From the NCBI GenBank assembly GCA_038087875.1, contig CM075988.1, positions 682,001-746,000 of the forward strand: 64,000 bases of DNA. Direction: 5' to 3'. Below, one piece after another: positions 1 through 64,000 of the stretch; the first letter of the stretch is position 1; every line of letters begins with the position of its first letter. The notes below the pieces were generated by a model. That model was not told the origin of the DNA and did no database searches. It was given only the letters and a program-made list of their open reading frames with translations. The DNA comes from Malacoraja senta (Eukaryota). Position numbers and translations under genes: made by a program.

Positions 1-429
1 GTCCAGTGTTGTCCCCTTCCAGGTCGGTCCATCTACACACTGCTTGAGAAAACTTTCCTGGACATAATCTGTCCCATCTAATCCCTCAGCACTGTATCTA
101 TCCAAGCTTTCCCAGAATGGATAACCTCACATTTCCCTTGAACTGCCACAGCATAGATACACTAAATTGTTTTTTCAGATGCAAGGCTGAGATTGAACAA
201 ATAAACCCCATCGCATTGGAATATAGAAGAGCGAGAATTGGTTTCATTGTGATGTACAAGCCTCTATGATTGAGAGATTGAGTTGATGCCAAGTCCCTGC
301 TTCCTCAGGTCGGAGTGTCTGAGAGTTGGAGTAGTGCACAAACTCTGTGTAAGAGATCGGCCTTTCCGAGAGGGAGTCATTGAGCCATTGGCAAGTAGAT
401 TAATCATTAGAACTAGAGGATATTGTTGA

Positions 430-2600
430 TGATGTATTAGAAGTGGTTAGATTTGAACAGTGTCAAGTTTGGGCCAAATGTCTTGTCTTTGGTCATATTT
501 ATCAGGCAGGAGGTACATGCTCGCTTTTATGTTCTTTCATGTTTTACGTGATTTACTGGAGATCTGTGACCTGCGGAGTTCCTCTGGGACTTCCATTGTT
601 TAGGAGTTATACAAAAGACTTGGACATACTGTAATTACCGGTGGATTGCTGGTCGGTTTGCATTTGACACCTAGATTGGGGAGTTGTAGATAATGCGGAA
701 AGTTCTCAAAGATCAGCTACAGAAACGGGTGGATATATGGCTGATGGAGTTTGATCAAAGTTATTGTGAATGGTTGCACTTTGGGAGATCGAACGTAAGG
801 GTAACGTATACAATTAATAGCAAGATCCTTAATAGCACTGATGTGCAGAGGGATCTTGGAGTCCAAATCCATAGCTCCATGGAATTGACAACACAAGTAG
901 ATAGAGTTGTAAAAGGTGGTGTGGTTGCCTTCCTTGGTTGGAGCATTGATGTGTTAGAAAGACCTGTAGCAGCATTACAGGAGCGGTTATTTGGAGTATT
1001 GAGTGCAGTTCTGGTTGCCCCATTACAGGAATGACATAGAGGCTTTAGAGAAGGTGCTGGAGGTTTACCACAATGCCTGGATTAGACGGTTTCAGCTACA
1101 GGGAGAGGTTGGACTGACTTGGATTGTTTTCGCTAGAGCGTTGGAAGCTGAGGGGAGGCCCAATAGAAGTATATAAATTATGAGAGGCATTGACAGAGTA
1201 GACAGGAAGAACCTTTCTCCCACAGTGGAAATGTTAAAGACCAGAGAGCATAGTTTTAAGTTGGGAGGAACAAGTTTATACACAGAGACTGGTGGGTGCC
1301 TGGAATGTGTTGCCATGGATGATGGTGGAGGCAAAAGCCATAGTGCCATTTTAGATGCTTGTGGATAGGCACATGGATAGGTAAGAAGCTGAGGCATATG
1401 GATCACGTGCAGGGGGAGGAGGGTTGGTTAACTTGGCATTATGTTCAGCACAGACGCTCAAGCAAAGGGGCAACTATGGAGGAGCCAGGAGAAGTAGTGA
1501 GCACATGGCATGGATAATCCTCTTCTGTATTCGCTAAAGTGGAAGGTGCTGCAGTTGGAGAATTTGGTTGGATGGGAATGCGCTGGCAGTGAATTTCCAC
1601 AAGTTATCATTAAAAAAATATTATTTGGATTAAAGATCGGTTAATCCCTGGGTTCTGACAGAGATACTTAGAGATCTAATCTTTACTTGCCCAAATGGGT
1701 TCCAGATGACAGGAAAACAACAAATATGTTGGCTTTGTCCACAAAGGGCACATCAGGTATATTATATCAGACGAGCAGGTCTATGAATCCAATGTCACTG
1801 GTAGGGAAATTACTGGGAAAGGCCAGGATTCAAGTAGCTTTGAATAGGCAGGGTTTGAACAAAGATATTTCAGCATTGATTTGTTGATGGGGAGATCCTG
1901 TCTGACTAATTTAATTGAATGTTTTGAAATTTCAAAATATTTTTGATGAGGCCAGCATGGTAAGATTGAGCAAGACTTGAGTAAGATTTTGACGAGGTCC
2001 ACAGGAAAAGCTCATCTAAAAGGTTGAAGCCTATGGAATCTAGATCAAGAAGGCAAATTTGATCCAAAATTGGAAGATGGTGTGACCAGTGGTATCACAG
2101 GGATCAGTCCTGGACTTTACTGTTTCCTATACACTTCAATGATCTGGATATGAATGTAGGAGGTGCGATTGGTAAATATGTGGATGACGAGATGGGTGTT
2201 GTTGATAGTGGGGGATGTAATTTTAAAGGTTGCAAAACAATATAGATCAGCTGGAAAATCGAGCAGGCCAATACTAAGTGGAATTCAATCCTCATAAGTG
2301 CAAAGTAATGCACTTATAATGCACAAGTTCTAATAAAATTAGGGCAGACACATAGAATGATTGGGCTCTGGGATCACACTGGGATGAATGACATTGCAGT
2401 GGAGAGGGTGCAAATGAGATTGACCATGATGTTGCTTGGGATAGAATCTTTCATTTATATGTAGAGACTGGAAAGGTTGGGATTGTTTTCCTTGGCAAGG
2501 AGCAGGCTGAGAGTGGTCACAATGGGGAGCATTGCAGGAAATGTTTCTCCGCACCAGAGGAATCCATCTCCAGAGGGCATAGGTTTTACCTCAGAGATAG
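430..2600 (+). mobile_element. Old, degraded CR1 LINE fragments (at least two copies)
   Basis: Broken CR1 RT/C-terminal remnants (WLMEFD..C..LHFGRSN, QRDLGVQIHSS, MRGIDRVD) with many stops and frameshifts. Confidence 0.75.
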
Positions 2601-2624
2601 GATGCTTGGATGGGAACTGAGGAA

Positions 2625-3795
2625 GATGTGTACATGGACTTTAGTAAGGCGTTCGACACGGTGCTGCATGGTAGGCTGCTCTGGAAGTTTAGATCTCATG
2701 GGATCCAAGGAGAGATAGCTGAATGGATAGCAAATTGGCTCCTTGGAAGGAAGCAGAGGGTGATGGTGGAAGGTTGCTTCTCAGAATGGAGGCCTGTGAC
2801 TAGTGGTGTACCTCAGGGTTCGGTGCTGGGCCCGTTACTGTTTGTCATCTACATCAATAATTTGGATGAGAACATACAGGGCAAGATTAGCAAGTTTGCT
2901 GATGATGCAAAAGTTAGTGGTTTTGCAGATAGTGAAGATGGTTGTGAACGATTGCAGCAGGATCTGGATCGATTGGCCAGGTGGGCGGAGGAATTGTTGA
3001 TGGAATTTAATACAGAGAAGTGTGAGGTGTTGCATTTTGGGACATCAAACGAGGGCAGGACCTACACAGCAAATGGTAGTCCTCTGGGTAGTGTTGTAGA
3101 GCAGAGGGCTCTAGGAGTGCAGGTGCATGGTTCCTTGAAGGTCGAGTCACAGGTAGATAAGGTGGTCAAAAAGGCTTTTGGCACTTTGGCCTTCATCAGT
3201 CAGAGTATTGAGTATAAAAGTTGTGAGGTCATGTTACAGTTGTATAAGATGTTGGTGAGACCACAGTTAGAATATTGTGTTCAGTTCTGGGCACCATGTT
3301 ATAGGAAATATATTGTCAAGCTTGAAAGGGTTCAGAAAAGATTTACGAGAATCTTGCCAGGACTAGAGGGTGTGAGCTATAGGGAGAGGTGGGGTAGGCT
3401 GGGTCTCTATTACATGGAGCGCAAGAGGGTGAGTGGAGATCTTATAGAGGTACACAAAATCATGAGAGGAATAGATCGGATGGATGCACAGACTTTTACC
3501 CAGAGTAGGGGAATCAAGGAGCAGAGGACATAGGTTCAAGGTGAAGGAGAAAAGATTTAATAGGAATCCGAGGGGTAATTTTTTCACACAGAGGGTGGTG
3601 TGTGTATGGAACAAGCTGCCAGAGGTAGTTGAGGCTGGGACTATCCCATCGGTTAAGAAACATTTGGACAGGTACATAGATAGGACAGGTTTGGAGGGCT
3701 GTGGACAAAGCGCAGGCAAGTGGGGCAAGGGTAGCTGGGACATTGTGGACGAGTTGGGCTGAAGGGCCTGTTTCCACATTGTATCGCTCTCTATC
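2625..3795 (+). mobile_element. 5'-truncated CR1 LINE (ORF2 RT and C-terminus, 3' UTR)
   Basis: ORF 2610-3533 has [21 protein letters not shown]; a frameshift continues it into 3484-3762 (FFTQRVV.VWNKLP); CR1-type 3' UTR gggctgaagggcctgttt. Confidence 0.93.
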
Positions 3796-4698
3796 TTGTT
3801 TTACCGAGCGTGGATGGAAGCGGGAATGTACTGACCGATTGGGGTGGAGGTAGGTAGTCTCACAGCATGGGCGCATAAATGACCAAGACAGAGAAGGCTT
3901 TGGGTTGAGTGTTGGTAAAAATGCACTCATCATAGAGAGTACTTGGTGGTTGGCATGGACACTGGGCCAAAGGCTGTGTGACCCCAAGATTCTGTGAGTC
4001 TAATTCATATTTAACCTTGGGCCGATTTCTGGTACTCTAACTCCAGAAAGGATGTTAAGGCCCAGAAAACACAAAATACTCCAGACTGAGGGGTTACATT
4101 GTCATTTTAAACAAGAGAAACTAGGAATTTTCTTCTTGTGGACCAAGAAGTTTGGGAGTAAGTGTGGGCAAAAAATAATGACTGCTTCAATTAGAAATGG
4201 TTCCATGACCATGGGACACATTTAAAATTTGACCAAAACAATGCAAGAGATATGTGAGAGGAACGGTATAACCTGCCATCATATTTAATACACATGTGAT
4301 GGGTGTGTGCCTGTGTTGTACTGTTCTGCGTTCTAATATTACAGCCTCGGGTCCTTGTAGCTTATACACCGCTGCTCTTACACAATTTTAATCGTGAAGA
4401 AACTTCAGCTCCAGAACATAAAGCATCTCAAGGTGAATCGTGTCATATTTTTGGCTGTCCGTTAGTCATGGATTCAGAGTGTTATGCTGCACAGAAACGG
4501 GGCCTTCAGCCCACCATGTTCATGCTGACCATTAAAAACCAAAATATACTGATTTTATCCCCCAGTCCTTTGTCCGCAGCCTTTCCCTTGTGCAGAGCCA
4601 GCAACATATTGGACATTACACAAATGTGACCAAGACCCAGAAGGAAATAGGAATCCTATTTGGTCTTTTCCACTGTATCACTGATTTGTGGCACTCAC

Positions 4699-4791
4699 TG
4701 TTTGTCCTTGGATGCTGTGCTGCGGCTTATTGAACTTTGGCATTGGAATCTTTCCAGCAACTCTGTCCCTGTGCTTCCGACTGCAGATATG
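4699..4791 (-). CDS. ZNF385A: ZNF385A-like coding exon 7 (end of zinc finger 3)
   Basis: Acceptor ttttgttctcttgtcag|, donor ACA|GTGAGT, 93 nt, phase 0 to 0. Encodes HICSRKHRDRVAGKIPMPKFNKPQHSIQGQT, matching HISSRRHRD.VAGK. The downstream terminal exon was not located. Confidence 0.9.
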
Positions 4792-6550
4792 CTGACAAGA
4801 GAACAAAATGTCACAATTATTCATAACATATCAGAACGTGTCAAATTCTGTTACAGCAGTGGGCACAGTCACCACTTTTGGGCTTGGTGCACGAGGCTGA
4901 GGCTGAGGCAGGAGACATTCAGTGGAGCAGAGATCACTGGAGCAAGACATTGCTCTTCTTTACTCAGATTCCTTTGCTGTAAAGTCCAACACACAATCTG
5001 GTGTTCGAGTCACTTGTGGTACCTGCATTTTAACTTTCTTTTATATGTGTCACGACCACCTAGGTGTCAGTGAACACCTCTTACTGGTTAAAAAAAAGTC
5101 TTCTTTTCTATATTTTTCTGCTAAAATGTATGGCCTGACAATTTGCACCATTTGATGTGCTGTATTGTGCAGTCACTAATTGCCCAGTGCCCGAATCTTC
5201 TCTGCATCTTTCTTGCACCATGCATTGTGCATTGCACCATACATCAAACTGTGAGCAATCAGTAATCTTGGATATATTACAGATGGACTTGGTCACCGCA
5301 TCCGAATCATCAACATTGAATGTGAACATTGGGGATCCCATCGCACTGACTAATCACAGCTTCCCCACCAAACAATGATCATTTTGATCATCACTTTTTC
5401 CGTTCTAGTCCACCAGTTTATTCCTCCCAATCACATTTGTCTAACTATGCTTAATATTTCCTTATGTGAAACGGCACTGGAGATCTTGTGTCCATATAAG
5501 CCATATCCTCTTTGTGTTCTGCAGGTGTACCTCTCAGAAAGCTCCACCGATTTTGTTTTTGTTGTTCATTCAGGAGATTTGGGCTGAGCCTACATTTAAT
5601 TGCCTGTCCCTGTGAAGTGGCAGTGAGTTGCCTTCATGGACCACTGCAGTCCTTGAAGTGTGGCCAGATCCAAATGCTGTTTGGGAGCGAGTTCCAAGAT
5701 TTCGACTCAATGACGATGAAGAAACAGATTTTTAAATATGATTGTCCCTTTCATAAATCCATGTTGACCATATGCAATCCGATTATATTTTTGAAGTGCA
5801 CTGTTACCACCACCAGAATGATAGATTCCAGCATTTCCTAGCTACTGTTCGTGAGAAAACTGATCAGATTTCATCATGTTCACCTTTAATCCTTTACGGA
5901 ATAGTAGGATTATATTTGTTACATACCAATGTCTGGGAATTATTAGAAAAACTTCGGAAATAACATGCAGTATAGCTACTGTGCAAGAATGTTTGTGATT
6001 AGCAAATCAAGAGTTAAAACTTAGTACCTGCTTGTATTGTCTCTATTATGCTTCCCTGTATGTTTCCTAATTTCTTTGGAATATACTTATCTGCAGCTGC
6101 AGATTAGTCCCCTGTACATATATTAAAAACTGATCATCGGAAGAAAGTAGCATGGCAATGGTTATAAAGTTGTGGGTTTTTTTGGTACTTTTGTACTTTG
6201 TAGTAATTAAAGCATGACTTTAGTCACGTGGACCTGCTTGCTCTATGGTATATACAGTAAGATATCGGTGAAATACTTGCAGCAGAGTCTGGCTTAGTAG
6301 ATCACAGATTGTCCGTGATCACATTAATAAAACCTCGCAACCTCGAAGTCTAGTTCCGGCAGTGTTTCTTTAAGTAACTTCCCTGACAACCAGGTAACCC
6401 ACTTTTTTTTAAACCTGTGAGGCAAATTATCAGGCACTGAGGATTTATCTGCTGTTAGTCTCAATGATTTGTAAAATGCATTTTGTTTTCACAACTAATA
6501 TTTAGTAGGTTGGTAGATGGCACCAAGGTTGCTGGAGCTGCGGATAGTGA

Positions 6551-7189
6551 AGGCCCTGTCCCACTTACGCGTCCTTGGCACGCAAATTACGCGCCCTCAT
6601 GGTCGCGTTGAGTCGCACGGGTATCGTGTGGCCGCGCGGGGCCCGTCCCACTGAGAAGCGCGGAGTGGTATGTAGTTGTGCGCGAGATCGTGCGGCGCTC
6701 CGAAATTTTGTAGCGAACTAAATCTTTGCGCGCCACCGGCCTGTCGCGGAACCGACGGCCAAAGTGGGACAGGCCCAAGACCCTGGCGAGATGAAACGTC
6801 TCACCTCCAACAGCAGCAGAAGCAGGCAAACGATCGCCTGGGACTCAAGGCCGTTGCGGTCCGGATCTGCCTCTACTTCTACTCCCAGAGCAGGGCCAAG
6901 AAAATTTAAGATAGACACAAAATGCTGGAGTAACTCAGCGGGACCGGCAGCATCTCTGGAGAGAAGGAATGGATGACGTTTCGGGTCAAGACCCTTCTTT
7001 CAGACTGAAGAAGGGTCTCAACCCGAAACATCACCCATTGCTTCTCTCCAGAGATGCTGCCAGTCCCGCTGAGTTACTCCAGCATTTTGTGTCCATCTTC
7101 AAATGATGTCACATGCTCCAGATGGCTGTGCGGGTGCATGAAATCGCGCGCGACCATCGCGCCTCAACGCGACCAGTGGGACAGGGGCT
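6551..7189 (+). mobile_element. PIF/Harbinger-type MITE copy 1, carrying a palindromic PLE/HHR cassette
   Basis: TIRs AGGCCCTGTCCCACT / AGTGGGACAGGGGCT; 3-bp TSD TGA (6548-6550, 7190-7192); interrupts a degraded CR1; non-coding. Confidence 0.85.
6908..7099. repeat. Head-to-head palindromic dimer of the PLE 3' terminal/HHR module
   Basis: Arms of about 95 bp (aagatagacacaaaatgctggagtaactcagc... and ...gctgagttactccagcattttgtgtccatctt) meet at cagactg. Each strand carries a CTGA(A)AGA-stem-GAAA core. Confidence 0.88.
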
Positions 7190-7459
7190 TGAGGCTGTCA
7201 GAAGATAAAACAGGATATAGATCAGCTGCAGAAATGGGCAGTGAAGTGGCAGATGGAGTTTAATCTGAGCAAGTGTGACTTGCTACACTTTGAGAGAATG
7301 AATGTAAGAGGAAAGTATACAATTAATGGCCAGACCCTTAACAGCATTGATGTATAGAAGGATCATGGGGTCCATGTCCATAACTCCCTGAAAGTGGTAG
7401 ATAATGTTGAGTGAAGGCATATGGTATGCTTGCCTTCATTGGTGGAGCATTGAGTGTAA

Positions 7460-8143
7460 AGGGCCTGTCCCACTTACGTGTCCTTGATACGCAAATTACG
7501 TTGAGCCGAGATGGTCGAGCGATGGTCGGGCGCGATTACATGCGTACGCACAGCCGTCTGGAGCGCGTGACGTCATTTGAAGATGGACACAAAGCTGGAG
7601 TAACTCAGCGGGACTGGCAGCATCTCTGGAGAGAAGCAATGGGTGACGTTTCGTGTCGAGACTCTTCTTCAGTCTGAAAAGAAGGGCCTTGACCCGAAAC
7701 GTCACCCATTGCTTCTCTCCAGAGATGCTGCCGGTCCCGCTGAGTTACTCCAGCATTTTGTGTCTATCTTCAATTTTCTTGGCCCCTGGGAGTAGAAGTG
7801 GGGGCAGACCCGGACCGCAACGGCCGTGAGCCCCAGGCCGAGTTCGGCGATCGTTTGCCTGCTCCTGCTGCTGTTGCAGGTGAGACGTTGCGTCGTGCCA
7901 GGTTCTTGGGCCTGTCCCACTTTGGTCGTCAGTTCCGCGACAGGCCGTTGGCGCACAAAGATTTAGTTCACTGCAAGAATTTCGGAGCCCCGCGAGATGT
8001 CGGGACCAGCCCCGCACAACTCCATACCCCTCCGCGCTTCTAAGTGGGACCAGCCCCGCGCGGCCATATGGTGCCCGTACGCCTCAAGCGACCAAGAGGT
8101 CGCGTAATTTGCGAGCCAAGGATGCGTAAGTGGGACAGGCCCT
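7460..8143 (-). mobile_element. PIF/Harbinger-type MITE copy 2 (same family, inverted)
   Basis: TIRs AGGGCCTGTCCCACTTACG / CGTAAGTGGGACAGGCCCT; TSD TAA (7457-7459, 8144-8146); internal sequence is the reverse complement of copy 1. Confidence 0.88.
7580..7770. repeat. Head-to-head palindromic dimer of the PLE/HHR module (in MITE copy 2)
   Basis: Same palindrome as 6908-7099, in the opposite orientation. Confidence 0.88.
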
Positions 8144-9429
8144 TAAGTGTCAGTAAGTCATGATGCAGCTTTAAAGGACTTTGGTTAGTCTGCACTTGGA
8201 GTACTGAGTGCAGTTGTGATCGCCGCATTACAGGAAGGATTAGAGGTTTTGGAAAGGCTGCAGAAGAGGTTTTCCAGGATAATGCCTGGATTAGAAGTAT
8301 AATGTATTATGTATAATGAGAGGTTAGACAGACTCAAATAGTTTTCTCTACAATGTTGGTGGTTGAGAGAAGAACTGATATAAAATTGTGACAGCATAGA
8401 CAGTCAGATTCCTTACCCAGGTGGGAATATCAAAGACTAAAGAGCATAGCATAAGGTGATAGGGGCAAAGTGTAAAGGAGATGCACGGGGCATGTTTATT
8501 TACATAGAGGACAGTAGGTGCCTGGAATGCGCTGCCAGCGTTCCATGGATTCTACCTGAGCCGCGAAATTCCTGCAGCACTGCAGTTTGCTTTGCTCATG
8601 CTTTTGTACATTACAATACATTCAACCCGCAGCCCTCTATTTTTCATAAAAGTCTCAGTATATACAACCTCTCCCTATAACTCAAGCCCACAAGTCCAGG
8701 TAACATCTTTTGCACATTTTTTAACTTAATGTCACCCTTGTTATAAATGAGCTTGTAGAGGTTTCTAAATCTAGAAGTCTAAGGTGAGAACAGAGAGATG
8801 CAAGACGAACCTTAGGGACACCATTTTCACTCAGAGGGAACAAGCTATAGAAGTGGACACAATTATGACTGCCAAAGGACATTTGTGCAGATGTATGGAC
8901 TGGAAGCATTAAGAGGTACATGGAGAAAATGCAGGCAAACGCAACTAGTCCAGAATGTCCCTTGGTCGTTGTGCCAAAGGACTGTTTCCCTGCTCTGTAG
9001 CTCTGTTGCTCTACGACCCCTTTTTGAACCAGGCAAACGAGAAAACAAGTTTTAAGTTGCAGAGAGGATGTGGGAGGGATAGAAAGGACAGAAATGTGAG
9101 GCCAGGATTGCTAAGCTGATGAATTGTGGATGAAGCCATCTGGTTGAGGTGTTAATGAGGGTAGTGAGAGGAGTTAGGGGAGAGAAAATAAATAACGGCA
9201 CGTGCAGAAGCTGTGTATGTAGATACAAGCTGTCGGAAGTGTCCAGGTCAGGCTGCGTTAGTGGGAGAACAGCTCCAAATCTCACAACTGGATGGCTGGT
9301 CTGAGACAAATGACCAATTTTGATAGTCAGGAAGTTTCCCTCATGCCCAGATAGAGTCATAGAGCCATAGAACTACACAGCATGGAAACAGGCCCTTTGG
9401 CCCAACTCGTCTATGCCGACCTATGTCAA

Positions 9430-9707
9430 CCGGCGACAGGTTGTCTTCAGTTATATTCAGTTGTCGCCGACAGGGTCGTTGCTTGTCGTAGCTTGTCGCG
9501 TAGGTGGACGTAGGTTGACTTTGGTTATTGCCTGTGTGGTTGGAGGTTGTCGTAGGTGTGGTCATAGGTGGACGTCCTAGTTGGTCGCCGGTTGTCGGTA
9601 GCTTGTTGTAGACATTGTCGTGGGAGGGGATCCAATCGCCGCTTTTTCAGCGACCCGCTACGACTGTGACAGTCGCCGAAAAAAATCGCCTAGGTGGGAC
9701 AGGCCCT
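9430..9707. mobile_element. Partial Harbinger-type MITE (one terminus)
   Basis: Ends GGTGGGACAGGCCCT|TTA, the same TIR family as the other MITEs; gtcg/gtagg-rich interior; left end lost. Confidence 0.65.
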
Positions 9708-9969
9708 TTAGGGAATTGAGTATGAGTGTTGGGACTCAGCTGTTCAGGCACTATCTAGGGATAGAATGGACAGATGATGTTTCAGTCAGGAGCCTTGTTC
9801 AGACTGATGTAGGAAGGAGAAATATGGAAAAAAAGAGCTGAGGGCAGCACAAAGCCTGGTAAGATAGAGGTGAAGGAAACAAAAGGGTGTCAGATCAGGA
9901 GGGTAGAAATTAGACGTAATGCCCGAGGGAGCGATGTGGAAGGAAGGGGACAGGTGAAGGGGAAACATG

Positions 9970-11510
9970 TAGCAATGTTACAAAAGTTTGAGATTTTAAA
10001 AATCAAGTCTGCAATTTATCCCATCAGATAAAGTATAAAAAGAAGTTTAATTTGACAACTAATTCACTTTCATATCTTCAGTATTAAAGAAGTTGTGGCC
10101 ATTTTCATACTCGGAAATTAGCATCTTGTTCCCTATTGCTTTTCCATTGACTTAACACAAAAGCTGTGATCGAGGACAGTCAAAAGCCCATAACTTTCTT
10201 AAAAATTAAGAGAACTGAATGACATTTTCAGTAATTATAGATTGAAGCATTCTGAAACAAATATAAAACATCTTACTTGGATGACCTGAAATTAAAGCAT
10301 ATAATTAGTTAATTACCCAATTGTAGTTAATTACAAAATTGACCGTTGTGACGGAAATAGTAATAAAAGACTGCCTTGAAAATTAAAAACATGTGATATT
10401 CTCAAGATCAGAACTTTAATATTATTGTATTATATACTGTAAATCCATAACAGATAGGTAAATAAATTACAATTTCTAGCAATAGACCAAGTCTTTATGG
10501 AGAAGATCAGTTGCTAGCTGGTACATTGGCATATCATAATCAGTAGCATCACCATACTCCTCAGATTGTAACCAATAAGCAACTCTGTACACCTTGTTTT
10601 TCCTCAACATCAATTTTGGCATTGTAAACTACAAGTTTGTGCTCTTCAAACCACACAAGACATGCCTTTCTGCCAATTACTTTCCCATTAAGAATGTCCT
10701 GTAGATTCCATTTCTTAAAAAAATGATATATTTTTTTAATAGCCTAAGTATCCAAATAACAAATTAATCCCATTCACACAAGAATTCACAATATAACATG
10801 ATTTTTAAATCTCACTGACATTAATTTATATGCCAGATGGAAGGAATTTAATGTTTAATTCCCATAAATTAATCTAGAACCATCCACAATATAATTAAAA
10901 TTATTATTTTTTTGCACAAAACTGATATTTAGTATAAAAATATTGATTATGGGTAAACAATAACACAAAATATAGATGATTTAGATGCTCTTATGACATG
11001 ATTGTCCAAAAAAAAGAGCATTAAAATCATCTTGCGAGTGGGTTTTTCTGGAACGTGATCGATTGGAATGTTGCATTTGCGGTGAATTTGAACCCCATAT
11101 TGGCAGGAAAAGCACTGCCGGTTCGTATGGGGCCCAAATCACATTTTCGCAAAGGAAAATTAGATTAAAGCCATCCCGAGAAATAAGTTTATATGTAAAA
11201 TAAACGAGTTACATTACGTTTTGTCCCCTTCATGCGATCTGTCCTGTTGTAGGCATTGAGGGCGTTAGAAGTCACTTTTTATTTTAATGTAATTATTAAA
11301 TTGTCTCGCGATTAAATAAATTAAAAAATCGGGAACGAAAGTCCGATCGATTGTTCTTCAGGAGCTTAGCTGCCCAAAGAAAGCCGACTCCGATAAGCAG
11401 GAGAAAACGGCATTTTAATCTCCCCCCCCCCCCTCAAAGGCTCCAAAGTCGAGCACACGGCCAGTGGCAGAACTGCAGAGCCGCTGAAGGTAAGTTTTGT
11501 AACATCGCTA
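9970..11510. mobile_element. Non-autonomous TIR DNA transposon, hAT-like
   Basis: TIRs TAGCAATGTTACAAAAGTT / AAGTTTTGTAACATCGCTA (17/19 identical); flanks aaacatg / aaacatag (8-bp TSD with a 1-nt deletion); AT-rich non-coding interior. Confidence 0.78.
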
Positions 11511-13060
11511 AAACATAGGCTATTGGCCGAGGAGCTTTTTCGTTCAAGTTCGTAAGCCAACTCATGGAACTACCTGAATTTTTAACATATTGTTTAAAAA
11601 TATTATATAAATCATACCTGAAACTTGTCAAGAACAAACCCTGCACATTGTTAATAAATTTGAGAAAAACCTCAAATTTTTCGAGTAGCTTTCGTCCAAT
11701 CAAAGGACGTTTAACATTGAGTCGGATGCCAATTGGCCAGTCACATGCTTTGTTTCAGGCTAGCTAGGTAGGGAGCACACATCATGGCTGAGAGTACTTC
11801 TACTGAAGCTAGTGTTACTGGAGACTCTGATGAAGGTTCTTTGTTGTTCTGTGGAATACACGTCGTGGAAACTCACAGCACTGGAACTGAAAGGTAAGAT
11901 CTAAAGTGAATGTATGAACTTTAATTAATTTAATTTCACCCTCTTATAATGTGAAAAATGAGATCTGGATGCTGATGTTGAGGGCCTAAACTATGTCTAT
12001 CCATAACAAATTAAATTAAAATTTGTCACTAATGCCAACTTGTTGAAGTCTTCTTTAACATCTAATCTCGGAGCTGCCTGCGATCACTTATCGAGAAAAA
12101 GTGCTCTGACCGCGGGGCCCATGTACTTAACTCCGTTAAGAAGCGGCCGATTCGGGAACTCGGACCCGCGGAGTGTGTTTGGATCATCTCCGCGGGGGGG
12201 AAGGCTGTACATAGTGCCATCGGTAGCGGCGACTGCGGAGGTTTCCAGGCCCCGACCACGGGAGAACAACGGTCAGAAATGGTCAGAAATGGTTGATGTT
12301 TACGTTGAAATCAATTGGTGTATGTGAACTTGAACTAATTTATCTACGGTAGTAACTTAGTGTAAGTCTCATTAACATTAAGAAGAGGTTGACATTTTAT
12401 GAATTGAAGTCCATGCAGACTTAATGATTATGAGATTTTTTTTCTGTTGCCTCTGCCCCTCCACATGAACCTAAACTAACTTATCTATGGTAGTAAATTA
12501 CAGTGTAACTCTCATTGACATTAAGAAGAAGTTGACATTTTATGAATTGAAGTCCATGCAGACCTTGGTACTATGAGATGGGGTTTTTTATGTAGCTTCT
12601 GCGCCTCAACTCTTCAGAGCCCCATGCACATTCACACACAAAAGTGTCTTGTGTGGACATGCACTGTAGGCACTGTGCCACATAATGAACACTAATTTGA
12701 TAATTTGCAGACTTGCCATCCCATCTACCTGGATATGCGTACATGTATATTTCCCCATCGATATGTTGATATTGTCTTACTCAATATATAACATGAAAAG
12801 ATGTAAAATACTCCCGGACACATTTTATCTTCTATTATTAGGAGGCAGCAGTATATCCCGGGTTATCATGCCGAGTACTATCTTCACTTCTGCAACATCA
12901 CAACAATAAACCGAGCTATAGCAAGGTCTAGAAGGAAGAAAGGTAACGATAGGACTCAAACAACAATTCTTTGTATTTATGGTCATATGATGTTATTTGA
13001 ACAATGAAAAGATATATTTGAGGATGTTGATTTATTTTACTTTTCATTCCTTTTCTGTTT

Positions 13061-16000
13061 TAGAAACATAGAAACATAGAAAATAGGTGCAGGAGTAGGC
13101 CATTCGGCTCTTCGAGCCTGCAACGCCATTCAATATGATCATGGCTGATCATTTAAGTGACTTTGAGTCCTGAAAAGCGCTATATAAATAAAATCTATTA
13201 TTATTATTATTATCCAACTCGGTATCCTGTACCTGCCTTCTCTCCATACCCCCTGATCCCTTTAGCCACAAGGGCCACATCTAACTCCCTCTTAAATATA
13301 GCCAATGAACTGGCCTCAACTACCTTCTGTGCCAGAGAATTCCACAGATTCACCACTGTCTGTGTAAAAAATGATTTACTCATCTCGGTCCTAAAAGACT
13401 TCCCCGTTATCGTTAAACTGTTACCCCTTGTTCTGGACTTCCCCAACATCGGGAACAATCTTCCTGCATCTAGCCTGTCCAACCCCTTAAGAATGTTGTA
13501 AGTTTCTATAAGATCCCCCCTCAATCTTCTAAATTCTAGCGAGTACAATCCAATCTTTCTTCATATGAAAGTCCTGCCATCCCAGGAATCAGTCTGGTGA
13601 ACCTTCTCTGTACTTCCTCTATGGCAAGAATGTCTTTCCTCAGATTAGGAGACCAAAACTATGCAATACTCCAGGTGTGGTCTCACCAAGACCCTGTACA
13701 ACAGCAGTAGAACCTCCCTGCTCTTATACTCAAATCCTTTTGCTATGAATGCTAACATACCATTCTCTTTCTTCACTGCCTGCTGCACCTGCATGCCTAC
13801 TTTCAATGACTGGTGTACCATGACACCCAGGTCTCGTTGCATCTCCCCTTTTCCTAATCGGCCACCATTCAGATAATAGTCTACTTTCCTGGTTTTGCCA
13901 CCAAAGTGGATAACCTCACATTTATCCACATTATACTGCATCTGCCATGCATTTGCCCACTCACCCAACCTATCCAAGTCACCTTGCAGCCTCCTAGCAT
14001 CCTCCTCACAGCTAACACTGCCCCCTAGCTTTGTGTCATCCGCAAACTTGGAGATGTTGCATTCAATTCCCTCATCCAGATCATTAATATATATTGTAAA
14101 TAACTGGGGTCCCAGCACTGAGCCTTGCGGTACCCCACTAGTCACTGCCTGCCATTCTGAAAAGGACCCGTTTACTCCTACTCTTTGCTTCCTGTCTGCC
14201 AGCCAGTTCTCTATCCACATCAATACTGAACCTCCAATACCGTGTGCTTTAAGTTTGCATACTAATCTCTTATGTGGGACCTTGTCGAAAGCCTTCTGAA
14301 AGTTCAGGTATAACACATCATCTGGTTCTCCCTTATCCGCTCTACCAGTTACATCCTCGAAAAATTCTATAAGATTCGTCAGACATGATTTACCTTTCAT
14401 AAATCCATGCTGAATTTGTCCAATCAATTCACCACTTTCCAAATGTGCTGCTATCCCATCTTTAATAACTGACTCTAGCATTTTCCCCACTACCGATGTT
14501 AGACTAACTGGTCTGTAATTCCACGTTTTCTCTCTCCCTCCCTTTTTAAAAAGTGGGGTTACATTAGGTACCCTCCAATCCTCAGGAACTACTCCAGAAT
14601 CTAAAGAGTTTTGAAAAATTATCACTAATGCATCCACTATTTCTGGGGCTACTTCCTTAAGTACTCTGGGATGCAACTTAGCTGGCCCTGGGGATTTATC
14701 GGCCTTTAATCCATTCAATTTACCTAACACCACTTCCCGGCTAACCTGGATTTCATTCAGTTCCTCCATCTCATTTGACCCCCGGTCCCCTGCTATTTCC
14801 GGCAGATTAATTAAGTCTTCCTTAGTGAAGACAGAACCAAAGTAGTTATTCAATTGGTCTGCCATGTCCTTGTTCCCCATGATCAATTCACCTGTTTCTG
14901 ACTGCAAGGGACCTACATTTGTTTTAACTAATCTTTTTCTCTTCACATATCCATAAAAACTTTTGCAGTTAGTTTTTATGTTCCCTGCCAGTTTTCTTTC
15001 ATAATCTATTTTCCCTTTCCTAATTAAGCCCTTTGTCCTCCACTGCTGGACTCTGAATTCCTCCCAATCCCCTGGTAGGCTGCTTTTTCTGGCTAATTTG
15101 TATGCTTCATCTTTTGTTTTGATACTATCCCTGATTTCCCTTGTTATCCACGGATGCACTACCTTCCCTGATTTATTCTTTTGCCAAACTGGGATGAACA
15201 ATTGTTGTAGTTCATCACTGCAGTCTTTAAATGCCTTCCATTGCATATCCACCGTCAGCCCTTTAAGGATCAATTGCCAGTCTATCTTGGCCAATTCACG
15301 TCTCATACCCCAAAAGTTACCTTTCTTTAAGTTCAGGACCCTTGTTTCTGAATTAACAATGTCACTCTCCATCCTAATGAAGAACTCAACCATATTATGG
15401 TCACTCTTTCCCAAGGGGCCATGCACAACAAGACTGCTAACTAACCCTTCCTCATTACTCAATACCCAGTCTAGAATAGCCTGCTCTCTCGTTGGTTCCT
15501 CTACATGTTGGTTTAGAAAACTGTCCAGCATACATTCCAAGAAATCCTCTTCCTCAGCACCCCTGCCAATTTGATTCACCCAATCTATATGTAGATTGAA
15601 GTCACCCATTATAACTGTTTTACCTTTGTTGCACGCATTTCTAATTTCCTTTGATGCCATCCCCAACTCCACTACTACTGTTAGGTGGCCTGTACACAAC
15701 TCCCACTAACGTTTTCTGTCCCTTAGTGTTTCGCAGCTCTACCCATATCGATTCCACATCCTCCAAGCTAATGTCCTTCCTTTCTATTGCGTTAATCTCC
15801 TCTCTAACCAGCAATGCTACCCCACCTCCTTTTCCTTTCTGTCTATCCCTCCTGAATATTGAATATCCCTGGATGTTCAGCTCCCAGCCTTGGTCACCCT
15901 GGAGCCATGTCTCCGTGATCCCAACTATATCATATTCATTAATAACTATCTGCATATTCAACTCATCCACCTTATTACAAATGCTCCTTGCATTGAGACA

Positions 16001-16170
16001 CATAGCCTTCAGGCTTGTTTTTACAACACTCTTACCCCTTATACAATTATGTTGAAAAGTGGTCCTTTTTGATTTTTGCCCTGGATTTGTCTGACTGCCA
16101 CTTTTACTTTTCACCTTGCTACCTATTGCTTCTACCCTCATTTTACATCCCTCTGTCTCTCTGCTCTTGT
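13061..16170 (-). mobile_element. CR1 LINE, nearly complete ORF2 (APE endonuclease and RT), frameshifted
   Basis: ORFs 15641-16192 (CLNARSI, ITETW), 13645-15699 (GDFN, SDH, RT with FADD) and 13210-13548; (CATAGAAA)n tail at 13061-13082. Confidence 0.95.
13153..13213 (+). mobile_element. L2-clade LINE 3' tail inserted in the CR1 3' UTR
   Basis: gtgactttgagtcctgaaaagcgctatataaataaaatc(tat)n interrupts the CR1 sequence gatcat|ccaactc. Confidence 0.7.
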
Positions 16171-16725
16171 ACTTTTCTTTTTCCTCTTTCAATTGATTTC
16201 AAGACGCTGAAAAGCCTGAAGCAGGTGAATCACCTCAAGAGGGAGTTCCCGAAGTGAAGCAGATGAGCCGGCCCCAAAGGGACTGCTTTGATCCATGACG
16301 AGTGATGGTCAACAAACAGCAACTGTCGAAAATTGTAGGTGGTGAATTGGACATTGACTGGGGTGATCTACCTCCAGCCCCAAGCACCTTGCTAGAATTA
16401 ACATACTGTTCATGCAAGAAAACAAGCTGTGAGAAGTCAAGTGCAGGGAAAAGAAGATGCTCATGTCAACAGCATGGTGTGCCATGTGCTGATTTATGTA
16501 AGTGTGTTGGATGCAGAAACTCTATTACTGCAAAAGACTTGGAATCTGCTGAAGAATATTCAGATGAAGATTTGATGTAATTTATACAAATAAATTGGGG
16601 AAATAAATGATTAGATAAAGTTTTATTTTAATGTCGAGCGTTTCACTGTTTATTTGGTCAAATTATTTAAACAATGAGTGAATTACTTATGATAATGGCG
16701 TGCTGGTGAATGACAGTGCGACAGT

Positions 16726-17215
16726 CCACCCACCCATCCACACATACATACATACATACACACATCCACACACATACATGCACACATACATGCACACATA
16801 CATCCACACAAATACATCCCCACACACCCACACACACCCATCCACACACCCATCCACACACCCATCCACACACACATCCTCACACACACATCCTCACACA
16901 CACATCCATCCACACACACATCCATCCACACATACATCCATCCACACATCCATCCACATGCATACATCCACCCACACACACATCCACCCACACACACACA
17001 CATCCACACATCCATCCACATCCACACATCCACATCCACACACACACATCCACACACACACACACGTACATCCACAGATCCACATCCACATCCACACACA
17101 TACACATACATACACACATCCATTCACACACATCCATCCACACATACATACAGACTTACATCCACACATCTACAGATACACGTTTGACAGGTATACACAG
17201 ACACACACACACAAA
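16726..17215. repeat. Compound (CA)/(CATC) microsatellite
   Basis: Directly visible; source of the spurious HT- and CV-rich ORFs. Confidence 0.95.
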
Positions 17216-17387
17216 CTACAGGTACTTAATGCAACACTTTTGGGGTTCTTTTAGGTTAATGGTAATAGCCCTCATTTGCATTGGCAGCATGGGGGGGGGG
17301 GGTCTCTAACATAAATATAGGCTCATTGTAACTTAAAATGAATACTCATCGAGTAAACATCAGAGAATTCGATTCTTGGCCTTTCTT

Positions 17388-19509
17388 GCGAGAGGATTTA
17401 AAAGGAGTGAATTGGGACATTTTGTTTTATGGGAAGGATGTCGAAGAGAAATGGAGGACATTTAAAGGTGAAATTTTAAGAGTACAGAATCTTTATGTCC
17501 CTGTTCGGTTGAAAGGAAAGAGTAATAATTGGAAAGAGCCATGGTTTTCAAGGGAAATTGGACACGGTTCAGAAAAAGAGAGAGATTACAATAATTATAG
17601 GCAGCATGGAGTAAATGAGATGCTTGAGGAGTATAAAGAATGTAAAAAGAATCTTGAGAAAGAAATTAGAAAAGCTAAAAGAAGATGTGAGGTTGCTTTG
17701 GCAAGTAAGGTGAAAGTAAATCCAAAGGGTTTCTACAGCTATATTAATAGCAAAAGGATAATGAGGGATAAAATTGGTCCATTAGAGAGTCAGAGTGAAC
17801 AGCTATCCACAGAGCCAAAAGAGATAGGGGAAATATTGAACTATTTCTTTTCTTCGGTATTCACCAAGGAGAAGGATATGGAATAATGTGAGGTAAGGGA
17901 AACAAGTAGAGTAGCTATGGAAACTATGAGGATCAAAGAAGAGGAAGTACTGACACTTTTGAAAAATATAAAAGTGGATAAGTCTCCAGGTCCTGACAGG
18001 ATATTCCCTAGGACATTGAGGGAAGTTAGTGTAGTGTAGAATGGTGCCAGAGGATTGTCGTACTGTGCATGTTGTTCCATTGTTTAAAAAGGGTTCTAAG
18101 AGTAAACCTAGCAATTATAGACCTGTTAGTTTGACGTCAGTGGTGGGCAAATTAATGGAAAGGATACTTGGAGATAATATATATAAGCATCTGGATAAAC
18201 AGGGTCTGATTAGGAACAGTCAATATGGATTTGTGCCTGGAAGGTCATGTTTGACTAATCTTCTTGAATTTTTTGAAGAGGTTACTAGGGAAATTGATGA
18301 GGGTAAAGCGGTGGATGTTGTCTATATGGACTTCAGTAAGGCCTTTGACAAGGTTCCACATGGAAGGTTGGTTAAGAAGGTTCAATTGTTGGGTATTAAT
18401 AGTGGAGTAGCAAGAAGGTTTCAACAGTGGCTGAATGGGAGATACCAGAGAGTAATGGTGGATAATTGTTTGTCAGGTTGGAGGCCGGTGACTAGTGGGG
18501 TGCCTCAGGGATCTGTGTTGGGTCCACTGTTGTTTGTCATATACATCAATGATCTGGATGATGGTGTGGTAAATTGGATTAGTAAGTATGCAGATGATAC
18601 TCAGATAGGTGGTGTTGTGGATAATGAAGTCGATTTTCAAAGTCTACAGAGAGATTTAGGCCATTTGGAAGAGTGGGCTGAAAGATGGCAGATGGAGTTT
18701 AATGCTGATAAGTGTGAGGTGCTACATCTTGGCAGGACAAATCAAAATAGGACGTACATGGTAAATGGTAGCGAATTGAGGAATGCAGCTGAACAGAGGG
18801 ATCTAGGAATAACTGTGCATAGTTCCCTGAAGGTGGAATCTCATGTAGATAGGGTGGTAAAGAAAGCTTTTGGTGTGCTGGCCTTTATAAATCGGAGCAT
18901 TGAGTATAGAAGTTGGGATGTAATGTTAAAATTGTACAAGGCATTGGTGAGGCCAATTCAGGAGTATGGTGTACAATTTTGGTCGCCCAATTATAGGAAA
19001 GTTGTCAACAAAATAGAGAGAGTACAGAGGAGATTTAGTAGAATGTTGCCTGTGTTTCAGCACCTAAGTTACAGAGAAAGCTTGAACAAGTTAGGTCTTT
19101 ATTCTTTGGAGCGCAGATGGTTAAGGGGGGACTTGATAGAGGTCTTTAAAATGATGAGAGGGATAGACAGAGTTGACGTGGATAAGCTTTTTCCATTGAG
19201 AGTAGGGAAGATTCAAACAAGAGGACATGACTTGAGAATTAAGGGACAGAAGTTTAGGGGTAACATGAGGGGGAACTTTTTTACTCAGAGAGTGGTAGCT
19301 GTGTGGAATGAGCTTCCAGTGGAAGTGGTGGAGGCAGGTTCGATTTTATCATTTAAAAATAAATTGGATAGGTATATGGACGGGAAAGGAATGGAGGGTT
19401 ATGGTCTGAGTGCAGGTAGATGGGACTAGGGGAGAGTAAGTGTTTGGCATGGACTAGAAGGGCCGAGATGGCCTGTTTCCGTGCTGTAATTGTTATATGG
19501 TTATATGGT
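17388..19509 (+). mobile_element. 5'-truncated CR1 LINE, (TTATATGG)n-tailed family
   Basis: ORFs 17338-17886 and 18041-19429 (RT with YADD); near-identical to the copies at 40590-42062 and 60293-64000; tail gtaattgttatatggttatatggt. Confidence 0.95.
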
Positions 19510-20556
19510 CAGGATGTGACATTTACATCAGAAATAAGACATTTTACTCTTACAGGTCTGTCCCCCAGCCTGGCACTGCCCCAGCCCCACTATGGCCATG
19601 ACCCCCACTCTGCACACTGGCAGTCAGTGGGGTTCAGTAAACGGGGGAACCCACAGGATCTGTCCTGACCCTTTAATTAGGCTGGTTCATGAGCCCTTAA
19701 AACTCGGGACCTCTGCGGCACTCTCATTCATTTTCTTATTAAAGCGACTGGAAGATGCCTTGCAGGTCTGTCCACCAGCCTGGCACTGCCCCAGTCCCAC
19801 TATGGCCGTGACCCCCACTGCACACTGGCAGTCAGTGGGGTTCAGTAAACGGGGGAACCAGAGGAACTGCCCTCACCCATTAATTAGACTGGTTTAGGAG
19901 CCAGACCACTGCGGCAGTTTCATTCAAAATACACACTCACAATTATATTCATTATATGATTTTTATATAATATAATTATACATAATTATATATGATTACA
20001 GTCATATTCACAACTCATATATATATATATATATATAGGAATAATAATATATGGTCCAAATAGACTGCAACACGGAAATAGGCTCCCCTTGGTGTAATAT
20101 GGGCATTGGACACTAGATGGCGCTTACTTTTCCGATCTCATTTTCTAATTAGTTTAATTAATTAATGTGCATCTTTTGGCACTGACGAGTTATGACTTCC
20201 TTCTCAATTATATTTCATCTAAATCTGTGCAAAATTTCATGTAGTTCTGAGACGTGGGTCATGAAAATTGATTTCTAGGCACATTTATGATGCTCGGCCC
20301 ACAGCCTAAGAAGGAAATGTAGGAGGGTTCAGGGGAGATGAGTGTAGAAGGAAGGGGAAGGAGCATTGTGACTGGAGTGTGGGAGATGGTGGGAGAAATG
20401 TCTGCACACTGGGGTGGGGGCACGGGAAATGAAGGGTGGTTGGGCTACTCAAATTCCATGACTTGAAATGGAAGAATTCAATGTTCCTACTATTGGGTGG
20501 TGGACCACTGAAATTAAATATGAGGAGCAGCAAGAGCTTCTGAAGCTTCTTGTGTC

Positions 20557-21135
20557 TCTATAGAAGTTGTGACCTTATGTTACAGTTATACAAGGTTCTG
20601 GTGAGGATGCACTTGGAATATTGTGTTCATGTTTGGACACCCTGATATAGTCAAAATGCTGTTAGGCTGGAAAGAGTGCAGAGATTTATGAGATGCTGCC
20701 TGGTTCCCAAGGGCCTGAGGTCCATAGAAAGGTTAGGCAGGCTTAGACTTTATTCCTTGCAGCGCAGGAGCCTGAGGGGGTGATCTTATAGATGTCTATA
20801 AAATCATGAGGGGAATAGATTGGCTAGATGCACAATATTTTACCCAGGGTCGGAGAAAAGAACCTGAGGATGTAGGTTTAAGGTGAGAGGGGAAAGATTT
20901 AATAGGAAACAGAAGAACAACTTTTTCACACAGAGGGCAGTGAGTATATGGAACACACTGCTAAAGGAGGTACTGAAGGCAAGTACAATATTTAAAAGAC
21001 ACTTGGACAGGTACAAAGATAAGAACGGGTCAGAGGGATCTGAGCCAAACACAGCAGCTGAGATGAAGCAGCTTTTTCAGCATGGACTGAAAGTTGGGCT
21101 GAAGGGTCTGTTTCCCTTCTGTCCAACCCTATGAC
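20557..21135 (+). mobile_element. Degraded CR1 3' portion
   Basis: Remnants of FFTQRAVSIWN, FKRHLDRY and a CR1 3' UTR. Confidence 0.75.
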
Positions 21136-21339
21136 TCAAAAAAGGAAGTGTTGTCAAGATCGCAGTGGGTGTCTGTGGGCTCATGGTGATACTGGTCATG
21201 AACCTACCCCATGAGGTAGGGACACAGAGGTAGACAAAGGGAAGGAAATAGCTGAAGGTAAACCAAGGGGTAAACCAGTGAGGGGAGGATGAGACCAATG
21301 CTGCTTCTCCTTTCTTTCGGTAGTTCAGTTACATAAACG

Positions 21340-21650
21340 TTGTTTAGTTTAGTTTTAGAGATACAGCGCGGAAACAGGCCCCCTTCGGCCCACTGAGTCT
21401 ACACCAACCAGCAATCCCTGCACACTAACACTATCCTACACACACTGGGGACAATTTATAATTTTACCAAACCAATTTACCCACAAACCTGTACATCTTT
21501 GGAGTAAGGCAAGAAACTGCAGCACCCGGAAAAAACCCAGGCGATCAAGGGGAGAACGTACAAATGTACAGACAACACCGCAGTCAGATTTGAACCCGGA
21601 TCTCTGGCGCTGTAAGGTTGCAACTCTACTGCTCTGCCACTGTGCCACTT
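21340..21650 (-). mobile_element. tRNA-derived V-SINE (HE1-like)
   Basis: Minus strand gtggcacagtggcagagc...gggttcaaatc (A/B boxes), V-domain-like core, CR1-derived tail ending in ctaaa repeats. Confidence 0.8.
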
Positions 21651-21700
21651 TGCACCGTTCATCTTTATATCTTTCAAGAACCCACCAATTGAATTCCTAG

Positions 21701-23179
21701 GTACACAAAAATGCTGGAGAAACTCAGCGGGTGCAGCAGCATCTATGGAGCGAAGGAAATAGGTAACGTTTCGGGCCGAAACCCTTCTTCAGACTGATAG
21801 GGGGTGGGGAGAAGAAAGGAAAAAAGGAAAAAGGCAGAGGAGGAGCCTGAGGGCTGGGGGAGGGGAGGAGACAACCAGATGGCTGATGAAGGGGAGGGGA
21901 CAGCAAGGGCTAGCAGAATTGGGAGAATTCAATGTTCAGGCCACCAGGATGTAGACTGCCCAAGCGGAATATGAGGTGCATTTCCTCCAATTTACGGTGT
22001 TGCTCGCTGTGGCCATGGAGGAGACCCAGGACAGAGAGATCAGATACAGAATGGGAGGGGGAGTTGAAGTGCTGAGCCACTGGGAGTTCAGGTTGGTTAT
22101 TGCGGACCGACCGGAGGTGTTCGGCGAAACGATCGCCAAGCCTCCGCTTGGTCTCACCGATGTAGATCAGCTGGCATCTAGAGCAGCGAATGCAATAGAT
22201 GAGGTTGGAGGAGATGCAGGTGAACCTCTGTCGCACCTGGAACGACTGCTTGGGTCCTTGAATGGAGTGGAGGGGGGAGGTGAAGGGACAAGTGTTGCAT
22301 CTCTTGCGGTTGCAAGGGAAAGTACCAGGGGATGGGGTGGTATCGGAGGGAAGAGAAGAATTGACAAGGGAGTTACGGAGGGAGCGGTCTTTGCGGAAGG
22401 CAGACATGGGGGGAGATGGGAAGATGTGGCGAGTGGTGGGGTCACGTTGGAGGTGGCGAAACTGACGGAGGATCACTTGTTGTATGTAACGGCTGGTGGG
22501 GTGAAAGGTGAGGACTAGGGGGACTCTGCCTTTGTTGTGAGTGGGGGGATGGGGAGAGAGAGCAGTGTTGCGGGGTATCGCAGAGACCCTGGTGCGAGCC
22601 TCATCTATGGTGGAGGAGGGGAACCCCCGTCCCCTGAAGAATGAGGACATTTCAGATGCCCTGGTGTGGAACGCCTCATCCTGGGAGCAGATGCGGCGTA
22701 GACGGAGGAATTGGGAGTGGGGGATGGAGTCCTTACAGGAAGCAGGGTGGGAAGAAGTGTAGTCCAGATAGCCATGGGAGTCGGTAGGTTTGTAGTGGAT
22801 GTCGGTAAGGAGTCTATCACCTGCGATGGAGATAGTGAGGTCAAGGAATGGTAGGGAAGTGTCGGAAATGGTCCAGGTGTATTTGAGTGCCGGATGGAAG
22901 TTGGTGGTGAAACGGATGAAGTCAGTCAGTTGTGTGTGGGTGCAGGATGTGGCACCAAAACAATCATCGATGTAGCGGAGATAGAGGTCGGGGATGGGGC
23001 CCTGGTACGCATTGAACAAGGATTGTTCTACGTACCCGACAAAGAGGCAGGCGTAGCTGGGGCCCATGCGTGTGCCCATAGCTACGCCTTGTATTTGGAG
23101 GAAATGGGAGGAGTCAAATGAAAAGTTATTAAGTGTAAGTACCAGCTCCGCTAGGCGGAGGAGGGTGTCAGTGGCCGGG
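21701..23179 (-). mobile_element. Young 5'-truncated Penelope-like element (RT C-half and GIY-YIG)
   Basis: Uninterrupted ORF with QIQGVAMGTRMGP, YLRYIDD, the CxxC linker and NLIYCIRCSRC..IYIGET; 14-bp TSD aattgaattcctag (21687-21700, 23180-23193). Confidence 0.95.
21761..21796 (-). ncRNA. Minimal type-I hammerhead ribozyme motif in the PLE 3' terminal repeat
   Basis: cagt CTGAAGA a GGGTT-TC-GGCCC GAAA CGTT acct: conserved core, stem II, palindromic ACGU stem III. PLEs are known to carry such motifs. Confidence 0.75.
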
Positions 23180-23330
23180 AATTGAATTCCTAGTACTGTC
23201 ATTGTGCATCAAAATTGAGGACGGGATTTGTGGGATAATGCGAAATAGGAATGACAACTAAAGTTAAATCTCCGGATCAGAGGATTGCTGAACATATGTC
23301 TCAGGCATCGAGAAACATTATCATACGTAC

Positions 23331-23506
23331 CTGCTTAAGCTTCACCTCGGAGTTAACGGAAATGTTGCACAGACGACAATGGAACATCTTATCCTGTAAT
23401 CCAGTAGCTATCTTCCCCTGTGTGTGGGGATTGGATGGTTGTCTCGGGTAAGCCTTTATTGGACCCAGCCCGTTGTGTGCATCCACCATCGTCTGGTGCT
23501 TGGTGC
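23331..23506 (-). CDS. ZNF385A: ZNF385A-like coding exon 6 (end of finger 2, start of finger 3)
   Basis: Acceptor tgtttccgatccag|, donor CAG|GTACGT, 176 nt, phase 1 to 0. Encodes (G)TKHQTMVDAHNGLGPIKAYPR...QDKMFHCRLCNISVNSEVKLKQ. GLGPIKAYPR and VNSEV are the ZNF385A-type residues. Confidence 0.94.
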
Positions 23507-24709
23507 CTGGATCGGAAACAGACAGGTAAGTGTGGCCTTTCACACCTCCATTCACTGCACACTCAGTATGTGACTGAGGACCACTTCGGCACCAGAAATC
23601 CAACAAGTCTGCCCACTTTTACGGGTGTAGGAGACACAGTTTCATATCTCCCCATGATGGTACTCTGCAGGCAATCAATATTTCTAATAACCAGAAGCAC
23701 TCACACTGGTTTATCGTATTCCAAGTGAACTAAATATTCAATTCACCCTCCGTGTTCTCTCTCCACAGACGCCGCCTGATCTGCTGACCATTTCCAGTAC
23801 TCTCATTTTGGTTTGTTTCACAGCTGCTGACTGTTGAGTATTTCCAGGCTGATCTCACTGGCTGTGAGAGGGCAGCACACCTATTGTCCATCAGTGAGAT
23901 TGGGCAGCAGAGGCTCTGTCCGTAACCGAGAGTGAACACGATGTGTGGTGAAGCTTATGATCAAAGCTGGAGGTCAGGAACCAAAGTGACCAGACCTGGG
24001 GTCAGGAATCAGGGGTTGGGAACGCGATGATGCAGGGGTCAGGCACCATAGTGAGGTGACATGGAGCTACATCCTGGACAGCATAATCAGATCTCTGGAG
24101 GATTTCAGAGCCATGCTGGGACATGATACAAACCTCCAGCAAAGTGGGATCAACACAGCAAGATTTGTGAAGATTGGCTTGAAATGGGGACTTCTGTTAA
24201 CAAAGGGTGTCAGTGGTGATAGGGAGAAGGCAGGAGAATGGGGTTGAGAGGGAAAGATAGATCAGCCATGATTAAATGGCTGTCTAGATTGGCCAAATTC
24301 TGTTCCTAGCCCACAAGCTCGTCACAACCAGTAATGTTGGCAATCGACACCGGGTGTCATGGCAACATCCCTGTGAGGCTGAATCATATCCCAATAAGAA
24401 CACAAAGATGTCCACATCACCTACACCTTAACCAGCACCACTGACCTGCTGCTCTGATCACTGTTATCTCCATCAAGCTGACTCTAAAACATTAGCATCA
24501 TCAGACGGTCAATATCAAAGCTCTTAATGACCAACAAAGACAGCTCTTCTCAGGCAGAAACAAAAACTGAAAATGCTGGAAAAACTCAGCAGGTCAGTTA
24601 GCATCTGGAGAAAGAGAAACAGTCGATGTTTAGGGTCCACGATTCTTCGTCAGAACTGGAAAGAGAGAGAAGCAAGTAGGATTTCAGTGGGCAAGAAGAT
24701 GGGGGAGGG

Positions 24710-25425
24710 AAGGGATGAGAATGTAGCTGGCCTGATGAGCAAGTGTGCAGATGACACCAACACTGGTGATTCAGTGGACAGTGAGGACGTTGTCCCAGGG
24801 TATAACACGATCTAGATCAGTCAGGGAAATGGGCGAGAGAATGGTGGATGGAATTTAACAGACAAGTGTAAAACAGAACTGAACATACACAATGAATGAC
24901 AGGTCCTAGGGAGTGTTGTATTAAGGATGCGGGTAGATGATTCCCTGAAAATGACAATGCTATTATATGGGTGGTGAAGATGGCATTTGGTACAGGAAGG
25001 GTATTGAGTATAAGATATCAGGCACCATGTTACAGCTGTACAAGACATGGTGAGATCACATGGAGTACCATTGCTCGGACATCCACAGGAAGAATGTCAA
25101 TGAGCATGTTAGGGTAGAGTAAAGATTCACCTGGACTGGAAGGCTTGAGTCTTAAGAAAAGACTGGATAGGCAGGGACTTCTTCCCTGGAGCGACTGCAG
25201 TTGAGGGATACCCTTATAGAAGTTTATAAGATTATAAGGGACATAGATAAGATCAATGGTCAGCATTTTCCCCAGGGTAGAGTGTCTAGAGCAAGAGGAC
25301 ATATGTTTAAGATGAGGGGGGAAGATTTAAAAGCGACCCTGGGGTGACATTTCATCAGCCTGAGGGTTGTGTGTATATAGAACAAGCTGTCATCGGGAGC
25401 AGTACAGACAGATACAATGACACAA
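24710..25425 (+). mobile_element. Highly degraded CR1 fragment
   Basis: SKCADDT, W.MEFN and downstream CR1 C-terminal remnants. Confidence 0.65.
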
Positions 25426-25479
25426 TGATGGATCCTCAATGGATTTACAGGTACGGGAGAAACCATTTATTTTATAAAT

Positions 25480-26884
25480 GAGAAACCACACTGTAACAAT
25501 GTAATTTTAGACCTGTTGCACTAACATCAGTTGCCATGAAGGCCTTTGAGCACATAGTCCTCACCCATCTGAAAACATACACTGTCCCCATCATGGACCC
25601 TTTTCAATTTGCATACAGCGCCAACCGGTCTGTGGAGGATGCTATCAACTTAGCTCTTCACTAGTCCCTACATCATTTGGAATCACCGAACACTTATGCA
25701 CGCATCCTGTTTATAGATTTTAGCTCGGCCTTTAATACTATAGACCAATTAAACTCTACAATAAACTGTTGGACATTGGCATTCACCTAGCCATGTGCCA
25801 TTGGATTTTACATTTTCTGACAAACAGACAACAAAGAGTCAAGGTGGGTGAAAAACTCTCCAGCCCTCTGACTATCAATACAGGAGCCCCTCAAGGGTGC
25901 GTTCTGTCACCTCAGCTCTTCTCACTTTACACCAACAACCTCACATCCCAATGCAGCTCAGTTAAAATTTTCAAATATGCAGATGACACAACAATAATTG
26001 GCCTCATCTCAGACAACAACGAATCACAATACCATCAAACAGTGGACAGCGCAGTCAAATGGTGCGCAGAAAACAACCTCCAGCTTAACACCTCAAAAAC
26101 CTTAGAAATCATCATAGATTTCAGACGCAAACAAAACCTCAAACTCCCGGTCCATGTCAACTCCCATCCCATAACCTCCACGAACTTATTTAGGTTTCTG
26201 GGCACCTATATCTGCAATAATCTAAAATGTCACATCAATGCAGACCACATCATCAAGAAAGGACAACAACGCCTATACTTCCTCAGACAGCTCAAAAAGT
26301 TCAGAGTCCACAAACACCTCCTGGTCCGTTTCTATCAATCCATCATTGAAAGCATCATCACCTCCTCAATCACAGTCTGGTATGGAAACACTGACAGTCA
26401 CTCACTACATAGAATACAGCTCATTGTCTCCAAGGCCTCTAGGATCATCAATTCTCCCCTCCCCTCAATCCATTCCATTTACCTCCAACGTACCTCAAAA
26501 CGGGCAACAAAGATCATCTCGGACCCCTCCCATCCAGCAAACCACCTTTTCCAGTCTCTCCCTTCAGGGAGGTGCCTTAGGTCACTTGCTACAAAATCCA
26601 CCCATTTTAAAAACAGTTTCTTCCCCTCAGCAATAAGAACACTTAATTCCCTCCAATAACTTTTTGACTTTGATGTATACAGTGTCTTGTCTATGGTTTT
26701 TGTCTGTTCTTTTGCACTATGTTTGTTGGTGAGATTTGTGATTTGTGATGTGGTATGGATGCACTTTATTATTATGATTTGTGTTGTTATTAGTGTTAAT
26801 GTGACTAAAACAGTGTACCATCATGTACTGAACCCAAATACCACCAACCCTGGTCGTGTGGCAAATAAAGATTCTATCTATCTA
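25480..26884 (+). mobile_element. 5'-truncated Rex1/Babar-clade LINE
   Basis: RPVALTS, DPFQFAY, IDFSSAFN, GAPQGCVLSP, YADD, QQRLYFLRQLKKF, PSHPANHLF, KNSFFPSAIR; 3' end aataaagattc(tatc)n. Confidence 0.88.
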
Positions 26885-26896
26885 ACTGGCCATTAC

Positions 26897-27067
26897 CTCT
26901 GTTGTGTGCTTCGAGTTGGGAAAGGGAGTTGACATCCACTTTGCACAGTTGACAGGACAACATCTTTGATGCCTCCGGTGGCAACTGTCTGTGGACAACC
27001 TCTGCATCAGCGGACAGCAGGACAGGACCCTCTGTGGCTGGCGGTGTGGTGGACATGGTGTCGCCAG
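26897..27067 (-). CDS. ZNF385A: ZNF385A-like coding exon 5 (zinc finger 2)
   Basis: Acceptor ctctctcctgtaagcag|, donor G|GTAATG, 171 nt, phase 1 to 1. Encodes ...KMLSCQLCKVDVNSLSQLEAHNR(G), matching LYCALCKVAVNSLSQLEAHNKG. Confidence 0.92.
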
Positions 27068-28542
27068 CTGCTTACAGGAGAGAGCAGGTCAGATGCAACA
27101 GAGATTACATCTCAATTCACACGAGTTAGTCTTCATTTCATATGGACTGTTATTGCAAAAAACAAGTTGTTAAGCTAGAAAGGAAAAAAAGTAAAGCATC
27201 CAGCATGTTGTGTCTTTGTTTTGGTAAACCAGTATCGGCAGTTCCATGTTTGTACAAGGATAAAAATAAATTCACTGGACCACAACTTGCTTCGGTGGAG
27301 ACATAGATCTATGAATGTTCACCTGATATTCACATGCCTCAGAGCTCTGGGAAAAAGTACACAAAAAGTCCATTCCCCAGAGTTACCACAGACTCAGCAA
27401 AAATGTTACAGGAAACAAGTCAATCTGAGCTAATGTCACTTAATTAATAGATATAGTATATCTAGAATTTGTTAGAAAGAGAGTGAGCATTTCATTTATG
27501 CACCTAACTCTCAGTAGTTCAGGAGCTCAGTGACTGCCAGAGAGAATAGACATTTGACAGATACCCTGATGATGATTTTCTGCCATCTGTAGTCAGCTTG
27601 CTCCTATTGTTATGCTGTTCCTCTCAAATGATACAGTTAATGTTTTCTCAGTTAAAACATAACCACACGTATAAACTGGAATCCTGCAACTCAAATAAAC
27701 TAAAGCTACAATCACAACAGCCTTGCTCCAAAGGTTTCTCCATTCAGACAGGGGCTGATGCCAACTTCCAGATTAACAATGGATAAGGGTGTCAGACTAC
27801 CCAGAGCTTCAATTCTTGGAGCTGTTGTTTTGTGCTTTGCCGACTGTTCATTGTTCAGCAGTTGCCAAAGATCTTTTCCAAAACTTCCTGAATTCCATAA
27901 ACAATTTTCAAATCTATTTAAAAAAATCAACTGTTATGGTTTGTAGATATACAGTCAGCGTCATATGGCATGGGAACAGGCCCTTGGGCACAACTGAACG
28001 AGACCCATTTGCATGGATTTTGCTCAAATCACTAAAGGTTTCCTATCCATAAAACTGCCTTAGTGTGTTGTAAACTATGTAATTGTACTTGCCTCTATCA
28101 CTTCCTCTGGCAGATCGTTTCATATACTTTCCACCCACTTTATGAAAAAATAACTCCATGGGTCCCCTTTTGGTCTACTCTCTCAACTTAAATCTACACC
28201 CTCATGATTTTATAAGCCTCTATAAGCCCACCCCTTTGCTGCTGGGAAAACAGTCCTAGCCTGATATCTCTCCTTATAACACAAGCCTTCCTATCCCAGT
28301 AACATCATTGTGCAGCATGTTCCAGGCACTAACCACTCTAAGTCAGAAAATTGCCCCACACACCATCTTTGATTTTCCCTTTTCACTTTAAATCTATGCC
28401 CTCTAGTATTTGATATTTCCATCCTGGGAAAAAGGATTGGACTGTCTACCCAATTATGCCTCTCATAATTTCATATACCTCTATCAGGTCTCCCCTCAAT
28501 CTTCAGCGTTCCAGGGAAACCAATCCAAGTTTGTCAATCTTT

Positions 28543-29420
28543 AGGTGGAGGGACAAGTAGTGTAGAGAAAGCAGGGACTCTGCAGAAAGACTTGGACAGG
28601 TTGGGAGAGTGGGCTAAGAAATGGCAGGTGAAATACAAAGTAACAAAGTGTGGAGTCATGCATTTTGGTAGGAGGAATAAAGCGTAGACTATTTTCTAAA
28701 TGGGGAGAGAATTCAGGGAGAGATACAAAGGCACTTGGGAGTGCTGGTGCAGGATACCCAAAAAGTTAATTTGCAAGTCGAATTGGTAATAAGGAAGGCA
28801 TATGCAATGCTAGCATTTATTTTGAGACAGTTAGAATACAAAAACAGGGATGTTGAGGCTTTATAATGCACTGGTCAGACCATATTTGGACTAATATGAG
28901 CAGTTTTGAGCCCCATATCTGAGGAAGGATGTGCTGGCATTGGATAGGGTCCAGAGAAGGTTTACAAGAATGATCTCAAGAATGATTAGGTTAATATACG
29001 ATGATCGTTTGACAGCACTGGGCCTGTACTCACTGAAGTTTAGAAGAATGAAGGGCCACCTCATTGAAACTTACCGAATAGTGAAAGGCATGGATAAAGT
29101 GGATGTGGAGAGGATGTTTCCCTTAGTGAAAGGGTGTTGGACCAGAGCCCATGGCCTCAGGATAAAATGACATACCTTTAGAAAGATGAGGAGGAATTTC
29201 TTTAGTCAGAGGGTGGTGAATTGCTACAGAAGGTTGTGGGGGCCAAAGCAATGGATATCTTTAAGGTGAAGATTGACAGATTCTTGCTTAGTAAAGGTGT
29301 CACTGGTTACAGGGAGAAGACAGGAGAATGAGGTTGAGAGGGAAAGATAGATCAGCCATGATTGAATGGTGGAGTGGACAATGAGCCGAATGGCCTAATT
29401 CTGCTCCTATAACTTATGAA
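28543..29420 (+). mobile_element. CR1 3' portion inserted into an older minus-strand CR1
   Basis: LQKDLDRLGEWAKKWQ and LDRVQRRFTRMI remnants with a 3' UTR; opposite-strand CR1 debris at about 27960-28540 and 29430-30390. Confidence 0.8.
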
Positions 29421-29691
29421 CATGATCTTTCTTGCAGCTAATACTCTAATCCAGGCAACATGCTATGAACCTCTATACACTCTCCAAAATCACATCCTTC
29501 CTGTAATGGGGCACTCAATATTCCAAATGTGGCCTAACCAATCTTATAAAGTTGCATCATAACTACCCGACTCTTATACTCAATGCCCCAACCAATGAGG
29601 TTGAGTATACCATACTCCTTCTTTACCACTCTATCTACTTGAGTAGCCAATTTCAGGGAGCTATGGATTTGGGCACAAATATCCCTTGGTA

Positions 29692-29913
29692 TAGTTCAGT
29701 TCAGTTTAGTTTATTGTCATGTGTACCGGTTATATGTGTTATATGGTTATATGGTTATATGGTTACCGAAGTACAGTGAAAAGCTTTTGCTGCATGTTAT
29801 CCAGTCAACAGAAAGACAATACATGATTACAATCGACCCATTACAGTGTATAGATACATGCTAAGGGAATACATTTAGTGCAGGTTAAGCCAGCAAAGTC
29901 CAATCAAAGATAG
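29692..29913 (-). mobile_element. LINE/SINE 3' end with aataaa and (ctgaa/ctaaa)n tail
   Basis: Related sequence on the plus strand at about 40365-40480; interrupted by a solo (TTATATGG)n tail. Confidence 0.55.
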
Positions 29914-30790
29914 GGTTATGGTACATCAACTATTTACTTTCCCCTTACAATCAACTTCCCAATGTGCAACACCTCACACGTGTTCAGATTAAACTCTATC
30001 TGCCATTTCTCCGCCCGCTTTTGCAGCTGATCTATGGCCCACTTGGCAGCCTTCCCCAGTCTACAACTCGAGCAATCCTGCTATTGTCTGCATATTTACT
30101 AACCACCTCATCTACATTTACTTCCAAGTCATTTATATATTTCACAAATAACAGAGGACTCAGGACAGATCCCTGTGGAATTCCAATGGTCACAGACCTC
30201 CAGCCTGAATAACACCCCTCCACCAAAATCCCTTGTCGTCTATGAGTGACTAGACAATTATCCTGAATCCATATGACCAAGTCACTGTGAATACCGTGCA
30301 TTCTAATCTTCTGGAAAAGTGTACCATGGGGGACCTTATCAAATGCCTTACTAAAATCCACGTAAACAACCTCCTTCACCCTACCCTCAATGATTACATT
30401 GAACAGTAAATTAGTTACCATAGCTGATCCAAATAAATGAATGATATTTGGTTCAATGAATAACAAAAAGATAACCAAAGCAAGCCGGTGAAAGTGCAGA
30501 GTGCTCGGATAACAGTGAAGGAGTCTGGTTGGACCTTCAGTGAAGGATGGTGTGAGGCTGCCCTGGCTGATGAAACGGTAAATAATATAAACCTGGAAGG
30601 TGTTGAAAGGCAGAGATATTACTAATCATCCCTATCATTCATAATCATGCTGCCACCTTTCTGTTCCCTTTGTCAAAGGTCACTTCCACAGCTACATCTC
30701 TTTCCCATTGGCCGTGAGTACTCTCACTGAATCCAGTTGGAAGAGCAGAGCAAAGTCTGATGAAGCAACACATAATATAGATCACCTCAC

Positions 30791-30938
30791 CTCTCGAGTT
30801 GATGAGTGGCTCAGCGGCAGCTGTTCTGTGGGCAGTGACAATGCCCATTACATTGTTCCTCATTGTAGACATGTCGTGGTTAGTTCTGATGGCCACCCGG
30901 GCATGCTTGTTGCCTTTATAGTGCGCCTCAGCTTGGGT
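30791..30938 (-). CDS. ZNF385A: ZNF385A-like coding exon 4 (second half of zinc finger 1)
   Basis: Acceptor ttttccctgtag|, donor G|GTGAGG, 148 nt, phase 0 to 1. Encodes TQAEAHYKGNKHARVAIRT...PLINSR, matching SQAEAHYKGNRHARR. Confidence 0.92.
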
Positions 30939-31848
30939 CTACAGGGAAAACCACATGAACCACGTCAATAGATTCATTCATAGAAATGTCAATGTTAGAT
31001 AGAGCACAAGAAAGCTTCAATTCAGCACCAGCACAGGCAACCAAGCCAAAATATGATTGAATCACAATGGTCAGCCAATATGGATAAGACCTGATCAACT
31101 CCAATTTTAGCCAAACGTGTTCAATGTAATCTCAAACTGCTGGAGTAATTCAAGCGGGGTCAGGCAGTATCTGTGGTGGTACTGAATAGGTGGTGTTTCA
31201 GGTCGATACCCTGCTTCAGACTGGACAAGGATCCCAATCCAAACCATTCCTGTCGTTTCCTTCCACAGATGCTGCCTGACCTGCTGAGTTGATCTTTGTG
31301 CTTTAATCAAAATTCCAGCATCTGCAGTTCCTTGTGTCTTGAATGTAGTTTCTCTGCTGTTATATCCTGTCCTGGAACCTTTTGAATTGTACACCCATTA
31401 TGTTCTGTTGTTTTCAAAGGTTTATGCATAAATAACCAAGGCCCCCATATCTCTGCACGTCCTATAGAGCTGCCATTGCCAACATTCTCCCATTCTTTAA
31501 CCAACAGTATAATTTCCCACATTTCAATTACATTTCTCGTCCGGTTGTCTGCCTAATGTCCAAGCAATGCATAATCCCCCTCCATCGTTTGATGTCAGCT
31601 GCAAATGTGGTGTTATCCTGTGTGTTGGTGTAGAGCCAGCACTCAACAATGGGTACACCTCTCCCTTGTCTCTGTCCCTGAGCCAGTGTATTATCCAGAT
31701 GGCCACTGACCCCACTGCGTGGGGCTCACTTTGCTGAACACCTCTTTGTGTGGGAGTTTTTTGAGGAGCTGACAGAGGTAATCGATGAGAGTGGGGCATG
31801 TATTTTAGTAAAGCATTCAACAAGGTGGATCTGATTCAAAACAATTAA

Positions 31849-32729
<881 letters not shown>

Positions 32730-33139
32730 TGATGATTTAGTAGATTGGATTTGATATTGGCTTAGTCGTAGAGACAGAGAGTAGTGGTGGATGATTGTTT
32801 TTCTCTCTGGAGGTCTGTGACCAGTGGAATTCCACAGGGATCTGTGCTTGGGCTTGTTTTTTGTGATATATAACTGACTTGTTTGTAAATGTAGATGGAT
32901 TAGTTAGTAAGTGGAGTTGCAGACAGTGAGGAAGGCTGTCAAAGTATATCATGGGATGTGGACCAGTTACAGATACAGCCAGAGAATTGACAGATGCAAC
33001 AAGACATGATTAGTAAGTTTGCAGCTGACACTAAAGTGGGTGGTATTGTAGATCGTTAAAATTCTCAAATTCCTCCTTGGAATCCTGGGAACAGCTGCCT
33101 ATACCTGTCCCATGTGCAGAGAACATTTTGAGGATGTAT

Positions 33140-33622
33140 AGACAATAGACAATAAACAATAGATAATAGGTGCTGGAGTGGGCCATTCAACCCTTCGAGC
33201 CATTCAAAGTGATCATGGCTGATCATCCACAATCAGTACCCCGTTCCTGCCTTCTTCCTATATCACCTGACTCCGCTATCTTTAAGAGCATTATCTAGCT
33301 CTCTCTTGAAAGTATCCAGAGAACCTGCCTCCACCGCCCTCTGAGGCAGAGAATTCCACAGACTCACAACTCTCTGTGTGAAAAAGTGTTTCTTCATCTC
33401 CATTCTAAATGGCTTACCCGTTATTCTTAAACTGTGGCCCCCTGGTTCTGGACTCCCCCAACATCGGGAACATGTTTCCTGCCTTTTGCGTGTCCAAACT
33501 CTTAATAATCTTATATGTTTCAATAAGATCCCCTCTCATCCTTCTAAATTCCAGAGTATACAAACCCAGCCGCTCCATTCTCTCAGCATATGACAGTCCC
33601 GCCATCCCGCAAATTAACCTTG
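33140..33622 (-). mobile_element. CR1 3' end with (AGACAAT)n tail
   Basis: FFTQRVVSLWNSLP and DLIETYKI remnants; tail at 33140-33170. A plus-strand CR1 3' end follows at about 33625-34078. Confidence 0.85.
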
Positions 33623-35072
33623 TGATGTAGCCAGGATTCAAGGGCCTGAGAGGTTGAGCAGGCTAGGACTCCATTCCTTGGAGTGCAGGAGGATGAGGGG
33701 TGATCTTATAAAAGTGTACAAAATCATGAGAGGAATAGATTGGGTAAATACCCAGAGTCTCTTACCCATAGTAGAAGAATCGAGAACCAGAGGGCAGAGG
33801 TTTAAGGTGAGGGATAGATTTAATCGGAACATGAAGGGTAACTTTTTTACACAAAGGATGGTGGTTGTATGGAATGAGCTGACAATGGAGGTAGTTGAGG
33901 TAGGTACTATCTCAATGCTTAAGAAACATTTTGACAGATACATGGATATGATATGTTTTATAAGGATATAGGCCAAACGCAGGCAGGTGGGACGAGTATA
34001 GCTGGGACATTGGTTAGTTTGGGCAAGTTAGGTTGAAAGGGCTGTTTCCACGCAGTATGACTATGACTCTATGACTATGTATCCTTCATTTTCCTGACCA
34101 AAGCTCTCATTTTCTCTCGTCATCGAAGCTCCTAACACCCACCAGCCTTGCCCTTCACTCTAATTGTGGATCAATCCCATCAGTTTCAAAAAGGATACAG
34201 AGAAACCAGGTGTTGGTTTACCCACAATTATTTACAACTGTTTTTTTCATCTCATGGAGTAAATTTTGATCATCCGGATTTGTAATCCAATAATTTCACT
34301 GTGCTGCTACATGTCTTTGTCAGAAGCAAAGGAATGAGGAGATTTTACTGTGACAGAGAGACGAAGGTGGAGCACGTGGATCAGGGTGGAAGGAAGAGGA
34401 GTGGTGCAGGATTGGGTGGTTGAGATAGGGGGAAGAACAGGGTGAGAGGGTAGGAGTAGTGGTGGAAATAAGGAGACAAGAGGTGAATGTTTGGGCTCTC
34501 ATGTGCAGCAAAAGTCATGAAGGAATGTCCACAAGCTGAAGCATTAATTCTATTTAACCTTCCACAGTTGCTGCCAAACCTGCTGAGAATCTCCATTTCA
34601 TTTCTTATTCCCAGCATCTACATCCATTTGCTCTTGGATAGGGAAGCGCGAATGCTTTTACACATGGTAAAGGAATCAAGAACCAGAGGACATAGATTTC
34701 AGGGGTCGGAAAAGATTTAATAAAAACTCGAGGGGCAACTTTACCAGTAAGAGAATGCTGGGTATAAGGAATGAGCTGCCAGAGGAGGAACTATCACAAG
34801 ATAGGCAGGAACTATCACAATTCCGTGCTGTAATTGTTATATGATTATATGGTTGTTATATGGTTAACATTTAAAAGAAACTTGGACAGGTGCATTGATA
34901 GGAAAGGTTCAGAGAGATCTGGGCCAAATGCCGGCTAATGGGACTAGCTTAGATGGGGATCTTGGTTAGCATGGACGAGTTGGACTGAAGGGCCTGTTGA
35001 AATGGTACCTTTCAATGTGTATTCACGCTACATCAGCTCATCAATGATGGTACTGGAACAGACAACACTAAC

Positions 35073-35183
35073 CTGAGAGTTGAAGCGCCGGTGACAAATG
35101 TTGCAGGAGTTGGTCTGCTTCTTACTGAGGGGTAAGGAGACCTTGAACAGAGGACTGATGACCATCCGCCGTACAGCATCCGG
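35073..35183 (-). CDS. ZNF385A: ZNF385A-like coding exon 3 (first half of zinc finger 1)
   Basis: Acceptor ctttactccatttag|, donor CAG|GTTAGT, 111 nt (37 codons). Encodes PDAVRRMVISPLFKVSLPLSKKQTNSCNICHRRFNSQ, the same length as and aligning with ZNF385A MDPVQKAV...SCNICQIRFNSQ. Not shown in this frame in the ORF track. Confidence 0.9.
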
Positions 35184-37689
35184 CTAAATGGAGTAAAGGT
35201 GCATAACCAGTCACCACCAAAATAACACACCATCTACAACATTATTATCCACAATAAGACACCAGACTGCTCCCAGCAAGTTTGTTAAAGTACTTAGAAG
35301 ACAAAAACATAAAGGATCACAGAGAAGGTTTTGAACGGAGACTGCAGATGCTGGAGTGTGGAAGAAGACAAACAAACTACTGGAGGAACTCAGCAGGTTG
35401 GGCAACATCTGCGGGGGGATGAAATGATTGATGATTTGGGTGGAGATGCTGGATAAGATAGAGATTGGAGAGGGGAGATAACCAATACAAAGAGGAGGGG
35501 CTAGCTCGCGACAGGGTTACTGGGGTGAAGTTTGCACATTCTCTTTATGTCCCCAGGGCATCCGAGGAGAGCTAGCCAAGTGGATAGAGAATTGGCTGTG
35601 GAAGGAAGATGACGATGATGGAGGAAGGTTGAGTTTTGGAATGGAGGCCTGTGACGTGGTATGGATTAATGCTGGGCCCATTGCAGTTTGTGCTTTATAT
35701 CAACAATTTGGATGAGAATGTACAAGGCATGATTAGTAAATTTGCAGATGACACTAAAGTAGGTGGAATTGTACACAGCTATTAAGATGGTTATCAAAGA
35801 TTACATCAGGGTGTTGATCAGTTGGGCAAGTGGGCTGAGGAAAGGTTAATAGAGTTCAATGCAGAAAAGTGTTGATGTTGTTGATGTTGCCAGGACTTGA
35901 GGCCCTGAGCTACAAGGGGAGGTTTAGCAGGTTAGGAACTTATTCCTTGGTGTGCAGGAGGATGAGTGGTGGTCATAGAGGTGTATAAGATAATGAGAGG
36001 AACAGGGTAGACGCACAGACCTTTACCCACAGTTTGGAGAATCAAGAGCCCGAGGACATGTTTTAGGTGAGATGGGCAACTTTTTCCCAGAGAGTGGCTG
36101 GTATATGGCAGGTGCATGGACAGAAAAATATTAGAGAGATATGGGCCAAAAGTGGGCAGGTGGAACTATTGTAGATGGGGCAGCGTGGTCAGTATATGCA
36201 AGTTCGAGTTCCTCCAGCAGTTTTTTTTGTTCCACATTCCAGCATCTGCATTCTCCCATGTCTCCATTTAAAACTTTCTCTGTGATACATTATGTTTTTG
36301 TCTTCTTAACACTTTAACCAACTTGTTGCGAGCAGCCTGGCGTGTAAGGAACGAGTATTTGCAAGTTGAGCTGAAGGTCTTGTTTCAATGCTGTTTGACT
36401 CTCTGACTATGACTATGTGGAAGCAGATGAGATAAACTTGGCATCCGCATGAAGAAGGGTTTTGGCCCGAAACTTTGCCTATTTACTTCGCTCCATAGAT
36501 GCTGCCGCACCCGCTGAGTTTCTCCAGCACTTTTGTCTACATCTGCATGGACATTATGGTCCAAAGTGCCTGTTCCTGTCCTGCACTGTTTTACATTCTA
36601 TGTTCTATGTATTTATTTTAGTGCCCAAAATCAGACTGTAAGGCAGGTGAATTATCAGCACGGTGAAATAAATGGTTTCCATCATAGTGGGCCGGACGGG
36701 AACTCAGTGAAGAAAGGTTATGGCATGTTGGCCTTCATTGCGAGAGGATTTGAGTTTAGGACCAAGGAGGTCCTACTGCAGTTGTTGCAGCTAAAGGGTG
36801 ATGTAACATGAGAGAAGCATTAAGCAGATGTCCATTTAGACTTTGGCAAGGCCTTTACATGGGTCGGCAGAATAGGCTGGTACAGAAAGTTAGATCACCT
36901 GGGATCTAGGATCAGGTACAAAAATAAGTACATAAAGAGGGTGGTGGTGGAGAGTTGTTATTCAGGACTTTAAGATAGAATCATTGAGTCATACAGACAG
37001 CCATTTGGCCCATCTCTATGGCAATCAAAATGTCCCATCTAAACTAATCCCATTTACCCACATTTGGCCCATATCCCTCTAACCCTTTCTTATGCTCCTA
37101 TCCAAATGTCCTTTGATGTTGTTACTGCACTAACCTTAACTGCCCCCATCTAATGCCTTATCACTATGTCAGTCCCAGGCAGAAGTTAAAATCACTGACT
37201 AATACAAAACTATTATTTGATCTAGACTGTGCTGTAATCATATATAATCTTCTTCATTGTCCACAATATCACCAGTTTTGTGTCATCTGTAAACTTACTA
37301 ATCATGTCAATCCAAATCCCTGTGGAGACCATCCACCACCACCCTCTGATTCCCCCCACCAACTGCATAGCTCACCCTGGATCCCATGAGATCTAACCTA
37401 CTGGATCAGCCTATTAGGCGTGACCATATCAAAAGCCTTGCTAATGTCCACATCGACACATCACTGTTCACTCTTCACTCATCATTCCTCCTCAGTCAGC
37501 TCTTCAAAAAACGTAATCGTTCATGAGATACAATTTCTCACACACAAAACCACACTGACTATCTCTATAGATAGACACAAAGTACTGTAGTAACTCCATC
37601 CTCCCTCCCTCTCCTCTTACATAATTCCTCCCTCTCCACCCTCTCTCTCGAGGTTCACTTGGCATGGCCCCACCATTATCTGCACTCAC

Positions 37690-37829
37690 TGTGTTGTGGT
37701 TGTGGATGAACCTCTGGCGAGAAGGCAGGTCAAGCGAGATAGAGATCATTGGCTTCACCAAGCCCCGCTGTCCTTCTGCACTCTGTGCCACTGGGATGGC
37801 CGGGAGCACCTTGTATTGATTAAGGCTTC
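37690..37829 (-). CDS. ZNF385A: ZNF385A-like coding exon 2
   Basis: Acceptor ttttctctccgcag|GA AGC, donor ACA|GTGAGT, 140 nt, phase 1 to 0. Encodes (G)SLNQYKVLPAIPVAQSAEGQRGLVKPMISISLDLPSRQRFIHNHNT, positionally equivalent to ZNF385A GSLSRAGPLP...FSNYST. Confidence 0.8.
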
Positions 37830-37934
37830 CTGCGGAGAGAAAACCCAGTCACCTCTTGAGAATTTGTTTAGAAAATGGTTTAGAAAAATAAAAACTCAAA
37901 AATGAATGTATCTTCATGTGGTCTCCTGTGTCCC

Positions 37935-38182
37935 TGACCATCTCATCTCTCCACCTTCTCTCCTCCTTAAAAATCTTCCTTAACCCTCTACTTGTGCTTC
38001 TGATTTTCTTTTCTTTTTTTTTGTGTTTTTGGAAGGAATTCTGTCCCTGATTTATGTATTGGTCTTTATAACCAATTTTTTTAAAATTCTGATTATATGT
38101 TTTCTATAAATCTCTGTATGGTGTCCTTGAGACCTCGGTATAAGGCGCCCGTAAATAAAATCCATTATTATTATTATTATTA
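37935..38182 (+). mobile_element. L2-clade LINE 3' end
   Basis: ggtgtccttgag...aaggcgcc..aaataaaatccatta(tta)n tail. Confidence 0.7.
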
Positions 38183-39484
38183 CTTGACCTGCTTTTGTTC
38201 ATCTGTCCTCATATTTTCAGGCAAAGTATCAATTCGCCTGTAATATTTCTATGTAGTCACGGATCCTGGAGCCACGCAGCACAGAAACGTGCCCTATAGT
38301 GACTCTTCCATCGGCTATCCTCCTGTACTAATGTACTATCCTCCTGTACTAACCAGCACTCAGTCACGGTCATTCAAATGCTGGTCTGCATTCCTTAGGC
38401 AGTGGGTTTCTTATTCCAACCACTTTTGAGCCATAGAGTTATACAGTGAAACAGGCCATTGAGCTCAAGTTAATCATGGTGACCAAGGTGTTTTGCTGAG
38501 CTGGGCACATTGCATTGGGTTTCACCCATATCCCTCCAAACCTTTTAAAATGTAGTTATTGTACACACCTCAACAACGTCCTCTGGCAGCTTGTTGAATT
38601 TAGACCTCACACTCTGTGTGGAAAAGTTGCCCCTCAAGTCCCCTTTATAACTTTCTCCTCTCACTTTAAACATGCGCCCTATTTTAAATTCTCCTATCCT
38701 GCGCCAGCCTCTCTGGTCTCTCCTCGTGGCATTCCAGGCAACAACCTGCCCAATCCTTCTTTCACCCTCCCCAGTGGCTTGGGATCATTTGTAATGTTAA
38801 AGGCACTGTAGAAATGCAAATGCTTTCAAAGTGTTTATTGAAATATTTAAATATCGATGAAACACTTCCTGTATCTCAAGGATGAAGCAATGAGTAAGCC
38901 ATGGATACTTTTGCATGTTCCAGGCCCACACGGTCTAGGATTAGGACCTGAAGGTGCAACCACATATGATATAATATTCCCTGCACTTGCTTTGTTATTC
39001 TGTCTCGAGGGAGGTACACCTGTCCCAACTGTATCACATATCCTGAGGTTATTGTCCCATGCACTCACTGGAAACATGACAAACACTCTGCTGTATCTGT
39101 GGCCACGTACAACTCCTGGCATTGTAGAACCGTTTCTGACATCGACTTTACCATCTTCCTATCATAATGCACAGTCCACATGTTAGGGTTCAAACATAGC
39201 TCCAATAACACTAATATCATTCCAGCCAAGGAAGCAAGGGGTCAGGGGTCGTGGGGAGAAGGCAGGAGAACGGGGTTAGGAGGGAGAGATAGATCAGCCA
39301 TGATTGAATGGCAGAGTAGACTTGATGGGCCGAATGGCCTAATTCTACTATCGCTTATGAACAAATAATGTTGTCTCATCAATGACCCTAAACATCCACC
39401 TTTCCTGATCACTAAGTATAGTCGTTGTAATGTATTCCTTTAACAAAATGGATGACAGAACATGCCAAAGCTTTGTCAACAGTT

Positions 39485-39795
39485 ATTGATTTATTGATTG
39501 ATTGAAAGAAATCCCTTCAGCCCATCGAGTCCATGCTGACCATTGATCACCTACACACTAGTTCTACATTATCCCACTTTCACGTCCACTCCCTACACAC
39601 TAGAGGCAATTTTCAGAGGGCCAAGTGATCCACAAACTCACACATCTTTAGGATGTGGGAGGAAACCAGAGCACCTGGAGGAAACCCACATGGTCACAGG
39701 GAGCACATGCAAATTCCACACAGACATCAGCCGAGGTCAGGGTTCAACCAAGGTCTTTTGCACTGAGAGGCAGCAGCTTTACCAGCTATTCCCCT
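39485..39795 (-). mobile_element. Degraded V-SINE
   Basis: tgtgggaggaaaccagagcacctggaggaaacccacatggtcacaggg core; (attg)n tail. Confidence 0.75.
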
Positions 39796-40589
39796 TATAA
39801 ACCCTCTGAATTCTACACTCAGAGAAACAAGGCCAGCAATCAAACGAGAGCCCCAGCTCCCAGCCCCACATCACCAAGGACATGGAAATAGAGCACCCGT
39901 CAGTACTTCAACCATAAGCTCACCTCCCAGCTCTCAAGACAAAGAGGAACTATCACCAAATGCTAACCCATCAATGCCAGAAGGAATCCATGAATGGGGA
40001 AAGATAAATAAGAAACAATTGGCACATTGCATCAAACCTTCAAACTTAACTGCATTCTCTCTGATCAATCATCGTAGCAGCTGCCTGGCCAAGAGGTATA
40101 AATGTAAAACATAACCAAATTGACATTCACAAGGAGATTTATGGACACAGTCAAAAGAAAAAGCAAACAAATATTGAACAGACCCCTCCTTCACGGTGCT
40201 CCTCCAGTGGCCATAGCAGGTTGATACACAGTGTCCATTTTGGGGAAGTCCAGTTATTGGGTAAGTCCATATCGGACATATGAAGTTGCCTGAAGGCCAG
40301 TTGATCAAAGTTGAGAACCAGCATGTTCAATGTTATATGTTGTGCAGAATGTTGTACCCTTTATACTTTATCTGTGTACTGTGGATGGCTTGGTTGTATT
40401 CATCTACAGTCTTTTCTCTGACTAGTTAGCACACAAACAAAAGCCTTTCACTGAACATAACAATAATAATCTAACTAAATTGAGCAGGAGGAGGGATAAG
40501 GATGGCAAAGTAAGGGAACCTTGGATGGCCAAAGAAGTTGCAAATTTAGTCAATGAGAAAAAGAAAGTGCATGTAAGGTTTAACAGGAT

Positions 40590-42062
40590 ATAACCATATA
40601 ACCATATAACAATTACAGCACGGAAATAGGCCATCTCGGCCCTTCTAGTCCGTGCCGAACACTTATTCTCCCCTAGTCCCTTCTACCTGCACTCAGACCA
40701 TAACCCTCCATTCCTTTCCTGTCCATATACCTATCCAATTTATTTTTAAATGATAAAATCGAACCTGCCTCCACCACTTCCACTGGAAGCTCATTCCACA
40801 CAGCTACCACTCTCTGATTAAAGAAGTTCCCCCTCATGTTACCCCTAAACTTCTGTCCCTTAATTCTCAAATCATGTCCTCTTGTTTGAATCTTCCCTAC
40901 TCTCAATGGAAAAAGCTTATCCACGTCAACTCTGTCTATCCCTCTCATCATTTTAAAGACCTCTATCAAGTCCCCACTTAACCTTCTGCGCTCCAAAGAA
41001 TAAAGACCTAACTTGTTCAACCTATCTCTGTAACTTAGTTGCTGAAACCCAGGCAACATTCTAGTAAATCTCCTCTATACTCTCTCTATTTTGTTGACAT
41101 CTTTCCTATAATTTGGCGACCAAAATTGTACACCATACTCCTGAATTGGCCTCACCAATGCCTTGTACAATTTTAACATTACATCCCAACTTCTATACTC
41201 AATGCTCTGATTTATAAAGGCCAGCACACCAACAGTTTTCTTTACCACCCTTTCTACATGAGATTCCACCTTCAGGGAACTATGCACAGTTATTCCTAGA
41301 TGCCTCTGTTCAACTGCATTCCTCAATTCGCTACCATTTACCATGTACGTCCTATTTTGATTTGTCTGCCAAGATGTAGCACCTCACAACTTATCAGCAT
41401 TAAACTCCATTTGCCATCTTTCAGCCCACTCTTCGAAATGGCCTAATGGCTCTGTAGACTTTGAAAATCTACTTCATTATCCACAACACCGCCTATCTTA
41501 GTATCATCTGCATACTTACTAATCCAATTTACCCACACCATCATCCAGATCATTGATGTATATGACAAACAACAGTGGACCCAACACAGATCCCTGAGGC
41601 ACCCCACTAGTCACCGGCCTCCAACCTGACAAACAGCCATCCACCATTACTCTCTGGCATCTCCCATTCAGCCACTGTTGAATCCATCTTGCTTCTCCAC
41701 CATTAATACTCAACAATTGAATCTTCTTAACCAACCTTCCATGTGGAACCTTGTCAAAGGCCTTACTGAAGTCCATATAGACAACATCCACCACTTTACC
41801 CTGATCAATTTCCCTAGTAACCTCTTCAAAAAATTCAAGAAGATTTGTCAAACATGACCTTCCAGGCACAAATCCATGTTGACTGTTCCTAATCAAACCT
41901 GTTTATCCAGATGCTTATATATATTATCTCTAAGTATCCTTTCCATTAATTTGCCCACCCCCGACGTCAAATTAACAGGTCTATAATTGCTAGGTTTCCT
42001 CATAGAACCCTTTTTAAACAACGGAACAACATGCGCAGTACGCCAATCCTCAGGCACTATTC
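40590..42062 (-). mobile_element. 5'-truncated CR1, (TTATATGG)n family
   Basis: ORFs 41519-41896, 41075-41344 and 40673-41059, near-identical to 17388-19509. Confidence 0.95.
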
Positions 42063-43408
42063 CCTGTGCCAGAGGATGAAATCAGACAGGGCCTTTACGG
42101 AATATGAAGCAAGAGGGAAAGAACAAGCAGGCAATTAGAAAAAGGCAAAAGAGGCACAAAATGGCTTTGGTAAGTCAGATTAAAGAAAAACGCAAGACTT
42201 TTTATATGTATATTAAAAACACGAGAGTGACTAGGAATAAGGTAGGACCTCCTTCCTACATCAAGGATCGAGAAGGGAATTTGTGCTTGGAGTCTGGAGA
42301 TGCAGGCAAGGTACTAAACGAGTACTTTGCATCTGTTTTCACCATGGAGAGGAAATTGCAGTGGAAAATACTAATTTGTATCCCAACCCAACGGTATGAA
42401 TATTGATTTCTCCAACTTCAAATAACCCTTGCATCCCCTCTCTATCAGTCCCTCCCCCACCCGCAATGTTGTTCTAGCTTCACTGTCGACCTGGTGAGTC
42501 TCATTGTCCGTAAACGCATGTTCACTTAGTCCACAACTAACAATGGACTGCTTCCTTTATCATTGCAACTTGTTTGCAAATCTTTTATTCATTGTTCTAT
42601 ATCTCTCTACATCACCATCTATATCTCTTGTTTTCCTTTCCCCTGACTCTCAATCTGAATAAGTGTCTCGACCCAAAACATCACGTATTCCTTGTCTCCA
42701 GAGATGTTGTCTGTCCCGCTGAGTTACTCCAGCTTATTGTGTCTATCTTCGATTTAAACCGGCAACTACAGTTCCTTCCCACTCTGACCACCACTGACGT
42801 CAGGCTCACCTGTCGATCCCTGGCTTGTCTTTGCTGTCTTTCTTAAATAACAATATATTAGCAACCCTTCAGTCTCTGGAAGGTAATTGGTGCCAAGGAT
42901 TATGCAAATATTTCTGTAAAGGCCTCCACAATTTCTTTTTATCTTCACATGTCCGAGGATGAACTTGCAGGTGCGAGGGATTTATCTACCTCAATGCTCT
43001 TTAAAACTGCAATACTTCATCTTCGGTCTATATCTCCTTTACTTTATGGGGGTGATTTCAACTTCTCCTGACAAGAGATGAGGACAGTTCCCTGCAGGTG
43101 GAGGAAGTCCGTCCAAAGTGCAATCATGGGGCTCGTGATCGGTAGGTGATGGGTATGGGCTCCACAAGGATCCAAGAGATTCCAGACTGTTCCTGTAAAG
43201 TGGATGGTGGCAATGTGACCTGTTGGAATTCAGCACCACAGAAGGCAGTGCAGGACACGGCAGTCATTAAATATATTCAAGGTGTTGATATATCTCATCA
43301 TGTAAAAGGGTTTCTCAATGGAGGATTGAGGAGAGTGTGGGAATCGGTTATTCCAGTGGATGACTGACTTAATTAACATAGTGTCTGTCTGTCCGTCTTC
43401 CGTCTGTC

Positions 43409-43868
<460 letters not shown>

Positions 43869-44253
43869 ACACACCCAAACAGCACTCACATAACCACACT
43901 TCATCAATGCCGCACACACTCACCCACACTCAGTGTCCATGCAGATTCACACTAATTGTTCACACCCACCAAGTATTTGAACAATTATCACATGAGCAAT
44001 ATTCACAAATGCATTGCTTTGCGCACACATGCTCACACTCTTTTTATTCACACTCATACACCATACACTGTGCAATGCATGGAAATGCTCCAACACTCAT
44101 CAGCTCGGGCTGTCCATTTGTTACTCCCCCTCCCTCATGATGACCTCCCCTCTATGCACACGCACGCAGAGGCTGGGAGATGTGTACACAGGTGTTAATA
44201 GATATACAAGGCAAACTAATATATACACAAATACACGGACACATATATACACT

Positions 44254-44465
44254 GACAGGTACACACAGATACATATACAGAAACGTAGATAGGTACACAC
44301 AGATACATACAGTATATATACCCAAACACAGACAGGTACACACAGATACATACATATACAGATACACAGATAGGTACACACAGATACATACAGTATATAT
44401 ACCCATACACAGACAGGTACACACAGATACATAAATACTGATACACTCAGACAGGTCGACACAGA
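44254..44465. repeat. Minisatellite built from acaggtacacacagataca units (period about 80 bp)
   Basis: Repeated gacaggtacacacagataca...gataggtacacacagatacatacagtatatataccc blocks. Confidence 0.8.
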
Positions 44466-45363
44466 TGCAAATTACAATCACACAAATAACTGGGACCACA
44501 ACATGCACAAAGACATAATTGCCAACACACTATTGAAGAAGCAGACAGATATACACTCCGCTAGAGGTTCATACTTGCAAATATACACAAAGAGTCACAA
44601 ATCTCCTGACGCATGTAAATAAAGAGCCTTCAGAGAAAAACACGATGAATTACAAACATGGCGGCCATTCATACCATTGCAAACAGACACAGTTACAGAC
44701 AAATGGATGGACAGTGCTTGCGGATAATATTCCTATCCACACGCATTCACTTTCCGTTCTTTCTGCAGCTCTCTCAATGTCAGATTTCTATTTAGTAACC
44801 TTACAAAGATATGAAAATATATTTCCCAGAAAACCACTATTGTTTTATTTCTTTAGAATATAATCCGATGACGTTGAAGACTCATGACAACTTGCTTTAA
44901 AACATAAAACCTTAGAAGCACATGAGGAGGGTGAGCAATTTCAAAGACAGTCCCCTTTGTCGTTCAATATCGTCATAATTTCTGAGCATTTACCAGTTCC
45001 ACTTTGAAAAGTACTCTCTCAGCCTCTTGTAACACTCATCATCTCAGCAACATCAGTTTGTATACTTCAACACAGGAAGGAAGATTATTGTTGAAGTTGA
45101 TGAGAAGTTAATCCTTGCATGAATAAAGAATTTGTAATAAACAGACAGAAAGGTCAAGCGAAGAGTCCTGACTCAAAACGTCACCTATCCATGTCCTCTA
45201 GAGATGCTGCCTGACCTGCTGAATTACTCCAGCACTTTGTGTTTTACTACAGAATACAGCTTCTTGTTCCAGTCTTAGACTAACTGCGTGGTGAGGGGAT
45301 CCGGGAGTGAGGTCAGACATTTCAAACTGTTATCCCACAGTGAGAGCAAAGCTTGTAACTTAC

Positions 45364-45373
45364 CCATCAACAT
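45364..45373 (-). CDS. ZNF385A: ZNF385A-like, first coding exon (M-L-M-G)
   Basis: Minus strand reads gtcagcc ATG TTG ATG G|GTAAGT: GCC at -3, perfect donor, phase 1. It joins the next exon to give MLMGSL, matching the MILGSL start of mammalian ZNF385A. Confidence 0.75.
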
Positions 45374-45738
45374 GGCTGACAAGTCAAAGTGAGCTGGTGA
45401 CAGATGTGGGAGGGTGAGTGAAGCAAGACACACAGGCTTGGACAGTCTGGCACAGCAGGTGGGATTCTGCAGCAACTGAACCTCTTCATGAGTGCTGGCA
45501 AAGTGATGACCAGGCTGACAGGCCACACCCCTGGGGCACTGAGCTGCCTCAGCCATTGGCTAAACTGCCTGAAAGAACAAACAACAGCAGGACAGCAGGG
45601 AGATGAGCGGTTCGATTCCACGGTGACCTCCAGCTGTTCCAGTAACAACAACCCCCCTCACTCCCGCACACGTCCAAACACCCTCTTCTCATCTGAAATA
45701 CAATACTAAAAAGCCACAGAAATGGGAGGAAGCTCTGA

Positions 45739-45830
45739 AGTCTGAAGAAGGGTCTCGACTCGAAACGTCACCTATTCCTATTCTCCAGGGATGATGCCTG
45801 ACTCCAGCTTTTTGTGTCTATCTTCGGAAG
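45739..45830 (+). ncRNA. Solo PLE-derived HHR unit
   Basis: agt CTGAAGA aGGGTC-TC-GACTC GAAA CGTC acct followed by a shortened PLE tail. Confidence 0.65.
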
Positions 45831-46981
45831 CTCTAACCAGCCAGCTTGGCCTTGCTGGGACAGGATGTCACTTGTGCTGTACAGCCAAAGAGTCACACAG
45901 CATGGAAATAGGCCCGTCAGCCCATCAGACTTAAGCCGACCAAGATGCCCAATCTAAGCTAGTCCCATTAGCCTGCACCCTGCCCATATCTTCTTAAACC
46001 TATCCTATCTATGTACCTGTATAAATGTTATTTAAGTACTGTTATAGTACGTGCCTCAACAACTTCCTCTGGCAGCTTGTTCCACATACCCACCATTCCT
46101 AGGGTAGTATTATTATTAGTAATGAATTGATTTTTAAATATGATAGAAGTGTTGGGAAAAAAGGGGTGAGATTTAACAAGTTATTCTTCTTCTCACTCCT
46201 TTTCGAGCTTGTACAGACACAGAGTTGGACATTGGAACTTTGATTTTTTTCTTCTCATTGCTTTGTAAATATTGATTGTAATGTCCAATTGTTTGATAAT
46301 TTCGATTTTGTTAATATTAATGTCTTTAATGTCTTTACTTGTTCGGAATAAATAAATAAATAAATAAAAATAAATTCCTGTGAAAAAAAGTTATCTCTCA
46401 GATTCCTATTAAATCCTTCCCCATTCACCTTAATCCTATGTCCACTAGTTTGTGATCCCTTTACCTTGGGAAACCCTCCTGGGAATTAATCCTATCTAAG
46501 ACTCTCCTGACTTTTTACACATAAGATCACCCCTCAGCCTCCTTTGCTCTCAGGAATAATGTCCCAGCTGATCCAACCTCTCCATACAACATCCTCTTAA
46601 ATCTTCTCTACACTCTTTTCAGCTTAATAGCATCTTTGCTCGAGCAGGGTGACCAAAACTGAACACAATACTCCATGTGCTGGTTCACCAAGGTCTTGTA
46701 CAACTGTAACATAATGTCCCAACATCTACACTTAGTACCCTAACCAATGCAGGCCAGCATGTCAAAAATCCTTCTTGACCACCCTATACTTATATACATC
46801 GACATACACGGTGGTTTTGACCTCCACCTGGGAACAAACCTTACAATTTACCCAAGGTTGGAGAACACTCAGATGGTCTTGTGTAGGAAGGATGTGCCGA
46901 TGTTGGTTTAAACCGAAGATAGACATAAAAAGCTGGAATAACTCAGCAGGACACGCAGCATCTCTGGAGAGAAGGAATGGG

Positions 46982-47780
46982 AATTCGCACGATTCCCATT
47001 TCGGGAGAAGGCATGATTCGCAGCCTGGTCAACAGTCTGTCTTTTTTCGTCTTTTTTTAATTTTTAGTGTGTGTTAAAAATTTGTGTAAATGTTCTCCGG
47101 TTTGTTTTATGTGGGAGGAGGGGTCAGGGGGTCAGGGGGTCAGGGGGTCAGGGGGTCAGGGGAAACTTTTTTTCAATCTCTTACCTTGCCGGAGATTTTC
47201 CGAGTCGCATCTCCGGTCGCTCTGCGGCCTACCATCAATGGAGCTGGAGGCCTCCTCGTACTGACTTTGTGCCCCACGTACTATAATAGTAATTTGTGCG
47301 TGGACTTGACATCGGAGCTGATCCCTTGCCTGGGATTGCTCCAACCGCGGCCTGCAAACTTACCATCAAGAGCTTGCAGTCTCGGGAGAGGCCGAGTCGG
47401 GAAGCTCCAACGACGCAGAGGCTCGACCAGCCCCGACGTGGGGTCCGATCGCCGGCACGGGGGAGCTGACATCCGCCTGCTGCAGGAACTGATCGCCCCG
47501 ATGCGGAGGGCCCAAATGCCGCCGGCTACGGAGTCAAGATCATCATGTCAACGGAAGGCTTGAGGCCCCGGCCCACTGGAGAGCATTGAAGGGAAGAGAT
47601 TTGAACTTTTTTTTGCCTTCCATCACAGTGAGGAATGTGGAGGAGTCACTGTGATGGATGTTTATGTTAAAATGTATTTTGTGTGTTCCTTTGCTTTTTA
47701 TTTGTATGACTGACTTGGCAAATGAAATTCCTCATATGTTGCAAAACATACTTGGCTAATAAAGTATTATTGTGATTGTG
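46982..47780 (+). mobile_element. Unclassified non-autonomous retroposon (about 800 bp) inserted in an HHR unit
   Basis: Interrupts gaaggaatggg|tgacgtttc with an atggg duplication (46977-46981, 47781-47785); GC-rich body, (ggggtcagg)n, and an aataaa plus (attgtg)n tail. Confidence 0.65.
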
Positions 47781-47894
47781 ATGGGTGACGTTTCGGGGCG
47801 AGACCCTTCTTCAGACTGAGCTCAGATTGTCTTCTTCAGTGTGCATCCCTCTACGTTTTTAAAAGGCAAGGCAAGGATAGTCAGGATGGGAGGT

Positions 47895-48080
47895 AGACAC
47901 AAAATGCTGTAGTAACTCAGTGGGACAGGCAGCATCTCTGGTGTAAAGGATGGGTGACATTTCAGGACCTGAAACATCACCCATTTCTTCTCTCCAGAGA
48001 TGCTGCCTGTCCCACTGAGTTACTCCAGCATTTTGTGTCTACCTTCGATTTGAACCAGCATCTGCAGTTCTGTCTTACAC
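47895..48080. repeat. Palindromic PLE-module dimer with the ribozyme centre deleted
   Basis: agacacaaaatgctg...gggtgacatttcagg|acctgaaacatcaccc...cagcattttgtgtct. Confidence 0.8.
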
Positions 48081-51000
48081 ATAGTCAGGATGGGTTTGTA
48101 TGTGTCAAATTGTATCTCATGATTTTGATTGAGCTTTTTAAAAAGGTGAGCCAGCGGATTGCTGAGGGCAGGGCAGTAGACATTGTCTACTTGAACTTTG
48201 GGAAGGGTCCCTCATGGTAGGCTCGTCCTGAACAATAGATCGCATGAGATCCAGGATGAACTAGCCAAATGGTTGCAAAGTTACTATAATAACAGTTAAA
48301 AGATATTTAGACTGGTACATGGATAGGAAAGGTTTAGGAGGATGTGGGCCAAATATGGGCAGGTGGTATGAGTGTGGGTGGGGTATTTAGGTGGCAAAGG
48401 CAGGTTGGGCCGATACTCATTCATGCTGTTTAACTCTAAAGTTGTTCCAATCTGTGTGAACTTTATTGTGTTGTATGTTTTGGGAAGTTAAACCAGGGCT
48501 GGACAGACACAGAATGTGGTGGGAATCTAGACAGTATTGTAGAACATGGGATTGAGGAATTCATGATGAGTTGGGCTGAAGGGCATTTCCTTGCTGTATA
48601 GATCTACAACTCGGTGATAAAGAGATGTTTCATTTAGAGAGCAGTTACGAGTTAAAAACCAAACCCAGCTCAATGGAAGATGAGGATAGAGATTATGAAG
48701 ACTCAAAAAACAGAGAGAGCTTGACCTTCCTCAAGTTTGAACCAGGCTAAATATAATAATTTGAGAGGGTAAGTGAAAGAGAAAAGTGAGAGAATGAAAA
48801 TATATGAATAGAATGATAAACGTAAACGGGAATCTAAGTTGGAGACACGTTTAGCAAAAGTGAGCTGGAAAATGTTGGTTGAAGGTCCGGTCTGTGCCAG
48901 GTTTTGAAGAGGAGATGGGAAAGCTCAACGTAAGTATATGTCTAAGAGGAGCTCCACATCTTCCACCCATGTGGATGTCAATGAATGGAAATGGCAACAG
49001 ACTGCAAAAGAAAGGAAAGGTTGTCACAGATAGCAAGAGCTCAGTGTCAGAATTTCTGCAGGGTGTATGGATGAAATGAAAATAGAAATAAGATAAGAAG
49101 GATGCAGGAAAACATTACCAGGTAGAACAAGGAAAAACCTTAAGATGTTTCTAAATGATGAGAAAGAGGATTAGACATGAACATATATTTTTATTAGAAA
49201 CGAAAAGTATGTGGAGTAGAAGAAATGTGAAAAGTTCTGAATAAATACTTGGCATATTTCAAACTACATCTAGAGGGAATAGGTTTCAGGTGAGAGAGGA
49301 GAAGTTTAAAGTGAAAGTGAAGAGATTTAAAGAGGACTGAAGGGCAACTTTTCATGCAGAGGATGGTGGGTAAATGGAACAAGCTGCCAGAGGCAGGTAC
49401 AATTACAGCATTTAAAATACATTCAGACAGTTGCATGGACAGGAAGGATTAAAGGAATTTGGCTAAAATATAGGCAAATTGGATTGTTTCCACGCAGTAT
49501 AATTCTATATGCCTACGCAGCAGAGAGTTTTACTGTGCAAAGCAAGATTAAGCTTAGAATTTTGGGGATTCATGAGCACAGAGAGAAGTCCGGCATCTTT
49601 AAAATTGCATCACTTGCCTGGTCAGAAGTAAAATATCTGCCAGGCTCAGGAAATAGGAGTGAAAATAGCACTGGCTCTGTCCATCTCAGTGCTCTGCAGC
49701 ATCAGGTACAGGCGGGTTAGCCCAAGACTTATCCCAAGACAATTCCTCCTGTCCTGCCCAGAGGGTCTGAGGAATGTGCTCACGAGGTCCTGAACACACC
49801 TGGTAGATGGATGAAGAATGAGATACTTGCTTCACTGATTGAAGAGCAGAATGCAAGGCAATGGAGGCCGTGCTGGAACTGTGTGAAGCAATAGTTTGAC
49901 TACCCAGAGTACATGAATACTGGAACTAAAACTCACAACATACTGGAATCATTCATCTGGTCAAGCAGCATCTGTAGGAGAAACATTTAACATTTCAGAC
50001 CTTTCATTGGAACTGCATAAGTAACAAAACCAGTTAGTTAAAACGCATCAAGGATGGGGGCGGGGTGGATGGAGCGTGAGGAATGGTACAGGTAGGGTGA
50101 GGGTAAGGTTGCCATGGTGATGAGCTGCTGATGATGTCATCTGGTTGGTCTGTTAATGAGAAAAGTTTTAGAAAGAAAGAAGAAGCAAATGGGAAGGTGT
50201 AAATGCTGCCGTATGTCTTGTTGAGTATCAGGTATCAGGCCGATGCTGCAGAGATAATAGATGAGTGGAAATCAATCAGGTGATATTAATAGGACCTTTT
50301 AGGAGCTGCCTTCTCTGTGAAATGCCAGATGAAAGAGATGCAAGGTTATCATCCCAGAGCCATGAGTTGGAAACCAAGAAATGCCAAGAGACCTGTAGCC
50401 CAACAATGAAGGAGGTTGGGAGAAAATGAACACTAGTTATTATTTGTTTTAAATTGCCTGGATTCTGGAGTGTATTGAGGGGTAGTTAATTGGATCCTTC
50501 AGTTTAAGTAAGGAGGGAAGGAAAGAACATCTGGGAAACTTCTGACCTATCAGAGCACCAGTGGTGGGGAAATAGCTGGAATCTATTAAAAAAAAAGGAA
50601 GTGAAAACAGAAAACCTTTAAAGCAAAGAATTTATGAAAGGAAAATCAGTGGTGATGGATCTGCTGGCATTGTTTGAGGATGAGACACAGAGAGGAATAC
50701 CAGTAAAAGTCAGTCCTCGGGATTTGCTGAATGTTTTAAATCAGGCCCTGCATGGGAGGTTGGTCGACAAGGTCAGGATGCGTGGAAACATCAGGACTGA
50801 GAAGTGGTCATCAGACACAAAGTACAAAGTAAGAGATTGTTCTCAGCTGGGCAGGCGGTGACTGGTGGGACAGCACAGAGTGTGGTGATTTGGGACGCAG
50901 CTTGTCAGAGTCTATAGCAACATTCTGGCTGCTGGACTAAATAGCAGATTCCCATGGACACTGATGACAACGAACTATGGTTGCCAGTATGGTGGAGCAT

Positions 51001-52294
51001 GTAAAGACACTTCACTGTGATTGGACAAGCTGAGTGAATGGCAACAACATGGTAGAAGGAATAAAACATGGAGAAATTATCAGCCTGTGGGTATTATATC
51101 ACTGAAAGGGAAATTATTGAAAAGGATTGTTGTCCCTAGCTTTGATGTTGCTGATCCCGGACAAATTGCTGATTATATTTATCCCAGAAACATCTCTATT
51201 TCAGCACCATCAATGTAGATGGGGGGTGTGTACTGTTTTGCTTTTTGAAATCAATCACAATCTCTTTGCTCTTGTTGACATTGAGGGAGACTTGAGGTCC
51301 TCATCTGTAGGGAGAGATTGGGCAGGCTAGGACTTTGGAGATGAGGTGTATATGATCATGAGGGGAATAGATATGGGAGATGCATAGTATTTCACCCAGA
51401 GTAGGGGAATCAAGATCCAGGTTTAAGGTGAGAGGGGCAAGATTTAATAGGAACCTGAGGGGCAACTTTTTCCACAGAGTGGGGTGGATATATGGATCAA
51501 ACTGCCAGAGTAAGTAGTTGAGGCAGGTTCAATAATAGCATTTAAAAGATATTTGTACAGGTACATGGATAGGAAAGGTTGAGATGAAAATGGGGCAATG
51601 CAACCAATGTATTCTGCGACAATATGTTGTTGTCATATATGTGAATGATTTTGATGAAAATGTAGGTAATCTGATCAGGAAGCTTGTAGAAGATATGAAA
51701 TTGGTGCAAAAAGGTTGTCAAAATGTACAGCAGGATAGAGTCCAGTTGGAAATTTGGCAAAAGAATGGCAGGTGGATTTGAATCTGGACAAGTGTGAGAT
51801 GTGGATTTTCCATGGTCAAATGCAAGTGGAAAGTAGACGGTAAATGGCAGGATCCCTTTTGGGTAACCAGGAAGATAAGGCAGTAAAAAAGCCCCAGGTT
51901 AGAAGATCAGCCATACTCCTGCTGGATAGGGAAGCCAGGGTGCCCAGAGCAGAAGGGCCTGTTCATAGGCATCGAACACTGCAGCACAAGGACAGGTCCT
52001 GTCTGTGCTGAACATGACACCGGGTTGAACTAATCTTGGCTTGCACATAACCCATATCCCCCCATTTCCTGCATATCCATGTGGCAATCTAAAAGTCCCT
52101 TAAATGCTACTACCATATCTGCGTCCACCTCCGCTCCTGGCAATACATTCCAGGCACCCACCATCCTCTATGTAGAAAAAACAGACGCTCCTATTTCTGA
52201 TGTTCTTCTGACAAGCAACGAAAGGCCCTTCAAAGGGTTTCATCAATGGCCCATTCGGGTTAGGTAGAGGTTCACTTGCACCTCCTCCAACCTT

Positions 52295-52858
52295 ATCTAC
52301 TGTATCCATTCTTCAAGATGTGGACTCTTATACATCGGCGAGACCAAACGTAGACTGGGCGATTGTCTCGCTGAACACCTTTGCTCAGTCCATCTGAACC
52401 TACCTGATCTCCCGGTTGCTAAACACTTTAATTCTCCTTCACATTCTAACCCAGACCATTCCATACTAGGTCTCCTCCATTGTCAGAGTGAGACAAAACG
52501 TAAATTGGAGGAACAGGATCTCATATTTCGCCTTGGGCAGCTTACAGCCCAGTGGTATGAATATTGATTTCTCTAACTTCAGGAAGCCCCGGCATTCCCT
52601 CTCTCTCTATCCCGCCCCCACCCAAGTCGCACCAGCTTCTCATTTTCACCCAACAGCTAACAATGGCCTGATCCTTTATCATCGTTACTTTTTTGCATAT
52701 CTTTCATTCATTGTTCTTTATCTTTCGACATCATCGTCTATATCTCTCGCTTCCCTTATCCCAAACCAGTCTGAAGAAGGTCTCGGCCTAAAATGTCACC
52801 CATTCCTTCTCTCCAGAGATGCTGCCTGACCCGCTGAATTACTCCAGCATTTTGTGCC
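52295..52858 (+). mobile_element. Older PLE 3' fragment (GIY-YIG and terminal repeat)
   Basis: YCIHSSRCGLLYIGETKRRLGD..AEHL ... LGSLQPSGMNIDFSNF, followed by a degenerate HHR (ctgaagaagg...). Confidence 0.85.
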
Positions 52859-53382
52859 CATCAATATAACGTTGATGTTAAAAACAATAATCAGGAAACA
52901 AACTATGTATGATGCTGTGGATGATGGGGTGTGGATAGGGAATAATCCGATTGTTTTATCACAGAAACACAGGAGCAGGTGAATATTAAGCCTTCACACT
53001 TTCTCCACCATTGACACTGATCGAGGATGATCACCCAGAGCTTCTCCCCAAAGCCACACACTTTTCAATGACTAGTTTCAGCTGCTCTCCATGGATTCAC
53101 AGGTTCACCAAGGGATCTCTAGGAGAAGAGATGTCTCCTCATCCCAGCCTTACCGACTGACCCTTCTCCTCAGATCATAATACCTGGATTCCCCGAGGAC
53201 TGGAATATTCTTTCCTGTACCTTATCCGTGCAGTCCTGTTAGTGTTTTAGGGCAGCCCAGTGATGCAGCTGATAGAGCTGCTTTCTCACAGCACCAGAGA
53301 CCTGGTTCGATCCTGACCTTTGGTGTTGTCCTGTGTGGAGTGTGCAAGGTCTCTCTGTGACCACATGGCTTTGCCCCGGGTG

Positions 53383-53582
53383 NNNNNNNNNNNNNNNNNN
53401 NNNNNNNNNNNNNNNNNNNNNNNNNNNNNNNNNNNNNNNNNNNNNNNNNNNNNNNNNNNNNNNNNNNNNNNNNNNNNNNNNNNNNNNNNNNNNNNNNNNN
53501 NNNNNNNNNNNNNNNNNNNNNNNNNNNNNNNNNNNNNNNNNNNNNNNNNNNNNNNNNNNNNNNNNNNNNNNNNNNNNNNNNN
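53383..53582. other. Assembly gap (200 N)
   Basis: Run of N; truncates a V-SINE starting at about 53250. Confidence 0.99.
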
Positions 53583-54232
53583 CGGGTTGATGTGGGCTCT
53601 ACCTTCTCCTGTGATTCTGCTGTCTGACCTGCAGATCCACTTGTTGTGCACCTGTTGTATCAGATTGCTCATTGAATGTCACCAGGCATTATTAATTCAG
53701 CGGAGGCAGTGTTGTGTTCAATGGTTTTTGTGCTAATTTGTTCCCAGTCCTATTGTAGAACTGATGAGCATGGTTTTAATGGATGTAATGATGATGGGAA
53801 GAAACTTAAACCCACTTATTTCAGCAGCTGCACAGCTTAGCTCAGAAGTGGATTTCAGTTCACTTTACCAAGAAGTCAAACACTCCCGACATGAGTTCTC
53901 CACCCCAGGAATTCACAGACACCTGGCTACCTGTGGCTCGCTGCTTCCTGTCACCAGCAGTCTGTAGTAAAGGGGAAAGAAAGGCCTCCATTGACACAAT
54001 GCCTCTCATGTCCAACACTCATTACAGTCACAGAGTGATGATGAGGGTGAATCACTCCTGTGGTTTAACTGTCGTGGGAGGATGGAGAGTAGGGCAGTGG
54101 CAGTGCATCAACACAATGTGTGGTGAGAACAGCAACTTCGCAATGTGGATCAGTAAGGAGGATAGAGCAGAGGCTAAGGCAACAGGAGAAACTCTGTCAA
54201 TTCCTTGAAATCTTGCATCATCCTTCACATCA

Positions 54233-54545
54233 GGTGGTGGTGCAGGTGGTAGAGCTGCTGCCTCATAGTGCCAGGGATTCAGGTTTAATACTGTCCCCGG
54301 ATGCTGTCTACGTGGAGTTTGCACATTCATCCTGTGACTGCGATAGTTTCCTCTGGATGCTCAGGTTTCATCCCAGATCTCAAAGATGTGCGGGTTTGCA
54401 AGTTCATTGGCCTCTGTAAGTTGCCCCTGGTGTGTAGGGAGTGGATGCAAAAGTGTGTTAATGTAGAACTAGTGTGAATGGATGATCGATGGTCGACATA
54501 GGTGTGGACTGGGTGGACTGAAGGGCCTGTGTTCATGCTGCATCA
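54233..54545 (+). mobile_element. V-SINE
   Basis: ggtggtgcaggtggtagagctgctgcctca...ggtttaat head, V core, CR1-like tail gactgaagggcctgtg. Confidence 0.78.
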
Positions 54546-55267
54546 GAGAACAGTACAGCATAACATCAGGCCCTTCTCTCCGCATTGGCTGTGCCAAACA
54601 TTATGACAAAACCATCTCTTATCTACCTGGCATAAACCATATCCCTCCATTCCCTGCTCATCCATGTGCCTCCACAAACGTCTCTTAAATGCCACTATTG
54701 TAAAAGCCTCAGTTACCAACCCTGGCTGTGCATTCCAGGCACTCACCACCCCCACTCACCACCCCGCACATATTCCGGTAGAGATTTATCGCGTGAAATC
54801 AAAAATCGCCTTATCTGAAAAATTCATGCATTATTTCTTAAGTTATTAAGCAAAATGTTCACACATGCGATAAAATTTTGAAATCAAAAATCCTGTTTTT
54901 GGCTGATGATTGGCTAATGACGTCACAATGGATCTGCCTGCCTGCCGTCTGCTCACGCTGCGTGTGACATCACCCCCCCACCCCTCCTTCCACTCCCGGT
55001 TATTCAATAGTCGGCCCGTCGACTGAAGACCAAAGATCATAGCTGAAGACTGCGGCTGCCTTTGGTTGACGTTCGCCCACTCGCGCCTCGGATCGGGCCC
55101 TGTACCCGAGACCTCCCAAGAGTTTTGGACGACGCACGCTTGCCCCTCGGCTCGGGTTTCCAGAGAACTCCCGAAAGCTCCCGAGGGCTTTGGTCGCTGC
55201 ACGCTCGTGGGAACATAAGACGCAGAAAGAACGAGCAAGTCAGGCCCTGTACCAGAGAGATCCTGAG

Positions 55268-55760
55268 CTCCCCTCCCTCTCTCTCTCTCTCCCCCCCTCT
55301 GTCCCCCATCTCTCCCCCTCCCTCCCTCTCTCCCCCATCCCTCTCTCCCCCTCCCCATCTCTCTTCCCCCCTCTCTCCCCCTCTCTCTTCCCCCCCTCTC
55401 CCCACCCCTCTCCCCCTCTCCCCTCCCCCCACTCTCCTCCCCCCTCTCTCTCCCCTCTCCCTCCCCCTCCCCTCTCCCTCCCCCTCTCCCCCTCTCTCCT
55501 CCTCTCCCTCCCCCGCACTCTCCCCCTCTCCCCCCCTCTCTCCCTCCCCTCTCTCCTCCCTCTCTCCCCCTCCCCCTCTCTCTCGCCACCCCCTCTCCCC
55601 CCCTGTCTCCCATCCCCCTCTCCCGCCCTCTCCCTCTCCTGCCTCCCCCCCTCTCGCTCCCCCCTCTCTCTCATCTTCCCCTCTCTTCCCCCTTTTCTCT
55701 GCCCCTCTCTCTCTGCCTCTCTGTCTCTGCCCCTCTCTCTCAGTCTCTCTGCCCTCTCTT
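55268..55760. repeat. C/T-rich low-complexity tract
   Basis: Polypyrimidine (ctc/ccct) tract; G-rich on the minus strand. Confidence 0.95.
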
Positions 55761-56105
55761 TATACCTAAGCAGGCTTCATCAGGATGGTGGTCAATGAAG
55801 AGAGTGAGAACTGGTTGCCATACCGTATGTTTGATGGACTTTGGGCTACTATTGAACTGGTGGCCATACCTTTGGTTTGGTGGAATTTGGGGTACTGTGA
55901 TACTTTCTGCTAATCATTGCTCTGATGCTTGCTACCATTGTGTACCAACCAAGGACAAAAGGTACTAGATATAATGGTCCACTCCTGCAAAATCCAATGG
56001 ACTGACGTGTAGTACACAATGGAGCAGAACCTCGGCCATTTCAGTAAACCCGACCCAATTCCCGTTATGCCTCTCGCAGTGTAATCAATGTTGCGGGGGA
56101 ACAGT

Positions 56106-57042
56106 GTTAAAGAAGGAACTGCAGATGCTGGAAAATCGAAGGTACACAAAAGTGCTGGAGAAACTCAGCGGGTGCAGCAGCATCTATGGAGCGATGGAAA
56201 TAGGTAACGTTTCGGGCCAAAACCCTTCTTCAGACTGATAGGGGGTGGGGAGAAGAAAGGAAAAAAGGAAAAAAGGAAAAAGGCGGAGGAGGAGCCCGAG
56301 GGCTGGGGGAGGGGAGGAGACAACCAGATGGCTGATGAAGGGGAGGGGACAGCAAGGGCTAGCAGAATTGGGAGAATTCAATGTTCAAACCCGCAGGATG
56401 TAGACTGCCCAAGTTCAGGTTGGTTATTGCGGACCGACCGGAGGTGTTCGGCGAAACGATCGCCAAGCCTCCGCTTGGTCTCACCGATGTAGATCAGCTG
56501 GCGACAGAGGTGCGACAGAGGTTCACCTGCGTCTCCTCCAACCTCATCTATTGCATCCGCTGCTCTAGATGCCAGCTGATCTACATCGGTGAGACCAATC
56601 GATCGTTTCGCCGAACACCTCCGGTCGGTCCGCAATAACCAACCTGAACTCCCGGTGGCTCAGCACTTCAACTCCCCCTCCCATTCCGTATCTGACCTCT
56701 CTGTCCTGGGTCTCCTCCATGGCCACAGCGAGCAACACCGTAAATTGGAGGAAATGCACCTCATATTCCGCTTGGGCAGTCTACATCCTGCGGGTTTGAA
56801 CATTGAATTCTCCCAATTCTGCTAGCCCTTGCTGTCCCCTCCCCTTCATCAGCCATCTGGTTGTCTCCTCCCCTCCCCAGCCCTCGGGCTCCTCCTCCGC
56901 CTTTTTCCTTTTTTCCTTTTTTCCTTTCTTCTCCCCACCCCCTATCAGTCTGAAGAAGGGTTTCGGCCCGAAACGTTACCTATTTCCTTCGCTCCATAGA
57001 TGCTGCTGCACCTGCTGAGTTTCTCCAGCATTTTTGTGTACC
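56106..57042. mobile_element. Fold-back Penelope insertion (two 3' ends in inverted orientation)
   Basis: Minus-strand PLE 3' end (about 56109-56502) fused to a plus-strand PLE 3' end (about 56501-57042); 15-bp TSD ttgcgggggaacagt (56091-56105, 57043-57057); HHR motifs at 56202-56237 (-) and 56946-56981 (+). Confidence 0.92.
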
Positions 57043-59503
57043 TTGCGGGGGAACAGTTTGTGTTTGTGATATAGCTCATCTACCAAATTCACAATTCTGT
57101 TAATTTTCTTTTTAAATGTTTTTTTTAAAGTTATTTTTAAATGGCTCATGTCTTGTGGTTGAATTGATTTTTGTATTAAACTTGCACTCTGTAAGTCATC
57201 TAATCCCACTGTTCACAACTGCGTGAGTGGGTGCAGGATTTTCTGGAGCTCCTTTCTAATGGCAGTATTTTGTATGCTCAAAGTAAAATAAGGAAGACTA
57301 GACACGAATATCAAAATGATCACCTGCAGCTGAAAAAAAATGATGATTTGTGTGGTATTTGGTAAAATAATAGCAATATGAAGATTCCAGTTGCTCTACT
57401 TTTGGAGTGTTCCTTAATGTTTTTTTGTGTCTATGGAATTGTTTTGCAACAATAAAATGGGTTTGGTCTTCCCAATAGGCAGAGAGTGGAATGAGATCTG
57501 TCTGTAATAGTGGGGTTATCTAAATGAAGTATTTAACAAACTAAACTAACATTTGTTTTGAGCAAGATTAACAATTGATGTATAACTTAAGGCTGATTTT
57601 ATTCAGCGACCATACAACATTAGATTGTGTAGGAAAGAACTTTGATTTAAATCAAAGGTAGACACAAAATGCTGGAGTAGGACTGCTAATATATATATTT
57701 GTGACACATATGTACATAAATATATAACACACACATATATATTTCTCCAGTTTCTTGTGCTCTCCTCTAATTATTTGTTGAGCAACCTTTTTCTTTCTTT
57801 CGTTTCATTCATTCAACCTCTCTCTCTCTCTCTCTCTCTACCTCTATGAAATCCTAATATTGTGAATAAAATATCAATGAACACAAAGGCTGGAGGGACA
57901 GGATCAAGAGTTTGGTTCAGTCCAGGGGTCGGCAACCTTTTTTAAATAGGGGCCAGGACCCTCCGGGACTAGCTGCAGTTCCCAGGTCGCCTGCGAGCCC
58001 CTGGTCTAGCTGCAGTTCCGCTGTCCGGTACCGGCGGCCGTTCGCAGCCACCTGAGCTACTGAGTGAGTTGCTGGCATGATCCCCCGACCCCCTCATTCT
58101 CTCCCTGCAACTTTACCCCTGGCGGCCCAGCTGTGCTGATCCGGGCCAGACTCCCCACACGCTGTGGAAGAAACATAGGCACCTTTTTGCGTTTTATTAG
58201 GATTTATGGATCCTTTTAAATGTGAATATCTCATAATGACACATTTATGGGTTAGCAGTATTTTGCACCAATATTGCACCAACCCACTCAATTTTAAATA
58301 ATACAAAATCAAAATTCATAAACAAGGATAACACTTTTTATTTCTGTCATTCATGGCAGTTATTTGAAAAGGACTCCGTAGTTCGGTGTAGGAGATCTTG
58401 TTGACGAATATTCCGGACCCACTGTCAACATCTGAAAATACAAAAAATATCATATAGGATTAACATAACAAATTTGATTATAACTACATACCTGCAGAAT
58501 GGATGACATATCACTTAAATGCAATTGTGGTGGGGTGGGGAGAGACATGTTTAGTGAAGATGCATTTTTCCTCTAATATGTCAATTTATATTAAATGTAG
58601 CTTATTAAAATCTTCTTACACTAGCATGCATGCCTTACAACAAGAACAAAACTAAAAATGTACAGCATGTGCATAAATCCTTGTAGGAGGTGGGGCAGGT
58701 TGACACAGCAATTAATAAAACAATGGGATGTTAGACTTATTAACAGAGATTAATATAAAATTTTAAAAAATAATGTCTTATATAATATAATACATTGTTG
58801 GGATCATAAGAATAGAATTGTATATGGTTATATGTTATATGTATATGGTTACATCATCATACATTGGGAAGGAAGTTACTGCTTTAATGTGTGCTGCTCA
58901 TGGCATGTCGTTGTTCCCTTAGATATGGGAGCTGCACAAGTGCAACAGGGTCTATATGTTCAGCTGAATTTGTGTGAGATCACAGAGACGCAGAAAGAAA
59001 TTATGTGACAACCTTTGTCCTTCCACAACAAAACCCTCGTAAGAAAATGCTCTTGATGAGAAGATTTACGAGGATGTTGCCACGAGGACTCGACTATCAT
59101 AACCAAAGCGGAGCACTCCGCTCTATGATCTTTGATCTGAGCTATAGTGAGAGATCGGCAGGCTAAATAATATTTTCACTAGACGACAGAAATTTTTTCT
59201 CAACTTTCGTTTTTAATGGGGAACCTGAAGAAAGACTGGTCGGGTCGCCTACATTGGCGAATCAAGCAATTTATCGCTTGTAGATGTGGATGCCGTCATG
59301 ACGGAAGCCGGTTACGGGAATGGCACTGAAGATTACCCATCACCTACCACGACTTTTTCGCAGGGTGATTTTTGCCAAGGACTGTGAATGTTATCATGTA
59401 TGATAAAAAAGGAGGGAATGAAAGAGCTAATAGTCAAATCTAATATAGTTTACAAAATTACCTGGAACACAATATGGAGGACAGGTTGTCTTTTTAATAA
59501 AAA

Positions 59504-59750
59504 CTAGACCCGTTGGGTCCCGTCCCCGTTGGGTCCCGTCCCCGTTCGATGAGAAGAGGCCCTAGGATATTCCACTTATGAGGCCCCTCCCAATCCCCCA
59601 CCCCCACGACAAGAGGAATATGGAAGAGTCCACCAGATTGACACCGATGTGCAGCCGAGCGTGGCCAATGAGATAAGGGCTGGAAAGCTGCGCTTTTTAT
59701 TTACTGCCAGTGCTAGTGTCGAGTTATCGGCTTAAAACACTATTATTCTG
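59504..59750 (-). mobile_element. Possible Helitron 3' terminus / non-autonomous Helitron
   Basis: Minus strand ends ...GACCC AAC GGGTC TAG|T: a GC hairpin next to CTAG, followed by T. The 5' boundary is uncertain. Confidence 0.45.
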
Positions 59751-60292
59751 AAATGGAGGGCAATGAAAATTACTGAAGTGTTATTTAGAGACTACAGTGC
59801 GTTGTGACAACATATGTAAGAAAGGCCTATGACAGTCAAAAATATTATACACCAGGCCTGTACGAAGCTTTTCAAAAAGGGGGGTGGCATGGCAGGATTA
59901 CAATAATTTCATGTGTAATGAATGCACATATCACAAGCACGAAGCTCAAAGACCCTTGCGGCCGGGGTCCGGGGTTCTGGAAGCTCTGGGGTTTTAGATG
60001 CTCTCTGGTGCATTCTGAGCCTTATTTTGGAGCATTTTTGCACCGAATTTATGACCAATATTTCAGAAATAATTTTGGTTGAGTCAAGAGTAATGAATGG
60101 TTGGGATGGGATGATTGGGGTCATTGTTGTACACATTTTTTTAAATCAAGAATTGAAGCTGTCCTTGTTTTAATAATCAAGTTGTACTGTAAAATGTTAT
60201 GTAAAATGTTATAAAGCATGCAAACACTGCAAATAAAATACTGTAAGTTTTTGCAGTAAATAAAACTTTTTTTTAGAAAATGTTTTGTGTGT

Positions 60293-63200
60293 TACTAAGA
60301 GGAAGCAGCTGATTGGTGGAAGAGGACTAAGTGGAAGCAGCTGATTGGGAGTCAGATCCCTGCTGATTTCCTCCACCAGTTTGTATTGTATCCAGGGTAA
60401 GGGGGGAGAATGAGGGCCAGGGCAGTTTACTGTTCTGGATGTCAGATGTGGGAGGTCATGGAGTCTGATACCCCTCCCAGACGTCCACCTCTGTGTCAGG
60501 TGCGTCAAGATGGGGTTCCTAAGGGACCGTGTTAGGAACCTGGAGCAGCAGCTTGATGACCTCTGTCTGATCAGGGAGAGTGAGGAGGTCATAGAAAGGA
60601 GTTATAGGGAGGTGGCCACTCCAAGACCACGGGAGGCAGACAATTGGGTCATGATTAGGAGGGGCAAGGGGCAGAGGCAGGGACTAGAGAGTACCCCGGT
60701 GGCTGTACACCTTGAAAATAAGTACTCCTGTTTGAGTACTGTTGGGGGGGACAGCCTTCCTGGGGGTAGCGACAGCGGCTGGGCCTCCGGCACAGAGACC
60801 GGTCCTGTTGCTCAGAAGGGTAGGGAAAAGAAGAGGAGGGCAATAGTAATAGGGGACTCTGTGGTTAGGGGGTGTTAGGTGCTTCCCCCTCTGGTGAATG
60901 CTATGTACTTACCTTTCTCTGTTTCTTTCCCGAGTGCAGGCCTTGTGGCTGTGAGTCTGGAATCAAGGGGTTAAAAGGCTCCTGTACCCGATTGGCCAAG
61001 CTGCGTCAGGTGACGGGTGACTCATCTGAAGCTTAAATACCAGAGCTCCCAGGATTCTCTCTCTTCTTCGTCGACCCTGACTTGTGAGCTGACTGCTGGA
61101 GTGAGCTGCGGAAGGCCTGGCCACCTGGCATAGAACTTTGTGTACTTTCACCATTACTTATTAACAAATATTGAATTCGGACGGATAAGGGCTGACCTTA
61201 GTGTTTTCGTGTATTTTGTTTCACGGTTATATCTCTTTAGGCAGGTTTTAGAGTCTCCGGTTCGACGGTCCATCACGTGGCTGGCTGGAGCACTGTTAAA
61301 TTGTTTGTTAGTCCATCCATATCCCTGACTGGGTTGTTTGAATCAGGTTTGGGTTTTGTGTTCCATTGAATAATTAAAACTATTTTTGAACTTGAAGCTG
61401 GTTTTTGAATTATGTTACCTGAAGTACCTGCATTCGGGAGTCGTAACAGGGGGTCGGATAGGTGATTCTGTGGACGCAGTCAGGAGACCCGGATGGTAGT
61501 TTGCCTCCCTGGTGCCAGGGTCAGGGATGTGTCTGAACGCGTCCAAGATATCCTGAAATCGGAGGGAGAGGAGCCTGAGGTTGTGGTACATATAGGTACC
61601 AATGACATAGGCAGAAAAAGAGAAGAGGTCCTGAAAGGAGAATTTAGGGAGTTGGGAGGAGAGTTAAGGAGAAGGACCGCAAAAGTAACAATCTCAGGAA
61701 TACTACCTGTGCCACGCGACAGTGAGAGTAGGAATGGAGCGAGGTGGAGGATAAATGCGTGGCTGAGGAACAGGTGCAGCGGGCAGGGATTCAAATTTCT
61801 GGATCATTGGGACCTCTTTTGGGGAAGGTGTGACCTGTACAGAAAGGACGGGTTGCACTTGAACCCGAGGGGGACCAATATCCTGGCGGGGAGATTTGCA
61901 AAGGCTATTGGGGAGACTTTAAACTAGAACGGTTGGGGGGACGGACTCAAATAGAGAAAGCTAGTAGAAAATGTGGGAGGCAGGAGGCAGAGAAGGGAAG
62001 CACTCGGACCCAACATGTAGGGGAGAAAGAAGAAAAAGATATAAACAGATAATAAGTGGTGGTGGGTTTCTTAAATGTGTATATTTTAAAGCTAGGAGCA
62101 TTGTAAGAAAGGTGGATGAGCTTAGAGCCTGGATTGACACCAGGAAGTATGATGTTGTGGCGATCAGTGAAACATGGTTGCAGGAGGGCTGTGATTGGAA
62201 ACTAAATATTCGAGGATTTTGTTGCTTCAGGGGTGATAGAATTGGAGGGGCAAGAGGTGGGGGTGTTGCATTGCTTGTCAAGGAAGATATTACAGCAGTG
62301 CTTTGGCAGGATAGACTAGAGAGCTCGTCTAGGGAGGCTATTTGGGTGGAACTGAGAAATGGGAAAGGCGTAGCAACACATAGGGGTGTATTATAGACCG
62401 CCAAATGGGGAGCGAGAATTGGTAGAGCAGATATGTAAGGAGATAGCAGATGTTAGTAGTAAGCACAAGGTAGTGATTGTGGGAGATTTCAATTTTCCAA
62501 ACATAGACTGGGAAACACATTCTGTAAAAGGGCTGGATGGTTTGGAGTTTGTAAAATGTGTGCAGGATAGTTTTTTGCAGCAAAGGGGCAGTGCTGGACC
62601 TCCTGTTAGGAAATGAAACAGGTCAGGTGGCAGAGGTATGCGTCGGGGAGCACTTCGGGTCCAGTGATCACAATACCATTAGTTTCAATATAATTAGGGA
62701 GAGGGTCAGAACTGGACCTAGGTTTGAGATTTTTGATTGGAGAAAGGCTAACTTTGAGGAGATGCGAAAGGATTTAAAATGAGTGAATTGGGACACGTTG
62801 TTTTATGGGAAGGATGTAGAAGAGAAATGGAGGCCATTTAAGGGTGAAATTTTAAGAGTACAGAATCTTTATGTCCCTGTTCGGTTGAAAGGAAATAGTA
62901 AAAATTGGAAAGAGCCATGGTTTTCAAGGGAAATTGGACACTTGGTTCGGAAAAAGAGAGAGATCTACAATTATTATAGGCAGCATGGAGTAAATGAGGT
63001 GCTTGAAGAGTATAAAGAATGTAAAAAGAATATTAAGAAAGAAATTAGAAAAGCTAAAAGAAGATATGAGGTTGCTTTGGCAAGTAAGGTGAAAGTAAAT
63101 CCAAAGGGTTTCTACAGCTATATTAATAGCAAAAGGATAACAAGGAATAAAATTGGTCCATTAGAGAGTCAGAGTGGACAGCTATCTGCAGAGCCAAAAG

Positions 63201-64000
63201 AGATGGGGGAGATATTGAACAATTTCTTTTCTTCGGTATTCAACAAGGAGAAGGATATGGAATTATGTGAGGTAAGGGAAACAAGCAGAGTAGCAATGGA
63301 AACTATGAGATTCAAAGAAGAGGAGGTGCGGACACTTTTGAAAAATATGAAAACGGATAAGTCTCCAGGTCCTGACAGGATATTCCCTAGGACATTGAGG
63401 GAAGTTAGTGTAGAAATAGCAGGGGCTATGACAGAAATATTTCAAATGTCATTAGAAACGGGAATAGTGCCGGAGGATTGGCGTACTGCGCTTGTTGTTC
63501 CGTTGTTTAAAAAGGGTTCTAAGAGTAAACCTAGCAATTATAGACCTGTTAGTTTGACGTCAGTGGTGGGCAAATTAATGGAAAGGATACTTAAAGCCTG
63601 GAAGGTCATGTTTGACTAATCTTCTTGAATTTTTCGAAGAGGTTAATAGGGAAATTGATGAGGGTAAGATTCAACTGTTGGGTATTAATGGTGGAGTAGC
63701 AAGATGGATTCAACAGTGGCTGAATGGGAGATGCCAGAGAGTAATGGTGGATGGCTGTTTGTCAGGTTGGAGGCCGGTGACTAGTGGGGTGCCTCAGGGG
63801 TCTGTGTTGGGTCCACTGTTGTTTGTCATGTACATCAATGAACTGGATGATGGTGTGGAAAATTGGATTAGTAAGTATGCAGATGATACTAAGATAGGTG
63901 ATGTTGTGGATAATGAAGTAGATTTTCAAAGTCTACAGAGAGATTTAGGCCATTTGGAAGAGTGGGCTGAAAGATGGCAGATGGAGTTTAATGCTGATAA
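60293..64000 (+). mobile_element. Near full-length CR1 (5' UTR, zinc-finger/leucine-zipper/SGNH-esterase ORF1, ORF2), running off the window
   Basis: ORF1 ATG at 60410: CSGCQMW..C.RC, coiled coil, IVIGDS, VVHIGTND, DGLHLN. ORF2 has APE motifs (ISETW, GDFN, SDH) and RT, with frameshifts and deletions. Tandem gaagcagctgattgg motifs in the 5' UTR. Confidence 0.95.
60873..61448 (+). mobile_element. Solo LTR (576 bp) inserted in CR1 ORF1
   Basis: TGTTA...TAACA termini; 5-bp TSD GGGGG (60868-60872, 61449-61453); removing it restores V-R-G-S-D in ORF1; ATTAAA near 61374. Orientation is tentative. Confidence 0.9.

Follow-up and report, generated by a model that had tools for sequence, protein, structure and literature searches.

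Minimal hammerhead ribozymes have been described in the pLTRs of Penelope-like elements (PLEs), where pairs on opposite strands have also been reported (Cervera and De la Pena 2014, PMC4209133). In the experiments described there, a single minimal hammerhead did not cleave and a same-sense partner was needed, while dimers cleaved little. An A6a-type insertion, a natural insertion located after A6, is described as having low activity (PMC3088659), and inverted 5'-truncated copies are a known form of Penelope insertion (PMC8557442). For Harbinger transposons, a staggered-cut model of excision has been put forward (PMC4561436), and the arms of inverted repeats are described as being homogenized by template switching (PMC8604942). 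Finally, DNA transposons can themselves be the target of LINEs, as Tx1L inserts in Tx1D in Xenopus and Tx1-9_AMi inserts in crocodilian Harbinger transposons (Kojima 2015, PMC4494074).

The locus analyzed here lies in a stretch of 64,000 nucleotides (G000:C12:682001-746000), hereafter the window, and is mostly an ordinary nesting of mobile elements, in which both the composite and its Tx1 parasite belong to known kinds. We hold with good confidence that it contains copies of a non-autonomous PIF/Harbinger MITE present in more than 1,000 copies, whose founder likely took an inverted Penelope insertion that is now a passenger with damaged, likely inactive, hammerhead motifs. No report of a Harbinger MITE and Penelope hammerhead composite was found among the titles and the beginnings of the abstracts of the papers that literature searches on these elements returned, and Repbase or Dfam may already hold the families.

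The two copies in the window and their family

Copy 1 (6551–7189, plus strand) is a member of subfamily B1, whose minus-arm core has a single extra A. Its TIRs are 16 bp long, and about 45 bp are missing from its right subterminal region. It is flanked on both sides by the TSD TGA (6548–6550 on the left, 7190–7192 on the right) and contains an internal TIR-like subterminal repeat (6761–6776, plus strand), a block that doubles as the right end of the element in subfamily A. Copy 2 (7460–8143, minus strand) is inverted relative to copy 1, belongs to subfamily B2, with two extra A, and has TAA on both sides (7457–7459 and 8144–8146). Within 6551–8143 there is no ORF of at least 130 aa. Both copies sit within one decayed LINE, which we take to be of CR1 type. 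Its middle piece (7193–7456, plus strand) continues at about 6500–6550 and 8147–8330, and an RT-like reading runs across both insertion sites. Other LINE copies of this type, whose long open frames reach 686 aa, are found in the window at 2601–3533, 13645–16198, 17332–19429 and 60414–63619, and another RT fragment is located at 25736–26659.

The two copies are only 270 bp apart, inverted and inside the same host LINE, as a local inverted duplication would leave them. We give that explanation next to no probability, because the TSDs differ, the identity between the copies is only 86.7%, their sub-lineages are not the same and, for each of them, copies on other contigs are more closely related: the nearest other copies of copy 1 are 91% identical to it, and the left arm of copy 2 is up to 95% identical to copies elsewhere. 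Local duplication was rejected on these grounds. The sequence-only reading had recognized two copies of one PIF/Harbinger-type MITE with separate TGA and TAA TSDs, which proved correct; it had also named a local duplication of just two copies as the alternative to fear, and what was found is a dispersed family.

When copy 1 was used as query against the genome (1.94 Gb), all 40 scored candidates were near full length and lay on many contigs. Exact matches numbered 1,433 for a 20-mer at the left junction and 1,121 for a 20-mer in the right flank, outside the palindrome, and the reversed controls gave none. Of the right-flank matches, the first 30 on C1 comprised 18 with the right end of subfamily B, to which the window copies belong, and 12 with that of subfamily A. 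Since 13 of those 18 B copies were also in the list of left-junction matches, the B copies can be estimated at about 2,000 and the whole family at roughly 3,000, some of these copies lying in segmental duplicates. The composite is not limited to this assembly, as its left junction is bridged in X19 and its right junction in X22, both contigs of other organisms. On the unplaced contigs L067–L093, one right flank is common to most MITE copies, so that the MITE there belongs to a larger unit, duplicated or in tandem, that is spread over many small contigs; another flank is common to the copies in L034, L037, L038, L051, L052 and L055–L057.

The assignment to PIF/Harbinger rests on target sites, TIRs and a dispersed high copy number. 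Counting only copies whose flanks are distinct, 57 of 68 lie between TAA or TTA (TWA) on both sides, and the flanking triplets are identical in 46 of the 68. The first 14 bases of the TIR, as well as TWA sites, are common to the MITE and three transposase elements of 4.7–4.9 kb (L244–L246). In L244, the one scanned, an ORF matched Pfam DDE_Tnp_4 (E 8e-35) and another matched MADF at the cut-off (E 2e-4). Over these 14 bases the TIRs are thus shared with DDE_Tnp_4 and Myb/SANT elements, and a Harbinger transposase together with a Myb/SANT protein would mobilize the MITE in trans. When 30 of 150 transposase matches were compared with the MITE in search of a cognate autonomous partner, no similarity beyond the TIR was found. 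Taken together, the matches to the two flanks, the TWA sites and the derived cassette changes common to the copies support the earlier proposal that the composite was spread by DNA transposition.

The autonomous-type family (L244:3379-8124, L245:416-5124 and L246:3156-8026) has 40-bp TIRs and convergent transposase and MADF genes, and many of its copies keep open transposase frames of 440–480 aa. Two more elements in the window, at 31846–32729 and about 9420–9707, have the same TIR core and unrelated interiors; the former contains a long (GT)n run, and of the latter the right TIR only is present. Non-matching ends were observed in 14 of the 57 TWA-flanked copies (11 TAA/TTA and 3 TTA/TAA), far above the background of point mutation, and L246:3156-8026 was noted alongside them. 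These ends fit either carry-over of the donor TSD after a staggered cut or conversion between paired TIRs, and with a quarter of the TWA-flanked copies mismatched in this way, the staggered-cut model of Harbinger excision could be tested on genomic data.

The Penelope-derived palindrome and its hammerhead motifs

At the same internal position, both copies carry a head-to-head palindrome of the Penelope terminal module, located at 6905–7102 in copy 1 (centre at 7004) and at 7577–7773 in copy 2. The dimer and its position had been described correctly in the sequence-only reading; its length is 197–198 bp rather than 190 bp. The arms are 92% complementary, and the RNA fold of 6900–7107 has an energy of -160.9 kcal/mol (z = -21), a value equaled by none of 200 shuffles.

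The module is of Penelope origin. A 5'-truncated Penelope-like element in the same window (21703–23208, minus strand) contains an RT/GIY-YIG ORF (21910–23208), and about 110 bp behind it lies a sister module (21703–21800) that is 84% identical to the cassette arm. The GIY-YIG domain of this ORF scored just under the Pfam cut-off (E 4e-4). A module behind an RT and GIY-YIG ORF was also found in L133 and L148. The element at 21703–23208, which is presumably Neptune-like, comprises a 432-aa open RT/GIY-YIG stretch, a CxxC linker and the hammerhead module, and a related inverted module pair is present at 56131–57044. Genome-wide, the intact 30-base core has 14,022 exact copies; of the first 30, this MITE contained none, its mutated arms being missed by the pattern by design, and 5 were flagged as inverted pairs. 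By analogy with the inverted truncated copies already described, the head-to-head form is an ordinary form of Penelope insertion.

The cassette was found throughout the family. With the left arm alone as query, it followed directly in 26 of 29 other loci and behind a 6.4-kb LINE in the remaining 3, and in the unbiased sample of 30 right-flank matches from C1 it was whole or partly deleted in 28, the other 2 being truncated. The count of copies with and without the cassette that had been proposed therefore gave, the truncated copies aside, carriers throughout the samples and zero cassette-free copies. Two empty-site patterns, which a diverged or differently joined ancestor would escape, had 0 matches, and no cassette-free MITE was present in samples of 29, 30 and 30 loci, one of the latter being weak because most of its loci have one common flank. 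As no empty MITE was found, the capture is deduced from the Penelope origin of the cassette, and insertion into the MITE and capture of flanking DNA are both compatible with the data. Of the earlier idea of a single capture followed by transposition, what stands on direct comparison is one founder with the cassette and the spread of the composite.

A CTGA-n-GA...GAAAC motif is present on each strand of both palindromes, and it was recognized as a hammerhead by this pattern and by its place behind the GIY-YIG ORF. A search of 5000–10000 against Rfam, with E values up to 10, gave no hammerhead match and three weak unrelated ones. In copy 1, the plus-arm motif (7005–7032, plus strand) keeps the core CUGAAGA, has the first helix I pair broken and reads AUC instead of GUC, and the minus-arm motif (6975–7003, minus strand) has one A inserted in the core. 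The corresponding arm of copy 2 (7674–7703, plus strand) has two inserted A; in its other arm (7645–7672, minus strand), stem II contains an A-A mismatch and the first helix I pair is broken. The extra A residues in the core of the same arm in copies 1 and 2 (CTGAAAGA and CTGAAAAGA, respectively) had been noticed before; the damage of the second arm, where the base before CUGA is unable to pair in either copy, had been missed.

To see how far this damage extends, both arms were surveyed across the family. Both junctions were present in 132 of 150 loci, and 95 had independent flanks (82 B and 13 A), a sample that is dominated by the top hits to B queries and in which the junction rule places about three B-like copies among the 13 A. 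The plus arm could be parsed in 79 of the 95 copies. It keeps the CUGANGA core without insertion, and an intact minimal hammerhead was found in none of the 79: an A before CUGA, coming from the centre of the palindrome, breaks the first helix I pair in 78, and even with helix I ignored only one passes. The minus arm of subfamily B (73 of 82 parsed) was likewise intact in none, with one extra A in 44 copies and two in 29. The extra A is not universal, being absent from 8 of the 9 minus arms parsed among the 13 A copies; two of these nine are intact, and some subfamily A copies thus keep a native-like minus-arm motif. At four sites B departs from the free modules while A agrees with them. The likely order is thus a founder in which the plus arm was already crippled, followed by A, B1 and B2, the motifs likely having decayed during amplification.

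Folding adds to the damage. In folds of the whole element the pairing probability of stem II is 0.0, and forcing it costs 22–31 kcal/mol vs 4.6 kcal/mol for a free module. Each strand has one sense motif, which is buried in the hairpin and transcribed after its own antisense, and the same-sense partner for a dimer is absent from that strand; a dimer might still be formed in trans. Of the features of active hammerheads, the minus arms of B lack an insertion-free core, and the plus arms lack the combination of stem II, GAAAC-GUC with the palindromic ACGU, and helix I. By analogy with the A6a-type insertion, one inserted A may lower ribozyme activity, perhaps without abolishing it. Overall, the MITE motifs are damaged and, judging from sequence and folding models, likely to be inactive. 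The suggestion that the cassette spreads a working bidirectional ribozyme was thus not upheld. Catalytically dead cores, the outcome that had been named as arguing against it, are what the plus arms and the B minus arms point to at the sequence level, and the accompanying warning about partly mutated cores and a competing hairpin was well placed.

Exchange between the arms and a LINE that targets the MITE

The two arms of the palindrome have not evolved independently. For three arm pairs, every one of the four joint states was observed (at one pair, AA in 29 copies, TA in 26, TT in 20 and AT in 18), and derived bases that are missing from free modules recur as complements on the opposite arm. 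Across 70 full-length B copies, the four-gamete test failed for 141 of 225 palindrome-body site pairs vs 74 of 300 body-body pairs, the pairs not being independent of each other. Non-CpG divergence was 207/11,980 (1.7%) in the palindrome vs 622/20,971 (3.0%) in the body, although constraint, or the decay of CpG sites in the body, could also account for the lower value. The exchange is likely to be due to recurrent conversion or template switching on DNA that has folded back, with a possible contribution of mosaic repair from other copies. In its thousands of copies, this one palindrome records conversion between the arms, the rate of which can be measured from them.

Next to the palindrome lies the target of a Tx1L-like LINE. 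It is empty in both window copies (6880–6900, plus strand, in copy 1; 7778–7794, minus strand, with a 4-bp deletion, in copy 2), and the 13-mer at 6888–6900 is duplicated on insertion elsewhere. The insert, of about 6.4 kb, consists of an ORF1 with a CCHC knuckle, an APE-RT ORF2 and a poly(A) tail, examples being L061:655-7098, L062 and L063:683-7003 (G000:C1:214979400-, C11:5802500- and C5:27268400-). Pfam matches in ORF2 were RVT_1, Exo_endo_phos and zf-RVT; ORF1 had no Pfam hit, and its CCHC was read from the sequence. A 1,117-aa open stretch of ORF2 is retained in L061. The best named full-length match is the Xenopus TX1 149-kDa protein (45% over 98% of the query), with fish Tx1 proteins at about 35%, and a protein of a ray matches at 71%. 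From these best matches, the LINE appears closest to Xenopus Tx1L and is placed in the Tx1 clade; the ray match and the types of repeats present also suggest that the genome is that of a cartilaginous fish.

The 3' end of this LINE has at least 172 exact matches; when the end pattern was varied slightly, 73 of its matches led straight into the target 12-mer. The MITE site accounts for 25 of the first 30 3' ends (23 recognized by pattern, and L196 and L213 by reading), a number that counts ends and not loci, some being tandem or duplicated. The insertions are independent, as indicated by three different 5' truncations, each with a 13-bp TSD, by a host-specific variant that in L062 was copied on both sides of the LINE, and by the distribution of 28 LINE-bearing hosts over A (2), B1 (14) and B2 (12). 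Tandem stacks of the LINE occupy the site in some copies. An unrelated poly(A)-tailed sequence of about 110 bp is located at the same target in L211 (about 1500–1750), with its own copy of the 13-mer; it is possibly a SINE or a transcript moved in trans by the Tx1L-like machinery.

The target lies 4–25 bp upstream of the palindrome. Because ACTCC(C/T)A precedes the cut, in the absence of a palindrome, at 4 of the 7 readable off-target junctions, the site is likely to be set by its sequence and not by the palindrome. The LINE is also younger than the MITE, given that its 3' ends are 97–98% alike vs 90% for the MITE. It represents another natural site-specific APE retrotransposon, and its on- and off-target sites outline the recognition motif.

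A probable history and its relation to known systems

The history that we favor starts with a Penelope piece that would have been inserted once, before the split of subfamilies A and B. A Harbinger transposase with its Myb/SANT partner would then have moved the composite in trans and, as this involves no RNA step, nothing would have kept the ribozyme intact. The plus arm would have been crippled already in the founder, and the minus arm would have gained one A, and later two, in lineage B. The palindrome presumably folds back at the DNA level often enough to copy mutations from arm to arm, and the younger Tx1L-like LINE would use the sequence beside it as a multicopy safe landing site.

The opposite view of the motifs, that the MITE delivers a working ribozyme into host transcripts in either orientation, draws on the CUGA-n-GA and GAAAC boxes still recognizable on both strands and on the two intact minus arms among the nine parsed in A. 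We regard it as very unlikely, because no intact motif is present in the 79 plus arms or in the 73 minus arms of B, stem II is buried, the single minimal hammerhead available per strand is of the kind described as unable to cleave without a same-sense partner (PMC4209133), and none of the 30 intact cores sampled from the 14,022 is in this MITE. Co-transcriptional folding before the antisense arm exists could help only a motif in the 5' arm, and the sense motif here always comes second. A role of the hairpin as RNA is compatible with the favored history and, although still unlikely, deserves separate mention: intronic read-through would yield a near-perfect 95-bp duplex and, from it, siRNA against Penelope modules or a substrate for A-to-I editing. 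The modelled fold is very stable in either orientation, the copies number in the thousands and target modules are abundant, but free inverted modules (5 of 30 flagged) would give the same duplex and make the MITE unnecessary.

The palindrome might also be useful as DNA, its cruciform or hairpin aiding transposition or gap repair, so that cassette copies out-amplified empty ones and the LINE gained as well. The lack of empty copies by two patterns and in the samples, the homogenized arms, the second cut of the LINE only 4 bp from the palindrome edge and the off-target copies, which in all seven cases where the 5' junction can be read are short 3' fragments, would agree with such a role. We nevertheless find it improbable: a founder effect accounts for fixation without selection, copies with partly deleted arms exist, off-target insertions occur at ACTCC(C/T)A without any palindrome, and truncated LINE copies are found on target too (L110, L193 and L201). 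To the boldest extension of this idea we accord just a small probability. It would have the ribozyme module turned into a DNA structure that folds back in Harbinger transposition, keeps itself symmetrical, gave an advantage that left no empty copies and helps to make the landing site of the Tx1L-like LINE, while its hairpins could also silence free Penelope elements; if true, it would describe a three-tier Harbinger-Penelope-Tx1 consortium. On the favored history, a class II element can multiply minimal-hammerhead motifs, but as debris, and motif counts in such genomes accordingly overstate ribozymes.

Compared with the PLEs whose pLTR carries a minimal hammerhead, the module found here has in common CUGA-n-GA, one extra base, stem II, GAAACGUC and the absence of stem III (Cervera and De la Pena 2014, PMC4209133). 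It also resembles the elements described in that paper in its placement behind a GIY-YIG ORF and in forming pairs on opposite strands. With the inverted 5'-truncated PLE insertions described by Craig et al. (2021, PMC8557442) it shares an inverted truncated copy joined at the 5' end. Unlike in those elements and insertions, the pair found here has become a fixed part of a class II element, together with which it was amplified, and both hammerhead motifs are damaged.

The host element is similar to PIF/Harbinger Tourist-like MITEs, such as mPing, in its short TIRs common with transposase and Myb/SANT elements, its 3-bp TAA/TTA site, its non-coding nature and its high copy number (PMC4561436). 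It differs from them in its length of about 690 bp, in the internal 198-bp palindrome derived from a retrotransposon and in its link to the mobilizing partner, which here consists of a 14-bp TIR match only. The exchange between its arms is like the homogenization described in PMC8604942, where bases are copied between non-identical arms and recur in parallel lineages; unlike that case, it concerns many copies of one transposon with a 95-bp arm and almost no spacer, and its mechanism is deduced from the pattern.

As for the LINE, Tx1L in Tx1D and Tx1-9_AMi are likewise Tx1-clade LINEs at one site in a non-autonomous DNA transposon (Kojima 2015, PMC4494074). Tx1-9_AMi is described as lying about 300 bp from the Harbinger 5' end (PMC4494074), vs about 350 bp here. 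What sets the present LINE apart is a new host lineage, an apparently new target sequence, a 13-bp TSD, tandem stacking and the Penelope palindrome adjoining its site.
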